Assembly: GCA_963832655.1 (NCBI GenBank)
Contig: CAWHUW010000005.1
Coordinates: forward strand, 257,156 to 321,155
Origin: an uncultured Thermoleophilia bacterium
Lineage (GTDB): Bacteria; Actinomycetota; Thermoleophilia; UBA2241
Length of the DNA: 64,000 nucleotides
Direction: 5' to 3'
Shown here: piece after piece, positions 1 through 64,000 of the stretch
How the letters are laid out: the number at the start of each line of letters is the position of its first letter
How positions within the stretch are numbered: the stretch's first letter is position 1
Position numbers and translations under genes: made by a program
Notes under the pieces: generated by a model
The model's database searches: none
The model's input: only the letters and a program-made list of their open reading frames with translations
What the model was told of the DNA's origin: nothing

Positions 1-2823
<2,823 letters not shown>

Positions 2824-2934
2824 CCCGGCGTCAGGCCGGCGGCGCCGGGTGCGCTGTCGAGCCGGCGGCCTTCGCCGAGGCGGTCGGCGCAACGCCGGCG
2901 GTGCCGCCACCGGAGCGCTGCCGCCCTCCTCCGC

Positions 2935-3888
2935 CACCCTCACCCCATCCGCGCTCACCGCGCGCAGCGACTCGACCTCGATGAAGATGCGGTTCACCTC
3001 GGGGTGATCGGCCGTGATGCGCTCCTCGATGCGGTGGATCGCGGCGTGGATCTCCTCGGCGCCCGTCCCCGGCGCGAACTCGACCTCGAGGTTGAGCAGG
3101 ACCTCCTCGGGGCCGAGGTGCATGGTGAGCACGGCGCCGACCCCGGTGACGACCGGGTCGTCACCGGCGAAGCGGCGCACGTCGTCGACAAGGTGCGGGT
3201 CGGCGCTCTCGCCGACGAGCAGGCCCTTGCTCTCCCAGGCGAGCCAGACGGCGACGACGCAGAGGATGCTGCCGATGACGATCGAGGCCGCGCCGTCGAT
3301 GTAGGGGTTCTCGAGCTCGTGGGCGAGGAAGATGCCGACGAAGGCGACGACCAGGCCGGCCAGCGCCGCCGAGTCCTCGAAGAGCACCGTGAAGAGGCTC
3401 GGGTCCTTGCCATGGTGGATGGCGCTGAGCGCGCGCCGGTCGCCCTTCATCGTCCTGAACGCCCGGTAGGCGACCGTGAACGAGATGCTCTCGAAGATCA
3501 TCGCCAGACCAAGGACGATGTAGTTGATGGTCGGGTTCGTCAGCTCGCTGGGGTGCTGGATGTGCAGGATGCCCTCGTAGATGGACATGCCGCCGCCGAT
3601 GCCGAAGATGCTGATCGCGACGATCAGGCTCCAGAAGTAGAGCTCCTTGCCGTAGCCGAACGGGTGCGTGGCGCTGGGCGGCCGCGAGCTGCGCTTGATG
3701 CCGAGGAAGAGCAGGGCGCCGTTGCCGGTGTCGACGAGGGAGTGGATGCCCTCGGAGAGCATGGCCGAGCTGCCGGTGATGGTGCCGGCGACGAACTTGA
3801 TGACGGCGATCGCGGCGTTGCCGATGATCGCCGCGATGACGGCCTTCTTCGACTCCTGATGTGCCATGGCGCAAGCGTACCGTGCCAT
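2935..3888 (-). CDS. Cation diffusion facilitator (CDF) family divalent-metal efflux transporter. The 3' end is uncertain because there is no in-frame stop before the homopolymer block.
   Basis: N-terminal ~315 aa of ORF 1180..3888(-) shows the CDF TM and cytoplasmic domain pattern (SEGIHSLVDTGNG, HPFGYGKELYFWS, HLGPEEVLLNLEVEF). Confidence 0.7.
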
Positions 3889-3973
3889 AGGGGCGGCGTC
3901 ACGGGGCGGGCGGGGGCGCGAGAGCGCCCGCCCCGCCCAGAGCCGAGCCGCCCTCTGCTACGCTACGGGCACG

Positions 3974-4708
3974 ATGCTGCGCGCCGTCACTCTCGACTTC
4001 TGGAACACCCTCTTCGTCGACCATCGCGGGCGCGAGCGCGAGCATCGGCGCGCGGCCTGGCTGCGCGCCGAGCTCGACGCGCTCGGCGCGCATCCCACTG
4101 ATGGCGCGATCGCCGACGCGCTGCGCGCCGGCTTCGACTACTTCGACCTCATCTGGCACGACGAGCAGCGCACGCCGCCGGCGAGCGAGACGACGGAGGC
4201 GACGCTCGCGGCGCTCGGCGTCCGCCTCCCCGAAGACCGCTTCGCGCGCACCGTCGAGCACTTCGAGCAGCTCATCCTCGAAGTGCCACCCGAGCCCGTC
4301 GCCGGGGCGGTCGGCGCGCTGACGACGCTGGCCGAGCGTTACAGGCTGGCCGTCGTGTGCGACACCGGCTACTCGCCGGGAAGCGTGCTCACCAAGCTCC
4401 TCTCCCGCCACGGGATGCTCGAGCCGTTCAGCTACCTCTTCTTCTCCGACGAGCACGGCATGTGCAAGCCTGACGTTCGCGTGTTCAAGCACACGCTGGC
4501 GCAGCTCGGCGTGCGCGCCGGCGAGGCGGCGCACGTCGGCGACATGCAGCGCACCGACATCGCCGGCGCCCAGGCCGCCGGCATGATGGCCGTCCACTTC
4601 GTCGGCGCCAACAACCGCGACTCCGGGCGCTCCACGGCCGACCTCGTCGTGCGCCACTTCGACGAGCTGCCCGCGGCCCTCGGCGGCCTCATCTGCGCCG
4701 GCTGCTGA
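3974..4708 (+). CDS. HAD-superfamily hydrolase (haloacid dehalogenase-like).
   Basis: MLRAVTLDFWNTLF (DxD-like motif I region), an FSDEHGMCKPD motif, and a C-terminal GDMQRTDIAGAQAAGMMAV motif IV. ATG at 3974. Confidence 0.65.
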   Translation: MLRAVTLDFWNTLFVDHRGREREHRRAAWLRAELDALGAHPTDGAIADALRAGFDYFDLIWHDEQRTPPASETTEATLAALGVRLPEDRFARTVEHFEQLILEVPPEPVAGAVGALTTLAERYRLAVVCDTGYSPGSVLTKLLSRHGMLEPFSYLFFSDEHGMCKPDVRVFKHTLAQLGVRAGEAAHVGDMQRTDIAGAQAAGMMAVHFVGANNRDSGRSTADLVVRHFDELPAALGGLICAGC

Positions 4709-5927
4709 TGGAGGCGCACAGCGCCCGGACGCCCGTGAGCCGGCGCGTCCTGCTCGTCGGTGCCAGCGCGGCGGCGCTCGTCTTCGTCGTCGCCGCCGCA
4801 CTCGCGCTCCATTCGCCGCGCTCATTGGACGAGCGCATCCTCACCTGGGTCGACGGCCACCGTACCGCCGGCCTGACCAGCGTCTCCCAGCTCCTCGCCG
4901 TCCTCGGCTCCTGGGTCGTGATCGCGCCGCTGACGATCCTCGTCGTCGCCCTCCTGCTGCGTTCCGGTCGTCGCTGGGCCGCGCTGCTCGTGGCGCTCTG
5001 CGTCATCGCCGAAGCCCTCATCGACCCGGCGCTGAAGTCCCTCTTCGGGCTCCCTCGTCCCGAGGCCGACCTTGCGGTGAAGCAGTTCTCCGGCCACGGG
5101 TTCCCGAGCGGCCACGCCATGGCGGCGGCAAGCCTCTCCCTGGCACTGGCCATGGTCGCCTGGCCGACGCGGTGGCGACGGCTCGCCCTCGCGGGCGCGA
5201 TCGCGTGGACCCTGCTCATCGGTCTTTCACGCGTCTACCTCGGCGCCCACTGGCCCTCCGACGTCGTCGGAGGATGGGCGGCGGGTGTTGCTCTGGCCCT
5301 CGGGATCGGCGCGATTCTGGCTGTCGCGCTGCAGAGAGAGACGCCGCCCTCCGCGGCGTACCCCCAGGCGCGGGATGCAGGGACGGTGGCCTCGGACGCT
5401 GCTGCCTCCGTCCGCGTCGTCCTCTTCGACTGGGGCAACACGCTGATGGTCGACGACGGGCGGCCGGGATCGATGGCGGAGTGGCCGCGGGTCGCCGCCG
5501 TGCCCGGCGCCGCCGAGGCGCTGGCGGCGCTGCACGGCCGCTATCGCCTCTGCGTGGCGACGAACGCCGACGATTCAGGCGCCGCAGAGGTGATGGCGGC
5601 GCTGGGCCGGGTGGGGCTGGCGCGCTTCATCGACCGCGTCTTCTCGTCGCGCGACCTCGGAGCGCGCAAGCCGGACCCGGCCTTCTACGCCGCCGTGCTC
5701 GAGGCCCTGCGCGCCGACGCGGCCGCGAACGGCGAGCCGCCGCTGGCGCCGACCACGTCGTCATGGTCGGCGACAACTTCGAGAACGACGTGGTGGGCGC
5801 GTGGTCAGCTGGCCTGGAAGCGGTCTGGTTCAATCCGGATCGCACCTCTCTGCCCGGGAAGCGGTCGGCCTCAGACGCCGAGATCCACGCGCTCGCGGAT
5901 CTGCCCTCGGTCCTGTTGCGCGGCTAG
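4708..5927 (+). CDS. PAP2 (phosphatidic-acid-phosphatase type 2) membrane phosphatase fused to a C-terminal HAD hydrolase domain. There is a frameshift near ~5745.
   Basis: PAP2 motifs KSLFGLPRP, PSGH, SRVYLGAHWPSD, then the HAD motifs VVLFDWGNTLM and KPDPAFY. The tail DHVVMVGDNFENDVVGAWSAGLEAVW continues in another frame (ORF 5172..5927). The ATG at 4708 overlaps the upstream stop. Confidence 0.6.
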
Positions 5928-5983
5928 GCCGGATCGGTGGCCGCGGCGTAGGCTGGTTCGGCGAGCCCTGGCGACGCGCCGGT

Positions 5984-7528
5984 TCAGCCGGCGAGCCCAG
6001 CGGCTTGCTCGAGCCGCGCGACGGCCTCGTCGCGGCCGAGCGCCCAGAGGCTCTCGAAGAGGCCCGGCGTGACGGCTTGGCCGCTCATACCGAGGCGCAG
6101 CGCGGCGAACACCGCCTTGGGCTTGACCTCGAGCAGCGCCGGCAGGTCGCGCACCAGCGCCTCGATCGTCTCTACGGACCATGGCTCGACAGCGCGCAGG
6201 TCGGCGGCGGCGCGCGCAAGCGTTGCCGCCGCCCCGGGCGTGCCGGCGAGCCGCTCCCGCGCCTCGTCGGTGAAGGCGAGCGGGCGGAAGAAGAAGCCGG
6301 CCATCGGGATGAAGTCGGCGAGCACGTCGATCTTCTCGCGCACCAGCGGAGCGACCGCCTTCGTCAGCTTCGCCTGCTCGGCCGTCGGCGCTGTCGCCGA
6401 CTGGTGCGCCGTCTCGGCGTTCTCAACGGCGGCGGCCAGGGCCTGCGGCCCCTCCGCCGCCACCTTCTCGACCGCCGCCGGCTCGCCGTAGAAGCCGACC
6501 CGCGTCAGGTAGGCGACGAGCCGCTCGCCGAGCTGCTCGTCGCTCATCTGCCGGATGAACTGCCCGTTCATCCAGCGCAGCTTGTCGGGGTCGAAGATCG
6601 ACGGGCTCGGGCTGAGCTTCTCGACATCGAAGTCGCGCGTCAGGTCCTCGAGCGTCCAGGTGATCATGCTCTCGTCGAACTCGGTGCTCAGGAAGCAGAG
6701 GTAGTTGCGCACGACCTCGACGAGCAGGCCTTGCGCCGTGAGCTGCTCGAGCTTGGTGGCGCCGTGCCGCTTGCTGAGCTTCTTGCGGTCGGTGCCGAAG
6801 AGCAGCGGCATGTGGAGGAACTTGGGCACCGGCGCGCCGAGCGCCTCGTAGATGACGATCTGCTTGGGCGTGTTGCTGAGGTGGTCGTCGCCGCGGATCA
6901 CGTGCGTGACGTCCATGGTGACATCGTCGACCACGACGGCGAGGTTGTAGACGACGGTGCCGTCCGAGCGCTGGACGATGAAGTCGCCGATGAGGTCGTT
7001 CTCGACTTCGACCGGCTCGCGGATGAGGTCCTCGAAGACCGTCTTGCCGGGAGGGACCTTGAAGCGCAGGGTCCACGGCTCCCCTGCCGCCCTGCGACGC
7101 TCGACTTCGTCGGCGCCGAGCCCGCGGCACTTCCCCGAGTACACCCAGTTCCGCTTCTCGGCCTGCGCCTTCTGGCGCTCGGCCTCGAGCTCCTCGGCGC
7201 TGCAGAAGCACGGGTACAGGTGCCTACTGGCGAGCAGCTTGTCGACGTACTCGCGGTAGATGGCGGTGCGCTCGGTCTGGCGGTAGGGCCCGTGGGGCCC
7301 CGGCACGCCCGGCCCCTCGTCCCAGTCGAGCCCCATCTCCTTGAGCGACGAGATGATCTGCGCGATCGCCTCGTCGGTGCTGCGTGAGGGGTCGGTGTCT
7401 TCGATGCGCAGGATCAGCGTGCCGCCGTGCTGCCGCGCGTAGATGTAGTTGTAGAGACCCGTGCGCGCGCTGCCGAGGTGCAGGTAGCCGGTCGGCGAGG
7501 GAGCGAAGCGAAGGATCGGGTGAGTCAT
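5984..7528 (-). CDS. gltX: Glutamyl-tRNA synthetase.
   Basis: RFAPSPTGYLHLGSARTGLYNY (HIGH region) and KLSKRHG (KMSKS), 515 aa, intact. The cat start codon is at 7526-7528. Confidence 0.9.
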   Translation of the reverse strand: MTHPILRFAPSPTGYLHLGSARTGLYNYIYARQHGGTLILRIEDTDPSRSTDEAIAQIISSLKEMGLDWDEGPGVPGPHGPYRQTERTAIYREYVDKLLASRHLYPCFCSAEELEAERQKAQAEKRNWVYSGKCRGLGADEVERRRAAGEPWTLRFKVPPGKTVFEDLIREPVEVENDLIGDFIVQRSDGTVVYNLAVVVDDVTMDVTHVIRGDDHLSNTPKQIVIYEALGAPVPKFLHMPLLFGTDRKKLSKRHGATKLEQLTAQGLLVEVVRNYLCFLSTEFDESMITWTLEDLTRDFDVEKLSPSPSIFDPDKLRWMNGQFIRQMSDEQLGERLVAYLTRVGFYGEPAAVEKVAAEGPQALAAAVENAETAHQSATAPTAEQAKLTKAVAPLVREKIDVLADFIPMAGFFFRPLAFTDEARERLAGTPGAAATLARAAADLRAVEPWSVETIEALVRDLPALLEVKPKAVFAALRLGMSGQAVTPGLFESLWALGRDEAVARLEQAAGLAG

Positions 7529-7731
7529 AGGTCGGTATGATACCCGCCCCGGCGCCAGGCCTCCGCGCGAGCTTCGCCAGACCCACTGTTGATGCCGGCC
7601 GCCTGCGAATCGCATAATGGGCTACATGCATCCACGGAGCCGTGCGGGAAGGAGGCGGCGACCAGCACGACGCTCCGCAGCCAAGGGGGAGCGGGCCTCC
7701 CGGCCCGGGAACGGCTACAAAGGAGCACGGG

Positions 7732-9133
7732 GTGAGATCTCGCATCGTCGCCGTCGCCGTCATCGCGCTGCTGATAGCGCTGGCCCTGGTCCAGGGGACC
7801 GCGGCGGCCTGCACCACCATCATCGTCGGCAAGGACCTGACCGCCGACGGGTCAGTCCTCATCTCGCACAACGAAGAAGACAGCGGCACTGTCGTGATGC
7901 ACTACGTCGTGGCGCCGGCCGGGCCGGGCAGTGACTACGAGCTGTACTCAGGGGGCGCAGTCGCTGAGCCCGCGCGCACCGTCGCCTACATGGGCTCGAG
8001 CGTCTGGGACAAGGGCTACATCCCCGGCGACTTCATCGGCGGGGTGAACAGCCATCAGGTCGCGATCTACAACAACATGACCTACAGCCGCGAGTACCCC
8101 GAGGATCCCTGGGAAGTCCATCCCGGGGGCGTCATCTGGACGGAGTTCAACCTTCTGGCTTCGCTGCAGGCCAAGACGGCGCGCCAGGCCGTGAAGATCA
8201 TGGGGAACCTGTCCGAGACCCTCGGGCTGAGCTCCGACCCCGGTACCTCGTTCGGCATCGCCGATGCCAAGGAGGGCTGGTGGATCGACATCGCCCGCGG
8301 TGGTCAGTGGGTCGCCCAGCGCGTGCCCGACGACGAGGCGCAGGTGATCGCCAACTGCTTCCGCATCGGCGAGGTGGACTTCGGCAACAAGCACGACTTC
8401 ATGTGGTCGTCGGACATCATCGGCTACGCGGTGGAGAAGGGCTGGTACGACCCCACGAGCGGCGCGCCGTTCAACTTCGCCGAGGTGTACGGCGAGGCCG
8501 AGAGTCTCGTGGACCCGTACAACACCGTGCGCCACGAGATGGTCCAGCAGCGTCTCGACTCGCTCGACGAGATCGGCGCCGGGGACCTCATGGACATCAT
8601 GAGCTGGCACTTCGAGGGCACCGAATATGACCTGAGCAACGGCTACGCCTCGTCGCCCCACACCATGCCCGGGGTGCGCAGCATCTGCCGGACCAACACG
8701 CAGGTGAGCGAGGTCACGCAGCTGCGCGGCTGGCTGCCAGCGCCCATCGGCGCGGTCGTCTGGACGAGCATGCGCACGCCGTGCAGCGGCGCCTACGTGC
8801 CCTGGTACATGGGCATCACCGACGTCCCGGAGCCGTACAAGACCGGGACGGACGAGATCAAGCGAGGGATCCGCCTGGTGGGCCTTCCGCGACCTCGACG
8901 CGTACGTGAACAGCCACTACAAGGACACGATCCCGACCGTCCGCGGCACGTGGCAGCCGTTCCAGGCGCAGATGCTCGCCGATCAGGCGGCCTTCGAGCG
9001 CGCGGTCCTCAAGCTCTACAAGAAGGACTCGAGAGCGGCGAAGGCGATGCTGACGGCATACTCGGGGGAGCTCGGGATGCAGGCCTACGAGACGGCCGGT
9101 TCCCTGCTCGAGCAACTGACCGCCGAGGAGTGA
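7732..9133 (+). CDS. Peptidase C69 family dipeptidase, secreted. There is a frameshift near ~8865.
   Basis: Signal peptide followed by the AACTTIIVGK Cys nucleophile motif. A strong AAGGAG RBS lies 7 nt before GTG 7732. The C-terminal segment AWWAFRDLDAYVNSHYKD... continues in ORF 8906..9133. Confidence 0.7.
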
Positions 9134-9195
9134 GGAGCGGAGAGGACGGCGGCTCGCCCATGCGAGCCGCCGTCCTCTCCTGACGTACAGCGGCC

Positions 9196-9546
9196 ATGAA
9201 CCGACGACGGCAGGTCGTCAGAGAGCATCAGGCGTCGCGCGAGGACCCGATCGCGATGCGCGCCGGCGACCCGGTGACGGTCGGCCGGCGCGACACGACG
9301 TGGCCGGAGTACGTGTGGTGCAGCGGCCGAGACGGGCACGAGGGCTGGGTGCCGGAGGCGTTCCTCGAGGCGCGGACGGACGGCAACTGGCACGCGAGCC
9401 GCGACTACGATGCGCGAGAGCTGGACGTCGCCCCCGGCGACGTCGTCCTCGCGCGCGAGGAGGCCGGCGGCTGGTTTTGGTGCGAGACCGCCGGCGGCCG
9501 CCGCGGATGGGTCCCTGCCGAGTGCCTGACGGCATCCGACGAGTGA
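9196..9546 (+). CDS. Small protein with two bacterial SH3-like repeats.
   Basis: Two similar ~45-aa halves (GDPVTVGRRD...EGWVPEAFLE and GDVVLAREEAGGWFWCETAGGRRGWVPAECL). The stop is followed after 3 nt by the next gene. Confidence 0.45.
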   Translation: MNRRRQVVREHQASREDPIAMRAGDPVTVGRRDTTWPEYVWCSGRDGHEGWVPEAFLEARTDGNWHASRDYDARELDVAPGDVVLAREEAGGWFWCETAGGRRGWVPAECLTASDE

Positions 9547-9570
9547 CGGATGAGATGTGAAGGGGGAGCT

Positions 9571-10110
9571 GTGACGGACGACCTGACGAAGTGGTGCGAG
9601 CGAGCGGTCGAGCTGGGCGCTGACAAGGCGACGGTCATCGGCACCGACCAGGTGGTCGCCGCCGAGTGGGTGCGCCTCAAGTGCCTCTACGGCTGCGACG
9701 AGCCCGGCGTGTACAAGACGTGCCCGCCGAACGGGGCGCCGAGCGTCGAGCAGACCAAGCGCGTGCTGGGCGAGTTCAAGCGCGCCGTGCTGCTCGGCGT
9801 CGGACCGATCTTCGGAGAAGACAAGTCCGACGCCGAGTCGCGGCGCCTCAACGACGCCGCCCTCGCGCTCGAGGGCGAGCTCTTCCTCGCCGGCTTCCAC
9901 AAGGCGTGGACGATGGGCGCCGGACCCTGCGACATCTGCAGCGCCTGCGCGCAGGGCAAGGACTGCCCGACCCCGGAGAAGGCGCGACCCTCGATGGAGG
10001 GCTGCGGCGTCGACGTCTTCACCACGGTGCGCAACGCCGACTGGCAGATCGACGTCGTGCAGACGCCCGAGTCGGAGTACCGCTTCTTCGCTCTCGTGCT
10101 CGTCGACTGA
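9571..10110 (+). CDS. DUF2284-type predicted metal-binding protein (Cys-rich).
   Basis: Conserved Cys pattern LKCLYGCDEPGVYKTCPP ... CDICSACAQGKDCP. GAAGGGGGAG SD before GTG 9571. Confidence 0.55.
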   Translation: MTDDLTKWCERAVELGADKATVIGTDQVVAAEWVRLKCLYGCDEPGVYKTCPPNGAPSVEQTKRVLGEFKRAVLLGVGPIFGEDKSDAESRRLNDAALALEGELFLAGFHKAWTMGAGPCDICSACAQGKDCPTPEKARPSMEGCGVDVFTTVRNADWQIDVVQTPESEYRFFALVLVD

Positions 10111-10191
10111 CGCCGGCGCTCAGGGCGTCGGCGTCAGTCCGCTCGCGCCGCCGTGACCGTCAGCAGGAGGCCCCGGCAGCCGGACGCGCGA

Positions 10192-10668
10192 TCACGCCGC
10201 CTTGGCGACCGGCCGGGCGACCGACGCCTCGGCCAGCAGCTTCAGATTCTCCAGGCTGTCCTCGAAGTCGCGGCGCACGCGCTTCTCGACGACGAGGCGG
10301 TCGAACAGCTTGCCGAACACCCCGCCGCCCAACGTGTACTCGAAGTCCGTGGTCGCCTCCACGTCTCCCTCACGGGGCTCGTGATGACACGCCAGCGAGC
10401 CCGAGATACCGCCCGCGTACTCCCACCGCCAGTCAGTGCTTCCGTCGGGGTTGTGCCTCTCCTCGACCGTACGCATGATGAGGCGCTGCCGCCTGCCCAT
10501 CATCTCCAGCGTGAACTCCGCCTTGGTCCCCGGGCCGCCGTCGCCGAACGCGCGGTGTGGCCCGCTCATGCCGACCCAGTACTCGGTGGCGCGATGGGGA
10601 TCGCGCACGATGTCGTTCAAGGTATCGGGTGACGCCTTGATGTACGTGGTCTGCTTCAGATGTGCCAT
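10192..10668 (-). CDS. SRPBCC superfamily protein (polyketide cyclase / AHSA1-like fold).
   Basis: ORF 10192..10731(-); start at MAHLKQ with a GGAGGGAGGG SD. ~158 aa of beta/alpha SRPBCC-like sequence. Confidence 0.5.
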   Translation of the reverse strand: MAHLKQTTYIKASPDTLNDIVRDPHRATEYWVGMSGPHRAFGDGGPGTKAEFTLEMMGRRQRLIMRTVEERHNPDGSTDWRWEYAGGISGSLACHHEPREGDVEATTDFEYTLGGGVFGKLFDRLVVEKRVRRDFEDSLENLKLLAEASVARPVAKAA

Positions 10669-10963
10669 GGACACCCTCCCTCCTGGGCGCTCACGCGCGT
10701 CCGTCACGACGCCCGGGCCTCCTGCAGTCACAGACTACTCCCGGTCAACGGCAGATCACCGTTGAGGAGAGGAGGAGACGGGCCGCATCTTGCCGCCGTG
10801 GCCGCCCAAAGCCAGAGTCCTCTCTCCTGCGACGGGCGCCACGCACATCGCCGACCTTCAACACCGAGCCTGTGAGTCCGCCGCGTTCGTGGGCAAACGT
10901 CAACTTAGTGATGCATTGATGTTATGATGATTCGCGACCATACTGGCGCCCATGGAGTACCTC

Positions 10964-11323
10964 ATGCGGACCACGCTGACGATCGATTCGCGAGTCCTGG
11001 CCGAGTTCAAGACGCGCGCGGCCGAGACGCACCGCACGCTGAGCGGACTCATCGAGGATGCGCTGCGTGAGCACCTGAGCCGTGGCCGCGATCAGCTCGC
11101 TACCAAGCCGCTCGACTTCCCCATCGTCGGTGGCGACGGCGTCGCGCCGGGCGTGGACCTCACGAGCAACACGGCCCTGGCCGACCGCGTCGACAGGGCC
11201 GACGGCACGTACGAACGGTTCACGGCGCCCGCCGGTGACCCCGCCGACGGATCTTCAGGCGGCGCGAACGAAGCGGCGCCCGCCGCCGGGGCCCGCGACA
11301 CACCGCGCAAGCGCGCGCGCTGA
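10964..11323 (+). CDS. vapB: Ribbon-helix-helix antitoxin (VapB/CopG-like).
   Basis: MRTTLTIDSRVLAEFKTRAAETHRTLSGLIEDALREHL is a classic RHH antitoxin N-terminus. It is preceded by an AT-richer promoter-like region (ttgatg...tatgat). Confidence 0.6.
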   Translation: MRTTLTIDSRVLAEFKTRAAETHRTLSGLIEDALREHLSRGRDQLATKPLDFPIVGGDGVAPGVDLTSNTALADRVDRADGTYERFTAPAGDPADGSSGGANEAAPAAGARDTPRKRAR

Positions 11324-11332
11324 ACGTCCGCC

Positions 11333-11490
11333 GTGCTGCTCCCCGACCTGAACGTCCTCATCGCCGCGCATCGCTCCGACAGCCCGCTGCACGAGCCATG
11401 TCGCGACTGGCTGCGCGGCGTCTACGCGGGGAAGGAGCCGTTCGGGCTGTGCGCTCCCGTGCTCATCGGACTGGTAAGAATCCTCAGCGG
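11333..11490 (+). pseudogene. vapC: Truncated PIN-domain toxin (VapC), N-terminal ~50 aa only.
   Basis: The GTG at 11333 follows the vapB stop. LLPDLNVLIAAHRSDSPLHEPCRDWL...EPFGLCAPVLIGLVRI matches a PIN N-terminus and is then lost into unrelated sequence. Confidence 0.45.
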
Positions 11491-11632
11491 GTACCGCCTT
11501 GTTGGCCGCCTCGTACAACACCAGCCACCCGACGGCGACGATGACCGGGATCATGCCGACGATCAGGATCGCGAAGAAGACGCGAGCGCGCAGCGAGCGC
11601 AAGGAGTCGGGGATGTGTGGCTTCGACGTCAT
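11490..11632 (-). pseudogene. N-terminal fragment (first TM helix) of the sensor histidine kinase cognate to the upstream response regulator.
   Basis: The ATG at 11632 overlaps the response-regulator stop (ATGA). MTSKPHIPDSLRSLRARVFFAILIVGMIPVIVAVGWLVLY is a typical histidine-kinase N-terminal TM segment, after which the kinase is absent. Confidence 0.4.
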
Positions 11633-12290
11633 GACCGCACCGCCTTGTAGCCGATGCCGCGGACCGTCTCGATCGTCAGGGCGCCGCCGAGCTTGGCGCG
11701 CAGTTGCGCGACGTGCTGGTCCACCGTGCGCGTGCCGCCGGGGAACTCGAGGTCCCAGACAAGCTCGAGCAGGCGCTCGCGCGAGAGGACGACACCGGGG
11801 TGCCGGACGAAGCAGGCGAGCAGGTCGAACTCCTTGAGCGTGAGATCGACCGGCGCGCCTGCGATGGAAGCTTCGCGCGCTGTGAGATCGACCGCGACGT
11901 CGCCGAGGAAGAGCACCTCGCGGCGTGCTGCGCCTTCGGTGCGGCGCAACACCGCCTTGACCCGCGCGACGAGCTCGCGAGGGCTGAACGGCTTGGGCAC
12001 GTAGTCGTCGGCGCCGAGCTCGAGGCCGACGACCCGATCGGCCTCCTCGTCGCGCGCGGTCAGCATGATGACCGGGACGGCGAATCCGGCCGCACGCGTG
12101 CGCAGGACCTCGAAGCCGTCATGCCGGGCAGCCGACGTCGAGGAGGACCATGCGGACCGGGTGACGGGTCAGCTCGGCGAGCGCCTCTTCGCCGCTGCGC
12201 GCCCAGACGACGCACGTGACCGTCGCGCTCGAGGTAGGTGCGCACCAGCGCGCCGATGTTGTGCTCGTCCTCGACCAGCAGAACCGTGAC
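11629..12290 (-). CDS. OmpR-family two-component response regulator. It carries single-base indels in the receiver domain.
   Basis: VTVLLVEDEHNIGALVRTYLERDGH ... (three indels) ... IMLTARDEEADRVVGLELGADDYVPKPFSPRELVARVKAVLRR + winged helix ETVRGIGYKAV. Confidence 0.75.
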
Positions 12291-12565
12291 ACCCAAGCCT
12301 CGACCCCTCCTTGGCGCCGCCGCCATGCTACGCCACGGCGGCGCTCGGCGAACGAGCCGGGCGCCGAGCCCGCTCAGCGCCGACCGCGATCTTCCGCCCA
12401 CGGTTCCCGGACCCTCGCCCATCTGCGCATGGCGCGGCGCGCCCGTCGAGCTCGCGTCGCACAGTGGCGGCGCGATGTCAGCCCTGTCTGTGGCGATCTC
12501 GTTCCGCGAGCCGACCCCCGTCCGTTTTTGCCGCTCACCGCCGCTTCTGGTACCGTACCGTCCCT

Positions 12566-13537
12566 ATGACTGCCCCGGCCCCCGATACCTCACGGCCGCT
12601 GCGCCTCGTCGTCCTCGTCAAGCAGGTCCCCGACACCGCCAACGTCACCGGGGACGCGATGAAGGAGGACGGCACCATCAACCGCGCCGCCCTGCCGACC
12701 GTGTTCAACCCCGAGGACCTGAACGCGCTCGAAGAGGCGCTCAAACTGAAGGACCGCCACGGCGGACGCGTGACCGTCATCACCATGGGCCCGCCGGCCG
12801 CCGTCGCCGTCCTGCGCGAATCGCTGTTCCGCGGCGCCGACGAGGTCATCCTGCTCACCGACAAGGCGTTCGCCGCCGCCGACACGCTCGCGACGAGCTA
12901 CGCGCTGGCACAGGCGGTCAAGAAGGCCGGCGAGTTCGACCTCGTGCTCTGCGGCCGGCAGGCGATCGACGGCGACACCGCCCAGGTCGGGCCGCAGACG
13001 GCCGAGAAGCTGGGCGTGCCGCAGATCACCTGCGTGAGCCGCATCGACGAGGTCGTGGCGGGCGGCGCGGCGAGGCGGAGGGCGGCCGACGTCAGTCGGG
13101 GCCGCGTCGTCGCGACGCGCTCGGTCGAGGGCGGCTTCGAGACCCTCGAGAGTACGCTCCCAGCCCTCCTCACGATCACGTCCGAGGCCAACGACCCGCG
13201 GCCGCCGAGCGTCAAGCTCGTCATGGTCTACAAGGACATCGCCGCCGAGGCGCTGCCGGAGTACGACGACACCTACCTTGATCCCGAGGCCAATGAGGCG
13301 CAGGTCTGCATGCTCGACCGCGGCGGACGTCCGGTCTGTCGCGCGAAGGTCGTGCAGTGGGACCACGCCGCCGTCGGCGCCGAACGCGAGCTGGTCGGCC
13401 TGCGCGGCTCGCCCACACGCGTGAAGGAGATCGAGAGCGTCGTGCTGGCGCAGAGCGAGGCGCGGATGGTCGAGCCTGACGAGACCGGCATCGCCGAGCT
13501 TGTCCACGAGCTGATCGAGGAGCACATCCTTGGCTAG
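12566..13537 (+). CDS. etfB: Electron transfer flavoprotein beta subunit.
   Basis: LRLVVLVKQVPDTANV..., ATG at 12566, overlaps etfA. Confidence 0.85.
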   Translation: MTAPAPDTSRPLRLVVLVKQVPDTANVTGDAMKEDGTINRAALPTVFNPEDLNALEEALKLKDRHGGRVTVITMGPPAAVAVLRESLFRGADEVILLTDKAFAAADTLATSYALAQAVKKAGEFDLVLCGRQAIDGDTAQVGPQTAEKLGVPQITCVSRIDEVVAGGAARRRAADVSRGRVVATRSVEGGFETLESTLPALLTITSEANDPRPPSVKLVMVYKDIAAEALPEYDDTYLDPEANEAQVCMLDRGGRPVCRAKVVQWDHAAVGAERELVGLRGSPTRVKEIESVVLAQSEARMVEPDETGIAELVHELIEEHILG

Positions 13538-13556
13538 CAGGCCCGAGGAGACGACG

Positions 13557-14721
13557 GTGAAGCCGGCGACCACCGGCCAGGTCGCGCACGGCCCCGGGGC
13601 CGGCGACGTCTGGGTCTTCGTCGAGCAGCGCGACGGCGTCGCGGCCGAGGTCAGCCTGGAGCTGCTCGGCCGCGCCCGCGAGCTCGCCGACCGGCTCGGC
13701 GTCAAGGTCGGCGCCGTGCTGGCCGGGGCGGGCGAGGCCGTCAAGGCCCTCGCGCCCGCCCTCGTCGCCCGCGGCGCCGACACCGTGTACCTCGCCGACC
13801 ACGAGCATCTCGGGCAGTACCTCGCCATGCCGTACACGAGCCTCGTCGCCGGCCTCGTCCGCCGGCATCAGCCGCAGATCGTCCTCTACGGCGCGACGAC
13901 CACCGGCCGCGACCTCGGCCCGCGCGTCGCCAGCACCCTGCGCACCGGCCTGACCGCCGACTGCACCGACCTGCGCATCGGCGACCTCGAGATGAAGGGC
14001 ATCGTCACGCGGGACCTGCTGTACCAGATCCGTCCCGCCTTCGGCGGCAACATCATCGCGACGATCGTGAGCCCCGAGCACGTGCCGCAGATGGCGACCG
14101 TGCGCGAGGGCGTCATGGTCATGCCTGAGGCGGACGAGGCGCGGACCGGCGAGATCGTCGACGGTGGCCGTCCAGCGCGGCCATGCGGCCGCGGCCGACG
14201 GCCCCATCCTGCTCCCCGACGCCGACTTCGCCGTGCGCGTCGTGCGCCGCGTCCAGGAGGAGAAGACGGTCGACCTCAAGGGCGCCCGCATCGTCGTCTC
14301 GGGCGGCGTCGGGGTCGGCTCGCGCGAGGGCTTCGCCCTCGTCGAGCAGCTCGCCGACGCCCTCGGCGGCGTGGTCGGCGCCTCGCGCGCCGCGGTCGAC
14401 GCCGGCTGGATCGCCCACGACCACCAGGTCGGGCAGACCGGCGTGACCGTGCGCCCCAAGCTCTACATCGCCTGCGGCATCTCCGGCTCGGTCCAGCACC
14501 GCGCCGGCATGGACCAGTCGGCGCGCATCCTCGCCATCAACAGCGACCCCGGCGCGCCGATCTTCGCGGTCGCGCACTACGGAATCGTCGGCGACCTGCA
14601 CAAGGTGATCCCGATGCTGATCAAGGCCTACCGGACGAAGGGCGCGGCGGCCGTGCCGGGCGCCGCGATGGCGACCGGAGCCGGGGCGGGCGCCGCAAGC
14701 GCAGCGGAAGGCGGCGCCTGA
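13557..14721 (+). CDS. etfA: Electron transfer flavoprotein alpha subunit. There is a frameshift near ~14160.
   Basis: [11 protein letters not shown]...[13 protein letters not shown]-terminus; the C-terminal FAD-binding part ([16 protein letters not shown]...[15 protein letters not shown]) is in ORF 14164..14721. A GAGGAG SD lies before GTG 13557. Confidence 0.8.
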
Positions 14722-16461
14722 TGCCCAACTTCTACACCGACAACCCGGACCTCGCCGCCCAGCTCGACCGTCTCGACCTCGGCGCGCATCGTCGCCTGGC
14801 GCGAGGACGACTACGCCCAGGCGCGCGACTTCGCCTACGCCCCGCGCGACTACGAGGACGCGCTCGACTCGTACCGGCGCACGCTCGAGATCGTCGGCGA
14901 CATCGCCGGCGACTTCGTCGAGCCCCGCGCCGAGGACGTCGACCGCGCCGGCAGCGTGCTCGCCGACGGCGAGGTCTGCTACGCGCCCGGCATCGCGGAA
15001 TCGCTCGAGCGCCTGCGCCAGGCCGACCTCATGGGCATCACCTTGCCGCGCGAGTACGGCGGCCTCAACTTCCCCATCACCGTGTCGGTGATGATCGTCG
15101 AGATGGTCTCGCGCGCCGATCCGGCGCTGATGAACATCTTCGGCCTCCAGGACATCGCCGAGACGGTCAACAAGTTCGCCTCCGACGAGATGAAGGCGGC
15201 CTACCTGCCGCGCTTCGCCAGCGGCGAGGTCACGGGCTCGATGGCGCTGACCGAGCCCGAGGCCGGCAGCGACCTGCAGAACGTCCAGCTCAAGGCGACC
15301 CCGGCCGAGGACGGCACGTGGCGGCTCAACGGCGTCAAGCGCTTCATCACCAACGGCTGCGGCCGCATCAGCCTCGTCCTCGCGCGTTCGGAGGAGGGGA
15401 CGACCGACGCCCGCGGCCTCTCGATGTTCCTCTACGAGCGCGACGAGCACATGCGAATCCGGCGCCTCGAGGACAAGCTCGGCATCCACGGCTCGCCGAC
15501 CTGCGAGCTGCAGTTCGACGACGCGCCGGCGCTGCTCGTCGGCGAGCGCCGGCGGGGGCTCACGACCTACGTCATGAGCCTCATGAACGGCGCCCGGCTG
15601 GCGATCGCGGCGCAGGCGCAGGGCATCGCCGAGGCCGCCTGCCGCGCCGCTGTGAAGTATGCCGGCGAGCGCGTGCAGTTCGGCGCGCCGATCGCGACGC
15701 TCACCCCGGTCGCGGCCATGCTGGCCGACATGAGGGTGAGCGTCGAGGCGGCGCGCGCCCTGCTCTACGAGACCGCGCTGATCGTCGATCTCAAGGAAGG
15801 GCTCGAGCACCGCATCGCGCAACTGGCCGGCGGCGACGCGCCCGAGAGCGCGGCCGCGGAGATCAAGGACCTGCGCGCCGAGCTCAAGCGCTTCAACCGG
15901 CTCGCGAGCCTCTACACCCCGCTCGCCAAGGCCTGCTGCACCGAGATGGCCAACCAGGTGACCTACGACTCGCTGCAGGTGCACGGCGGCTCGGGCTACA
16001 TGCGCGACTTCGCCGTGGAGCGTCACGCCCGCGACGCCCGCATCACCAACATCTACGAGGGGACGACGCAGCTCCAGGTCGTCGCCGCGATCGGCGGCGT
16101 GCTCTCGGGGACGCTCTCAGACCGGCTCGACCACTACGACGCCGGCGACTACGCGCGCACGCCGGAGCTCCTGGCGCGCGTGCGCCACGCCCGCGCACGC
16201 CTCCAGGCCGCGATCGACCACGTCCGCGCGCTCGACGACACGCGCTACCGCGACTTCCACAGCCGGCGTCTGGTGGAGATGGCGATCGACGTGACCTGCG
16301 GCTACCTGCTGCTGCGCGACGCGCAGGGGGACGCCCGCAAGCTGCTCGTGGCGCGGCACTTCGTCGCCGCGATGGCGGGACGCGTGGAGGGGGCGGCGGC
16401 GATGGTGATCGCCGGCGACCCCGGCCAGCTCGACGAGTTGGCCGCCCTCGCCGGCGACTGA
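14721..16461 (+). CDS. Acyl-CoA dehydrogenase (long, ~580 aa type), immediately after etfBA. There is a frameshift near ~14785.
   Basis: [11 protein letters not shown] start (ATG overlaps the etfA TGA). The body is ORF 14956..16461, with IYEGTTQLQV near the C-terminus. Confidence 0.8.
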
Positions 16462-16520
16462 CACGCGCCGCGCGGCGTCCTCGCGGCCTCGGCCGGGCCG
16501 GCTCCGCCCGCCGGCCTCGT

Positions 16521-18707
16521 CTACCCGTACGCCTCGACCCGGTTCTTGCCGCCGCGCTTGGCCTTGTACAGCGCCGCGTCGGCATTGCGGACCAGCTCCT
16601 CGACCGTATCGCTGAGGCCGGGGAACGAGGCCACGCCGACGCTCACCGTGAGGCAGGTGCCCGGACGCCCGGTGATGCCGACGAGGCAGGCGCGCTCGAA
16701 CCGCGCCCGCACACGCTCCGCGACCGCCTCGGCGCCGTCAAAGTTGCCCGGAGCCGGCTCGAGCGGAGCGGTCTCGCCTTCGACGGTCCCGGTCTCGGCA
16801 GGCACCGGCATCGCGAGCTGCGGATCGGCCGCGCCGTCGAGCGGCGTGTTGGGGAGGATGATCGCGAACTCCTCGCCGCCGTAGCGGGCCGCGATGTCGA
16901 TGTCGCGGCGCAGGGCCGCGCCGAGGATGCCGGCGACGGCGCGCAGCACCTCGTCGCCGGCGACGTGACCGCGGCTGTCGTTGAAGGCCTTGAAGTCGTC
17001 GATGTCGACCATCAGCAGTGACACCGGTGAGCCATACCGCTGCGCCCTTGCGACCTCCTGGCCGAGACGCTCGTAGAAGTAGCGGTGGTTGTACAGGCCG
17101 GTGAGGCCGTCGGTGATCGCCCGCTGCTCGCTGACGCGGTACAGACGGGCGTGCTCGATCGCCACCGCGGCCTGCTCCGCCAGCGCCTCCGCCAGTTCGA
17201 GTTCCTCGGGCGTGAACCGTCGCTCGCGCTCCGTCTCGATGAGCACGAGCAGACCGTACGGCTCGTCGTTGAACACCAGCGGCACGTTCAAGTAGGCCTT
17301 GTCGCCGAACTTCTCGAAGGAGATCCGCGCCCCGGGCGTGACGTCGGGGTCGGAGGCGATCTGCTCGACGGGGACCTTGCCGTCGATGATCGCCCGTTCC
17401 TCCGGTTCATCGTCGAGCGTGAACGTCTCGTGCAGCGACTCGAGAGCGGCGGGGTCGGGCTCGCGCATGTACATCGCCGACACCGTGACGGTGTTCGCGC
17501 CGGCGTCGAACTCCTGGATCTGGCACTGCTGGCAGTCCAGGGCCTCCGCCGCCGTGCGGGCGACAGTCTGCAGCACCTCCTCGAGGTCGACGGTGGAGGT
17601 GATCGCCTTCGTCGACTGGAGCAGCGAGTCGAGGCGCCGGTTCTGCTCCTCGAGGCGCTGAAGGACCTGGGCGTTGCGCATCGCGATCGCCGCCTGCTCG
17701 GCCAGCGCTCCGGCGATCTCGCGCTCGTCGCTCGTGAAGTGCCGCTCGGCTTCGGTCTCGACGAAGACGAGCAGGCCGATCGGCCGGCCTTCGTCCTCGA
17801 GCGGGACGCTCATGATCGTCTTCTCCCCGTTCTCGATCATGGAGCGGCGGTTCGCCTCGTCCAGCGTCGGGTCGGAGATCTGCTCCTCCTGTATCCGGCC
17901 GCCGTAGAGAGTGGCACGGTCGCTGGGGAAGTCCCGCAGCGAGTAGGACCGGCCGACCCAGTCCCTGTCGTCCTTGCCGGGGGTGCGCTGGTAGAAGGCG
18001 GCGATACTGATGGTCTCGCTCTCGGCGTCGTACGAGTCGATGGCGCACTCCGTCGTCCCCAGGGCTTCGGCCGCCGCCCGCGCGACCGTCTGCAGAAGCT
18101 CGTCCAGGTCAAGCGTCGAGGAGATGGCGCGACCGGCGTCGACCAGCGCGCGCAGCCGCCGGTTCTGCTGCGCCTCCCGGCGGAACATGCGCGCGTTGTG
18201 GATCGCGACGGCAGCCGGCACGGCGAGCTGTGCAAGCAGCCTGTGCTCCTCCAGGGTGAAGCAGCGCCGCGTACGCTTCTCGACAAGCGTGAGCAGCCCG
18301 ATCGCCTCGTCGTTGAAGATGAGCGGCGCCGACAGGTTGGTGTGCTCGTGCCACTGCTGCATCTCCCGCAGGTGAGCCGGGTCGAGACCCTGGTCGTCGA
18401 GCTGGAACTCATGGACGCCGCCGGTCTCGATGAGCTCGCGAAACGTGGGCCGCTCGGCGATGTCCACCGCCGTCCCTATCCAGGACCGGTCCGCGGCCGT
18501 GATCTCGCGCGCCCACAAGGCCGTCGCGAGGAGCCTTCCCTCGAGCGGCCTGTACTCGTAGACATTGCACTCCCAGACGTCGAAGAGCTCGGTCAGGCGA
18601 CGGGCGATGGTCGACAGCACGTCGTCGAGCTCGAGGCTCGACGACACGGCGGCGCCCACCTCGAGCGCGAGTTCCAGTTGATCGCGCTTGTCGCTGACCT
18701 GGGTCAC
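16521..18707 (-). CDS. Diguanylate cyclase with three N-terminal GAF domains (GAF-GAF-GAF-GGDEF).
   Basis: 728 aa; RYGGEEFAIILPNT (GGEEF motif) and DGLTGLYNHRYF; three repeated GAF-like blocks, each ending in ...AVAIHNARLY / MRNAQ-like helices. Confidence 0.8.
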   Translation of the reverse strand: MTQVSDKRDQLELALEVGAAVSSSLELDDVLSTIARRLTELFDVWECNVYEYRPLEGRLLATALWAREITAADRSWIGTAVDIAERPTFRELIETGGVHEFQLDDQGLDPAHLREMQQWHEHTNLSAPLIFNDEAIGLLTLVEKRTRRCFTLEEHRLLAQLAVPAAVAIHNARMFRREAQQNRRLRALVDAGRAISSTLDLDELLQTVARAAAEALGTTECAIDSYDAESETISIAAFYQRTPGKDDRDWVGRSYSLRDFPSDRATLYGGRIQEEQISDPTLDEANRRSMIENGEKTIMSVPLEDEGRPIGLLVFVETEAERHFTSDEREIAGALAEQAAIAMRNAQVLQRLEEQNRRLDSLLQSTKAITSTVDLEEVLQTVARTAAEALDCQQCQIQEFDAGANTVTVSAMYMREPDPAALESLHETFTLDDEPEERAIIDGKVPVEQIASDPDVTPGARISFEKFGDKAYLNVPLVFNDEPYGLLVLIETERERRFTPEELELAEALAEQAAVAIEHARLYRVSEQRAITDGLTGLYNHRYFYERLGQEVARAQRYGSPVSLLMVDIDDFKAFNDSRGHVAGDEVLRAVAGILGAALRRDIDIAARYGGEEFAIILPNTPLDGAADPQLAMPVPAETGTVEGETAPLEPAPGNFDGAEAVAERVRARFERACLVGITGRPGTCLTVSVGVASFPGLSDTVEELVRNADAALYKAKRGGKNRVEAYG

Positions 18708-20839
18708 GCGTCCTCCGCGTCCGGCGACGCCGAATCCTCGAAGACCTCGGTCCGGTTCTTGCCGGAACGCTTGGCCGCGTAGAGCGCCTTGTCGGCGTTG
18801 CCGACGAGCTCGGCGGCCTCGGGCTTACCCTGGCCGAAGGCGGCGACCCCGACGCTCACCGTGACGTGCGCGTATCGGCGACCGCCGCGTCCGGCGAACG
18901 CCTGCGTGGCGACCGCCTCGCGCAGGCGCTCGCCGACGATCGCGGCGCCGGCGCCGGGCGGCGGCAGTTCCTCGTCGAGACCCTCGAGCTTGCTGCACAC
19001 GCGGCGGCCCACGCACTGCGCGCCCGAGACCGTCGTATGCGGAAGGATCACGGCGAACTCCTCGCCACCGTAGCGCGCCGGGATGTCCACCCCACGGCGG
19101 ATCGAGTCGGCGAGGACACGTCCTACCTCACGGAGTACCTCGTCCCCCATTTGGTGCCCGTGCTCGTCGTTGAAGCGTTTGAAGTCGTCGACGTCGATCA
19201 TCAGCAGCGAGAGAGGAAGTCCATACCGCCACGCCCGCTTGCACTCCTGATCCAGCCGCTCCTGGAAGTGGCGGTGGTTGTAGAGCCCGGTGAGGCCGTC
19301 GCGGACGGCCTGCTCCTGGACCTGCCGGTACAGGCTCGCGTTCGCCAGCGCGACCGCCGCCTGGTTGGCAAGCACCTGCAGCGCCTCGATCTCGCCGACG
19401 AGGAAGGCCCGCCTGCCCGGGACCGCGACACGGATGAAGCCCTCGGCGCGGCCCTTGGCGACCAGCGGCACGACGAGAGACGAGCCGGTCACGTCGACGA
19501 CCTGGGCCGGGCGCAGCGCGTCGAGCGCCTCGCGGGCCACAGCCGGAGGCTCGACCGCGGACGCCGCCGCTTGCGGGCCGGCCCCCAGGTCCTCGCCGGC
19601 CGCGCCGGCGGGGGTGAAACCGCCGCCGCCGACGCGCAGCCAGACGTCGGCCTCGGCCCCGTCGACGAAGAGCTGCCGCGCGCCTTGAACCACTGCCTCC
19701 GCCACGGCCCCGGGGTCGAAGGTCGAGCTCAGAGCGCGACTGGTGTCGAACAGCCCGAGCAGCCGCGCACTCTGGACCTTGCGGGCGCGGTAGAGGCGGG
19801 CGTTGTGCAGTGCCGCGCTGGCGAGCTCTCCCATGCTTCTGATGAGCTCGATCTCCTCCAGTTCGAACGGCCGCTCCTCCACCATGTCGTACAGGCGCAG
19901 GATACCGACCGGCTCGCCGCGGAAGGCGAGCGGCACGCTGAGCACGGTCTTCTCATCCCACGCCGTCATCGATGCCTTGCGGTCGTCGGGCAGTTCCGGG
20001 TCGGACGCGTGCTCCACGACGACGGTGCCGCCGGCGAGGATCGCCCGGTCTCCGGGGTAGGCGTCGAGGGCGTACTTGGTGCCGAGCTCGTCGTCCGGCT
20101 CGACATCCGGCGGGGCGAAGCGCTCGTGGAGTGCGCGATAGACGATGCTGTCGGTCGCGGACTCGTACTCGTAGATGACGCTCTGCGACACGTCGGCGAC
20201 CTCGGCCACGGCGCGGCCCACGCTGCTGAGGACCTCGTCGAGGTCCATCGTCGCGGTGATGGCCAGGGTCGCGGCCAAGACGGCCGCGAGGCGCCGCGTG
20301 TGCTCGGCCCGGTCGCGATAGGCACGCGCGTTGCGCATCGCGATCGCCGCCGGGCCGGCGAGGAGCTCGAGCAGGTGCTTGTCCTCGGCGCTGAAACGGC
20401 GTTCGCGGCGCTCGCGCTCGGCGACGCAGAGCACGCCCAGTACCTCGTCGCCATACACGAGCGGCGCCTCGAGGCTGGCGAGCTCTCCCCACCGCAGCAT
20501 GAGATCGCGCTCCCCCTCGCGGAGGGCCGCGTCATCGACGTACTCCTCGAGCAGGACGCCGTCCTCGAGCACCGCCCGGACGCCGTCACGTTCGTCGATT
20601 GGCACGACGGTGCCCACGTAGGCCTCTTCGTCGGGGTCGGGCAGCGGCGTCCACTCCGCTGCACAGGTCATCGTGTCGTTCGCCGCGTCGTACTCGTGGA
20701 TGTCGCAGTACTGGACGTCGAGCGCCTCACCGACCTGTCGCGCGATGGTGGCAAGCACGCGCTCGAGGTCCAGGGAGCCCGTCAGCGTGGCGCCGACCTC
20801 GAGCACGGTCTCGTAGAGCCCGGCGCGGCCGCTAGTCAC
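18704..20839 (-). CDS. Diguanylate cyclase, second GAF-GAF-GAF-GGDEF paralog.
   Basis: RYGGEEFAVILPHT, DGLTGLYNHRHF. The GTG start is 4 nt after the stop of the upstream paralog, and the stop overlaps the downstream paralog's start. Confidence 0.8.
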   Translation of the reverse strand: MTSGRAGLYETVLEVGATLTGSLDLERVLATIARQVGEALDVQYCDIHEYDAANDTMTCAAEWTPLPDPDEEAYVGTVVPIDERDGVRAVLEDGVLLEEYVDDAALREGERDLMLRWGELASLEAPLVYGDEVLGVLCVAERERRERRFSAEDKHLLELLAGPAAIAMRNARAYRDRAEHTRRLAAVLAATLAITATMDLDEVLSSVGRAVAEVADVSQSVIYEYESATDSIVYRALHERFAPPDVEPDDELGTKYALDAYPGDRAILAGGTVVVEHASDPELPDDRKASMTAWDEKTVLSVPLAFRGEPVGILRLYDMVEERPFELEEIELIRSMGELASAALHNARLYRARKVQSARLLGLFDTSRALSSTFDPGAVAEAVVQGARQLFVDGAEADVWLRVGGGGFTPAGAAGEDLGAGPQAAASAVEPPAVAREALDALRPAQVVDVTGSSLVVPLVAKGRAEGFIRVAVPGRRAFLVGEIEALQVLANQAAVALANASLYRQVQEQAVRDGLTGLYNHRHFQERLDQECKRAWRYGLPLSLLMIDVDDFKRFNDEHGHQMGDEVLREVGRVLADSIRRGVDIPARYGGEEFAVILPHTTVSGAQCVGRRVCSKLEGLDEELPPPGAGAAIVGERLREAVATQAFAGRGGRRYAHVTVSVGVAAFGQGKPEAAELVGNADKALYAAKRSGKNRTEVFEDSASPDAEDA

Positions 20840-22958
20840 CGAACACCTCGACGCGGTTCTTGCCCATGCGCTTGGCCAGATAGAGGGCCTTGTCCGCCTC
20901 CCTGACGAGCTCGTCCGGGTCCGCGGCGCCGGGGTGGGCGGCCACACCGACGCTCACCGTCACACCGACGGCGCCGACCGCCGGCCACCGACGCGGCCTC
21001 GACGACCCGGCGGATGCGTTCGCCGACGATGCGCGCGCCCTCGCCCCGCTCTGACGGCAGCGCCGGGTCCCGGGAGGCGGCCACGCCTCGACGGCGAGCA
21101 GGCCGTCGAGCGCGGCGATCTCCCGGACGATGCGGTCGCCGACGACCTCGGCACCCTCGCGCGCCGTGTTGGGCAGGATCACGGCGAACTCCTCGCCCCC
21201 GTACCGCGCGGCCACGTCCACATCGCGTCGCAACTGCGTCGCGAGCAGCCGGCCCACCTGCGCCAACACCAGGTCGCCGGCCGGGTGGCCGTACTGATCG
21301 TTGAAGGCTTTGAAGTCGTCGATGTCGAGCATGAGCAGCGAGAGGGGCAGACCATAGCGCTGGGCGCGGGCGGACTCCTGCGCGAGCCGCTCGTAGAAGT
21401 AGCGGTGGTTGTACAGACCGGTGAGGCCGTCGGTGATCGCCTGCTCCTGCACGGTCCGGTAGAGGCGCGCGTTGGCGAGCGCCGCGGTCGCCTGGCTCGC
21501 GAGGATCTGGACCATCTCGACGTCCTCGGCGTCGAAGGGGCCCCGGCCGGCGACCGCGACCTCGACACAGCCTTCGACCTCGTCGCCGGCCGTGAGCGGA
21601 GCGACCAGGCGGACGCCGTCGGCTCCGGATTCCTGCGCCGGGCGGCGGTCGGCGACCGCGGTCCGACGCAGTTCGTCCTGCTCTTCACCGTCGCCGTCGG
21701 CCCTCGCTCCGAGCGACACCGTGACGCCCTCGTCCGGCGCCGCGAAGAGCTCCGAGATGGCAGCGCACGTGTCGTGGAGGACGGCCTCGACGTCGAGTGA
21801 CGCCGCCAGCGAGCGGCTCGTCTCGAGCAAGGCCAGGAGCCGGCGGTTCTGCTCCTCCTGCTCGCGGTGGAAGCGTGCGTGGACGATGGCCACGGCGGCC
21901 TGTTCGCCGAGGGCCCTCGCCAGCTCTGTCTCGTCCGGCGAGAAATGCCGTTCGCGATCGGCCTCGATGAGGATCAACTCGCCGACCGGCGTCCCCTCGA
22001 AGAGCATCGGCACGTTGAGGCACGTTCTCTCGCCCCAATCTGTCATGGCCTCGCGGACGAAGGGATCAAGCGAGGGATCCGAGACGCGGTCCTCGACGAT
22101 CGCTCCTGAATGCAGCATCTCGCGATCACCAGGCCGCTCGTCGACATCGTACTCGGCGCCGATCTGTGCTTGCGCGTCCTCGCTCGGCTCGGCCTGGTAG
22201 ATGGCGCGGAACACGAAGACCTCGCGCTCCGCGACGTACTCGTAGATCACGGCCTCGGCGGTCTCGAGCGCCGAGGCCGCCTCGCGGCAGACGACGTTGA
22301 GGATGTCCTCGAGGACGACGGCCGACGTCAGGGTCCGGCTGGAGTCAAGCAGCGACGCCAGATGACGCGCCTGGTCCTCCTCACGACGATAGAGGCGGGC
22401 GTTGTTGACCGCGACGGCCGCAGGGATCGAGAGCAGCCGGACGAGTTCCTTGTCGTCCGCCGTGAAGTGCCGGACCTCGCGCTTCTCGATGAGCGTGAAG
22501 CACCCGATCACGCGATCCTCGAAGACCAGCGGCACCGACATCGTCGCCAGCTCGCCCCACTCCTCCATGAGCTGGCGGTCGAGCGCGTCGGTGCCCTCGG
22601 TGTCGTCGTAGCTCTCGTCGGTGGCGCCTTCGAGCAGGACCCGATGGTAGCTCGGACGATCGGCCAGCGACCATGCGGTGCCGATCCAGTCGTGGTCCTC
22701 CTGCGTCATCTCGCGCGCCCAGGCCGTCGTGGCCACGATGGTCTCGCTGTCGGGGTAGTACTCGTAGATGTCGCACTCCCAGACGTCGAGCGCCTCGGCG
22801 ATGCGGCGAGCCACGCTCCCCAGGACCTCTTCCAGCGCGAGACTGGAGGTGAGGGCGGCCCCCACCTCGCAGGCGATCTCGTGATGACTCTTGACGGCCG
22901 CGTGTCCACGCACGGGCGACGCTCCTGTTCGTACTCCTGCGAGTATCGGCACGCGCAC
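20832..22958 (-). CDS. Diguanylate cyclase, third GAF-GAF-GAF-GGDEF paralog. An imperfect internal duplication causes a local frame disturbance near the C-terminus.
   Basis: RYGGEEFAVILPNT, DGLTGLYNHRYF, 708 aa. Confidence 0.75.
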   Translation of the reverse strand: MRVPILAGVRTGASPVRGHAAVKSHHEIACEVGAALTSSLALEEVLGSVARRIAEALDVWECDIYEYYPDSETIVATTAWAREMTQEDHDWIGTAWSLADRPSYHRVLLEGATDESYDDTEGTDALDRQLMEEWGELATMSVPLVFEDRVIGCFTLIEKREVRHFTADDKELVRLLSIPAAVAVNNARLYRREEDQARHLASLLDSSRTLTSAVVLEDILNVVCREAASALETAEAVIYEYVAEREVFVFRAIYQAEPSEDAQAQIGAEYDVDERPGDREMLHSGAIVEDRVSDPSLDPFVREAMTDWGERTCLNVPMLFEGTPVGELILIEADRERHFSPDETELARALGEQAAVAIVHARFHREQEEQNRRLLALLETSRSLAASLDVEAVLHDTCAAISELFAAPDEGVTVSLGARADGDGEEQDELRRTAVADRRPAQESGADGVRLVAPLTAGDEVEGCVEVAVAGRGPFDAEDVEMVQILASQATAALANARLYRTVQEQAITDGLTGLYNHRYFYERLAQESARAQRYGLPLSLLMLDIDDFKAFNDQYGHPAGDLVLAQVGRLLATQLRRDVDVAARYGGEEFAVILPNTAREGAEVVGDRIVREIAALDGLLAVEAWPPPGTRRCRQSGARARASSANASAGSSRPRRWPAVGAVGVTVSVGVAAHPGAADPDELVREADKALYLAKRMGKNRVEVFGD

Positions 22959-23075
22959 GCGTATCCATAAGAGGCGACACTAGGAGAACCGTCTAGGCGC
23001 AGGCTGCGCCGGCAGGGACGGCGGCGAGCTCGCGGGCCTCGCGCCGCGCCGGGAGGCGCCGCGCGCCCGAAGCGG

Positions 23076-24464
23076 CTAGACGCGCGGCGCCGGCGGGCGG
23101 GGGTGCGCCGGGCGGAACCGCTCGCGTACTGCGTCGAGGGTGCAGAGAAGCGCGGCGAGCTGCGCCTGCACCAGCGTGCGCACCGGCACGGGCTCGATCG
23201 CTCCGGCGGACGCGAGGCGCGAGGCGCGCGTCCGCACCCTGTCCTCGGCCGCCGCCTGGACCGCGGCAAGCCTGTCGGTCTGCCGCGTCTCGGCGGCGGC
23301 CATGCTCGCAAGGTGCCCGACGCGGGAGAGCACATCGAGCTCGCGCAGATAGACCGAGCTGAAGAGCTGGGCGACCGTCGCCTCCTCCGCGAACTGAGGC
23401 TCGCGGGCGACCATCTCGGCCTCGGCCCGCAGGTCGTCGTTGCTGCCCACCAGATAGGCGTGCAAGGACCGCTGCCAGGGCGACTCGCCGGTGAGCTCGC
23501 TCGCCGCCTCGACGTAGCGCTCGTGCAGCCAGGCGGCGTACTCGCGCTCCATCTCGATGCCGCGCCTGACGGCCTCGCCCCGGGTCACGCCCGCCGGGCT
23601 CAGGTCGGCGGCCTTCGCGCTCGTGAAGAACGGCACCTCGGCGACGAGCGTGAAGCAGTCCCACACGGCCTCCGCGTAGGCGTCGCTCGAGGTGCCGCCC
23701 TGCAAGGCGACGGCCGGCTCGACGCCGTAGCGGGCGAAGTACTCGTAGTCGTCGGAGAGGTCGAACGCCTCGAGGACGGCATCGCCGAAGGCGTTGAGGT
23801 AGGGCATCTCGGGCTCGCCGCGGTGAGGCGGCAGCCCCGCTGCCGCGAGCACCGCGGCGAGCTCGTCGGTGAGCTTGGGATCGTCGTGCGAGACGTAGAA
23901 GTAGGCGCCGCTGCAGTGGCTGTTGTGCAGGCCCATGTAGAGGTCGAGCGGCGCGCGGCCGACGACCTCCATGACCGCGCGCGCCTCCGGCAGGGGCCTG
24001 GCGAACGCGTACCGCTTGTAGTCGAAGGGGAACGTCCACTCGAACTGCTCGACGAACGGCGGCCGGTACTGGCGGAGCAGGAAGCCGGCGAGGTCGCCCG
24101 GCTCGGCGAACCAGTCCTCGTTGAGCCGCATGCCGTCGGGATCGCAGACCTTCACGACCGAGAACGAGAAGCCCAGCCGGTCGGCCAGGTCGGTCTCGGC
24201 CAGCAGCGGCAGGAGGTACTCGAGCATCAGGGTCCCGATGGGCTCTTCGGGGTGCGGGGCGCCGACAAGAGCGGCGCGCAGAGGCCCTCCGCCGACCTCG
24301 AGGCAGCGGATCTCGTGCCCGCTGCGCGACGCGCCCGCGCGCCAGACCTTGACGGCGGGGTGCGCGGCGATGAGGCGGTCGGTCGACGCCTCCAGCGCCT
24401 CGAGGGGCAGGTACCGCTCGTACGCCGGCACGCCGGCGACGATGTCGTCGTAGCGCGGGAACAT
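23076..24464 (-). CDS. M14-like zinc carboxypeptidase / succinylglutamate-desuccinylase-fold protein (DUF2817-like).
   Basis: GAPHPEEPIG (HxxE zinc-motif region) and MGLHNSH second His. AAGGTGG SD before ATG 24464. Same strand as, and ~117 bp upstream of, the three diguanylate cyclases. Confidence 0.5.
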   Translation of the reverse strand: MFPRYDDIVAGVPAYERYLPLEALEASTDRLIAAHPAVKVWRAGASRSGHEIRCLEVGGGPLRAALVGAPHPEEPIGTLMLEYLLPLLAETDLADRLGFSFSVVKVCDPDGMRLNEDWFAEPGDLAGFLLRQYRPPFVEQFEWTFPFDYKRYAFARPLPEARAVMEVVGRAPLDLYMGLHNSHCSGAYFYVSHDDPKLTDELAAVLAAAGLPPHRGEPEMPYLNAFGDAVLEAFDLSDDYEYFARYGVEPAVALQGGTSSDAYAEAVWDCFTLVAEVPFFTSAKAADLSPAGVTRGEAVRRGIEMEREYAAWLHERYVEAASELTGESPWQRSLHAYLVGSNDDLRAEAEMVAREPQFAEEATVAQLFSSVYLRELDVLSRVGHLASMAAAETRQTDRLAAVQAAAEDRVRTRASRLASAGAIEPVPVRTLVQAQLAALLCTLDAVRERFRPAHPRPPAPRV

Positions 24465-24795
24465 CGCGGGACCACCTTTCCTCCGCCCTCCAGGATGCCG
24501 CCGGACAGCTGGCCGCCCGCGGCGCGTACGAGCCTATCAAAGCGGAGCCTTTGTCGGATTCGGCAGACTTCTGGGAATCGCTAAAGGTTTCTCCGTGGGT
24601 GCCGATGAAGAGACCGGTACCCCCTTCAGAGGGCCGGGATCGCCCGGGACGACCTGCGAGAGCAGGCGTCACGGATGGTCCCGGCCCTCCCCCTTTGTCG
24701 CGCCCCTTTCCCTTCACCCCTCCGGGGAGCCGTTTCGCTCTGGCGGCCTGCCGACGGCATTTGCTAGAGTGGGGCTGTCTGGGAGGGAGAGCGAG

Positions 24796-24993
24796 ATGAT
24801 CTACTGCGTGGTGCCGCCCGAGCTCGGCGAAGAGGCATACCTCCGGCTCGTGGAGCACTACAGTGACAACCCGAACGTAAAGGTCATCATGGACCGGCGT
24901 CACAGCGAGCGGCGCAAGGACCGCACCCACGGCGGTGAGCGCGCCACCCGCGACCGTCGCCGGCGCCGCCTCCCCGGCGACTTCGACGTCTGA
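24796..24993 (+). CDS. Small basic hypothetical protein (65 aa).
   Basis: MIYCVVPPELGEEAYLRLVEHYSDNPNVKVIMDRRHSERRKD..., preceded by a GGGAGGGAGAG RBS. A ~330-bp lower-GC leader lies upstream. Confidence 0.4.
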   Translation: MIYCVVPPELGEEAYLRLVEHYSDNPNVKVIMDRRHSERRKDRTHGGERATRDRRRRRLPGDFDV

Positions 24994-25050
24994 CGGGACG
25001 CGGCCCCGGCCGCTCCTCCGCATCCAGCCAAACCCGACCCCCCGGAGCTA

Positions 25051-25530
25051 ATGCCCCAGCAGCGCCCCCGAGGCACCCAGACCAGCGTCGTCCTCTCGTC
25101 CCTCATGATGCCGGCCGACGCCAACTTCATGGGCAACATCCACGGCGGCGTCATCATGAAGCTCATCGACGAGGCGGCGGGCACGTGCGCGTTCCAGTTC
25201 TGCCGCACGCTCGTGGTCACCGCCGCGATCGACCGCATCGACTTCCACTACCCCGTGCAGGTCGGCAACCTCATCACGCTCAAGGCCAACATGAACTACG
25301 CGGGCACCAAGTCGATGGAGGTGGGGGTCCGCGTCGAGGCCGAAGACCTGAGCACCGGCGTCATCACGCACTGTGCCTCGGCCTACCTCGTGTTCGTGGC
25401 CTTGGGCGACAACGGACTGCCCATCCGGGTTCCCCGGTTGACGCCGCGCTCGGCGCAGCAGAAGCGCTGGTACGAGGAGGCGCAGGCGCGCCGCGCCAAA
25501 CGGCTCGCCGAGCGTCAGCCGGCCGACTGA
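25051..25530 (+). CDS. Hotdog-fold acyl-CoA thioesterase (YciA-like).
   Basis: MPADANFMGNIHGGVIMKLIDEAAG ... VFVALGDNGLPIRVP. Confidence 0.7.
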   Translation: MPQQRPRGTQTSVVLSSLMMPADANFMGNIHGGVIMKLIDEAAGTCAFQFCRTLVVTAAIDRIDFHYPVQVGNLITLKANMNYAGTKSMEVGVRVEAEDLSTGVITHCASAYLVFVALGDNGLPIRVPRLTPRSAQQKRWYEEAQARRAKRLAERQPAD

Positions 25531-25539
25531 CCCCGCACG

Positions 25540-26382
25540 TCAGGCTGCGGACGGCTCCGCGGCGCGACCCTCGAGACGCAGGAGCTCCTGCAAGGCGGCA
25601 TGCGCCACGTCGAGCTGGTCGTCGCTGGGCTCGCTGGTCGTGAAGAGGCGCTGGAGCTCGATGCCCGGCCGGCCGAGCGCGCCCGCCAGCGGATGCCCCT
25701 GATGCCGGGCCATCCACGAGAAGACCTCCATCGCCGTCCCCAGCGAGACCAGGCTGGCGACGAGCGTCGCGAGCGGCTGGCGCTCCTTGCCGGCGGCGCG
25801 CAGCAACAGGCCGGCGACGATGTTCGTCACCACCAGCGGCGCGACGAGGTTGGTCCCGCAGCGGGCGTGCTCGCGGGCGGCGTCGTGCAGTGATGCGTCG
25901 TCGACCGCGCCACCCTCGAAGGCGGCGACGCTCTTGTGCTCCGCGCCGTGGTAGCGCGAGAGCTTCGAGTCCCGCAGCGCGAGGAACACGGGCAGCAACG
26001 AGACGCCGGCGACGACGAGTTCGCGAACGACCGGCGCGCGACCCCCGACGCGGCGCAGCGCCACCGTGGCGGCGGCGCTGCCGACGGATGCCGCCAGCAG
26101 GCGCGGGTCCTCCTGGGGCAGCACCGGCCCGCCGGTCGCGCGGCGCACCGCGGGAAGCACGGCGAGCGCTTCGCCGAGGCGCACGAGCCCGCGCGCGAAC
26201 GGCACGCGCTGCAGACGCTCGCGCCCGGGGAGCTGCCCCTTGCGGCCCGAACTCACCTGGATGCCGCCGTCGTCGTCGCGCACCGCCGCCGCCCAGTAGG
26301 CGGGGCTCTGCAGCAGGACGCCGTCGCGCAGCGCCATGCCGCCGAGCTGCAGCGGATCTCGCGCGTCTGTCTCACCCATCAC
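25540..26382 (-). CDS. DUF1385 family protein.
   Basis: YHGAEHK motif characteristic of DUF1385, 280 aa. Confidence 0.55.
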   Translation of the reverse strand: MMGETDARDPLQLGGMALRDGVLLQSPAYWAAAVRDDDGGIQVSSGRKGQLPGRERLQRVPFARGLVRLGEALAVLPAVRRATGGPVLPQEDPRLLAASVGSAAATVALRRVGGRAPVVRELVVAGVSLLPVFLALRDSKLSRYHGAEHKSVAAFEGGAVDDASLHDAAREHARCGTNLVAPLVVTNIVAGLLLRAAGKERQPLATLVASLVSLGTAMEVFSWMARHQGHPLAGALGRPGIELQRLFTTSEPSDDQLDVAHAALQELLRLEGRAAEPSAA

Positions 26383-26527
26383 GGCGCTCCATCGATCGCT
26401 TCATTGCCCGCACAGCTTGACCCATCCCTCGGCCGATCGCCACCGGTACGCACTGATAGGATTCCCGCGAGCCCCCATCGCCACGAGGAGACGCCCCCTG
26501 ACCGGACTCGACCGTGACCTCAAGCTC

Positions 26528-27658
26528 ATGGCCACGGCCATCCTGCTCTACGCGTTCGGCTTGGGCCTCTATTACCAGCTCCTGTTCGTCTACGCCCTCG
26601 AGCTGGGCGCCTCGCGCTTCGACATCGGCGTGCTCACCGCCGTCCTGCTCGCGTCGACGGCAGCCAGCAGCCTGCCCGGGGCCTGGGCCGCGGACCGCTT
26701 CCGGCTCAAGCCCGTCATCGCGGTCGTCTGGTGGCTGGCCGTACCGGCCTCTCTCTTCTATCTCGCCGCACCGACCTGGGAATGGCTCATCCCCGGCCTC
26801 GCGCTGACGGGGCTCTCGATGGCCAACAATCCGGCCATGAAGGCATACGTCTTCTTGCGCTCGGACGAGGGTCGCGTGGCGCGCAACCAGACCCTCGTCT
26901 ACAGCAGCCTGCCGATCGGCCTGATCGTCTCCCCCCTCCTCGGCGGCTACCTCGCGGACACGTTCGGCATGCGCCTGGTGTTCGCGTTGAGCACCGCGTT
27001 CTACGTCGCTTCCGCGGCCGTCGCATCGCTGCTCGCCGACACGCCCGACCACACGGCGGCGGCCCGATGGACCTTGGCCGAAGTCCGTCGCAACCGGCGG
27101 TTCTGCCGCTACGTGGCCTTCTTCCTCCTCGGCTTCCTCGCCGTGTACGTGGGCCAGGCGTTCCTCACGCCGTACCTCGCGCAGGTGCATCACCAAGGCT
27201 ACGGCGCCCTCGGCGTCTACGCTTCGCTGGCCGCCGCGGGCGCCGCCGTCATGACCCCCTTCTGGGGCCGGGTGGCCGACGTGCGCGGCGCCCGGCGCGG
27301 CATCGCCGGCGTGCTCGTGCTGATCGCGCTCGGCAGCGCGCTCCTCATCGGCGGGTCGACGCCCGTCGTCTGGGGCCTCGCGATGTTCTGCTGCGGCGCC
27401 TTCGACGCGCTGCGCTTCGTCACCACGGGGGTGGTCGCCCGCTCGTTCGGCGCCGTGCCGCTCACCTGGGGCTACGCGCTCTTCGACACGGCCATGGGGC
27501 TGCCCATGGCGGGCGGCGCCCTCATCGGCGGGCTGCTCTACCAGACCGCCTACTGGCTGCCGTTCGTCTTCGCCATCGCGGTCGCGCTGGTCCTGCTGGC
27601 CGTGCTCGCCGCGGTGCCGCGCGACGTGGCGTGCGATCCGCCCGGTCCGGGTACCTGA
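26528..27658 (+). CDS. MFS transporter.
   Basis: 12 predicted TM segments and a GxLaDrfGrR-like motif (WAADRFRLKP). Confidence 0.7.
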   Translation: MATAILLYAFGLGLYYQLLFVYALELGASRFDIGVLTAVLLASTAASSLPGAWAADRFRLKPVIAVVWWLAVPASLFYLAAPTWEWLIPGLALTGLSMANNPAMKAYVFLRSDEGRVARNQTLVYSSLPIGLIVSPLLGGYLADTFGMRLVFALSTAFYVASAAVASLLADTPDHTAAARWTLAEVRRNRRFCRYVAFFLLGFLAVYVGQAFLTPYLAQVHHQGYGALGVYASLAAAGAAVMTPFWGRVADVRGARRGIAGVLVLIALGSALLIGGSTPVVWGLAMFCCGAFDALRFVTTGVVARSFGAVPLTWGYALFDTAMGLPMAGGALIGGLLYQTAYWLPFVFAIAVALVLLAVLAAVPRDVACDPPGPGT

Positions 27659-27733
27659 TACGTGCCCGCTGGAGCCCGCGTTGCGGTGGCGCCGGCCGTG
27701 ACGCGCTCCGATGCGATCGACCGAGGAGGGGAC

Positions 27734-28012
27734 ATGGGCATCTTCGACACCATCAAGGACAAGGCCGGCGACCTGGCCGGCGACGCCGAGAAGGCCGGCA
27801 AGGTCGGGGCCGCGCAGGTCAAGCTCAAGTCGCTGCAGGGCGGCGTCGACGACGCCATGAAGATGCTGGGCCGGGAAGCGTTCGAGCTCGTCGACAAGGG
27901 CGAGCTGGTGCACCCCGGCCTCGAGCCCGGCATCGCCCGCGTCCGCGACGCGCAGCGTCTGGTCGACGAGAAGAAGGCCGAGATCGAGGCGATCAAGAGC
28001 GCCGGCGCCTGA
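27734..28012 (+). CDS. Small hypothetical protein (92 aa).
   Basis: MGIFDTIKDKAGDLAGDAEKAGK... with a GGAGGGG RBS. Confidence 0.45.
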   Translation: MGIFDTIKDKAGDLAGDAEKAGKVGAAQVKLKSLQGGVDDAMKMLGREAFELVDKGELVHPGLEPGIARVRDAQRLVDEKKAEIEAIKSAGA

Positions 28013-28099
28013 GCGCGGCTGGGCGGTAACGTCACCCCGCGCGGCAGCGACGGTCGCCGGCGTCGGTCTGGTAGGCTCGCCCGCGACCAAGGAGGCCGG

Positions 28100-29252
28100 A
28101 TGAAGCTCAGCGACGCGTGGCCCGAGGCGGCGAGAGACGGGAGCGACCCCGAGGGCGAGCCCAGGACCAACGTGAGCGACCTCGTCGACGGCGAGACCGT
28201 GACGAGCTCCTACGTGTGCTCGGAGCGCGACGTCAGGACGACGAAGAACGGCGGGACGATGGTCAACCTCACCCTGCTCGACGCCACCGGGCAGGTCAAG
28301 GGGGTCCACTTCGACCCGTCGGAAGAGGTCGTCGCGACGCTCGCGCCGGGTAGCGTCGTCAAGGTGCGGGGCACGGTACAGGGTCGACCCCAAGTGGGGG
28401 CCGCAGCTCGTCGTCGACAGACTGCGCACGCTGAGCGAGGGCGAGTACGACCCCGCCGCCCTGGTCCCCGTGTCGCCGATCGGGGTCGACGAGCTCCGCG
28501 CCCGGCTCGCGGCGCTGATCGGGAGTGTCACCGAGCCACACGTGAGGGCACTGCTCGAGCGCGCCCTGGACCCGGACCGCGAGCCGGGCGCGACCTACGC
28601 CGTCGCCCCCGCGGCGGTGCGCATGCATCACGCGTATCGGCACGGGCTGCTCGAGCACTCGGTGATCGTCGCCGAGGTAGCCGCCGGCGTGGCCGAACGG
28701 CTGCCGACCGTCGATCGCGACGTCGTCGTCGCCGGCGCCCTGTTGCACGACATCGGCAAGGTCGTGAGCTACTCGAGCGACCCCTTCGCGCCCGGCTTCA
28801 CCGACGTCGGGCGCCTGCACGGCGAGATCGTGCTCGGACACGACATGGTGCGCGGCCTCATCGGCGAGGTCGACGGCTTCCCGGAGGAGCTCTCCTCGCG
28901 TCTGCGCCACGTCATCGTCGCCCACCACGGCGAGAAGGAGAAGGGAAGCCCCGTCATTCCGATGACGCGCGAAGCGATCGTCGTCCACTACTGCGACGAC
29001 ATGACGGCGCGGGTGGCGGCGGTCGACGACGCGGAGCGCGCGACCGCCGCCGGCGAGCGCTGGTCGGCCTTCAGCCGCATGCTCGACACCTTCGTCTACC
29101 TCGGCGACGGGGAGGCGGGAAGCGAAGGCGGACGCGTTGCGGAGGGCGTCGCCGGCCGGACGGCGGAGGAGGATCCGGCGCCCGCGAGGCCGCGCGACGA
29201 CGCGGAGCCCGTCGCGGCAGACGACGAGCCGCCGTCGCTGTTCACGGAGTAG
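28100..29252 (+). CDS. OB-fold + HD-domain 3'-5' exoribonuclease (YhaM-like). There is a frameshift near ~28385.
   Basis: N-terminal OB-fold segment (TKNGGTMVNLTLLDATGQVKGVHF), HD motifs HHAYRHGLLEHS ... ALLHDIGK ... HVIVAHHG, AAGGAGG RBS. Confidence 0.6.
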
Positions 29253-29307
29253 GAGAGGGCGGCCGGCGGCGGGCTCACGCCCGCCTCGCCGCCGCCCTCT
29301 CACTTCT

Positions 29308-29759
29308 TCAGCCCCAGACCTCCCGCGCCGCGGCGAGCACCTCGGCCGCGTGGCCCTTGGGGGTCACCTTCGGGTAGATCCTGCGCAGCGTCCCGTCGGC
29401 GTCGATCAGCCAGGTCGTGCGCTTGGCGACCCCGACCATGGGCCGCGCCACGCCGAACGCGCCGGCGACGGCGTGCTCGTCGGGTTCGCTGATGAGCGGC
29501 ATGCGCAGCTCGTACTTCTGCGCCCACTTCTGATTGGCGGCGGGCTTGTCGACGCTGGCGCCGACCACCTGTACGCCGAGCTTCTCGAACTCACCCAGCA
29601 GGCCGTTGAACTCAACGGCTTCCGTCGTTCAGCCCCCGGTGTTGGCCTTGGGGTAGAAGAACAGGACGGTCCGCCTGCCGGGGGCGCCGATGTCGAACAC
29701 GGTCCCGTCATACGACGTGCCGGTCACCGCCGGCGCCTTGTCACCCTCCTTGAGCATCG
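29308..29759 (-). CDS. PrxQ/Bcp-type peroxiredoxin with an in-frame TGA (29629-29631) at the peroxidatic-Cys position. It is a candidate selenocysteine-containing peroxiredoxin.
   Basis: The two ORFs 29629..29985 and 29308..29568 are in the SAME frame, separated only by TGA. Translation reads VLFFYPKANTGG-[UGA]-TTEAVEFNGLLGEFEKLGVQVVGASVD, i.e. the PrxQ P-x-x-x-T-x-x-C-T-x-E motif with UGA replacing Cys. Confidence 0.6.
29602..29619 (-). promoter_or_regulatory. SECIS-like hairpin 10 nt downstream of the in-frame UGA of the peroxiredoxin.
   Basis: mRNA 5'-GCCGUUG AGUU CAACGGC-3' forms a perfect 7-bp GC-rich stem with a 4-nt apical loop containing G-U. The spacing from UGA to the apical loop is ~17 nt, within the bacterial SECIS range. 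Confidence 0.4.
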
Positions 29760-29819
29760 CCTCCCCCTTCGTCGTCGGGACTGCCGGCAGACTCCACCGC
29801 CGGCCGGCCCGCTCGCCTC

Positions 29820-30272
29820 TCAGTAGCCGCCCCAGAGCTGCTCCGCCTCGGCCAGCACGTCCCTCGCGTGGCCGTACGGCGGCACCTCGCTGAAGATCCG
29901 TTTGACGAGCCCCGTCCGGTCGATCATGAAGGTCGCCGCCCGCGGCCGTCCCTTCTTGGTGCCGACCAGGCCGAAGGCGAAACAAGCCTTGCGATCGGCG
30001 TCGCTCACGAGCGGGTAGTGCAGGTCGTAGCCCGAGGCGAAGGTCGCGACCAGCGCCGCACGGTCCACGCCGATGCCGATCACCTGCACGCCGAGCTGCT
30101 TGAAGCCGAAGAGCTGGTCGTTGAAGTCGGAGGCCATGCTGATGCTGCGCGCGCTCATGGCCTCCTCGAAGAAGAAGAGGACGAGGTGCTGCCCCGGGGC
30201 GGCGAGGTCGTAGTACTGGCCGTCGCTCGTCGCCAGCGTCACCGCCGGGGCCTCTTCGTCGATGCCGATCAC
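29820..30272 (-). CDS. Peroxiredoxin-fold paralog lacking any active-site cysteine.
   Basis: A clear paralog of the adjacent PrxQ (EAPAVTLATSDGQYYDLAAPGQHLVLFFF vs KAPAVTGTSYDGTVFDIGAPGRRTVLFFY, and matching C-termini ...RIFSEVPPYGHARDVLAEAEQLWG). The catalytic segment reads EEAMSARSISMASDF with no Cys in any frame. Confidence 0.6.
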   Translation of the reverse strand: MIGIDEEAPAVTLATSDGQYYDLAAPGQHLVLFFFEEAMSARSISMASDFNDQLFGFKQLGVQVIGIGVDRAALVATFASGYDLHYPLVSDADRKACFAFGLVGTKKGRPRAATFMIDRTGLVKRIFSEVPPYGHARDVLAEAEQLWGGY

Positions 30273-30300
30273 GGTGACCTCCTCCGTCCCTCCGGGGCGC

Positions 30301-30648
30301 TCAGCCCGCTTCGATCTCGGCGTCGTCCGCGATCGGCGGCGCCGCCACGACCACGAAGGTCAAGGGCCCGACACCCACGTTCGAGACGCGGTGCCAGGCG
30401 CCCGACGGGACGACGAGCGCGTCGCGCTCCCCGAGCTTGTGGTGGGCCTCATCGATGTCGACCATGGCCGTCCCGTCGAGGACCACGTAGAGCTCTTCCT
30501 GCTCGCGGTGGAGATGCCGCAGCATCGATCCTTCGGCCAGCGTGAACACGTTGGCCCGCATCTGCGTCAGGCCCAGCTTGTCGCCGATCCGCTGGACACT
30601 CAGCTTCTCGGACAGGTTCTCGGTCGGCACGGCGTGAACGACGTCCAT
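30301..30648 (-). CDS. Cupin domain protein.
   Basis: HLHREQEELYVVLDGTAMVDID ... GAWHRVSNVG cupin motifs. Confidence 0.6.
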   Translation of the reverse strand: MDVVHAVPTENLSEKLSVQRIGDKLGLTQMRANVFTLAEGSMLRHLHREQEELYVVLDGTAMVDIDEAHHKLGERDALVVPSGAWHRVSNVGVGPLTFVVVAAPPIADDAEIEAG

Positions 30649-30685
30649 GTCCTCCTCCTCGCGCGACAGCTGCCGGCGTGTCGTT

Positions 30686-31324
30686 TCAGCCCTTCTCTGG
30701 TTCGAGGATCGACACCGGGATCCCGCAGAGCTGCTTCAGGCGCCACGCGTCGTCTTCTGACCCGACGATGTCGCCGAAGTGCATGGGCACCACGACGGCG
30801 GCCTTCAACATGGTGCAGGCCTGGGCCGCCTCCTCGGCCGTCATGGTGTAGGTACCGCCCACCGGGAGCAGCGCCACGTCGACGTCGATGTCCCGCATCT
30901 CGGGGATCGCGTCGGTGTCGCCGGCATGGTAGATGCGCACCCCGTCCATCTCGACGATGTAGCCGACGTGGCACTCGCCCCGAGGGTGGTAGACGACGCC
31001 TGGCTTCTTGTACTTGTTCACGTTGTAGGCGGGCACCACGGTCACCTTTGCGGTGCCCGCGTCCACGATCTGCCCCGGCTGCGCGGTGAAGCCGGCGCGC
31101 CGGCCGATCTTGCCGGTGACGCAGGGCGGGCCGACGATCACCGTGCCGGGTCCGGTGACCTTGTCGATGTCCGCCAGGCTGAGATGGTCGTAGTGATCGT
31201 GGGTGACGAGGATCGCGTCCGCGGGGGGCTGACCGGCAGGAAGCTTCCACGGGTCGACGTACAGCGTGCTGCTGCCGTCGATTCGGAACGAGTCGTGGCC
31301 GAGCCAGTGGACGTGCTCAAGCAT
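30686..31324 (-). CDS. MBL-fold metallo-hydrolase (UPF0173-like).
   Basis: ILVTHDHYDHL and HAGDTD motifs. Confidence 0.7.
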   Translation of the reverse strand: MLEHVHWLGHDSFRIDGSSTLYVDPWKLPAGQPPADAILVTHDHYDHLSLADIDKVTGPGTVIVGPPCVTGKIGRRAGFTAQPGQIVDAGTAKVTVVPAYNVNKYKKPGVVYHPRGECHVGYIVEMDGVRIYHAGDTDAIPEMRDIDVDVALLPVGGTYTMTAEEAAQACTMLKAAVVVPMHFGDIVGSEDDAWRLKQLCGIPVSILEPEKG

Positions 31325-31384
31325 CGTGCCCCTCCTTCGAAGACGCGCCACGAGCATCGTACCCGAAGAAGCGGAGAATACAGC

Positions 31385-31428
31385 GGGGCGGCCGCCGGAC
31401 CGGCCGAGCCCGGTCCGGCGGCCGCCCC
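31385..31428 (-). terminator. GC-rich hairpin downstream of the cold-shock gene.
   Basis: Inverted repeat ggggcggccgccggaccgg-ccgagc-ccggtccggcggccgcccc. Confidence 0.45.
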
Positions 31429-31454
31429 GCCGCCCACTGCGTCTGCGCCCGAAG

Positions 31455-31901
31455 TCACTCGGCGCTTGCGCGCTCCTCGTCGGCCTCGGGCTCCGCGACG
31501 GCCTCTTCGACCTCGACGGCCTCCTCGACCTCTTCGGCCACGATCTCCTCGGCGACCTCTTCGGCCACGATCTCCTCGGCGACCTCTTCGGCCACGATCT
31601 CCTCGGCGACCTCTTCGGCCACGATCTCCTCGGCGACCTCTTCGGCCACGATCTCCTCGGCGACCTCTTCGGCCGGGGCCTCCGCAGCCGGAGCGGCTGC
31701 GGCCGCCACCGGCCGCACGTTGGCGGCCTGGTCGCCCTTGCGGCCCTGGGTGACCTCGAACTCGACCACCTGGTCGGTCTCGAGCGACGTCACGCCCTCG
31801 GCGAGGCCGGTGACGTGCACGAAGATGTCGCTGTCGTTGTCCTGCGCGATGAACCCGTAGGCCTTCTCGGTCGAGAACCATTTGACTTTGCCTTGAGGCA
31901 C
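31455..31901 (-). CDS. Cold-shock-domain protein (CspA family) with an acidic C-terminal tandem-repeat tail.
   Basis: VPQGKVKWFSTEKAYGFIAQDNDSDIFVHVTGL (cold-shock domain), then (EEVAEEIVA)x5 and an EEAVEVEEAVAEPEADEE tail. Confidence 0.8.
   Translation of the reverse strand: MPQGKVKWFSTEKAYGFIAQDNDSDIFVHVTGLAEGVTSLETDQVVEFEVTQGRKGDQAANVRPVAAAAAPAAEAPAEEVAEEIVAEEVAEEIVAEEVAEEIVAEEVAEEIVAEEVAEEIVAEEVEEAVEVEEAVAEPEADEERASAE
31527..31674. repeat. Five and a half tandem copies of a perfect 27-bp repeat (gacctcttcggccacgatctcctcggc) inside the csp gene.
   Basis: Seen directly. It encodes the 9-aa acidic repeat and causes the shadow ORF 30779..31753 with PRRPLRPRS repeats. Confidence 0.9.
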
Positions 31902-32049
31902 TGCTTCCTCCCGGTGTTCTGTGAAGCGGGTCCTCGGCGGCGCTCGGGCCTACGGACTGCGCTCCCCTTGTGTTGTGCAGACTGTTATACCCGCGGTCCC
32001 GCAAGTACGCGACCCGCGCGCCGTGACGGCGCTCGCGCCACCGTCCGGC

Positions 32050-32650
32050 TCAGCAGCGCGTGACGGCGAAGATGGCGATGCGCGCCATGAAGTCCGGCGC
32101 GAGGGGCCGCGCCGGCGGAGGGGCATCGACCGAGCGCAGATACAGCTGGTTCTCGATGCAGAGCCCCTCCTCGCGACACAGCTTGCGAAAGTCCCGGATG
32201 GTGCACAGGTGGATGTTGGGCGTGTCCCACCACTGGTAGGGGATCTCTTTGGACACCGGCATGCGGCCGAGGAAGAAGAGCTGTGCCCTCACGCCCCAGT
32301 GGGCGAAGTTCGGGAAGCTGACGATCGCGAGCCGGCCGACGCGGACCATCTCGCGCACGATCATCCGCGGCCGCCGCAACTGCTGGAGACTGAGACTGAG
32401 GATCACGACGTCGTGGGAGCCGTCCTGGAAATCGGCGAGCCCCTCGTCGAGGTCGCCGTGGAAGACCGAGAGGCCCTTGGCGACGCAGGACTCGACCGCC
32501 GCCTGCGAGATCTCGACGCCGCTGCCGTGGACACCCTTCTCGCGCACCAGCTCGGCGAGCAGCTCGCCGTCGCCGCAGGCGAGGTCGAGCACCGTGGCGC
32601 CGTCGGGCACCAGATCCTCGATGAGCTTGTAGTCGATGCGGCGCACGATG
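32050..32650 (-). CDS. metW: Methionine biosynthesis protein MetW.
   Basis: [30 protein letters not shown] ... methyltransferase-like. Last gene of metYXW. Confidence 0.8.
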
Positions 32651-32669
32651 GGTATCCTACGCCGCCCGC

Positions 32670-33879
32670 TCAGGCGGGCGGCGCGAACGTGCGCGCGCCG
32701 CTGGTGAGAAAGGCACCGATGACGCCTTCCATCTTCTCGCGCTCGAGCAGGAAGGCGTCGTGGCCGTAGTGGCTCGCGACCTCGTAGTAGCTGACGTGCT
32801 TGTGGGTCGCGCGCAGGGCGCTGACGATCTCCTTGAGCTGATACGGCGGATGGAGCCAGTCGCTCGAGAACGCCAGCACGAGGAAGCGGGACTTCACGTC
32901 GCGGAAGGCGGAGACCAGGCTCCCGTGACGGCGCGAGAGGTCGAAGTAGTCGAGCGCCCGCGTGATGTAGAGGTACGTGTTGGCGTCGAAACGGTTCGTG
33001 AACGCGAGTCCCTGGTGACGCAGGTAGCTCTCGACCTCGAAGTCGGCGTCGAAGGTGAAGGTGTACTGCTGGATGTCCTGCAGACGGCGGCCGAACTTCT
33101 CCTGCATGGCCTCGTCCGAGAGATAGGTGATGTGGCCGACCATGCGGGCGACGGCGAGCCCCTTGGACGGCGGCTTGCCGCCGTAGTAATGGCCGCCGCG
33201 CCAGTTCGGGTCGGCCATGATCGCCTGGCGCCCGACCTCGTTGAAGGCGATCGCCTGAGTCGGCTGCCGGGCGGCGGTCGCCATGGCGACCGCCAGGTGC
33301 AGCCGGTCCGGGTGCGACACGGCGAGCTCGAGGACCTGCATGCCGCCCATCGAACCGCCCACGGCGGCGAGCAGCTTGCCGATGCCGAGGTGGTCCAGCA
33401 GCAGAAGGTGAGCGTCGACCATGTCGGCGATGGTGATCATCGGGAAGGCCGTGCCGAACGGCTTGCCGGTCGCGGGATCGATCGAGGACGGGCCCGTCGA
33501 GCCGCTGCAGCCGCCGAGCACGTTGGCGCGAGATCACGAAGTACCTCTCGGTGTCCAGTGCCTTGCCCGGCCCGATGAGAACGTCCCACCATCCGGCACG
33601 CTGGTCCCTCGCGGTATGCCGGCCGGCCGCGTGCGCGTCGCCGGACAACGCGTGAAAGACCATGATCGCGTTGTCGCGCGCCGCGCTCAACGTGCCATAC
33701 GTCTCGTAGGCGAGGGTGACCGGCCAGAGTCCGCCGCCGCCCTCGAGCGCGAGCGTCCGGCCCGGCTCGTCGAACGTGACGTGCTTCGTGCGCACGATGC
33801 CGGCCGAGCCGGCGTCGTCGCCAAGGCTGGCCGGCACGTCGCCGATCTCGATCTTCTGCGTCTGCTTCGCTTCGCTCAT
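32670..33879 (-). CDS. metX: Homoserine O-acetyltransferase. There is a frameshift near ~33515.
   Basis: N-terminus [14 protein letters not shown]...LAYETYGTL...[20 protein letters not shown] in ORF 32050..33954. The C-terminal alpha/beta-hydrolase body with GGSMGGMQ is in ORF 32670..33521. Confidence 0.8.
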
Positions 33880-34006
33880 GACAGCGAGAACCTTACCACC
33901 GGCCGTCGCGGCGTAGAGGGACCGCTGCGATGCACTGACGCCGCGGCGATGCACTCCGCGGTGATGCGCGGAGGCCGCGGCGCGCCGCGGCTTCCGTCAC
34001 GCGAAC

Positions 34007-35314
34007 TCAGGCTTTCGCCAGCGCCTGGTCGAGGTCGGCGATGATGTCCTCGATCGACTCGAGGCCGATCGAGAGCCTCACGAAGTCGTCCGTCACGCCG
34101 GTCTCGAGCTGCTCCTCGGCGGTGAGCTGCGAGTGGGTCGTCGTCGCCGGATGGATGCACAGCGACTTGGCGTCGCCGATGTTCGCGAGGTGCGAGAACA
34201 GCTTCGTGCTCTCGACGAACCGCCGGCCGGCCTCGCGCCCGCCCTTGACGCCGAAGCCCACGATCGCGCCGTACAGCCCGCGGTAGTGGTACCGGTTGGC
34301 GACCTCGCACGAGCGGTGCGAACACAGGCCGGGGTAGCTCGCCCAGGCCACCTTGTCGTGCCTCTCGAGGTGCTCGGCCACAGCGAGCGCGTTGGTGCTG
34401 TGCCGCTCCATGCGGAGCGGCAGGGTCTCGAGGCCCAGCAGGAAGAGGAAGGCGTTGAAAGGCGACAGCGCGGCGCCGATGTCGCGCAGCAGGCTCACGC
34501 GCAGCTTGACGATGTACGTGATCGGCCCGAGCGCATCGTAGAACTTGAGGCCGTGGTAGCTTTCGTCGGGCTCGGTGAGGCCGGGGAACTTGGCGTTCTG
34601 AGACCAGTCGAAGCGGCCTCCGTCGACGACCACGCCACCGATCGACGTGCCGTGCCCGCCGATGAACTTGGTCGCCGAGTGGACGACGACGTCGGCGCCG
34701 TGGTCGAGTGGTTTGATCAGGTACGGCGTCGCCATCGTGTTGTCGACGATCAGGGGGACCCCGGCCTCGTGGGCGATCTTCGCCACCGCCGCGATGTCGA
34801 GCGTGTCGAGCTTGGGGTTGCCGACGGTCTCCGCATACAGCGCCTTCGTGTTCGGCTTGATCGCCCGGCGGAAGTTCTCGGGGTCGATCGGGTCGACCAG
34901 GTCGATCGCGAGGCCGAAGCGCGGCAGCGTGTGCACGAAGAGGTTGTGGGTCCCCCCGTACAGGCTGTTGGCGCTCACCACGTGATCGCCGGCCCCGGCG
35001 ATGTTGAGGATCGAGAAGGTCACCGCCGACGAGCCCGAGCCGAAGGCAAGAGCCGCGACGCCGCCCTCCAGAGCGGCGACGCGCTTCTCGAAGACGTCGT
35101 TGGTCGGGTTCATGATGCGCGTGTAGATGTTGCCGGACTGCCGCAGGCCGAAGAGGTCGGCGGCGTGGTCGGCGTCATCGAACACGTACGATGTGGTCTG
35201 GTAGATCGGCACGGCGCGCGAGTTCGTCGCCGGGTCGGGCTCCTGGCCCGCGTGCAGGGCGAGGGTCTCGAACCCCTGCGACGAGGGCGCTTCGGTCTGG
35301 CTGTCGTCGGTCAT
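34007..35314 (-). CDS. metY: O-acetylhomoserine sulfhydrylase (PLP-dependent).
   Basis: 435 aa, [11 protein letters not shown] (PLP lysine region), intact. AGGAGAAG SD. Confidence 0.85.
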
Positions 35315-35392
35315 GGCTTCTCCTGTGAGCGTGACCTGCGAAGCATACCCACGGCGGCGGCGGCGCAAGCGGGGCGATGCTACGATGCCCGC

Positions 35393-36337
35393 GTGGACGA
35401 CGTGCGCGAGATCCTTGGGCGCGAGCTGCCCGGCCTCGAAGAGGCCGTGCCTCTCGCGCCGCTCTGCGCCTATCGCGTCGGCGGCCCCGCCGAGTTCCTC
35501 TACGCGGCCCGCGACACGAACGCGCTCGCCTACGCGGTGCGCCTCGCGCGCGAGCTCGAGGTGCCGCTCACAGTCCTCGGGCGCGCGACGAACGTGCTCG
35601 TCGGCGACGACGGCCTGCCAGGACTCGTCGTGCTCGCCCGCAACGAGCGGTACGCACTCGAGGGCGACGTGCTGCGCGTGGAGGCCGGCGCCGAGCTGCC
35701 CGGCCTGGTCGCCGACCTGGCCGGGCAGGGGCTCGCCGGCCTCGAGTTCGCCGGCAACATCCCGGGTTCGGTCGGCGGCGCCGTCGTCGGCAACGCCGGG
35801 GCCTACGGGCGCGCCGTCAGCGACGTCCTCGTCGAGGTCCAGCTCCTCGACGGCCGCTGTCGAGCGCGCCGCGGCGCCCGGCGAGCTCGCCTTCGCCTAC
35901 CGCACCAGCCTGCTCAAGTCGCGGCCCGACCTCATCGTCCTGGCCGCGACCTTCGCCCTGTCGCGCGGTCGAGTCCGCTGCGCTGCTCGCCGAGATCGCC
36001 CGCGACGCCGAGCTGCGGCGCAGCAAGCACCCGCTCGAGTACGCGTCCTGCGGCAGCTACTTCAAGAACCCGTCACGGGAGCTGCCGGCCGCACGCCTCA
36101 TCGAGGACGCGGGACTCAAGGGCCTCAGGGTCGGACGCGCCCAGGTGAGCGAGAAGCACGCCAACTTCCTCGTCGCCCTCGACGGCGCGGCGACGGCCGA
36201 CATCCTTGCCCTCGCCGCCGAGGTCAAGCGCCGCGTCCGCGAGCACAGCGGCCACGCGCCTCGAGGAAGAGGTCCGCCTGCTCGGCATCGTGCCATCCGG
36301 CCCCGACGGGCCCGCCGGGCTCCTCGCCAGGGCCTGA
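35393..36337 (+). CDS. murB: UDP-N-acetylenolpyruvoylglucosamine reductase. There are at least 3 frameshifts.
   Basis: FAD-binding N-terminus ([31 protein letters not shown]), middle (FAYRTSLLK) and C-terminus ([31 protein letters not shown]) recovered from three frames. Confidence 0.7.
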
Positions 36338-36465
36338 CCGCGCGTTGCCGCTCATCCGGCGGGAACGCGACGCGGCTATACTTCTGCCGTCGCGGCGAAC
36401 CCTCGCCGCGGGCCGGGCGTCCCTCTCCCTGGAGGAAGGAAATCGACGAGCTGCCGGTCGGTCTC

Positions 36466-36981
36466 GTGGACCGGATGCGCCGGGCGCAGCCCGAGGCGCG
36501 CGCGGAGTTCTTTCGCCGCTACGCGCCGCAGGTGCGCCGCATCCTCTTCCTCCAAGGACTCTGCGACGAGGTGGACGACGCCGTGCAAGAGGTGTTCATC
36601 AAGGTGTTCCGGGCGGACCTGCCCGGCGAGGAGCGCTTTCTCGCCTGGTTCTACCGCCTCATCCTCAACGCGGGGCGCGACCAGGGCCGGCGGCGCAAGA
36701 CGCGTCGCGGGCTGGCGGAGCGCCTCGAGGGACTGGCGCCCGCGGAGCGCGCGCAGGCCGAGCCGTCCGCTCTCGGTGATCCGGCGCTGCGACGGGCGCT
36801 GGATGGGCTCGCGCCCGACTTCCGCGAGGCGGTCGCGCTGCGCTTCTTCGCCGACCTGTCGCTGGAGAGCATCGCGGCCGCGCAGGACGTGCCGCTGGGC
36901 ACCGTGAAGTCACGCCTGCACGGAGCGCTCGCGCGCCTGCGGCAGGCACTCGCCGAGGCCGGCTACGAGCGCGAGAGATGA
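36466..36981 (+). CDS. ECF-type RNA polymerase sigma-70 factor.
   Basis: Region 2 (FFRRYAPQVRRILF, VQEVFIKVFR) and region 4 (FREAVALRFFADLSLESIAAAQDVPLGTVKSRLHGAL). The start codon is uncertain (GTG 36466 or ATG 36475). Confidence 0.7.
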   Translation: MDRMRRAQPEARAEFFRRYAPQVRRILFLQGLCDEVDDAVQEVFIKVFRADLPGEERFLAWFYRLILNAGRDQGRRRKTRRGLAERLEGLAPAERAQAEPSALGDPALRRALDGLAPDFREAVALRFFADLSLESIAAAQDVPLGTVKSRLHGALARLRQALAEAGYERER

Positions 36982-36988
36982 GAGGCGA

Positions 36989-37842
36989 GTGATGATGGGT
37001 GACCACGACGACATGACGCCGAAGGTCGAGACCTTCGACGACGACCGCCTGCTCGCGTACGCGCTAGGGCTCGAGGATGACCCGGGACTCGAGGCGGCGG
37101 CGAAGGCCGACGCTGGCGCTCCGCGCCCGCATCGCGGCGATGCGCGCCGACGTCGGCGCCGTCACCGCGGGGCTCGACCGCGTCGTGCCCGCGCCGCCCG
37201 ACGAGTACACAGAACTGAGCGGCGCGCGGTGGGGCGAGCTGCGCGAGCTCGTGGCGGCGCCGGCGCCGGCTGCGCCGCGCCGGCGTCCCGATGTGGCTGC
37301 GCGTCCTCGTCCCCGCCGCCGCGATCGCCCTCGTGCTCGTCGCGGGAGTCGTCGGCTTGCAGCGACTCGGCACCGTTGGAGGCAACGAAGCGGCGACGGT
37401 CGCTGATGACGAGAAGACCGTGGAGAGCTACGACCGGCAGAGCGGAGCGACCGAGAGCGGCGGCGCGGAAGTCGCCGGAGCCCCGTCCCTCGATGCGACG
37501 ATCCCCGACCCCGCCGCATACGAGACGGTCGTCGTCGCCCGCGCGGAGCTGCCCTTCGACGGCCGCCAGCGCTTCGAGGTCCTGCGCGTGCTGCGCGGCG
37601 AGGCCGGGACGCAGGTCTCCCTGACGATGATCGACCGCGCGCTCGCCCCCGACACGCTCGCCATCCTGTACCTGCGGCCGATCGGGGACGCCCACGACGC
37701 TCCGTCGGCGCCGAGTCCCGCCTCGACGGGGACTCCCCCCGGCGTCGCCGGCAAGGTCCTCGCGTACACCTTCAAGGGGGAGCCGGCGCTGGCGCGCCGG
37801 CTGCCGGCCGACACCGACCTCGAGACGATCACGCTGCCGTAG
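36989..37842 (+). CDS. Putative anti-sigma factor (N-terminal cytoplasmic domain, one TM helix, extracytoplasmic domain). There are 2 frameshifts.
   Basis: Its start overlaps the stop of the ECF sigma gene. The TM helix is MWLRVLVPAAAIALVLVAGVVGL. The pieces are spread over ORFs 36989.., 37077.. and 37291..37842. Confidence 0.45.
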
Positions 37843-38006
37843 GCCGGCCGCCCGTGCGGCCTCCTTACTGTCGGCGCAGACCGGCCCGTACCGCGCCCCC
37901 GGAGCGTCCTCCGGGGGCGCGGTTCGTCAGTCACCGGCACGCGGGTACACTTGCGGCGACGCGGCCGTCGCACGGCCGCCCACGACGGTCGATGCGGGAG
38001 GGCACC

Positions 38007-38775
38007 GTGGCTGGCCTGCTTGCCGGCAAGAACATCCTCGTGATGGGCGCCGCCAACCGGCGGTCGATCGCCTGGTCCGCGGCCGAGGCGATCCACCGCG
38101 AGGGCGGCGCCGTCGCGCTCACCTACCAGGCCGAGCGACTCAAGGGCCGCGTCGAGCGCCTCAGCCGCCGAGCTCGGCGGCGCGCCGCTGATCGAGTGCG
38201 ACGTGGCCAGCGACGCGGCAGTGCGCGCCGCCGTCGACGACCTCGCCGAACGCATGCCCGTGCTCCACGGCATCGTGCACAGCATCGCCTGGGCGCCCGC
38301 CGAGGACCTGCAAGGCGAGTTCGTCGACACGTCGCGCGACGGGTTCGCCGCCGCCAACGACATCAGCTCGTACTCGCTCATCGCCGTGGCGCGGGAGGCC
38401 CGACGACTCATGACCCAGGGCGGCGCGATCGTGACCATGACGTACGCCGGCTCGTGGCGCGTGATCCCGAACTACAACGTCATGGGCCCGGCCAAGGCGA
38501 GCCTCGAGAGCTCGGTGCGCTATCTGGCCGCGGATCTCGGGCCGGCCGGCGTCCGCGTGAACGCGGTCTCGGCCGGCCCCATCGCGACCGTCGCCGCGCG
38601 CACGATCAAGGACTTCAGCGGCATGCTCGACCTGCTCGAGAGCCACACGCCGCTGCGGCGTAACGTCACTGCCGGTGAGGTCGCCGACGCCACGGTGTTC
38701 CTGCTCAGCGACCTGTCGCGCGCGATCACCGGCGAGGTCGTGCACGTCGACGCCGGCGCGCACGCGGTGACGTGA
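38007..38775 (+). CDS. fabI: Enoyl-[acyl-carrier-protein] reductase (NADH). There is a frameshift near ~38165.
   Basis: VAGLLAGKNILVMGAANRRSIAW (GAAxxxSIA motif), YAGSWRVIPNYNVMGPAKASLE (Tyr-x6-Lys region), GGGAGGG SD. Confidence 0.8.
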
Positions 38776-39279
38776 ACGGACGGCGCGCGCCATGGACCTG
38801 CCGATGATTCCGGGCACGGTGCTCTTCACCGCCGCGCAGGTCACGATCAGCGACCTGGAGGTCGACGTCGCCTGCACCTGTCTCGGCCAGCGCGTGAAGT
38901 ACAGCTGAGCGGCGCCGGTCGGGCCATTCCGTCCTGTCCCCGCTGGCTTTACGCGACCCGCCCTTCCCCCGTAGACTTGTCCACTGTGGTGCTCCGCCAG
39001 GCGCGCCTTGCTGGAACGAGATGGAGTCAAGGCTCTCGTAGTGCTCCTCCGAACCCGAGCCCCGGTGGGAGGTGGTAACGTCGTGCGGCGCCGGACGAAC
39101 CCCGGCGTACGGACGCATGAGACACGCTGACCGAAGCCTCGCTCACCCCGCCGGCCGCTCCCCTGTGCGCGAGCGCCGCACGCTGACCGAGGCGATGCCT
39201 GTCAAGGCGTGGGAGGAACCCTGCTGCTCCGCGACCCATCCGAAGTCGCGCGGAGAGCCGACGATACGAGAGGAACGAG

Positions 39280-40807
39280 ATGGCAGAAGAACCGAAGAGA
39301 CTCAAGTACTTCATGAACGGCGAGTGGCATACGTCGAAGACCGACAAGTACATGCCGGTCGACGACTCGAGCACCGGAGAGGTGATCGCCGAGGCGCCGT
39401 GCTGCACCAAGGACGAGGTGGAAGAGGCCATCCAGAACGCGCAGTGGGCGTTCGAGACCTGGGGGCGTCTGCCGATCCAGAAGCGCACCCAGGTCATCTT
39501 CAACTGGAAGCGCCTGCTCGAGCAGCACGCCGAGGAGATCACCTACCTCTGCTCGCGCGAGCTCGGCAAGAACCTCGACGAGGCCCGCGGCGAGGTCATC
39601 AAGATCATCGAGGGCTGCGAGACCGCCGTCTCCGCCCCAATGGTCCTGAAGGGCGAGTCGCTCATGAACGTGTCCACCGGGCACGACACGGTGAGCTACC
39701 GCGAGCCGCTCGGCGTGTTCGCCGGCATCGCGCCCTTCAACTTCCCGGCGATGATCCCGTTCGGCTGGATGCTCCCGCTGTGCATCGTCAGCGGTAACAC
39801 GTTCGTCCTCAAGCTGGCCAGCATGGTGCCGACCACCGGCATGCGCCTGACCGAGCTTCTGCACGAGGCCGGGCTGCCGGCCGGCGTCGTCAACGTGCGT
39901 CACCTGCAGCCGCAACGAGGCAGAGCTGCTCATGACGCACCCGCTGGTCCGCGGCGTGAGCTTCGTCGGCTCGACCAAGGTCGGCCTGCACGTCTACTCG
40001 ATGGCCGCCGCCCACGGCAAGCGCGTCCAGGCCCAGACCGAGGCCAAGAACCACGGTCTCGTACTCGCCGACGCCTCGCTCGAGCGCGCCGCCGCCGGCA
40101 TCATCAACTCGACCTTCGGCTGCGCCGGCATGCGCTGTATGGCGCTGCCGGTCATCGTGGTCGAGAACAAGGTCGCCGACGAGTTCATCGGCTACATGGT
40201 CAAGTACGCCAAGGAGCGCGTCGTCGGCTGCTCCTACGACCCCAAGACCGAGCTCGGCCCGGTCGTGTCGGCCGACCATGCAGGCCTTCGTCAAGGGCTG
40301 GATCGACAAGGGCGTCGAAGAGGGCGCCGACCTGCTCCTCGACGGCCGCGACCTCGTCGTCCCGGGCTTCGAGGGCGGGCACTTCGTCGGCCCGACGATC
40401 TTCGACAACGTGACCGAGGACATGGAAGTCGGCCGCGAAGAGATCTTCGGCCCGGTGTGCTGCATCAAGCGCGTCGAGGACTTCGAAGAGGGCATCACCA
40501 TCATGAACGACAGCCGCTTCGCCAACGGCTCGTGCATCTTCACCGAGAGCGGCTACTACTCGCGCGAGTTCGCCCGCCGCACGCACGCCGGCATGGTCGG
40601 CATCAACGTCGGCATCCCGGTGCCGGTGAGCTTCTTCCCGTTCGCCGGTCACAAGCAGTCGTTCTTCGGCGAGAGCCACGTCTTCGGGCTCGACGGCTTC
40701 CGCTTCTACACCGAGTCCAAGTGCGTCACCTCGCGCTGGTTCACCGAGGCGGAGAAGAAGGAGACCAAGGTCGGCACCTGGGAAGGTACCGTCAACAAGC
40801 AGTGGTG
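39280..40807 (+). CDS. mmsA: CoA-acylating methylmalonate-semialdehyde dehydrogenase. There are 2 frameshifts.
   Basis: KYFMNGEWHTSKTDKYMPVDDSSTGEVIAEAP..., catalytic FGCAGMRCMA, and C-terminus ...FFGESHVFGLDGFRFYTESKCVTSRW. The pieces are in ORFs 39280.., 39932.. and 40278..40808. Confidence 0.8.
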
Positions 40808-40836
40808 AGAGCCGCGTAGCGCTCCCGGCACGTCTG

Positions 40837-40885
40837 GAGCGGGGGCGCTCACCTGCGAGCAGGTGAGCGCCCCCGCTCTTCTTGG
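40837..40885 (+). terminator. Intrinsic terminator after mmsA.
   Basis: Perfect 18-19-bp inverted repeat gagcgggggcgctcacctg-cgagc-aggtgagcgcccccgctc followed by ttctt. Confidence 0.7.
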
Positions 40886-40931
40886 GTAGGCTGCCGGTCG
40901 ACCTGCACCGCCGACGCACAAGGAGGCCCTG

Positions 40932-41381
40932 TTGGCCCGCGACTTCCCACCCATCACGGACCTCGGTTCCGCCCTCCGGTTCGCCCTCGAGGCCGAGCTG
41001 GCCGGCGCCGACTTCGCCGCCGCCGCCGAGGTGATCGCCCCGGACGAGGCCTGGCGCGAGAAGCTCGAGGAACTGACCTGCGCCCACGACGACCGCCTGC
41101 AGAAGCTGCGCAAGGCGAGCGGGCAGATCAGCGACGCGCCCGCGCCGGGCCTGCGTGACCTCGACGGCGCCGCGCTCGCGCGCGAGCTCGTCGCGGAGCC
41201 GGCGACGAGCTGGCCGCCGGCGGCCGAGCAGATGGCGGCCGTCGAAGACAGCATCGCCGCGTACCACGAGGCCCTCATCGCCAGCGCGGGGAGTGCCCTC
41301 GGTGACAGAGTCCGCCTGTTCGCCAAGTCGGCGGAGCAGGCGCGAGCCGCGAGTCGCGAGCTGCGCGCCATGCTCACCTGA
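40932..41381 (+). CDS. Hypothetical protein (149 aa, Ala/Leu-rich helical).
   Basis: ORF only; no recognisable motifs. Confidence 0.35.
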   Translation: MARDFPPITDLGSALRFALEAELAGADFAAAAEVIAPDEAWREKLEELTCAHDDRLQKLRKASGQISDAPAPGLRDLDGAALARELVAEPATSWPPAAEQMAAVEDSIAAYHEALIASAGSALGDRVRLFAKSAEQARAASRELRAMLT

Positions 41382-41465
41382 CCTCTCTGCACCTGCGAAG
41401 GTGAGCCGGCGCGCCGGCGCCCGCCGGCGACCGCGACGGCGCGCAAGAATGGCGCGGCGCCGCGC

Positions 41466-42638
41466 CTACCCGCGCGCGCGGCGGGGGAGTCTGGCGTACA
41501 CGTCGAGCAGCTTCGCCTGCTCGCGCTCCCAGTTGTAGCGGGCGAGCGCCGCGGCACGCCCGCGCTCGCCCTTCACGTGCGGCGGCTCCTCGTCGTCGAG
41601 CAGCCGCCGCACGGCGTCGGCGATGGCGGCGGGATCCTCCGGGTCGGCGATCAGCGTGCCGACCCGCTCGCGGCTCACCACCGACGCCATGTCGGGGAGA
41701 TCGCTCGCGACGACCGGGATGCCCGCCATCATGTCCTCGAACAGCTTGTTGGGCGCCGCGTACACGTAGCTCAGGCACGAGCCGACGATCGGCATGACGC
41801 CCGCGTCGCAGGCTGCCGTCATGCGCATCATCTGCTCGTGGGGCACGGCGTCGCGGATGCTGACCCGCCCCTCCAGCCCGAGATCGGCCACCTGCCGCCG
41901 CAGCGCGTCGCGCAGCTGGCCCATCCCCACGAGGACGAGAGCGCAGTCGTCCAGCCGCTGCATCGCCGTCACGAGCTCGGGTAGTCCGCGGTTCGGCAGC
42001 AACGCCCCCTGGTAGATGAGCAGCCAGCGCCGCCCGGCGAGCGTCTGCTCGCGAAAGGCCAGGTCGGGATCGAGCGTCTCGACGACGTCGGGTACGTTGA
42101 GCAGCACCACAGGGCGCGGGATGCCGTACTCGGCGGCCAGGACGTCCGCGCGTCCCTCGTCCGAGGTGATATGGGCGGCGGCGCGACGAAGGAAGAAGCC
42201 CTCGTAGGCCTTGGCGACCGGCTTCCACCATCGTGCGCCGGTCCAGGGCCAGTTGCGGTACAGATTGAGCTCGTCGGAGTCGGTGACGACGACCGCGCCG
42301 CGCAGCCAGGCCGCCAGCTGGCCGACCAGCATCGGATAGATGTCGCGCGGGTTGTAGACGTCGGCGTCCTCGCGCCAGGCGGCCCAGAACGTCTTGCCGA
42401 TCGCCTCGACGAAGCGCAGCGGCCGGGACCAGTCCGGCAGAGACCGCGAGGACAACGTGACGCGCTTCACGGTGTACCCTTCGCATTGCTCGACGGCGGG
42501 CGTCTCCTCGTCCCTGATGCCGACGACGACGACCTCCCAGCCGTTCGTGGCGAGCGTGCGGGCGCCGCGCTGGGCGCGACGCAGGTAGCGTGCCGGGCCG
42601 TAGACGACCAGGCAGACCTTTGGGCGCTCGCCCGGCAC
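41466..42638 (-). CDS. GT4-family glycosyltransferase.
   Basis: C-terminal GT-B fold with an EDMMAGIPVVASDLP motif (E-x7-E region). Confidence 0.7.
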   Translation of the reverse strand: MPGERPKVCLVVYGPARYLRRAQRGARTLATNGWEVVVVGIRDEETPAVEQCEGYTVKRVTLSSRSLPDWSRPLRFVEAIGKTFWAAWREDADVYNPRDIYPMLVGQLAAWLRGAVVVTDSDELNLYRNWPWTGARWWKPVAKAYEGFFLRRAAAHITSDEGRADVLAAEYGIPRPVVLLNVPDVVETLDPDLAFREQTLAGRRWLLIYQGALLPNRGLPELVTAMQRLDDCALVLVGMGQLRDALRRQVADLGLEGRVSIRDAVPHEQMMRMTAACDAGVMPIVGSCLSYVYAAPNKLFEDMMAGIPVVASDLPDMASVVSRERVGTLIADPEDPAAIADAVRRLLDDEEPPHVKGERGRAAALARYNWEREQAKLLDVYARLPRRARG

Positions 42639-42642
42639 GCCC

Positions 42643-43434
42643 TCAGCCGGCTGTGCGCCGCCGGCGCAGCCACTCCCGCACGAGGGCGACGATCACGCCG
42701 GCGATCGTGCCGAGCAGCAGGCCCTGGAGCATCGTCGCGATCTGGAACCCGCCGAGCGACGAGGACGAGACGCGGGGCACCGGCTCGACGTAGACGGAGG
42801 CGGCGATGGCCTCGCTGTCCTGGCGCGCGTCGAGCACGTTCTGGAGCGCCTCGTTGCGCTCCTTCTTCGCCTCGACGGCAGCCATGTAGTACTCACCGCG
42901 CTGGGCCAGAGGCAGGGAAGCGGCGGCCGCTTCGAGGCGGGCGATGTCCTTCTCGAGGTCCTTCGCCCGCTGCTTGTTGGACTCGATCCCCGACGCCAGG
43001 ATGTCGAGGTACTCCTGGTACGGCGCAAGCACGTACTGCACCGCCTGCCCGCTCACCGCCGTGACGCGGCGCGCGGCTTCGGCCGTCGTCGGCGCGGTGA
43101 CCGTGATGCTCACGTTCGCCTTGTCCGCGGTGACGAGCCTCGTGCTCACGGTGCCGGTCAGCGCACCCCGCGGGAGATCAAGCTCGCGCTCGGCGGCGCG
43201 CAGGACCGTCGGCGAGGTGGCGGCGGTGACGAAGACCTCGGCCTTGGTGACGCCGGCGATACCGCCGGGCAACGTCGTGACCGTCACCTGCTGGGTCGCC
43301 TTGGAGCGATCGACCGTCTCGTTGCGCCCCACCAGGCCGGCGACGACGAGGCCGATGAGGGCGGCGACGAGGACGATCACCCACTGACGCCGCACGGCGG
43401 CGATCAAGCCGACCGGCTCTCCAGCTTCGGTCAT
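42643..43434 (-). CDS. Wzz-like polysaccharide chain-length determinant (two terminal TM helices and a coiled-coil periplasmic region).
   Basis: N-terminal TM WVIVLVAALIGLVVAGLVG and C-terminal TM LLLGTIAGVIVALV with the coiled-coil KDLEKDIARLEAAAASL between them. Confidence 0.5.
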   Translation of the reverse strand: MTEAGEPVGLIAAVRRQWVIVLVAALIGLVVAGLVGRNETVDRSKATQQVTVTTLPGGIAGVTKAEVFVTAATSPTVLRAAERELDLPRGALTGTVSTRLVTADKANVSITVTAPTTAEAARRVTAVSGQAVQYVLAPYQEYLDILASGIESNKQRAKDLEKDIARLEAAAASLPLAQRGEYYMAAVEAKKERNEALQNVLDARQDSEAIAASVYVEPVPRVSSSSLGGFQIATMLQGLLLGTIAGVIVALVREWLRRRRTAG

Positions 43435-44807
43435 GACACCTCCTTGGTCTCGGCGGCGCGGGCGATGCCGGCGACCGCGAGGCTGGCTCCCACCAGGAAC
43501 CAGAGAAACTTGCTCGTCTCGAGACTATAGGTCATGGACTGTACCAGCAGGACCACCAGACCCGCGAGCGCGGCGGACGCGAGGGTGCGCAGCTCGACCG
43601 TCACCGCGCCCAAGGCCGTCCTGATGACGCCCCACAGCGCGACCACGATGCCGGCCATCATGCCGATGAGCCCCAGAAAGCCCGTCTCGGCCAGGATCGT
43701 GAGCAGAGCGGTGTGAGGAGCCAGCAGACTGGCCGGGACACGAGTGTTCCTGTACGCACCGATGGCCGCTTCGAAGTTGCCGGGCCCGACGCCCAGGGGA
43801 TGCGCGCCGAACATGCGCCAGGCGCTGTCGGCGAGATAGAGACGCAGGCGGGCCGAGGGATCGGAGGCGATGCCGGTGATCTTGGCCGCGACCCACTCCG
43901 GGCTGAGGACGACGAAGACGAGCAGCAGGGCGGCGCCGACTCCGGCCACGACGAGCGCCACGCGCATGCTCCAGCGCATGGGGGCGACGAGCACCGCCAC
44001 GACCGACCCGGCGGCGAGACCCACGAAAGCGCCTCGCGAGAGCGTCATGGCGACACCGATCGTGGCGGCGCCGACGAGGCACCAGAACAGGGCGGCGCGG
44101 CCAGGGCGGCGCTCGGCGGCGGCCAGCGGGATCCCCAGGGCCGCCGCCGCCGCCAGCACGCCGCCGAACACGTTGGGGTCCTCGAACGTGGTGCGGGCGC
44201 GGATGCCGTCGACCCAGGTGATGTAGTACGGCTGCAGCGTGAAAAGCTGGAAGCGCTCGAGCACGGCGAGCCCGCCGAGCAGCGCGCCGATCGTCAGGAA
44301 CGCGACCAGGGCGACGCGCAGGCGTGCCGTCGTGGTCGCGACGCCCACCACCAGAAAGGCGAGAAGGACGCTCGAGACCAGGCTGATGAAGGACACCAGC
44401 CCGTGGCGGACGTCCTGTGCGCCGACCAGCGCCGTGAGCGCCGCCGCCAGGAACAGCAGCAGCCACAGGTCGGCGGGCGTGCGGCGGAGCCGCTCCCTGC
44501 CGGCGACGACCATCCAGCCGTACAGGCCGAGCGAGACGAAGAAGACCCCCTGGTAGATGGTGAGCTCGGCGGCGCCGACGGCTGAGACGCGGCTGAAGTT
44601 GCCCAGCGCCGCGGCCGTCAGCGAGCCGACCAGCAGCAGCTCGGGGCGGCGCCACGACCAAGTCATGAGCGCGTAGACGAGCAGCAGGGCGCCGATCGCC
44701 ATCCCCACCCTGGGCATGGCGACCACGAACACCAGCGCCGTCGCGGCGGCGGCGGCCGTCCAGGCGAGCGTGGAGCGCAGCAGCGGCTGTGCGGTCGGGC
44801 CGTTCAT
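43431..44807 (-). CDS. O-antigen ligase / polymerase family (Wzy_C-like) integral membrane protein.
   Basis: ~12 TM helices with a large periplasmic loop (AMTLSRGAFVGLAAG), 458 aa. Confidence 0.6.
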   Translation of the reverse strand: MNGPTAQPLLRSTLAWTAAAAATALVFVVAMPRVGMAIGALLLVYALMTWSWRRPELLLVGSLTAAALGNFSRVSAVGAAELTIYQGVFFVSLGLYGWMVVAGRERLRRTPADLWLLLFLAAALTALVGAQDVRHGLVSFISLVSSVLLAFLVVGVATTTARLRVALVAFLTIGALLGGLAVLERFQLFTLQPYYITWVDGIRARTTFEDPNVFGGVLAAAAALGIPLAAAERRPGRAALFWCLVGAATIGVAMTLSRGAFVGLAAGSVVAVLVAPMRWSMRVALVVAGVGAALLLVFVVLSPEWVAAKITGIASDPSARLRLYLADSAWRMFGAHPLGVGPGNFEAAIGAYRNTRVPASLLAPHTALLTILAETGFLGLIGMMAGIVVALWGVIRTALGAVTVELRTLASAALAGLVVLLVQSMTYSLETSKFLWFLVGASLAVAGIARAAETKEVS

Positions 44808-46189
44808 GCGTCCGAGCCGGCGGACGGCGCTACGACACCGTCGAGGATCGCGGCGAGCTGACCGGTCAGGGCCCGGCGCTCGTACTTGGCGACCACTTCA
44901 GGCGCGGCGCCGCGCCGGACGACGCCGCGCCGCTTGTCGTCGGCGAGGGCGCCGATACGGGCGGCGATGGCGTCGACGTCGTGCGACGCGACGGTCCAGC
45001 CCGCGTCGTTCGCCGCGACGAGATGTGCCGCGTCGCCCTGGAGTGGCGCGAGCGCCAGCACGGGCAAGCCGACGGCGAAGTACTCGAAGAGCTTGCCCGT
45101 CACCACTCCCCGGGTGCCGGGGCGGTCGGCGACGATCACCAGCGCCACGTCGGCAGCGGCGACGCGGGCGATGGCCTCGGCGTGCGGCAGGTAGCCGGAG
45201 AACTCGACCGCGGACGAGAGGCCCTGTCTCTCGGCGGCAGCCTTGATGTGGTCGGGAGCGTGGCCGACGATCTCGAGGCACACGTCCAAATCGGGCCGCT
45301 CGGCCCTTACCCGGGCAAGCGCCTGGAAGAGGTCCCACGGCTCAGTGAGCCCTCCGTACATCTGGCCCATGAACACCAGCCGCAGCGGGCCGCCCTCCCG
45401 CGGAGACCACGGCACGATGTCGGCGGGGTCGAAGCCGTTCGGCAGGACACGAACGTCACGGCCGCCCAGCTCGACGGCTTCGACCGCCGTGCCCGGACTG
45501 ACCATGAGGACGGCGGCGGCCGACGCAAGGACGGACAGCTCCGCCCGCAGGGCGCGACGCCTGGCCGCCGCCGACGGGTACCAGGCGAGCGGGTTGTCGC
45601 GCCAGCCGTCGCGCAGGTCGGCGACCAGCGGGACGCCGAGCTCGCGCGCGACGGCCTCCCCGGCGACGAGCACGGAGAACGGCGGCCCCGAGGCGAGCAC
45701 GACGCGGGCGTCGCGCTGGCGGCCCAGCGCGACGCCGCGCGAGCGTGCGCTGCGCGCCCACAACGCGGCGTCGTCGAGCGCGAAGTACAGGGGGATGCGC
45801 GACGAGACCGGCGGGGCCGCGCGATCGACGACCGGGCCGGCCGGACCTGCGGCCGCCGTCGCTGGGAGCGCGCCGGCACCGGCTGGGGACGCGCCTGTCG
45901 AGGGGCGTCCGCGGCGCAGCGCTGCGCGGGCCTTCCTGACGGGCACGAACGACCGGGCGGCGAGGGCGGAGACGCTGCGCGCCGGCAGCCGCACGGCCGG
46001 CACGCCGGCGACGTCGGCCAGGAGCGTGTCGTCGGCGAGCTTGCCCTGCCCCCGCCGGAAGTCGCTGGTGAGCACCACGGGGTCCCAGCCGAACTCGGGG
46101 AGATAGCGCGCGAACTTGGCGACGCGCTGCACGCCGCTGCCGCCGGCGGGGGGGAACTCGTAGGTCATGATCAGCACGGTGCCAGACAT
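44804..46189 (-). CDS. GT4-family glycosyltransferase.
   Basis: MTYEFPPAGGSGVQRVAKFARYLPEFGWDPVVLT N-terminus typical of GT4; C-terminal VVTGKLFEYFAVGLPVLA. Confidence 0.7.
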   Translation of the reverse strand: MSGTVLIMTYEFPPAGGSGVQRVAKFARYLPEFGWDPVVLTSDFRRGQGKLADDTLLADVAGVPAVRLPARSVSALAARSFVPVRKARAALRRGRPSTGASPAGAGALPATAAAGPAGPVVDRAAPPVSSRIPLYFALDDAALWARSARSRGVALGRQRDARVVLASGPPFSVLVAGEAVARELGVPLVADLRDGWRDNPLAWYPSAAARRRALRAELSVLASAAAVLMVSPGTAVEAVELGGRDVRVLPNGFDPADIVPWSPREGGPLRLVFMGQMYGGLTEPWDLFQALARVRAERPDLDVCLEIVGHAPDHIKAAAERQGLSSAVEFSGYLPHAEAIARVAAADVALVIVADRPGTRGVVTGKLFEYFAVGLPVLALAPLQGDAAHLVAANDAGWTVASHDVDAIAARIGALADDKRRGVVRRGAAPEVVAKYERRALTGQLAAILDGVVAPSAGSDA

Positions 46190-46300
46190 CCTCGGGAACC
46201 TAGTCTACAGCGCTCGCGCGCCCGGTCTCGGCCGCGCGCTGTGCGGTGCGAGGACCCGAGTGGCTCGCGACGCCGCGCCCCGGCGCGAGACCCCCTCAGC

Positions 46301-47782
46301 TCAGCGCACGAATCTCAGGAGCCCGCGCCGGTCCGCCTTGGACATCCAGTATCTGGTGGTCGCATTGCCGTAGACCATCGCCTTGAACCATGCCTCGCCG
46401 GGGTTGATCGGCTCCGACATCGCCTCCGGCCACAGATCGGAGATCAGGCGGCGATAGAACGTGTACGGCGGCGCCTTGCGTTCCTTGCCGTCGACGCTCA
46501 GAAACGTGAGCAGCAGGCCGCGGTTGTTGAAGGGCGACATCTCCTCGACGACGATGTCCTGCTCGAAGGGGTACTGCGCCCCCCAGTGGCCCATCCGTTG
46601 CTCCCAGAGGAACAGGTCCAGCACGCGCAGCCCGAGCTCCTGCTCGCAGGCGAGAGCCTCCGTGTACCACCTCTTCATCACGTCGTTCACATATGGGCTC
46701 CTGGTGCCGTAGGGCGTGCACTCGCACACCAGGTCGAGAGAGGGCGGCCGTCGGCTCCAGCCGTATCGGCAACGCGCGACCTCGCCTCCGTTGCCGTTCA
46801 CGTTCACGACGTTCGCGTCGTAGCGCTGCAGGGAGTGATAGTAGAAGTTCGCCGTCTTGGGCAGGATCCGCGGCATGACGTGCTCAGCCCTGTACAGCTC
46901 GAGGAACTCCTCGCTGGGCGGCACCGGCTCGACCACCGCGAACCGCAGACCCAGGCGCTCACTCAAGGCCGTCGACACCCGCGCGTCGTCGTTTCGCCCG
47001 GAGGACCTGTCGAAGACGAAGTAGTCGATCCGCCCGCTCAGGTCCCGGCTCGCCGCGAGCAGCAGCCGTGAGTCCCAACCCGCCGTCAGCGGCTGGACGA
47101 GCCGGTATCGCCGAGCCAGGCCGGCATACGTGCCGCGAAGGATCGCCGACGCATGGTCGATCACCTTCACCTCATCGTCGGCGCGTTCCAGGGGCGAGAA
47201 CGGGACTCGTCTCACTTCTCTCGTCCCCAGGTCCAGGAGATGGTTCGGCAGCAGCTTGAGGAGGCGGTCGTCCATGGACTCGTCGCCATACCAGTGGTGC
47301 TCGTGGTCGAGGTACTCTGGGAGCTGGAGCAGCGCCTTCTTGGCTTCGCTGAGCTGCAGCTCGTAGCCGAAGAAGGAGAGGAAGAGCTTCGGCGAGGACG
47401 TCATGGCGAGTTCGTGGTCCGGGGCGGCGTGGTAGATGTGACGGAAGTGGAACGCGTCCCCGGTGACGATGAACGCGCTCGCCGTCTTGAAGAGCAGGAC
47501 GTAGCGGCCCGTGGTGCACTCGATGTTCTCGTGCAGCTGCTCCGGTGAGGCGGACGTGGCGGTGAGCCGTTGCACGATCGTCTCGTCGGTGTCGTCGGGA
47601 CGCTGCGGGTCGATGATATAGCCGAGCAGAGCGACCTGCGTGGACTCGGTCGCGGCGATCGTGACCTTCAGCTTCGCGTGCGCGTGGATGCGCAGATCGG
47701 CGAAGTCGAAGCTCGCGAAGTCCGGAAGGTCGCACCTCGGCTCCGCGCCGCAGTGAGTGACGATGTACTGGTTCGTGAACAT
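46301..47782 (-). CDS. Asparagine-synthetase-like PP-loop ATP-pyrophosphatase family protein without a glutaminase Cys2. Function unknown, in the polysaccharide locus.
   Basis: LVQPLTAGWDSRLLLAAS resembles the SGGxDS PP-loop. The N-terminus MFTNQYIV lacks the Ntn Cys. 493 aa. Confidence 0.45.
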   Translation of the reverse strand: MFTNQYIVTHCGAEPRCDLPDFASFDFADLRIHAHAKLKVTIAATESTQVALLGYIIDPQRPDDTDETIVQRLTATSASPEQLHENIECTTGRYVLLFKTASAFIVTGDAFHFRHIYHAAPDHELAMTSSPKLFLSFFGYELQLSEAKKALLQLPEYLDHEHHWYGDESMDDRLLKLLPNHLLDLGTREVRRVPFSPLERADDEVKVIDHASAILRGTYAGLARRYRLVQPLTAGWDSRLLLAASRDLSGRIDYFVFDRSSGRNDDARVSTALSERLGLRFAVVEPVPPSEEFLELYRAEHVMPRILPKTANFYYHSLQRYDANVVNVNGNGGEVARCRYGWSRRPPSLDLVCECTPYGTRSPYVNDVMKRWYTEALACEQELGLRVLDLFLWEQRMGHWGAQYPFEQDIVVEEMSPFNNRGLLLTFLSVDGKERKAPPYTFYRRLISDLWPEAMSEPINPGEAWFKAMVYGNATTRYWMSKADRRGLLRFVR

Positions 47783-47935
47783 CCTGCGCAGTATGCGTGC
47801 TGCTCGCCGACGTCACAAGGCGCGCGTCCCGCCAGGCCGGGCGGCGGGCGATCGGGCGGGCCGCGCCGACACGACGCGGCGCCGACGTGAGATGCGCCGC
47901 CTCATGTCACGGCACCCGCCGGTATACTCCCGCCG

Positions 47936-48643
47936 ATGAGCCCCGGACCCGCACAGACCCTCCTTGACCTGCGCGAGGCTGAGCTGTTCGCGCGCCTCGA
48001 CGGGGACGAGCTGGCCAGAGTGGCGGCGCTCGCCCGCCCGTTGGAGCTGCCGGGCGAGCGCCTGCTCTTCCTGCAGGGCGACGAGGCGGCGGCCTTCTAC
48101 ATCCTCGCCGCCGGCCAGGTCAAAGTCTTCAAGATGCTGCGTGACGGACGCTCGGCGACGATCCGTCACGTCCGGCCTGGTCAGTCCTTCGCCGAGGCGG
48201 CGCTCTTTCGCGAGACGTACCCGTCGAGCGCCGAGACCCTGGCCGCCAGCCGGCTCTACAGGTTCGACACCAACGAGTTCCGCAAGTTGCTGCTCGCCGA
48301 GCCGCAGCTCGCCGTCAGCCTGCTGGCCGCGATGGCCGAGCTGCTCGGCCTGCTCAATCGCCGCGTCGAGGAGTTGCTGCTCCCCGTGCCGGCCCGCCTG
48401 GCGCGCTACCTGCTGGCGCTCGCCGAGGCCCAGCTCGCACCTCCCTCGCAGGACGGCGGGCCGAGGGTCGTGCATCTGCCGACGACCAAGCGCGAGCTCG
48501 CCGCGCGCCTCGGCACCGTCCCCGAGACGCTCAGCCGTACCTTCGACCGCTTCAAGCGCGCCAAGATCATCCGCATGAGCAGCGGCCACGAGCTCATCGA
48601 GATCCTCGACTTCGGCGCCCTGCGTCGCCTGGCACAGGAGTAG
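47936..48643 (+). CDS. Crp/Fnr-family transcriptional regulator (no FNR Cys cluster, no obvious CooA heme ligands).
   Basis: cNMP-binding-like domain (FLQGDEAAAFYILAAGQVKVFK) and C-terminal HTH (TKRELAARLGTVPETLSRTFDRFK). Confidence 0.8.
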   Translation: MSPGPAQTLLDLREAELFARLDGDELARVAALARPLELPGERLLFLQGDEAAAFYILAAGQVKVFKMLRDGRSATIRHVRPGQSFAEAALFRETYPSSAETLAASRLYRFDTNEFRKLLLAEPQLAVSLLAAMAELLGLLNRRVEELLLPVPARLARYLLALAEAQLAPPSQDGGPRVVHLPTTKRELAARLGTVPETLSRTFDRFKRAKIIRMSSGHELIEILDFGALRRLAQE

Positions 48644-48772
48644 GGCGACCGCAAGGCACGCACCGGGCGGCCGACGCGGCCGTGCCTTCGCCAGGCGACG
48701 CGGCTCGCTCATGCTCCTCGCCGCGCAGCCGAGGAGTACCATGATGCGCACAACGGACCCCGGGGGTGGACG

Positions 48773-49741
48773 ATGGCACGCGAACCTCTCACTCGCGCTG
48801 ACTTCCTCAAGATCCTGGCCGCCGGCGCCGGCGGCGTCGTGTTCTTCCGCGGGGCCGAGGACGCGCTCGCCGGCATCGCCGGCGCACACGACGACATCGA
48901 CCAGGCTGCTCTCAGCGGCGACCTCGCGGCGGCCCTCGCTTACCCCCACATGACCGTCGTCAAGGGTACCCCGATCGGCACGAACGTGAGGACGGCCATC
49001 GCGAAGCTCGGCGGCATGCGCCGCTTCGTCGCCGCCGGCGCCGACGTGATCATCAAGCCCAACATCTGCACCGCGCGCACGCCGGGGTACGCGGCGACCA
49101 CCAACCCCACCGTCGTCGCGACGCTCGTGCGCCTGGCGCTCGGCGCGGGAGCGAGCCGGGTCCGGGTCATGGACAACCCGATCTCGGTGGCCCCGCTCGG
49201 CGCCTACACCACCAGCGGGATCAAGAGCGCCGTGGAGAAGGCCGGGGGGGCCATGCAGATCATGAGCGGCACCCGCTATCGGGACTACTACGTCGGCGGC
49301 CTCCTCGGCTACCACCCGCTCTACAGCGACATGCTCGCCTGCGACGTCCTCATCAACGTGCCGGTCGCCAAAGTGCACGGGGCCACCGGCCTCACGCTCG
49401 CCGGCAAGAACATGATGGGCGCCACGAACGACCGCGGGGCGATGCACACCAAGGGACTCAGCAGGAGCATCGCCGAGATCAACCGCAAGCTGAAGCCGGA
49501 CCTCACGGTCATCGACGCCATCCGGATCCTCGTCGCGCACGGCCCGACCGGCGGCAACCTGTCCGACGTGCGCCGCAAGGACACCGTCATCGCCTCCAAG
49601 GACTGGGTGGCGGCCGACGCGTACGCGACGCGGCTGTTCGGCAGGACGCCCCGCTACGTCCCCTACATCGCGGCCGCGCACCGCATGGGCCTCGGGGAGA
49701 ACGACCTGTCGAAACTGACCATCCGGAAGTACTGGGTCTGA
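48773..49741 (+). CDS. DUF362 family protein with a Tat-like N-terminus.
   Basis: LTRADFLKILAAGAGG followed by VIIKPNICTAR...AATTNPTVVATLVRLALGAG, typical of DUF362. Confidence 0.55.
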   Translation: MAREPLTRADFLKILAAGAGGVVFFRGAEDALAGIAGAHDDIDQAALSGDLAAALAYPHMTVVKGTPIGTNVRTAIAKLGGMRRFVAAGADVIIKPNICTARTPGYAATTNPTVVATLVRLALGAGASRVRVMDNPISVAPLGAYTTSGIKSAVEKAGGAMQIMSGTRYRDYYVGGLLGYHPLYSDMLACDVLINVPVAKVHGATGLTLAGKNMMGATNDRGAMHTKGLSRSIAEINRKLKPDLTVIDAIRILVAHGPTGGNLSDVRRKDTVIASKDWVAADAYATRLFGRTPRYVPYIAAAHRMGLGENDLSKLTIRKYWV

Positions 49742-49748
49742 GCGAGCC

Positions 49749-51383
49749 GTGAGGGACGAGGCCGAGGCGGTGCGCCGGTCGACGGGCGGCTGGAAGGCCG
49801 CCCGCTGGGCCCGGCGCGCCACCCAGATCGCCGCGTTCGCCGTCTTCGTGTACCTGCTGTTCGCGGGGCTGCAGCGCCTCGAGCCGCTGCCCTACGCGAA
49901 CATCTTCTTCCGCTTCGACCCGCTGGCGGCGTTCGCGACCATGCTGGCCGCCCGCGTCTGGATGCCGGACTTCGCTCTCGCGCTCGTCACGCTGGCGCTG
50001 GCCGTCGTCGTGGGCCGCGTCTGGTGTGGCTGGATCTGCCCGCTGGGCAGCCTGCTCGGGTGGCTCCGGTTCCGCTCCGCGCCGCGGCGGGCCGGGCGTG
50101 TGCCCCCGGCCCTGCGGCGCGTCAAGTACGTGCTCCTCGGCGCCGTCGTCGTGCTCGCCGCCCTCACCGGCCTCACCCTTCTCGTACTCGACCCTGTCGC
50201 CCTGCTCACGCGCACCGCGACGACGTCGCTCATCCCCGGCGCCGTCTTCATCGTCGACAGTCTCGAGGAGGCAGGGATGCGCTGGGAGCCGACGGTCGGC
50301 GCCGTGACGTGGGTCGAGGACCACTTCCGCGGCAACGTCCTCCCGACGATCCAGCCGCGGTACGGGCAGGCGGTCCTGCTCTTCCTGGTCCTGCTCGCGG
50401 TGATCCTTCTCAACGCCTTCGCGCACCGCTTCTGGTGCCGGTACCTGTGCCCGCTCGGAGCGCTGCTCGGCCTGGTCGCCAAGGTGCAGGTGCTGCGCCC
50501 CGTCGTCGGCGACGCCTGCGACCGCTGCGGCGCCTGCGCTCGCGCCTGCGGCGTCGACGCCATCGAACTGGCGTCGGACGGCGGCGCCGTGGCGCCGGCT
50601 GCCGACTCGCCGAACGGCGGCACCGCCCGCGTCGTCACCTCGGAGTGCACGATGTGTCTCGACTGCCTCGTCGCCTGTCCCCGACCCGGCGCCATGAGCT
50701 TCGGCGTGGCGCGGCGGCCCGGGCCGTGGGCGCCGTACGATCCGGGGCGCCGCGAGGTCGTCATCGCGGCGGCGGCCGGCGTGGGAGCCGCGGTGCTCTT
50801 CGGCACCGGCGTCGCGCGCGCCGTGCCGCGCCCGGGCCTGATCCGCCCGCCGGGCGCCCAGGACGAGGCGCGCTTCCTCTCCCGCTGTCTGCGCTGCAGC
50901 GAGTGCATGAAGGTCTGCCCCACGTCCGGCCTGCAGCCGACGCTCGCCGAGGCCGGCCTCGAGGGGCTCTGGACCCCCGTCCTCAAGTCGCGCCTCGGCT
51001 ACTGCGACTACGCCTGCACCGCCTGCGGACACGTCTGCCCGTCCGGCGCCATCCCGAAGCTGGGCCTCGAGGAGAAGCGCGTGCAGGTCCTCGGCGTCGC
51101 CGTCATCGACCGCGACCGCTGCCTGCCGTGGGCGTCGGACACACCCTGCATCGTCTGCCAGGAGATGTGCCCCGTCCCCGACAAGGCCATCGAGCTCGTC
51201 GGGCAGCACCTGGTCACCCGCCCCGACGGCTCGCAGGACTACCTCTCGCGGCCGAAGGTCATCGCCGACCGCTGCATAGGCTGCGGTATCTGCGAGTACA
51301 AGTGCCCGCTCGAGGGGACTTCGGCGATCGTGGTCCTGCCGTCGAACCCCGACCTCGCCGGCGGCACGGTGCCTCTCGGCTGA
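49749..51383 (+). CDS. NapH/MauN/CcoG-like membrane polyferredoxin (4 TM helices and four [4Fe-4S]-type Cys motifs).
   Basis: Two CGWICPLG / CRYLCPLG motifs plus CDRCGACARAC, CTMCLDCLVACP, CLRCSECMKVCP, CTACGHVCP and CIGCGICEYKCP. Confidence 0.7.
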   Translation: MRDEAEAVRRSTGGWKAARWARRATQIAAFAVFVYLLFAGLQRLEPLPYANIFFRFDPLAAFATMLAARVWMPDFALALVTLALAVVVGRVWCGWICPLGSLLGWLRFRSAPRRAGRVPPALRRVKYVLLGAVVVLAALTGLTLLVLDPVALLTRTATTSLIPGAVFIVDSLEEAGMRWEPTVGAVTWVEDHFRGNVLPTIQPRYGQAVLLFLVLLAVILLNAFAHRFWCRYLCPLGALLGLVAKVQVLRPVVGDACDRCGACARACGVDAIELASDGGAVAPAADSPNGGTARVVTSECTMCLDCLVACPRPGAMSFGVARRPGPWAPYDPGRREVVIAAAAGVGAAVLFGTGVARAVPRPGLIRPPGAQDEARFLSRCLRCSECMKVCPTSGLQPTLAEAGLEGLWTPVLKSRLGYCDYACTACGHVCPSGAIPKLGLEEKRVQVLGVAVIDRDRCLPWASDTPCIVCQEMCPVPDKAIELVGQHLVTRPDGSQDYLSRPKVIADRCIGCGICEYKCPLEGTSAIVVLPSNPDLAGGTVPLG

Positions 51384-51444
51384 GACGGCGGGAGGAGGCG
51401 GCGAGCGCGGCGCACCGCCTGAGCGGCGGCCGAAGGCGCTGCGA

Positions 51445-52338
51445 TCAGCGGTACCCGGCCGCCCGGAACAGCTCCGGCAGCGAGACGGGCTGTAAATTGC
51501 GCGCCCGGAGCCCCCGCAGGATCGCGGGGAGCGCCGACGCGGTCCGTCGCTTGATGTGGAGCAGAACGATGGATCCGGGTCGCACGTTGCGGAGCACACG
51601 CCGCGTGATGACTGCGGCGCGCGGCGAACGCCAGTCCTCGGGATCGACGTCCCAGAGAACGAGGCGTGTGAAGCCGACCGCGCCGGCGACGCGGCGCATC
51701 CGTCGGTCGTACCTGCCGTAGGGCGGTCGAAGGTAGGGCGCCGGCGTCGCGCGCGCGGCCGTCCACCACGGCCGGCTGCTTCGCGCCAGCTCACGGCGCA
51801 TCTGTGCGGTCGTCAAGCCCGTCATCACCGCGTGCGACCAGCCGTGGGAACCCACGGCGTGCCCCTCCGCGAGCGTACGACGCGCCAGCTCCGGGTTGGC
51901 GCTCACGTAGGGCCCGAGGACGAAGAACGTCGCGCGGACCCCCCATGCCTTGAGCGTCCGCAGGATCCGCCTCCACGGGCCGGCGGCGCCGTCGTCGAAC
52001 GTCAGCGCGACGCGCCTTCCTGCGCCGTCGATGCGACGCCATGCCTGGGCGATCGTGGCGCCGGATCCGTCGCCCGCAGCCGCCCGAGCCACCTCGGCGT
52101 TGGCGCGGCGCGACCCAGGCCCGGCGCTTGCGGCGACGGCCGACGATGACGTTGGGCCGTCGGACGGCGCTGGTGGCGACGGTGTGAAGGGCGAGACGAC
52201 AGCCGCGGATGGGCTCGCGACAGCCTCCCGACGTGCGTCCGCGCCGACGGGCGCGCCGGCCATGCTCGTCGTCAACAGGAAACCGCCAAGGGCGAGCGCG
52301 GCCAGGACGACGGCGATGAGGATGGCGTTTCGCTGCAC
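51445..52338 (-). CDS. Polysaccharide deacetylase (NodB homology domain), secreted.
   Basis: Signal peptide; VALTFDDG (TFDDG motif); HGWSHAVM. Confidence 0.7.
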   Translation of the reverse strand: MQRNAILIAVVLAALALGGFLLTTSMAGAPVGADARREAVASPSAAVVSPFTPSPPAPSDGPTSSSAVAASAGPGSRRANAEVARAAAGDGSGATIAQAWRRIDGAGRRVALTFDDGAAGPWRRILRTLKAWGVRATFFVLGPYVSANPELARRTLAEGHAVGSHGWSHAVMTGLTTAQMRRELARSSRPWWTAARATPAPYLRPPYGRYDRRMRRVAGAVGFTRLVLWDVDPEDWRSPRAAVITRRVLRNVRPGSIVLLHIKRRTASALPAILRGLRARNLQPVSLPELFRAAGYR

Positions 52339-52655
52339 GGGTGCCTCCCGGACGCCGGGTCGTCTGCCCGGCAGGCGCGATCGACGCGCGACGTCGGGAC
52401 TGTGTTCGCACGCGACGTCTCACGACCTTCCCGTGGGCCGACGTCCGGGGGCAGCGCGCGACCTCCGCGTCCTCGCGGTTGACCCAGGTCAATGCACCGA
52501 CGGCCCGGTGCCGGTACAGTAACCACCACGGCGGCAGTGTTTACTGCGCCGTGACCCACCAAACCGACACACCCGGCCGCCGGCGCTCGCGCGACGATCC
52601 CCCGTCGTGACAACGGCTTCGGCGGCGGCAGATCCGGAAAGAGGTCACATAGCCA

Positions 52656-53036
52656 TGGCAGTCCGCAACATCGTGAAGATCGACGAGGAGCTCTGCAACG
52701 GGTGCGGTCTCTGCGTCACCCCGTGCGCCGAAGGCGCGATCGAGATGGTCGACGGCAAGGCCAAGGTCGTCAAGGACGAGCTCTGCGACGGCGCCGGCTT
52801 CTGCCTCGCAGTGTGCCCGACCGGCGCCCTCACCGTCGAGGAGCGCGAGGCGCCGGCGTTCGACGAGGAAGCCGCCGCCGAGCGCGTCGCCGAGAAGCTC
52901 GCCGCCGCCGTCGCCATCCAGCAGAACTGCTTCAACTGCGGCCGCAGCGAGATGGACGCCGTCCTCTTCCCCTGCCGCAACAAGGGCGCAAGCACCTGGG
53001 TGTGCGTCAAGTGCCTGCCCGCCCTCATCCACGGTT
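52656..53036 (+). CDS. Ferredoxin-like protein with one canonical and one atypical Cys motif plus a Cys-rich C-terminal tail.
   Basis: [11 protein letters not shown] (CxxCxxCxxxC), [12 protein letters not shown] (C-x5-C-x3-CP), then NCFNCG...FPC...WVCVKC. Confidence 0.65.
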
Positions 53037-53086
53037 GACCGGCGCCCTCGGCGCCTGAACGTTCCCAACTCTCCCAGGAGGAGTCC

Positions 53087-54952
53087 ATGGCCGACAGTTA
53101 CCACGCATCAGTCCACACGATGCTCGAAGAAGCCCGGGAGCAGGGCGAGGACACGGCGTTCGACCGCATGGACGCCATGGGCCGCCGCTGCACCTTCTGC
53201 GAGCAGGGCATCCGCTGCTCGCTGTGTTCGCAGGGTCCCTGCCGCATCACCGAGAAGGCGCCGCGTGGCGTCTGCGGGATCGACGCCGACGGCATGGCGA
53301 TGCGCAACTTCCTGCTGCAGAACACGATGGGCACCGCCACCTACACCTACCACGCGACCGAGGTGATGAAGACCCTCCGCGAGGCGAAGCCCGGCGGCAC
53401 CTACGAGATCAAGGACTGGAGCAAGCTCGAGACGCTCGCCTCCGTGGTCGGCGAGCCCGCCGAGCCCAGGGACACGTTGCCCAAGCGGGTCGCCGACGCG
53501 ATCCTCGCCGAGTTCAACCGCGACCACCAGAGCCCCTCGCCCTTCGTCGAGAAGATGGCGCCGGCTCCGCGCGTGGCCAAGTGGAAGGAGCTCGGCATCA
53601 TGCCGGGCGGCATCTTCCACGAGAGCATGTTCGCGACCTCGAGCTGTCTCACCAACGTCGACGGCAACTACGTGAGTCTCGCCCTCAAGGCCCTCCGCCT
53701 CGGGATCGCCACCGCCTACGGCGCGCAGATCCCGCTCGAGCTCGCCCAGGACGCGCTCTGGGGCACGCCGACGCCGCACCCCATCAAGGTCGACCTCGGC
53801 ATCATCGACCCCGCCTACGTCAACATCGTCGTCAACGGCCACGAGCCCATGGTCGGCGCCGCCCTGATCGCCGCGGCCCACGAGCCGGCGGCTCAGGAGA
53901 AGGCGAAGGCCGCCGGCGCCAAGGGCCTGCGCATCGTCGGCTCGATCGAGACCGGCCAGGAGCTCGTCCAGCGCTTCGAGGTCGACGACGTCTTCGTCGG
54001 ACTCACCGGCAACTGGCTCACCGAGGAGCTCGCCGTCGCGACCGGCGGCCTCGACGTGTTCGCCGCCGACATGAACTGTACCGTGCCGACCCTCGGCGCC
54101 ACCTGCGCCGCCCACGGCACGCTCCTCGTGCCCGTCAGCGACCTCGTCGGCATCGACGGCGCCGAGACGCCGATCGTCTTCGACCCGGCCAAGGCCGGCG
54201 ATCAGGCGAAGCAGCTCATCGAGCTGGCCGTAGCCAACTTCCCCAAGAGGAAGGCCCTCGGCCAGACCACCCCCGCGCTGCGCACGGGCGACGCCGTCGC
54301 CGGTTTCAGCACCGAGAGCATCCTCGGCGCCCTCGGCGGCAGCCTCGACCCGCTGCTCGACGTCATCAAGAACGGCACCCTCAAGGGCGTCTGCGGCCTC
54401 GTCAGCTGTACCACGCTGCGCGACTCGGACCAGGACAGCCACACGGTCGCGATCGCCAAGGAGCTCATCAAGAACGACGTCCTCGTACTGGCCATGGGTT
54501 GCGGCAACGCCGCCCTGCAGGTCGCCGGTCTCGAGGCCGCCGAGGCCAAGGAGATGGCCGGCCCCGGCCTCAAGGCGGTCTGCGAACTGCTCGGCATCCC
54601 GCCGGTCCTGAGCTTCGGCACCTGCACCGATACGGGCCGCATCTTGCTGCTCGTCGGCGCCATCGCCGACGCCCTCGGCGTCGACGTCCCGGCGTTGCCC
54701 GTCGTGGCTACGGCACCCGAGTACATGGAGCAGAAGGCGACCATCGACGCCATGGCGGCGCTGGCCTTCGGCCTGTACGTGCATGTGAACCCGGTGCCGT
54801 TCGTCACCGGCGCGCCGAACCTCGTCAAGCTGGTGACCCAGGACCTCCCGGGCGTCACCGGCGGCAAGCTCGACGTCGAGACCGACGCCAAGAAGGCCGT
54901 GGCGAACATGATGGCGTGGATAGCGGACAAGCGCCAGGCACTCGGGATTTGA
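53087..54952 (+). CDS. CooS-family (anaerobic Ni-CO dehydrogenase catalytic subunit) homolog. It has a CxxC-type D-cluster motif, and the CooS Cys-Cys pair containing Cys295 aligns to Ile-Glu.
   Basis: 621 aa, collinear from my memory of the CODH-II sequence: CTFCEQGIRCSLCSQGPCRI, GVCGIDADG (B-cluster Cys), NIVVNGHEP (His261 equivalent), DMNCTVPT (Cys333), GVCGLVSCTT (Cys446), AMGCGNAAL (Cys476), FGTCTDTG (Cys526), EQKA (Lys563). GICCTGNE in CODH-II aligns to GSIETGQE. Confidence 0.75.
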   Translation: MADSYHASVHTMLEEAREQGEDTAFDRMDAMGRRCTFCEQGIRCSLCSQGPCRITEKAPRGVCGIDADGMAMRNFLLQNTMGTATYTYHATEVMKTLREAKPGGTYEIKDWSKLETLASVVGEPAEPRDTLPKRVADAILAEFNRDHQSPSPFVEKMAPAPRVAKWKELGIMPGGIFHESMFATSSCLTNVDGNYVSLALKALRLGIATAYGAQIPLELAQDALWGTPTPHPIKVDLGIIDPAYVNIVVNGHEPMVGAALIAAAHEPAAQEKAKAAGAKGLRIVGSIETGQELVQRFEVDDVFVGLTGNWLTEELAVATGGLDVFAADMNCTVPTLGATCAAHGTLLVPVSDLVGIDGAETPIVFDPAKAGDQAKQLIELAVANFPKRKALGQTTPALRTGDAVAGFSTESILGALGGSLDPLLDVIKNGTLKGVCGLVSCTTLRDSDQDSHTVAIAKELIKNDVLVLAMGCGNAALQVAGLEAAEAKEMAGPGLKAVCELLGIPPVLSFGTCTDTGRILLLVGAIADALGVDVPALPVVATAPEYMEQKATIDAMAALAFGLYVHVNPVPFVTGAPNLVKLVTQDLPGVTGGKLDVETDAKKAVANMMAWIADKRQALGI

Positions 54953-55088
54953 CGGACGCCTGGCGCTCAGAGCTGTCGAGCGTTGCGGCGAAGCGTCACT
55001 GCTCCTGCGGAGAGAAGCGAGCCGCGCTGGGCATCTGATCGCGGAGCATGCGACGCCGCTGGCTGCGGCGTCGTCACACAACAGAACG

Positions 55089-55118
55089 CGACGGGGCGGG
55101 CCTCACGACCCGCCCCGT
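55089..55118. terminator. Bidirectional GC-rich hairpin between the cooS-like gene and the convergent small membrane gene.
   Basis: gacggggcggg-cctcacga-cccgccccgtc. Confidence 0.45.
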
Positions 55119-55129
55119 CGCCCGTTCAC

Positions 55130-55426
55130 CTACCCGGCGATGAGGGCGGTCGCGATCGCGCCGACGTAGATCCCCACGCAGCCGGCGGCGAGCCGCGCGG
55201 CCGCACTGGACGAGTCGGCAGTGTGCCCGTAGTCGTCGAGGCTCCTGACGGCGATCGGGTTGCCAAGGTTGACACCCAAGGCGAGGGCCCCCGCGATCAC
55301 GAGACCGATGCCGGCGATGGAGACATCGACGGTCCACACACCCTCGGCCTCTCCAAGGACGGCGGCCACCGTCGCGATGACGGCCGCAAGCGCAAGGCCG
55401 CCGCAGAGCCAGCGGAGGAGCGTCAC
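55130..55426 (-). CDS. Small integral membrane protein (98 aa, 3 TM).
   Basis: Hydrophobic, Gly/Ala-rich; ORF only. Confidence 0.4.
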   Translation of the reverse strand: MTLLRWLCGGLALAAVIATVAAVLGEAEGVWTVDVSIAGIGLVIAGALALGVNLGNPIAVRSLDDYGHTADSSSAAARLAAGCVGIYVGAIATALIAG

Positions 55427-55451
55427 GACCCCGTCCTCTTCTGCCCTGCGC

Positions 55452-56564
55452 TCACGGCACGTTCCAGATGCGCGTACCGACGTGGACCCGGGCGTAGAGC
55501 CAGAGGACGTTCTTGTTCGCCAGCCGCGTGCATCCGTGAGAGTAGGCGCGCGGGAAGCGGGTCAGGAGCCACGGCTCGTTGGTCCCGTGGATCGCATAGG
55601 CGCCCAGGTAGCGCATGCGGCGCGGCCCGTAGGGACCGCCGACCCAGTCGTCCTTGGCGTAGATGCGGAAGCCGCCCTGCGGCGTCGGCGTCGACGGCTT
55701 GCCCAGCACGCAGTCGAAGACGCGCACCACGCGCCCGTACTCGTGGTAGTAGAGCTTGTACTGCGACTTGTCCACGACGACGAAGTGAGCCTCGCGTCTG
55801 GACACGCCGTACGGGTTGGGATCCTTGACGAGGACGACCTCCTCGGGGCCGGCGCCGGCGACGTGATCGGCGTCGGCGGTCATCGCCAGGCGAAAGCGGA
55901 CGTATCCGCGCTCGTCACTGACCCAGCGGAAGAACACTCGGGACTCGTCGTTGAGCGTCACGGTCCGCCATCGGGTCCAAACGCCGTCGACGCGCCGCTG
56001 CACGTCGATCGCCGAGCCCGGATGGGCCGGCTCCACCTGCGCCGTGAACGCGACCTTCCACCCCTGGTACACGGAGCTTGTCGCGGTCATCGAGAGGCGC
56101 GGCCGGACCGAGACCGTCGTCTCGGCGGAGGCCGCGCTCCAGACCGCGTCGCCGGCGAACTCCACGCGATACGTCGCCGTCCGTCGCGGGCTCACAGTCC
56201 ACGACGCAGCGCCCACGACATCGGTCACGACCGTTTGCACGAGCGAATAGACCGCCGGCCCGGTGCCGCGCGAGACCGTCAGGACCGCGCCCGGGACGCC
56301 GAGTTGCGCGGTGAGGGTCGTCGTGCGCCCGGCGGTGATCGAGGATCGCGCCGCGCTGAGGGTGAGGGCAGGTGACGCGACGTCGCCCGCGGACGGCAGC
56401 TCGGCAGCACGTACCGGAGCCGGGCCGCAGACCGCGCCGACGACCATCGCCCCGCAGGCGATGACGCACGCCCGGACGAGGATGGCGCGAGCTGCCGACC
56501 CTGGATGAACGTGCACGACGACCCCTTTCTCCGGCCGGCGATCGCCGGCGGCGTTCGTCATGAC
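55452..56564 (-). CDS. L,D-transpeptidase (YkuD domain) with an N-terminal signal peptide and Ig-like domains.
   Basis: C-terminal YkuD motifs GAYAIHGTNEPW and SHGCTRL. Confidence 0.7.
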   Translation of the reverse strand, partial: VMTNAAGDRRPEKGVVVHVHPGSAARAILVRACVIACGAMVVGAVCGPAPVRAAELPSAGDVASPALTLSAARSSITAGRTTTLTAQLGVPGAVLTVSRGTGPAVYSLVQTVVTDVVGAASWTVSPRRTATYRVEFAGDAVWSAASAETTVSVRPRLSMTATSSVYQGWKVAFTAQVEPAHPGSAIDVQRRVDGVWTRWRTVTLNDESRVFFRWVSDERGYVRFRLAMTADADHVAGAGPEEVVLVKDPNPYGVSRREAHFVVVDKSQYKLYYHEYGRVVRVFDCVLGKPSTPTPQGGFRIYAKDDWVGGPYGPRRMRYLGAYAIHGTNEPWLLTRFPRAYSHGCTRLANKNVLWLYARVHVGTRIWNVP

Positions 56565-56642
56565 GATTCTCAGCCGGCGTGCGGATTCCTCGGTGGGCCA
56601 CGGGACACCCCCGGCGACGCGAGCCGGTGATAGCCTTGTCCC

Positions 56643-58967
56643 GTGGGCCTTTCCTTGTTCGCCACGGTGCCCAGGGGCATGGAGTCTCTGCTGGCCGGCG
56701 AGCTGCGCACGCTCGGCGCCGGCAAGATCCGACAGCTGCGCACCGGCGTGTCGTTCACGGGTTCGCTCGAGACCGCGTACCGGGTCTGCCTGTGGTCGCG
56801 CCTCGCCGGACGCGTGCTCGTCACGCTCGCCTCGGGGCCCGCCTATGACGCCGAGGCGCTCTACGCGACGGCGCGCCAAGTCGACTGGAGCGACCACCTC
56901 GGCCCGGACGAAACCCTCGCCGTGGACTTCACCGGCGTCAGCGCGGAGATCCGCGACACACGCTTCGGCGCGGTGCGTGTCAAAGACGCGATCGTCGATC
57001 AGCTTCGCGAGCGTCACGGCGGGCGGCGGCCGTCCGTCGACGCGCGCGCGCCCGACGTGCGCGTCAACGCGCACCTGGCGCGCGAGCACGTGACGATCTC
57101 GCTCGACCTCGCCGGCGACAGCCTGCACCGGCGCGGCTATCGCGTCGACAAGGAGCAGGTCGAGGCGCCGCTCAAGGAGACACTGGCCGCCGCCGTGCTG
57201 CGCTTCGGCGCCTGGCCGCAGGAGGCCGCCGCCGGGGGCAGCCTGCTTGACCCGCTGTGCGGGTCGGGCACGCTGCTCATCGAGGCGGCCTGGATGGCGG
57301 CCGACGTCGCGCCCGGGCTGCTGCGCGCGGAGGCGGCGGATCCGTCACTGGCGGAAGACGATCGGGCGCGGGGCGGGGCGCCCCGCGCCGCGGAGGGCTC
57401 GAGCCCTCGCGGCTTCGGCTTCACGCGCTGGAAGGGCCACGACGCCATGATCTGGGCGGTGCTCGTCGCCGACGCCCAGGGGAGCAGGAGAGTCGGACTC
57501 TCGCGGCTGCACGCGGCCGCGCCCAGCCTCGTCATCCGCGGCAGCGACAGCGACAGTCGCGCCGTCCGCGTGGCGCGGGCGTGCGTCGAGCGCGCCGGTC
57601 TGCACGGCATCGTCGCCGTCGACCAGGCAGACCTGGCCGACGTCGTCCCACCCGCCGCGCACGGTCTGGTCGCCGCAAACGCGCCGTACGGCGAGCGGAT
57701 GGGAGACCCCGAGAGCGCCGAGGCCGTCTGTCGCCTGCTCGGCGAGCGGCTCCGCGCCGCCTTCGGCGGCTGGCGAGCCGCCGTGCTCGCCGGCGACCCC
57801 CACCAGGCCGCGGCCATCGGCTTGCCGCTCGTCCGCGACACCGTGCTCCGCAACGGCGCTCTCGACTGCACGCTGAGCTACTTCGATCTCGACGCGGCAG
57901 CGGTGGCGCGCACCGCCCGCGCCGCCGCCCGGTCTTCAGCACACAAGGCGCACGCAGACGCGCCATCGGCGCGTGCGTCCGCCCCAGGTCCCGAGCAGCT
58001 CGCCAACCGACTGCGCAGGAACCTGCGCCACATCGGCCGCCTGATGCGCCGCCAGGACGTGACCTGCTACCGCCTGTACGACGCCGACCTTCCTGAGTAC
58101 AGCGTCGCCGTCGACGTCTACGAGCAGCGTCTCCACGTACAGGAGTACGCCGCGCCGTCGGAGATAGACCCGGTGCGCGCGGAGGAGCACCTGGACGAAG
58201 CGGTCGCCGCCATCGCCGACGTCCTTCAGGTCGACCGCCACGACATCGTGGTCAAGCAGCGCCTCCGGCAGCGCGGCGCGGCGCAGTACGAGCGCCGCGC
58301 CGGCAGCGGCGCCCTCCAGCGCGTGACCGAGGACGGGCTCGCCTACCTCGTGGACCTCGAGAGGTACCTCGACACCGGCCTCTTCCTCGACCAGCGCGAG
58401 ACGCGACGCCTCATCCGGCGCCTCGCCGGCGGACGCCGCTTCCTCAACCTGTTCGCCTACACGAGCACGGCCACGGTCTGCGCCATCGCCGGGGGCGCCG
58501 CGACGACGACCTCGGTCGACCTCTCGGCCACCTACCTCGACTGGTCGCGGCAGAACCTCGCCGAGAACGGCGTGACCGACGTGAGCGTGGAGCGCGCGGG
58601 TCGCGACGCCGGCACGACCCGCGCCGCCCACCGGCTCGTGCAGGCGGACTGCCTCACGTGGCTCGCCCAGGCCGAGGGCCAGTACGACCTGATCCTGCTC
58701 GACCCGCCGACATTCTCGAACTCCAAGCGCATGGGGGGCGCGACGTTCGACGTCCAGCGCGACCATCCGGACTTGATCCGCATGACGGCGCGCCGCCTGC
58801 TCGCCCCCGGCGGGGTCCTCCTCTTCGCCTGCAACAGGCGCGGCTTCAAGCTCGACCCCGCCGCGCTTCCCGGCCTCACCGTCAAGGACCTCTCGCGCGC
58901 CACCCTCGCCCCCGACTTCGCGCGGCGCGCCAACGCCCATCACGTCTGGCGGATCGAGGCGCGCTGA
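56643..58967 (+). CDS. rlmL: Bifunctional 23S rRNA methyltransferase RlmKL (THUMP domain and two methyltransferase domains).
   Basis: 774 aa; DPLCGSGTLLIEAA, PYGERMGD, C-terminal LILLDPPTFSNSKRM. Confidence 0.7.
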   Translation: MGLSLFATVPRGMESLLAGELRTLGAGKIRQLRTGVSFTGSLETAYRVCLWSRLAGRVLVTLASGPAYDAEALYATARQVDWSDHLGPDETLAVDFTGVSAEIRDTRFGAVRVKDAIVDQLRERHGGRRPSVDARAPDVRVNAHLAREHVTISLDLAGDSLHRRGYRVDKEQVEAPLKETLAAAVLRFGAWPQEAAAGGSLLDPLCGSGTLLIEAAWMAADVAPGLLRAEAADPSLAEDDRARGGAPRAAEGSSPRGFGFTRWKGHDAMIWAVLVADAQGSRRVGLSRLHAAAPSLVIRGSDSDSRAVRVARACVERAGLHGIVAVDQADLADVVPPAAHGLVAANAPYGERMGDPESAEAVCRLLGERLRAAFGGWRAAVLAGDPHQAAAIGLPLVRDTVLRNGALDCTLSYFDLDAAAVARTARAAARSSAHKAHADAPSARASAPGPEQLANRLRRNLRHIGRLMRRQDVTCYRLYDADLPEYSVAVDVYEQRLHVQEYAAPSEIDPVRAEEHLDEAVAAIADVLQVDRHDIVVKQRLRQRGAAQYERRAGSGALQRVTEDGLAYLVDLERYLDTGLFLDQRETRRLIRRLAGGRRFLNLFAYTSTATVCAIAGGAATTTSVDLSATYLDWSRQNLAENGVTDVSVERAGRDAGTTRAAHRLVQADCLTWLAQAEGQYDLILLDPPTFSNSKRMGGATFDVQRDHPDLIRMTARRLLAPGGVLLFACNRRGFKLDPAALPGLTVKDLSRATLAPDFARRANAHHVWRIEAR

Positions 58968-59134
58968 ACGAACCCGGCGACTCGCGCGTCATACGTTCCG
59001 ATGGGTGCCGTCCGCGCGCCGTCCTCCGGCTGCGACGACGTTTCGCAGGCGAGTCTGGACGTGTGCGTGGAACGGCATAGTATGAGCGACAGATGACGGC
59101 CGCCCGGCCGTCGGAGGGGAAGGAGATGGGGTCC

Positions 59135-61565
59135 ATGAGCACATGCACGAGTCGCAGGCGCGTCCCCGCGCGCGCGGCGATCCTGGCAGCCCTGGCAGTC
59201 GTCGTCCTGCTGGTCTTCGCGACATCGGCGGTCGCCGCGCCCACGGAGCCGACGCTCACGGTCGACGAGTTGCGCGCCAAGCTCGAGAGCGGACCGCTCG
59301 ACGGCTACCTCAAGACCGTCGTCAAGGGCTACACCATCGAGAAGATCCCAGTCACGGTCCAGGACATCGTCGAGCTGTCCTGGGGCAACCTGATCCTCGC
59401 CGAGGCGAGCGGTCCGGTGATCGACCAGCTCGGCAGCATCGCCTCCGGCATGAGCGGCAGCCCCGTCTTCGTCGACGACGGCGGGGTCGACAAGCTCGTC
59501 GGCGCCCTGTCGTACGGGAGCGACTTCACCATCGGCGGCACGTTCATGGCGACGCCGATCCAGTACATGTCGGCGATCGAGGCCGACTACGTCAAGCCGC
59601 CGGCGGCGGGCACGTACAAGCTGGCGGAGCCCGTGCAGACCGATGGCGGCCGCATCGACAGCGTCGTCATCGCCCGCGGCGTCAAGGCGGCGACGCAGAT
59701 CGACGCCAGGGCGGGTCAGCTCGTCATGGCCCCGCTCGGACTCATCGAGATCGGCGGCCTCGCGCCCCAGACCCGCGCCTACAAGGAGCTCGCCGCGAGG
59801 CTCGAGAAGCAGACCGGACTCCCGGTGGTGGCCGCGAGCGGCGGCTCCCTGGCGCCGCCCGAGGCGCCGCCCCTCGAAGGCGGCTCGTCGATCTTCCAGC
59901 TCTTCTCGCAGGGCGCCGTCTGGTACGGCTCGGCGGGGACGGCGACGTACGTCAACGGCGACGTCGTGGTCGCCTACGGCCACCCCGCCTGGTGGACCGG
60001 CCCCTGCGGCGCCGCCATGGCCGGCGGCTACGTGAGCGGCATATGGCCCAGCCAGTGGGCGCCGTTCAAGCTCATGGCCCCGCGCGACATCAAGGGCACC
60101 ATCGTCCAGGACCGCAACTGGGGGATCGCCGGCATCGTCGGCCAGGACCCCGAGATGGTCTCGGTCACCTCGACGGTGACCTTCCCCGAGCAGGGTGACC
60201 GCGTCGTCTCGACCACGTCGACCGCTGCGGAATGGGCGTTCAGGACCGACGGCTACCAGGACCTGGCCGGTTACCTGATCATGCAGGCGCTGTGGGATGC
60301 GTGTGACGTGTCCTTCATGCCCGGCAGCGCCGAGACGACGACGACCGTCCACGTCTCCGACGAGACCGGCCCCTATGTCGTCACGATCGACAACACGTGG
60401 GATTCCTTCGACATCACCTTCGAACCGGTCTTCGACGTCATGGACGCCCTCTGGGCCCTCGGTTCCGACCCGGACGGCGTGCTCGACGTGCGCCTCGACT
60501 CGGTCGACTTCCAGGCGACCATCTCCACGGCACGCAAGTCCGGTCGCCTCGTCGACATCGCGCTGCCGAACGGCCTCAAGACCGGCGACAACATCGTGAG
60601 GCTCAGCTACTACGGGTACGGCTCGCGCGAGCTGAAGACGCAGGATGTGACGCTGACGCTCCCCGCGGGGATGCCGGTGAACGGCGACATCGAAGTCATG
60701 CCGGCGAACTGGTCCTCCTGGGAGGACGGCATGGAGGGCGATGTCGCGGTCGCCGATCCGTCCGCGCCGGCCACCCTCGCCGAGATCGTCGACGCTCTCA
60801 ACAGCCGGCCGAAGAACACCGACCTGATCGTGACCTTCTACCCCCGCGAGGAGGGTGGCGGTCCGGAGCCGATGGGAGAGCAGAGCAGACCCACGGCGAG
60901 GGTCGGCGAACCCTCCGGCGGCGACGCCTCGAATCTCGAGCCCGTCGAGGTGACGGTGTCCACAGCCTGGGTGTTCCAGGACATGCTGGGCATCTCGACC
61001 ATCCCGGTCACGCTCGACGCCATGCCGGCGCGGGTCGACCTCGGTGAACCGGTCATGCTCAGCGGCACGGTCCAGGGTATCGCCGCCGACGTGCCGGTCT
61101 CGATCTTCAGGGTCGACGCCGCGACCGGCAAGGAGACCCTCGTCGACACGGTGACGGCCGCCTACTCGGAGGGCATGGCCTGGTTCGAAGCGACGGCAAG
61201 GCCGACAGCTGCACAACACGACCTTCGTCGCCCGCGTCGGGGAGCTCGAGGGCTGGCTGCCCGGCAGCGCCGAGGACACGGTCAAGGTGCGCGCCGAGGT
61301 CCGCCTGGCGACGGTCGGTGGAGGGCCGGCGCGTCCTTCTGGCGCCCATGGTTCGGCCGTCCGACACCGGCGGCAAGGTCGCCGTGCAGCGCTATGTCGG
61401 CGGAAGCTGGCGGACCGTGGCGACCCTCACGCTGAACTCGTCGGGCAGCGCCGTGAAGGTGTGGACCGCGCCCGGCGCCGGCACCTACCGCTTCCGGGCC
61501 AAGTTCCTCGGCAGCGCGCTCAACGCCGCCGGCACTTCCGCAGTCGCGCGCGTGGTCGTGCGCTG
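59135..61565 (+). CDS. Secreted S55 (SpoIVB-like) serine peptidase family protein with C-terminal Ig-like/beta domains. There are frameshifts near ~61200-61300.
   Basis: Signal peptide (AAILAALAVVVLLVFATSAVAAPT); GSIASGMSGSPVFV resembles the SpoIVB catalytic Ser motif. The C-terminal segment is in ORF 61318..61566. Confidence 0.45.
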
Positions 61566-61748
61566 ACGGAGGCGACGCCTGAGGCCGGGGACCTCGAACC
61601 CCGGATGAGACGCCGGGGGCGGGCCTTGCGGCCCGCCCCCGGCGTCTCCGCGAGCGGCCAAACGGCGCCGGCCTTGCTCAAAGTCAATGCTGAGGCATGA
61701 TCCCACCATGTGGAATGGAGTATCGAGTCATCGTCCTGGGGGTGCTGA

Positions 61749-63564
61749 ATGAAGCGGTCCGTCCTGCTCGCGAGCCTGGTTCTCGCGAATCTGTCTGCTC
61801 TGGGCGCCCGGGGTCGCCCTCGCGCTCACGCAGCAGCAGTGCCTCACCTGCCACACCGAGATCACGCCGGGCATCGTGACCCAATACCAGTCGGGCGCCA
61901 TGGGCGACGACGTCGCCTGCCTCGACTGCCACGGCGACGACCACAGCGTCATCACCGCCACCGAGGGCAAGGTCCCGGCCGGGAAGTGCGCCGGTTGCCA
62001 CCCCGACCAGTACGCGGAGTTCACCGTCAAGGACGCGACCGGGTCGTACATCAACAAGCACGCGCAGGGCTGGACGCGAATGCTCGCCGGCGCCCGCTAC
62101 AAGGTCATGCCCGAGGCCGAGCGCTACGAGATGTGCGAGCGCTGCCACAACATCGGCTACACCTACGTGGACGGCTCGGTCGGCAAGTGCGACTCGTGCC
62201 ACACGCGGCACGTCTTCTCTGCCGAAGAGGCGAGAGAGCCGGCCGCCTGTGGCACCTGCCACATGGGCCCCGACCACGAGCAGATCGACATGTGGGAGAA
62301 GAGCAAGCACGGCGTCGTCTACATGACCGAGAAGGAGCGCCCCGGCGGCGATCCCGGACGAGCGCCGACCTGCGTCACCTGCCACCAGCCTGAGATGGTG
62401 AACGGTGCCGGCCAGCCGCTGACGCACAACGTGTCGACCAACCTGACGTACGGCACCGTCGCCCAGGGCGCCCGCCTCGTCGGGACGCCACTGTCGGTGC
62501 CGATGCGCACGATGACCGAGTCCGAGTTCTCCTCCCGGCGGGCGAACATGCTCGGAGTCTGTGGCGACTGCCACTCCTCGACGTGGGCGCGCAAGAACCT
62601 CGAGCTCGCCGACCAGATCAAGATGGACGTCGACGAGCTGCTCTGGGACCCGGTCATGCGCATCCGCGGCCTCTGGTACGACGGCCTGCTCGACCCGATG
62701 CCCGAGAACCGGCCGCCGAACCCGGTGTACGCCGCCGCCGGACCCAACTTCGTCAACGGCGGCTACGTGCTCGTCCTCGGCGGCCAGCAGCTCTACAGCG
62801 ACACGTCGGCGATCGAGCAGTGGCTCTTCTACACCTACAAGTACGACCACGTGAACACGTTCAAGGGCGCCTACCACATCAACCCCGACTACAGCCACTG
62901 GTTCGGCTGGTCGGAGGTCAACCAGGACATCGGGATGATCAGGGGCGAGGAGGCCTCGCTGCGCCGCGGTGAGGACCCGGGTTTCGCGGCCAGCCCGACG
63001 CGGCCCGTGGTCGGACAGCCGACGACGTTCGACGCGAGTGCCCTCGCGGCGTGGGGCGACGCGAGCGCCAACGTGTATGCGTGGACCTTCGGCGACAAGG
63101 CGTCTGCTGCTGCCGCGGCCGAGACGAGCGTCGCCCATACCTACGCCGCCCCCGGCCGCTACACGGTGCAGCTCACCTGCTCCGACGGCGACCTCGTCAA
63201 CAACGTGCTTCAGCCGCTGAGCTGCTCCGGGAAGCGCACGAGCAGCCTGCGAACACAAGCCAAGTACGGCGCCACGTTCGGGCTCTACGAGATCGCTCGC
63301 GTGAAGAAGGGCAAGCAGGTCACCATCAAGGGGTCGCTCAAGACCGACGACTCCAACGCCGCCCTCGTCCAGCTCTGGGAGAAGGTCGGCTCGGGATCGT
63401 GGAAGATGGTCAGCTCCAAGACGGTCGCCACGACGGCCGGCGTGTCCCTGACCGTGTCCTTCAAGCGCACGCTGAACTCCAAGACGTCCTTCAAGCTGAC
63501 CTACGTCGGCGACGCCGACACGTGGGACGTGACCACCAAGACGCGGACCATCTCACCGCTCTGA
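61749..63564 (+). CDS. Octaheme c-type cytochrome (HAO / octaheme nitrite reductase-like heme arrangement) with a C-terminal PKD-like domain and beta-rich tail. There is a frameshift near ~61800.
   Basis: Signal peptide MKRSVLLASLVLANLSAL. Eight CxxCH motifs: CLTCH, CLDCH, CAGCH, CERCH, CDSCH, CGTCH, CVTCH, CGDCH. PKD-like VYAWTFGDKASAAAAAETSVAHTYAAPGRYTVQLTCSDGD. Confidence 0.7.
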
Positions 63565-63613
63565 CGAAGCGGCCGGTCGTCGTGCAGGACGCACGGCGAC
63601 CGGCGCAAGACGC

Positions 63614-63657
63614 GAACGGCCGGGCGACGGGCCCCAGGGCCCGTCGCCCGGCCGTTC
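63614..63657 (+). terminator. GC-rich hairpin after the octaheme cytochrome gene.
   Basis: gaacggccgggcgacgggccc-cagg-gcccgtcgcccggccgttc, a perfect inverted repeat. Confidence 0.55.
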
Positions 63658-63912
63658 GCACATGGGCCGGCTCAGACCCTCGTCACTCGAAGAAGCACGC
63701 CAGCGCCAGGCCGACGATCATGAGCGCGATCGAGAGCGTCGCGAAGAGGGCGATGCAGCAGGCTGAGTTGAGACGCGGCAGCGCGTGCTTCATGGGCTCC
63801 TCCAAACGAGTGTGCCCCTCCACTTGCATGGTACCACCGGAGGGCCCTGTTTGGACGGTTCACGCGAGTTTCGCCGGGGTAGGCTGCGCGCGGAGATACC
63901 GCGAGGAGGAAA

Positions 63913-64000
63913 GGTGAAGGCACCGTATGGTTCGTGGCGATCGCCCGTCGACGCGCGGCGGATCGCCGAGGGCGGGATCGGCCTCGCCTGGCCGCAGGCC
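63913..64000 (+). CDS. N-terminus of an S9-family (prolyl oligopeptidase / acylaminoacyl-peptidase-like) peptidase, 3'-truncated by the window end.
   Basis: VKAPYGSWRSPVDARRIAEGGIGLAW resembles the S9 N-terminal beta-propeller start. Confidence 0.35.

Follow-up and report, generated by a model that had tools for sequence, protein, structure and literature searches.

A CooS-V-type protein encoded with a ferredoxin downstream of a predicted HcpR1-type operator in an uncultured Thermoleophilia lineage

Annotation pipelines label genes of the kind described here 'anaerobic CO dehydrogenase catalytic subunit' (NCBIfam equivalog), and the question raised by this locus is whether that label fits the protein. 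The gene lies in a 64-kb window, the whole stretch of DNA analysed. The source is an uncultured Thermoleophilia lineage with about 70% GC.

53087..54952, plus strand: cooS-V-type gene, 621 aa, from ATG 53087 to TGA 54952

A sequence-only reading had placed the product in the CooS family, collinear with CODH catalytic subunits, and this assignment holds over its full length. The ATG is preceded at a distance of 5 nt by AGGAGG. The protein matches Pfam Prismane/CODH (PF03063; E = 2e-138) and scores 738 bits against a cut-off of 478 on NCBIfam TIGR01702, the model for the anaerobic CODH catalytic subunit. A HMMER search against solved structures gave a full-length match to 7B7Q, the CooS-V protein of Carboxydothermus hydrogenoformans (E = 2e-204), with residues 4–621 aligned, so that the whole CooS (Prismane/CODH) scaffold is present. 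The AlphaFold model (pLDDT 88) yielded 7B9A and 7B7Q as the best PDB folds in Foldseek (TM 0.96), and a Pfam scan found no DNA-binding or signalling domain in the protein.

Residue equivalences were taken from a MAFFT alignment with CODH-II, CODH-IV and CooS-V and are given in CODH-II numbering. In HMMER pairwise alignments with solved CODHs, the segment GSIETGQE faces GMCCTGNE (6T7J) and GICCTGNE (6ELQ). HMMER, MAFFT and structural alignments agree that Cys295 is replaced by Glu288, as originally proposed, and Cys294 is replaced by Ile287. No gap shift can bring a cysteine to the 295 position, a check that the sequence-only reading had set, because the segment G285-S-I-E-T-G-Q-E292 contains none. 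The other residues that it had listed were also found: the C-cluster ligand equivalents H261, C333, C446, C476 and C526 are retained as H252, C331, C441, C472 and C513, Lys563 is retained as K550, and the B-cluster cysteines are C44, C47, C52 and C63. Three further deviations had gone unremarked, namely His93 to Tyr86, His561 to Glu548 and Gln332 to Asn330. Glu548 is the equivalent of Hcp Glu494 and stands two residues before Lys550. E288, I287, Y86 and N330 are common to all 188 of the 188 relatives at 51–95% identity; they are therefore a fixed character of the clade and no sequencing error. Of the residues expected in a canonical Ni,Fe-CODH (CooS clades E/F), the C-cluster ligand Cys295 and the acid–base His93 are therefore missing.

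The D-cluster motif had been read as C-x2-C, and C35-x2-C38 bears this out, with Arg43 at the position of CODH-II Cys47. Together with C44 these cysteines form the type III motif Cys-x2-Cys-x5-Cys (C35-T-F-C38-x5-C44), which corresponds to the Gly→Cys41 exchange. C35 and C38 are predicted to hold a bridging D-cluster of the [2Fe-2S] type, which we infer from 7B7Q and which is known for CooS-V (PMC9311411). The same C-x2-C arrangement and [2Fe-2S] bridging cluster occur in the Ni,Fe-CODH of Desulfovibrio (Nitratidesulfovibrio) vulgaris (PDB 6B6V etc.), the fold of which matches our model with TM 0.92–0.94. According to Jeoung et al. (PMC9311411), the motif arose there independently. The D. vulgaris protein, unlike ours, keeps Cys301/302 and the histidine, is an active, CooC-dependent Ni enzyme and is only about 35% identical.

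Identity to C. hydrogenoformans CooS-V is 53–55% over the full length (54.7% in MAFFT), compared with 35–36% for CODH-II and CODH-IV, and all the CooS-V ligands are matched. Every relative with an identity of at least 51% carries the signature C C [R/S] Y H I E N C C C C E K. Below this value identity falls abruptly to 40%, and the relatives found there are D-2-like with Cys295. In a neighbour-joining tree (54 sequences, 610 columns, 100 bootstraps), the D-1 clade holding both the 621-aa protein and CooS-V was recovered in 100 of 100 bootstraps, and its grouping with the D-2-like sequences in 97 of 100. Tyr86, Lys550 and Glu548 represent the D-1 state, that is Tyr at the acid–base His93, a retained Lys563 and Glu at K-2. 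By sequence the product clearly belongs to structural group D-1 of clade D, the CooS-V type. A position within a well-characterized canonical clade in a phylogeny had been named as an outcome that would count against the unusual assignment. The protein does fall inside a characterized clade, but that clade, containing CooS-V, is itself non-canonical. Membership of the Hcp family fails by a wide margin (36 bits against 361 for TIGR01703, 31 against 367 for NF003658). The C-terminal third alone aligns with these models, and Hcp structures match the protein at E = 5e-7 or weaker.

The implied novelty of a Cys295→Glu protein does not stand, as the class is already known, having been catalogued in 2019 (PMC6344411) and solved and assayed in 2022 (PMC9311411). 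Inoue et al. 2019 defined clade D and group D-1 and pointed out the Hcp-like ligand set (PMC6344411). Jeoung et al. 2022 described CooS-V (PDB 7B7Q/7B7T/7B95/7B97/7B9A), identifying the Cys295→Glu and Gly→Cys41 exchanges as synapomorphies of the CooS-V subclade. In CooS-V, a hybrid cluster of the morphing [4Fe-3S]/Fe-S-O kind is accompanied by a [2Fe-2S] bridging cluster. The enzyme contains no Ni and neither oxidizes CO nor reduces CO2; it reduces NH2OH slowly (kcat 0.13 s-1), with no detectable NO reduction. Its hybrid-cluster potentials lie about 300 mV below those of Hcp, and a change of redox state switches both the cluster and the substrate channel (PMC9311411). The earlier suggestion of a mixed Cys/Glu/His cluster with non-CO, possibly hydroxylamine, chemistry is therefore right for the class; for the Thermoleophilia protein, the cluster type and the absence of CO chemistry are predictions carried over from its homologue. 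With ligand roles as assigned for CooS-V (PMC9311411), the predicted hybrid-cluster ligands are H252, E288, C331, C441, C472, C513 and E548, with N330 and K550 nearby.

The two proteins share the full-length scaffold, the D-1 clade and the set of H, E295 and four cysteines plus E556 and N337, along with the C-x2-C bridging motif, the B-cluster motif, Tyr at His93 and Lys563. D-1 CooS proteins such as those of Clostridium autoethanogenum and Methanosarcina acetivorans likewise show all the defining motif states (type III D-cluster, H-E-C-C-C-C, Tyr, Lys, Glu at K-2). CooS-V comes from a thermophilic Firmicute, and the present protein, known from its sequence, belongs to another phylum. A further difference is one of genomic context. 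No obvious functional link emerged from the contexts described in the CooS-V paper (PMC9311411), and a 2026 eLife context survey, in which most clade D genes proved solitary and had no shared pattern, took the discussion of the clade no further. Here, in contrast, the gene is the second of a two-gene operon:

52655..53038, plus strand: ferredoxin-like gene (fdx), 127 aa, Pfam Fer4 families, ending 48 nt before cooS-V
55088..55121: GC-rich hairpin with a 15-bp stem, between cooS-V and the convergent downstream gene

The fdx–cooS-V operon is conserved in synteny in the Thermoleophilia lineage. About 50 actinobacterial species-level genomes carry a D-1 gene of this kind, compared with five Actinobacteria genomes in the data set of Inoue et al. 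(PMC6344411), and in nearly all of these loci cooS-V is immediately preceded by fdx. The hairpin probably marks the end of the transcript. The start of fdx was placed at ATG 52655 because the family has a length of 125–129 aa. The N-terminal domain of the ferredoxin contains seven conserved cysteines, in C14-x2-C17-x2-C20-x3-C24 and C44-x2-A47-x2-C50-x3-C54-P; the lack of the second cysteine in motif 2 (A47) suggests one [4Fe-4S] cluster and one [3Fe-4S]-type site. Its C-terminal module has four invariant cysteines, CxxC (92, 95) and CxxC (117, 120). A fold search with the AlphaFold model (pLDDT 72) returned no significant match, the C-terminal module weakly resembling zinc-binding domains (E = 3.5). 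We infer that this ferredoxin is a candidate dedicated electron donor of the CooS-V-type protein.

We also looked for a neighbour shared by all D-1 genes. Archaeal (Methanoculleus etc.), Kuenenia and Bacillota loci lacked the actinobacterial-type ferredoxin and regulator, the Methanoculleus locus having only a small unrelated upstream ORF. As archaeal D-1 genes have neither ferredoxin nor operator box and clade D genes are mostly solitary, the operon is lineage-specific. The D-1 network of Inoue et al. links these genes to a Zn-dehydrogenase-family protein and HypA/HypB (PMC6344411), none of which is present at this locus.

Upstream of fdx, two elements point to regulated expression:

52479..52492: perfect palindrome TTGACCCAGGTCAA, predicted Crp/Fnr-family operator of the HcpR1 type
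52515..52520, plus strand: -10-like hexamer TACAGT (TANNNT), its first base 29.5 nt from the operator centre

The palindrome agrees with the HcpR1 consensus wyTTGACnnnnGTCAArw (PMC1274295, PMC545781) and is the sole exact match in the 64-kb window. Of 52 actinobacterial loci, 45 have an exact TTGAC-N4-GTCAA at a distance of 78–187 nt before the fdx ATG, with unconserved flanks; among the other seven, three offer less than 80 nt of sequence upstream. Both deltaproteobacterial loci also have a box about 100 nt upstream of cooS-V (exact in L060, one mismatch in L075), and all archaeal loci examined lack one. Counted from the start of the box, TANNNT falls at +36 or +37 in 45 of the 48 promoters aligned, with the box centre 29.5–30.5 nt away. 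On these predicted elements, the spacing is that of a class II promoter, which depends on an activator centred at -41.5; transcription would then start near 52527, and the leader would be about 130 nt long. Scanning with the sigma-70 consensus revealed no promoter, in keeping with an actinobacterial promoter that depends on an activator. The window, leader included, gave no hit in Rfam or tRNA scans. A search for a second box upstream of the regulator or of the DUF362 operon gave a single match with one mismatch, which lies within the DUF362 ORF and was taken as chance.

A candidate for the protein that binds this box is encoded upstream:

47936..48643, plus strand: Crp/Fnr-family regulator, 235 aa, Pfam cNMP_binding and HTH_Crp_2

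HcpR1 regulators, which bind TTGACnnnnGTCAA, lack the FNR cysteines and carry Ser or Pro followed by Glu at CRP positions 180 and 181 (PMC1274295, PMC545781). The 235-aa regulator satisfies this rule: it has no cysteine at all, and its recognition helix reads GTV-P-E-TLS-R, with Pro at position 180, Glu at 181 and Arg at 185. His78 and Met133 are invariant. The NO sensor DNR (3DKW, E = 9e-19) is among the best of its solved relatives. These relatives were considered as a guide to the ligand, but 3H3Z, DNR and M. tuberculosis CRP do not discriminate. Orthologues of the regulator lie within 6 kb upstream in 29 of approximately 52 actinobacterial loci, and immediately upstream in the subgroup at 78–80% identity. 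It is the likely activator of fdx–cooS-V, the pairing with the operator being predicted from sequence; as it is near only 29 of these loci, another Crp/Fnr paralogue could use the box.

Two genes between regulator and operator may contribute:

48773..49741, plus strand: DUF362 protein, its N-terminus Tat-like but degenerate (TRADFLK)
49749..51383, plus strand: fused NapH/YccM-like membrane polyferredoxin and NapG-like 4x[4Fe-4S] domains, 544 aa, with CX3CP motifs

The DUF362 gene, a frequent neighbour, co-occurs with cooS-V in about 9–12 loci and the polyferredoxin is found near the regulator in about 13; for both it is uncertain whether they are part of the system. A possible role for the polyferredoxin is that of an electron-input module in the membrane. 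In Desulfuromonas, the HcpR regulon includes a yccM polyferredoxin, and the TTGAC-N4-GTCAA motif has been published as an HcpR1 site upstream of hcp, frdX and yccM (PMC1274295, PMC545781). A multihaem cytochrome is also encoded in the neighbourhood. Recurrent downstream genes (a PCC-domain protein, a C1 peptidase, SBP_bac_5 and a large unknown protein) were considered as partners and look like lineage synteny. No cooC, cooJ, cooT, cooF, ACS, ECH, Ni-transport or hcp genes were found among the approximately 55 ORFs scanned in the window.

Taken together, we consider it probable that this locus encodes a CooS-V-type, non-CO, Hcp-like cluster protein in a ferredoxin operon under HcpR1-type control. 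In the proposed scheme, Cys295→Glu, His93→Tyr and His561→Glu on the homodimeric CODH scaffold would exchange the [Ni-4Fe-4S] C-cluster for an Hcp-like, redox-morphing [4Fe-3S]/Fe-S-O cluster; with this hybrid cluster in its place, the protein would not be a CO oxidizer. The nearby Cys-free, HcpR1/DNR-like regulator would activate fdx–cooS-V at TTGAC-N4-GTCAA in response to a nitrosative signal or a redox signal related to it, by analogy with HcpR and its hcp–frdX regulon. Electrons from the ferredoxin encoded by the first gene would pass through the [2Fe-2S] bridging cluster and the [4Fe-4S] B-cluster to the hybrid cluster, which when reduced may in turn reduce a small N- or O-oxidant, for example hydroxylamine or an NO-derived species. 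Both the inducing signal and the physiological substrate are suggested by analogy, and given the slow NH2OH turnover, the undetectable NO reduction and the lower potentials of CooS-V, the true substrate may differ.

The analogy with Hcp and its regulation by HcpR (Rodionov et al. 2004, 2005) has several elements: a nearly identical ligand set, here for a predicted hybrid Fe-S-O cluster, a ferredoxin-like partner gene, the operator, and a Crp/Fnr regulator that lacks cysteine and has the Pro/Ser180-Glu181 helix. It is an analogy and not an identity. The core targets of HcpR1 are hcp and frdX, here replaced by fdx and a CooS-V-type gene, and fdx is likened to frdX only in being a ferredoxin-like gene. 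The 621-aa protein has the CODH dimer scaffold with its bridging cluster and is not an Hcp by sequence, and the activities of Hcp are far stronger than those of CooS-V (PMC9311411).

TTGAC-N4-GTCAA is close to generic FNR-type boxes, with a single base changed in each half-site relative to the FNR consensus TTGAT-N4-ATCAA, so the signal could be plain anaerobiosis or redox state. The operon might then belong to a general anaerobiosis or low-redox regulon under an FNR-like O2/redox sensor and serve electron disposal or peroxide scavenging. The redox modules nearby (DUF362, the NapH/NapG-like polyferredoxin and the multihaem cytochrome) and the peroxidase activity of Hcp enzymes (PMC9311411, PMC6344411) fit this explanation, which we nevertheless regard as unlikely since the regulator, lacking cysteine, cannot hold an FNR-type [4Fe-4S] sensor, and since motif and Pro180-Glu181 helix match the HcpR1 group specifically. 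It is also quite unlikely that the main function of the protein is sensing or regulation, tied to redox state or to a small molecule, rather than enzymatic turnover. Regulatory or redox-sensing ('auxiliary') roles were suggested for clade D in the eLife survey, which noted its frequent co-occurrence with active CODHs and Hcp, and the very slow NH2OH turnover and redox-switched cluster and channel of CooS-V (PMC9311411) are in line with this. Against it, the 621-aa protein carries no domain for DNA binding or signalling, and an operon with an electron-transfer protein and its own regulator site is a layout typical of an inducible redox enzyme. Finally, a genuine Ni,Fe-CODH for CO oxidation/CO2 reduction, with the glutamate an alignment artefact or a substitute Fe1 ligand, would agree with the TIGR01702 score above the equivalog cut-off, the CODH annotation in the sources, the retention of five of six C-cluster ligands and Lys563, and the genetic hints, cited by Inoue et al., that M. 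acetivorans D-1 proteins may contribute to CO oxidation (PMC6344411), but is very improbable given that three independent alignments and structural superposition put Glu at 295 in a segment without Cys, that His93 is Tyr, that CooS-V, 55% identical, is free of Ni and inactive with CO and CO2, that the C295E exchange in CODH-II abolishes both Ni and activity (PMC9311411), that no cooC or other maturation gene lies in the window, and that the operator differs from the CooA site TGTCGGCnnGCCGACA.

The reading as a CooS-V-type protein with an Hcp-like cluster and HcpR1-type control can be taken one step further, tentatively. In Thermoleophilia, and apparently in some Deltaproteobacteria, a CooS-V-type protein may have been recruited to an HcpR-like regulon as a stand-in for Hcp, acting as an inducible, ferredoxin-fed, low-potential reductase for an N- or O-derived oxidant. 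If true, the clade D 'CODHs' would thereby gain their first physiological assignment, and the hybrid cluster and its regulatory wiring would each have evolved a second time, independently.

What is added here to the published class is its genomic context: the Thermoleophilia operon, the ferredoxin, the conserved operator and the candidate regulator. The operon provides a testable handle on the function of clade D in cells. The dedicated ferredoxin offers a candidate physiological donor for assays, while the conserved HcpR-type operator and candidate regulator predict induction by nitrosative or redox stress. In metagenomes with this lineage, counting CooS-V-type genes as CODH would overestimate the potential for anaerobic CO oxidation.

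The CooS-family gene, here called cooS-V, lies 3' of a ferredoxin-like gene, fdx, in the following arrangement:

47936-48643: Crp/Fnr regulator gene, its product with zero cysteine
48773-51383 (+): DUF362 gene and a gene for a fused NapH/YccM-NapG-like polyferredoxin, between the regulator gene and fdx
52479-52492: perfect palindrome TTGACCCAGGTCAA, 163 nt upstream of the fdx ATG
52515-52520: -10-like hexamer TACAGT (TANNNT)
52655-53038 (+): fdx (127 aa), in the predicted cooS-V operon, immediately upstream of cooS-V with a 48-nt gap
53087 (ATG) to 54952 (TGA) (+): cooS-V-type ORF, 621 aa
55088-55121: strong hairpin, 3' of cooS-V

AGGAGG lies 5 nt 5' of the cooS-V start codon, and a GC3 of 0.95 in a window of 70% G+C fits a real gene of the host genome. 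The product matched the Pfam Prismane/CODH family (E = 2e-138) and scored 738 bits against the NCBIfam equivalog for the anaerobic CODH catalytic subunit (cut-off 478 bits). By sequence it is not an Hcp, for which it scored 36 bits (cut-off 361).

HMMER alignments with solved CODHs set its GSIETGQE opposite GMCCTGNE (6T7J) and GICCTGNE (6ELQ). The sequences of CODH-II, CODH-IV and CooS-V were rebuilt from PDB alignments and aligned with the protein using MAFFT, which paired CODH-II C295 with E288, C294 with I287, H261 with H252, C333 with C331, C446 with C441, C476 with C472, C526 with C513 and K563 with K550. The B-cluster cysteines are C44, C47, C52 and C63, and the D-cluster is C35-x2-C38, with R43 at the position of CODH-II Cys47. 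The sequence-only reading was thus correct in placing a glutamate at the Cys295 position, as both alignments show, in describing the other C-cluster ligands, the B-cluster and the lysine as kept, and in giving the D-cluster motif as C-x2-C. Its description held as far as it went, but left out three further deviations from CODH-II: His93 to Tyr86, His561 to Glu548 and Gln332 to Asn330.

By a wide margin, the best solved relative was 7B7Q (E = 2e-204, full length), which PDB entry titles give as CooS-V of Carboxydothermus hydrogenoformans. In CooS-V, whose bridging cluster is [2Fe-2S] and whose B-cluster is [4Fe-4S], the C-cluster is replaced by a morphing cluster that alternates between reduced [4Fe-3S] and oxidised [4Fe-2S-S*-2O-2H2O] forms, ligated by His259, Glu295, Cys338, Cys449, Cys480, Cys521 and Glu556 with Asn337 close by; Cys295 to Glu and Gly to Cys41 are synapomorphies of the subclade (Jeoung et al. 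2022, PMC9311411). The enzyme lacks Ni, neither oxidises CO nor reduces CO2, shows no detectable NO reduction, reduces NH2OH very slowly, and has very negative potentials and an open channel in its reduced state (PMC9311411). All its hybrid-cluster residues, and Asn337, have matching residues in our protein in the MAFFT alignment. Clade D and its structural group D-1 had already been defined by Inoue et al. 2019, with a type III D-cluster, the ligands H-E-C-C-C-C, Tyr, Lys and Glu at K-2, a ligand set that they remarked is that of Hcp (PMC6344411).

E288, I287, Y86, N330 and H252 are kept in all 188 relatives at 51-95% identity. In a 50%-identity representative library, the D-1 signature was present in every relative of at least 51% identity, with a clean break below: the next group, at 40% identity, shows a D-2-like pattern, with Asn in place of His93 and a Cys at position 295, and beyond it lie clade C-like and then canonical patterns. 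For the AlphaFold model (pLDDT 88, pTM 0.91), the best PDB match was CooS-V (TM 0.96, 53% identity), ahead of the Ni-CODHs (TM 0.92-0.94, 33-35% identity). Judged by aligned sequence and predicted structure, the protein is of CooS-V type, a member of clade D group D-1. Phylogenetic placement, proposed earlier as a check, put it inside the D-1 clade with CooS-V (100 of 100 bootstraps, neighbour-joining tree), and the earlier suggestion of a CODH/Hcp-superfamily enzyme with non-CO chemistry is supported by this match to a published class; the cluster chemistry and absence of CO activity would carry over from the homologue. The protein is very unlikely to be a true Ni-CODH, its equivalog score notwithstanding; a scan of approximately 55 ORFs across the 64-kb window for CODH partner genes found no cooC or ACS, nor cooJ, cooT, ECH, a Ni transporter or Hcp.

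Approximately 50 species-level genomes, from uncultured Thermoleophilia and further Actinomycetota, have orthologues at 76-95% identity, and remoter D-1 genes (51-60% identity) are found in Methanoculleus, Archaeoglobus, Ca. Kuenenia, Deltaproteobacteria and others. Two MAGs, MFD00905.bin.2.53 and MFD09779.bin.3.322, carry two cooS-V loci each. In Methanoculleus loci (L061-L076), a conserved ORF of approximately 115 aa with an 'RLWPRG' motif lies approximately 70 nt upstream of cooS-V; it lies immediately 5' of the D-1 gene in 13 methanogen loci and one Bacillota locus (L078), 14 in all, and is unrelated to the actinobacterial ferredoxin.

The fdx gene directly precedes cooS-V in nearly all of approximately 50 actinobacterial loci and is absent from this position in archaeal loci. 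This adjacency, and the hairpin after cooS-V, suggest that the two are co-transcribed as a two-gene operon. Family members are 125-129 aa long, which settles the fdx start codon. Because the second motif of its N-terminal domain (C-x2-A-x2-C-x3-CP) is one Cys short, the seven conserved Cys fit one [4Fe-4S] and one predicted [3Fe-4S]-type site; the C-terminal module has an invariant CxxC...CxxC, and a fold search with the structure model yielded no significant match. A related locus, L008, carries a tandem fdx-cooS-V(C-terminally broken)-fdx-cooS-V (3361-7833), in which the first cooS-V copy reads into the second copy of the fdx upstream region, either a real duplication or an assembly artefact.

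The window has no exact TTGAC-N4-GTCAA other than TTGACCCAGGTCAA. Of 52 actinobacterial loci, 45 have an exact box 78-187 nt before fdx, and in three of the other seven the sequence upstream of fdx is shorter than 80 nt. Its flanks are unconserved in aligned promoters, 45 of 48 of which have a TANNNT hexamer at +36 or +37 relative to the start of the box. This spacing places the box centre near -41.5/-42.5, which, from established promoter architecture, points to a class II Crp/Fnr-activated promoter. Both deltaproteobacterial D-1 loci have a box approximately 100 nt upstream of cooS-V (L060 exact, L075 with one mismatch); archaeal D-1 loci have no such box there. Many related promoters (e.g. 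L008, L010, L012-L016) carry a conserved GTCACTGTCAC direct repeat approximately 5-20 nt downstream of the -10 hexamer, replaced by AACCACCAC in the window and in its nearest relatives, L050 and L024.

The box is the published HcpR1 motif, wyTTGACnnnnGTCAArw, of Geobacter, Desulfuromonas, Desulfotalea and cyanobacteria, where it precedes hcp, the ferredoxin-like frdX and, in Desulfuromonas, a yccM polyferredoxin (PMC1274295, PMC545781); it differs in sequence from the CooA operator TGTCGGCnnGCCGACA. HcpR1 regulators combine Ser or Pro at CRP position 180 with Glu at 181, are without the FNR cysteines and cluster with DNR (PMC1274295, PMC545781). The window Crp/Fnr regulator is likewise Cys-free, has a P-E recognition helix (GTV-P-E-TLS-R) and counts DNR among its best solved relatives. 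In 29 loci an orthologue of it lies no more than 6 kb upstream, and in a subgroup of 78-80% identity it is the direct neighbour. The DUF362 protein has a degenerate Tat-like N-terminus (TRADFLK in place of RR); the polyferredoxin, in which NapH/YccM-like membrane and NapG-like modules are joined in one 544-aa chain, starts 8 nt after it. The pair occurs near the regulator in approximately 13 Thermoleophilia loci and has no box of its own in the window, so its membership of the fdx-cooS-V system is uncertain.

Most likely, an HcpR1/DNR-like activator turns on fdx-cooS-V; we infer both the pairing of regulator and box and the inducing signal, and the genes could possibly belong to a general anaerobiosis regulon, not a nitrosative one. 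In the most likely mechanism, the ferredoxin would then pass low-potential electrons through the solvent-exposed [2Fe-2S] cluster and the B-cluster into the hybrid cluster, which when reduced and open-channelled would reduce a small oxidant. Given the weak NH2OH activity, undetected NO activity and very negative potentials of CooS-V, that oxidant may be something other than these two. A sensor role, which a 2026 context survey raised for clade D, is also possible.

Elsewhere in the window, a multihaem c-type cytochrome of the 7-haem family, joined to a PKD domain (61876-63564, +) in this actinobacterial genome, is preceded by a 780-aa protein (59093-61435, +) without a Pfam or NCBIfam match; 33 related loci have relatives of the 780-aa protein no more than 6 kb downstream of cooS-V. 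Three consecutive tandem paralogues of approximately 715-770 aa (16521-22979, -) are multi-GAF + GGDEF diguanylate cyclases. An ETF beta/alpha pair and, after it, a long acyl-CoA dehydrogenase (579 aa) that carries an additional C-terminal domain (12290-16461, +) possibly form an electron-bifurcating or fatty-acid oxidation module. An L,D-transpeptidase (YkuD) ORF (55452-57128, -) overlaps an RlmL-like fused methyltransferase ORF (56643-58967, +) by approximately 490 nt on the opposite strand; YkuD is confined to its C-terminal 110 aa, so its long N-terminal extension is probably spurious.

The enzyme class was already published, and the sequence-only reading rediscovered it from raw sequence. 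The protein adds a member from a phylum that earlier surveys scarcely covered, with five Actinobacteria genomes in the Inoue data set (PMC6344411). The 2026 context survey found clade D without a pattern, and our literature search on HcpR and cooS found no paper that ties a D-1 gene to HcpR; the conserved ferredoxin-CooS-V operon behind an HcpR-type operator appears to be unreported. The function of clade D is a niche question, in uncultured organisms, that this operon and operator context make more testable.

Follow-up and report, generated by a model that had tools for sequence, protein, structure and literature searches.

A Thermoleophilia octaheme cytochrome c of the hydroxylamine oxidoreductase family, predicted to be reductive and carrying C-terminal PKD and Ig-like domains

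Does an octaheme cytochrome of the hydroxylamine oxidoreductase (HAO) family in a Thermoleophilia bacterium (Actinomycetota) belong to nitrification, as the label "hydroxylamine dehydrogenase" on several of its relatives in JGI annotation would have it, or does it work as a reductase? The gene that raises this question lies at positions 61749-63564 (+) of the window, the 64-kb stretch of DNA analysed here, and encodes a secreted protein of 604 residues, counted after repair of one frame break. About 60 sequence clusters share its architecture, nearly all from Thermoleophilia metagenome-assembled genomes (MAGs), and the clade is seen almost only in uncultured soil members of this class. Literature searches for hao or octaheme proteins in Thermoleophilia or Actinobacteria brought up no account of this clade. 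Because the label "hydroxylamine dehydrogenase (hao)" is assigned automatically, soil metagenome surveys can count clade members as nitrification markers.

Heme motifs and the HAO-family core

The protein possesses eight CxxCH motifs in a single frame (Cys31 to His275), arranged behind the signal peptide in the 3+3+1+1 grouping that an earlier note on this DNA had described. They lie within an octaheme core of residues 26-405 (61825-62964, +). All eight motifs are on the plus strand. The first group consists of heme 1 (CLTCH, 61840-61854), whose motif is invariant in the family alignment, heme 2 (CLDCH, 61918-61932) and heme 3 (CAGCH, 61987-62001), the last of which reads CAQAGCH, a CX4CH motif, in most relatives at 60-65% identity. 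The second group consists of heme 4 (CERCH, 62134-62148), aligned with the catalytic heme of HAOs, heme 5 (CDSCH, 62188-62202), with the CHTRH block common to all solved HAOs, and heme 6 (CGTCH, 62248-62262). Heme 7 (CVTCH, 62371-62385) and heme 8 (CGDCH, 62560-62574) stand singly. Among the high-GC3 open reading frames (ORFs) of the window, that of the cytochrome alone carries any CxxCH. In addition to the motif histidines, seven histidines are invariant and an eighth is near-invariant in the family alignment, which is compatible with, though no proof of, seven bis-His hemes, a five-coordinate heme 4 and a homotrimer.

Profile searches revealed a full-length match to Pfam PF13447 (profile positions 2-269 of 269; 96.8 bits against a cutoff of 21.9, E 1.8e-27). 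All eight significant matches in a single-sequence search of the PDB are HAO-family proteins. Searching the PDB with a family profile gave the best score for Kustc0458 (229.5 bits, E 6.8e-67, profile positions 30-404), followed by HOX (184-188 bits), NeHAO (160-163 bits), HDH (153 bits) and IhOCC (145 bits); no characterised enzyme is close in identity, and it takes a profile to recognise Kustc0458. The next matches after the HAO family are NrfA/ONR proteins, which are partial and marginal, with at most 26 bits and E-values of 1e-5 to 1e-3. The MtrA/DmsE decahemes and NrfA, named beforehand as the families that would speak against an HAO-type protein, thus fit poorly, the DmsE-family decaheme model scoring 31.6 bits against a cutoff of 192 and the NrfH model 19 bits against 134. 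In an AlphaFold model built without hemes, the heme domain is of low quality, with pLDDT about 30-60 for residues 147-231, so that a Foldseek search of the full model against the PDB, which returned only tandem Ig-like proteins, is uninformative on the core. Judged by its motifs and profile matches, the gene product is an HAO-family octaheme cytochrome c, as first proposed.

Active site

By alignment, the counterpart of the distal catalytic pair in N. europaea HAO (Asp267-His268) is Asp175-His176 (GPDH; 62272-62277, +), which shows no variation among 46 family members. Whether the tyrosine that forms the P460 cross-link of oxidative HAOs is also present was a question raised by the earlier note. 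In both the profile and the MAFFT L-INS-i alignments, this tyrosine is absent from its column (NeHAO Tyr467, KsHOX Tyr451), which is occupied by His383 (motif AYHINPDYSHWFGW; 62896-62898, +). His383 is invariant in the family, and Kustc0458 has a tryptophan in the same column. The histidine is flanked by Ser382 and by Trp384 followed by Phe385, and the nearest tyrosine is Tyr381, two residues upstream. Moreover, the hydrazine dehydrogenase equivalog NF052343 scores 83.1 bits against a cutoff of 900.

As the cross-link tyrosine is absent, the protein is, on sequence grounds, a cross-link-free HAO of the reductive type. A precedent is Kustc0458, which has no cross-link, shows no appreciable NH2OH oxidation and reduces nitrite, NO and NH2OH (PMC8042395). 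The invariant histidine in the tyrosine's place might in principle coordinate the catalytic heme or alter it, and so change its function.

Reading frame and the one-base break

In the assembled sequence the signal peptide and the heme domain lie in different frames. The indel, suspected before at ~61800, could be located at 61788/61789 (+), where a DNA alignment with the related loci L001 and L017 revealed AA in place of a single A, a one-base insertion that breaks the frame. The start codon and the first 13 codons of the Sec-type signal peptide (MKRSVLLASLVLA; 61749-61787, +) are in the ATG frame and the same as the N-terminus of the intact relative P0001. The remainder of the signal peptide (ICLLWAPGVALA; 61789-61824, +) is in the heme-domain frame and, by inspection and conservation, has a predicted A-L-A cleavage site immediately 5' of heme 1. 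Dropping one A of GCGAATCTG is the sole way to join the signal peptide starting at ATG 61749 to the heme frame. At this site L001, which encodes an intact protein of 604 residues with 96% amino acid identity, reads GCGATCTG, and L017 reads GGAGTCTC, also without the extra base. Programmed +1 frameshifting was rejected, given that both loci read straight through and that a known shift site is missing. A lipoprotein signal was discarded as well, the cysteine of "LAIC" varying in relatives and position -1 being an isoleucine.

The break could be a genuine, recent inactivating mutation, in which case the extra A would abolish export and heme attachment and the locus would be in the process of being lost from this strain. 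Such a pseudogene would account for an assembled sequence in which the signal peptide has no in-frame start, the first start codon of the heme frame being GTG 61876, 3' of heme 1; for two more window-specific, frameshifting 1-nt insertions in the neighbouring upstream gene, at 61207 and 61313, 480-580 bp upstream of the indel; and for the related contig L019, where the cytochrome gene is deleted except for its last ~78 nt. It is at odds with the remaining 590 codons, which run up to the stop codon at 63562-63564 (+) and contain no earlier stops and no additional indels, and with a dN/dS of 0.18 against L001, compared to 0.31-0.36 for two neighbouring genes. At least five other, unrelated genes of the window are likewise split or truncated when judged against their Pfam models, which points to indel errors of the assembly, a reading that the two insertions in the neighbouring gene fit as well, and related long-read MAG contigs are similarly fragmented, for example in the CooS gene of L021 and L023. 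Because so many other genes of the window are split, the extra A is most likely an assembly error, and the real cytochrome gene is therefore probably intact; we consider a true pseudogene unlikely.

C-terminal domains

The earlier description of a heme-free C-terminus of ~330 residues with a PKD-like fold holds for the length, which is 329 residues, and for the PKD domain; the stretch is not a single added module, as the first third (~130 residues) still belongs to the helical HAO core. The PKD domain (residues ~413-481; 62986-63192, +) is a β-sandwich modelled with pLDDT >90 and matched by PKD_4 (47.9 bits against a cutoff of 27, E 1.4e-12) and PKD (37.0 bits against 23.5, E 3.4e-9). It is followed by an Ig-like β-sandwich (residues ~495-604; 63232-63561, +), also with pLDDT >90. 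A Pfam scan of the last 125 residues gave no domain, and a word-index homology search with the last 113 residues gave no match; an exhaustive HMMER search revealed a resemblance of this last domain to the Ig-like repeats of giant surface or autotransporter proteins. BLASTP of the domain against the Big_3_5-like end of the upstream gene found no similarity, by which an anchoring module common to the two genes was rejected.

Shorter relatives with ~43% identity end in a transmembrane helix or a PGF-CTERM-like tail. We propose that the PKD and Ig-like domains most likely stand in for these C-terminal membrane anchors, serving as a tether or as spacers for the enzyme in the Thermoleophilia host's envelope.

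Gene neighbourhood

The cytochrome gene forms a transcription unit of its own, and no partner cytochrome is encoded close by. At its 5' boundary, after the upstream gene, lies a GC-rich hairpin with a 19-bp stem (61607-61648, +; RNA fold z = -5.0 for 61560-61680). A perfect 22-bp GC-rich hairpin (63612-63659, not assigned to a strand; -89.7 kcal/mol, z = -9.5 for 63560-63670) separates it from a convergent small ORF and resembles a terminator but lacks a T tract. When 61300-64000 was scanned against Rfam, both hairpins drew only miRNA-type matches below threshold and no known RNA element came up; a sigma-70 promoter scan found nothing. The 64-kb window holds no other c-type cytochrome gene, that is, no other CxxCH-containing coding ORF, and the sequenced flanks of 22 related loci (up to 10 kb per side) hold no ORF with at least two CxxCH. 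Genes of the NrfH/NapC, diheme (Kustc0457-like) and c554-like types are absent from both the window and these flanks. No nitrite/NO-related genes and no cytochrome maturation genes were seen in the window, Pfam scans of its ORFs gave no amo- or hzs-type genes, and heme-lyase genes with the WWD motif (CcsA/CcmF type) are missing from the window and all loci.

The distance from the end of the CooS-like gene, at 54952, to the cytochrome gene downstream of it is 6.8 kb, close to the ~7 kb given before. This prismane-superfamily gene encodes an anaerobic Ni-CO dehydrogenase, CooS (TIGR01702, full length, 738 bits against a cutoff of 478), and the Hcp/hydroxylamine-reductase models reach only 36 bits (cutoff 361) and 31 bits (cutoff 367). 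Three unrelated genes lie between the two, encoding an L,D-transpeptidase (other strand), an RlmL/K-type rRNA methyltransferase and a surface protein of ~800 residues. As the neighbour is a bona fide CooS separated by unrelated genes, it says nothing on hydroxylamine or NO chemistry, and the hint that the earlier note drew from an Hcp/CODH gene nearby finds no support. The ~800-residue protein was modelled (pLDDT 85.5) as a string of β-sandwich domains like adhesin extender or macroglobulin-type domains, in which no fold of a redox protein or an enzyme was recognised; since its family is larger than that of the cytochrome, it is probably not a specific partner.

Proposed function and alternative explanations

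We propose that the protein would be exported via Sec, after which eight hemes would be attached at the eight CxxCH motifs. By homology, seven of these would be bis-His electron-transfer hemes, and heme 4 (CERCH) would be the five-coordinate catalytic heme, with Asp175-His176 above it for proton transfer. With an invariant histidine in place of the subunit-cross-linking tyrosine of the P460 cofactor, the enzyme is predicted to work reductively, like Kustc0458 (HAOr) and the epsilonproteobacterial Hao. Electrons from the respiratory chain would then be passed, on the outer side of the cytoplasmic membrane, to nitrite, NO and/or hydroxylamine, in respiration or detoxification, while the PKD and Ig-like domains would tether or space the enzyme in the envelope. 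The substrate, the catalytic direction, the location, the role of the C-terminal domains and the electron donor are what we infer here. On balance, a Sec-exported, surface-held reductive HAO, most likely a nitrite/NO/hydroxylamine reductase, is the reading that we favour with some confidence, and the enzyme probably has no part in nitrification.

The conserved active site also bears on the main alternative, a general extracellular or periplasmic electron-transfer cytochrome, tethered to the Gram-positive envelope, that would pass respiratory electrons to bulky or insoluble acceptors such as Fe(III), humics or partner cells and for which N-oxide reduction would be a side reaction, as in OcwA of Thermincola. 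The surface-type PKD and Ig-like domains suit such a location, the gene is an orphan without N-cycle neighbours, the adjoining gene encodes a multi-Ig-domain surface protein, and among the relatives are those of Methanoperedens, known for cytochrome-mediated extracellular electron transfer; OcwA itself is a precedent in a Gram-positive bacterium (PMC6703420). However, a pure electron wire would not need the catalytic Asp-His pair, which is strictly conserved clade-wide, and a single cytochrome gene lacks the multi-cytochrome conduit typical for extracellular electron transfer, which leaves this alternative at perhaps one chance in several. Far less probable is an oxidative hydroxylamine or hydrazine oxidoreductase as in ammonia oxidisers or anammox bacteria. 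Membership of the same protein family and the "hydroxylamine dehydrogenase" label would agree with it, whereas the missing cross-link tyrosine, the low score of the HDH equivalog model, the nearest solved relative being the reductive Kustc0458, and the absence of c554/cM552-type genes from the window and the relatives' sequenced flanks, as of amo- and hzs-type genes from the window, all argue against it, and we give it hardly any weight.

As to the electron donor, the cytochrome might be coupled to the CO-dehydrogenase cluster, with CooS electrons passing via CooF and a NapH/NapG-like polyferredoxin to the surface reductase. The cluster holds a fused NapH+NapG-like polyferredoxin, and modules of this type elsewhere couple the quinol pool to periplasmic reductases. 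In the window and in 7 related loci, CooS is found within 10 kb on the upstream side of the cytochrome gene, but in L004, L016 and L022 the 10 kb upstream contain no CooS. Moreover, the intervening genes (RlmL/K, RecQ, peptidases) are unrelated, some of them run in the other direction, and hairpins flank the cytochrome gene on both sides. Gene order conserved on the chromosome within one class seems a better description than an operon, and we regard the coupling as improbable. Also improbable is a third kind of HAO active site, in which the invariant histidine of a wall-tethered, partner-less HAO of soil Thermoleophilia would interact with, or even be bonded to, the catalytic heme of the neighbouring subunit; nitrite/NO/hydroxylamine (or extracellular) respiration in a Gram-positive bacterium would then end at this enzyme as terminal reductase, with the conserved CooS-CooF-NapGH-like CO-oxidation module nearby perhaps supplying electrons.

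Under the favoured reading of a surface-held reductive HAO, an active clade would place an HAO-type reductase of N-oxides, or a more general reductase, on the surface of abundant uncultured soil Actinomycetota. If active, the clade would also widen what is known of the family's variation, by a new domain architecture (HAO core, PKD and Ig-like) and by the conserved histidine at the P460 tyrosine position. Without the cross-link tyrosine, clade members are much more likely reductases. The practical worth is modest but real, namely better annotation.

Comparison with known systems

The best solved relative is Kustc0458 (HAOr) of Kuenenia stuttgartiensis (PDB 6H5L). Its eight heme motifs and Asp-His pair all align with those of the window protein, and there is no gap in the alignment of the C-terminal motif (AHAQQDVSWWWGQ against YHINPDYSHWFGW), neither protein having a tyrosine in the cross-link column, where Kustc0458 has a tryptophan and the window protein a histidine. 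They differ in the N-terminus, as Kustc0458 has an extension of ~75 residues before heme 1, whereas heme 1 of the window protein directly follows the signal peptide. In addition, Kustc0458 has an adjacent diheme partner, Kustc0457, with no counterpart near the window gene; it lacks the PKD and Ig domains, and it works in the anammoxosome of a Planctomycete rather than in a member of the Thermoleophilia.

The oxidative enzymes, N. europaea HAO (1FGJ/4FAS), K. stuttgartiensis HOX (4N4J) and HDH (6HIF), belong to the same fold family, and their catalytic Asp-His pair aligns. Heme motifs 2-8 align in all of them, and heme 1 aligns with that of HOX and HDH and weakly with that of NeHAO. Compared to these enzymes, the window protein has His383 instead of the cross-link tyrosine (Tyr467/Tyr451), a shorter N-terminus and extra C-terminal domains, and its gene has no partner cytochrome gene nearby. 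The cytochrome IhOCC of Ignicoccus hospitalis (PDB 4QO5), from a non-nitrifier, is an octaheme member of the HAO family without the tyrosine and aligns best around hemes 5-7; it is archaeal, more distant (145 bits compared to 229 for Kustc0458) and without PKD and Ig domains.

The epsilonproteobacterial Hao, in the accounts of Haase et al. 2017 given by PMC8042395 and PMC8940962, is a tyrosine-less octaheme protein that reduces nitrite and hydroxylamine in vitro and the template of the "reverse-HURM" idea, and its likeness to the window protein is one of description. The reverse-HURM pathway needs Hcp, whereas the gene near the cytochrome in the window is CooS and not Hcp, and the epsilonproteobacterial enzyme lacks the PKD or Ig fusion of the window protein. 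OcwA of Thermincola potens is a cell-surface multiheme protein of a Gram-positive bacterium, structurally related to NrfA and HAO, that reduces iron oxides, nitrite and hydroxylamine (PMC6703420). It differs in being a nonaheme dimer with a demonstrated role in metal reduction, and belongs to a different family, absent among the PDB matches of the window protein.

Among proteins known from sequence, HAO-like proteins of ~380-460 residues from Methanoperedens, Zixibacteria, Latescibacteria and Myxococcota (e.g. P0064, P0066, P0092 and P0100) share 40-46% identity with the window protein over the whole core, including the same invariant Asp-His pair and Y-x-H motif. They end in a transmembrane helix, a PGF-CTERM-like or a low-complexity tail, whereas the window protein ends in its PKD and Ig-like domains.

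Sequence features and family assignment of the octaheme cytochrome

The cytochrome gene starts with an ATG codon at 61749 (+), opening MKRSVLLASLVLA, and the open frame of the heme domain lies in the next frame, one base beyond that of the ATG, from 61753 to the stop codon at 63562-63564 (+). Eight CxxCH motifs, all on the forward strand in the heme-domain frame, span residues 31-275 of the joined protein: CLTCH (heme 1, 61840), CLDCH (heme 2, 61918), CAGCH (heme 3, 61987), CERCH (heme 4, 62134), CDSCH (heme 5, 62188), CGTCH (heme 6, 62248), CVTCH (heme 7, 62371) and CGDCH (heme 8, 62560). They are grouped 3+3+1+1, in agreement with an earlier sequence-only note. At 0.94, the GC3 of the frame is typical of real genes in the window, whose GC content is 70%, and the frame is the sole carrier of CxxCH motifs among the high-GC3 ORFs of the 64-kb window. 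In most clade members at 60-65% identity (P0014, P0018, P0019, P0035 and others in A2, an alignment of cytochrome relatives), heme 3 reads CAQAGCH (CX4CH) rather than CAGCH, with two residues inserted within the heme-binding motif.

The HAO-family model of Pfam (PF13447) matches end to end with an E-value of 1.8e-27, and a single-sequence search against all PDB sequences gave significant matches to HAO-family proteins only. With a profile of 43 family members, the best match was the reductive HAOr Kustc0458 of Kuenenia stuttgartiensis (PDB 6H5L; E-value 6.8e-67), followed by two HOX-type entries (~1e-53), N. europaea HAO (NeHAO, ~1e-46), hydrazine dehydrogenase (HDH, 8e-44) and the Ignicoccus hospitalis octaheme cytochrome IhOCC (2.5e-41), whereas the next matches, NrfA and octaheme nitrite reductases, reached 1e-5 or worse. 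The profile test gave no assignment to MtrA/DmsE or NrfA, the outcome named beforehand as refuting, and these searches bear out the HAO-like octaheme cytochrome proposed in the earlier note. Heme motifs 2-8 align with those of all solved HAOs, and heme 1 aligns with that of Kustc0458, HOX and HDH, and weakly with that of NeHAO. In addition, a GPDH segment, invariant in 46 relatives, aligns with Asp267-His268 of NeHAO (chain numbering). The HAO-family assignment is secure.

A frame break within the signal peptide

The closest relative, P0001 from the ENA metagenome contig L001, is a 604-aa protein of 96% identity with the N-terminus MKRSVLLASLVLAICLLWAPGAALALTQQQCLTCH. At the break, the window reads GCGAATCTG against GCGATCTG in L001, and L017, a contig of the metagenome-assembled genome (MAG) MFD00032.bin.2.201, reads GGAGTCTC, likewise without the extra base. 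The window therefore holds one surplus A at 61788/61789, which accounts for the indel suspected earlier of putting signal peptide and heme domain in different frames. Without that A, the gene encodes 604 residues that begin with a normal Sec signal peptide, in which a K-R n-region and a hydrophobic core are followed by A-L-A directly before heme 1.

This break may represent a real, very recent inactivation of the gene. Most likely, however, it is an assembly indel, since the rest of the gene is free of indels against L001 across 1.8 kb and has a dN/dS of 0.18 (two neighbouring genes, 0.31-0.36), the gene of an ~800-aa protein directly upstream carries two more window-private 1-nt insertions (61207 and 61313, compared to L001 and L019, another contig of the same MAG), and numerous window genes are broken up or incomplete against their Pfam models (13530-14718, 29311-29628, 35377-36978, 38044-38772 and 39280-40410). 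By this Pfam comparison, etfA is divided between two frames, the N-terminus of AhpC is missing, aldehyde dehydrogenase ends at model position 188 of 461, only the C-terminal domain of MurB is left and is merged with a sigma-factor ORF, and enoyl-ACP reductase begins at model position 35. Altogether, the window gives the impression of an assembly rich in indels.

The C-terminal domains

The C-terminus of 329 residues is indeed heme-free and contains a PKD domain (residues ~413-481, Pfam), as the earlier note had it, but its first part (residues ~276-405) belongs to the helical HAO core and aligns with all solved HAOs as far as the conserved ...LRR. The terminal domain (residues ~495-604) is modelled as a β-sandwich with pLDDT above 90 and has no Pfam match. 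When 1.8 billion representatives were searched exhaustively with HMMER, it matched 32 proteins, most of them giant, in which it fits 5-22 repeated stretches. K319L-like PKD, Big_9 and cadherin-like repeats occur in two of these proteins, one of which also has an autotransporter domain, and a third carries Big_3_5. These matches identify the terminal domain as a generic bacterial Ig-like surface module.

In the shorter relatives (40-46% identity; Methanoperedens, Zixibacteria, Latescibacteria and Myxococcota), a TM helix, a PGF-CTERM-like or a low-complexity tail takes the place of the PKD and Ig-like domains. These alternative ends support a role for the PKD and Ig domains in which they would keep the enzyme at the cell surface. 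The tails of P0064, P0066 and P0070 (Methanoperedens, Zixibacteria) are of the type ...PGFEAALVFGLIVSLILVQKRK, resembling archaeal PGF-CTERM sorting signals.

Distribution and loss of the gene

The full HAO-PKD-Ig architecture occurs in about 60 clusters of a 5.8-billion-protein collection, at 57-96% identity, some labelled "hydroxylamine dehydrogenase" (JGI) and one "multiheme c-type cytochrome [Thermoleophilia bacterium]" (NCBI); our literature search found no published description of the clade. The species-representative genome set holds 19 loci, 16 of them from Thermoleophilia MAGs. In MAG MFD00032.bin.2.201, L017 has the cytochrome gene complete, with the contig end just upstream, and in L019 the upstream intergenic region is fused to the final ~78 nt of the gene, a 26-codon remnant (L019 9930-10110 against window 61680-63490). 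The pair suggests either that the gene is present in some strains and absent from others or that the bin is mixed, and the remnant indicates that the gene is dispensable in at least some strains.

Gene neighbourhood

Pfam and profile scans of the upstream CO-dehydrogenase cluster (47891-54952) revealed, in order, a Crp/Fnr-type regulator, DUF362, a 544-aa NapH+NapG-like polyferredoxin fusion, a polysaccharide deacetylase (reverse strand), a CooF-like ferredoxin and a full-length CooS (53087-54952; TIGR01702, 738 bits). The last is a genuine anaerobic Ni-CO dehydrogenase, not a hybrid-cluster protein, so this neighbour gives no support to the hint of hydroxylamine/NO/nitrite chemistry previously drawn from it. 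The NapH+NapG fusion is unusual beside CooS, and through it CO oxidation might be connected with the quinone pool. CooS is followed by an L,D-transpeptidase (YkuD, reverse strand), an RlmL/K-type methyltransferase and the ~800-aa secreted protein (59093-61566, two frameshifts). In L001, which is 94% identical, the 1.66-kb stretch 54960-56622, with most of the reverse-strand YkuD gene, has given way to 517 bp of unrelated sequence. Elsewhere in the window, 16521-22979 (reverse strand) holds three tandem GAF-GGDEF diguanylate-cyclase genes, each of ~715-770 aa.

Flanked by hairpins of a 19-bp stem upstream (61607-61648) and a 22-bp stem downstream (63612-63659), the cytochrome gene looks monocistronic. 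Convergent with it is a 48-aa ORF (63683-63829, reverse strand), hydrophobic, Cys-rich and with the sequence ...NSACCIALFATLSIALMIVGLALACFFE, beyond which an S9 peptidase gene begins; the related loci L001 (8630-8776) and L021 (11902-12012) likewise have a small ORF called in that position. Among the relatives, an RlmL-type gene precedes the cytochrome gene in every locus with an upstream flank, and the S9 peptidase gene lies 3' of it, with amidase, radical-SAM and CoA-binding genes downstream, in L001, L021 and L022, the three loci with gene calls reaching that far. Heme-biosynthesis genes lie 5-9 kb downstream in L021 (16818-20584) and L022 (19528-21809), encoding a HemY-like amino oxidase and ferrochelatase in both and UroD in L021; the matching region is beyond the window end. 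In eight loci, the window counted, CooS is no more than 10 kb upstream, and it is missing from the 10-kb flank in three, an arrangement suggestive of conserved chromosomal order rather than of an operon. The sequenced flanks of the related loci (up to 10 kb a side) contain neither an ORF with two or more CxxCH motifs nor a WWD-motif heme lyase.

Homologues of the ~800-aa protein adjoin the cytochrome gene in at least nine loci, either upstream (window, L001, L003, L021) or downstream (L006, L008, L013, L018, L023), and its family, with >355 hits, is larger than that of the cytochrome. In its AlphaFold model (pLDDT 85.5), an N-terminal helix precedes successive β-sandwich domains resembling adhesin extender and macroglobulin-type domains; the GMSGSP motif is invariant and the S55-peptidase match weak. 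Its true C-terminus is a Big_3_5-like Ig domain, now a separate ORF (61318-61566), and identity to L001 falls to 75-85% around 61223-61622.

The cross-link position and direction of catalysis

C-terminal segments of NeHAO, KsHOX (HOX of K. stuttgartiensis) and Kustc0458, taken from HMMER alignments, were aligned with 16 family members using MAFFT L-INS-i, giving AHVNPGGWTYTEGW for NeHAO, AHMSMYNQTYGNGS for KsHOX, AHAQQ-DVSWWWGQ for Kustc0458 and YHINP-DYSHWFGW for the window protein. The column of the P460 cross-link tyrosine (NeHAO Tyr467; KsHOX chain residue 415, which is Tyr451 if the chain begins after a 36-residue signal peptide) holds His383 in the window protein, and the tyrosine whose presence was in question is absent. 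Pairwise profile alignments differ by at most two residues (NeHAO to His383, KsHOX to Phe385), and none of His383, Trp384 and Phe385 is a tyrosine, the nearest being Tyr381, two residues upstream of the column. The Y-x-H motif of Tyr381 and His383 (62890-62898) is invariant in all 46 aligned relatives, distant ones included, and position 385 varies across the clade (F/Y/H/N/L/K/E). With no tyrosine in the column, the protein lacks the defining feature of oxidative P460-type HAOs.

Kustc0458, which has neither the cross-link nor a P460 band, shows hardly any oxidation of NH2OH or N2H4 and is a reductase of nitrite, NO and NH2OH; the tyrosine is likewise missing from four epsilonproteobacterial Haos, which are reductases in vitro as well (PMC8042395). 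The cytochrome is an HAO free of the cross-link, and from its homology to these enzymes we propose, at even or slightly better confidence, that it most likely acts as a reductase of nitrite, NO or NH2OH. Its main rival, which takes the protein for a general surface electron-transfer protein, appears rather unlikely.

Overall, the cytochrome is a novel architectural variant of a known enzyme family, distinguished by a short N-terminus, a His at the tyrosine position, a PKD and Ig-like tail, an orphan gene and a Thermoleophilia/Actinomycetota host. It shares with Kustc0458 the lack of the cross-link tyrosine, but differs in the residue of that column, His383 in place of the Trp of Kustc0458.
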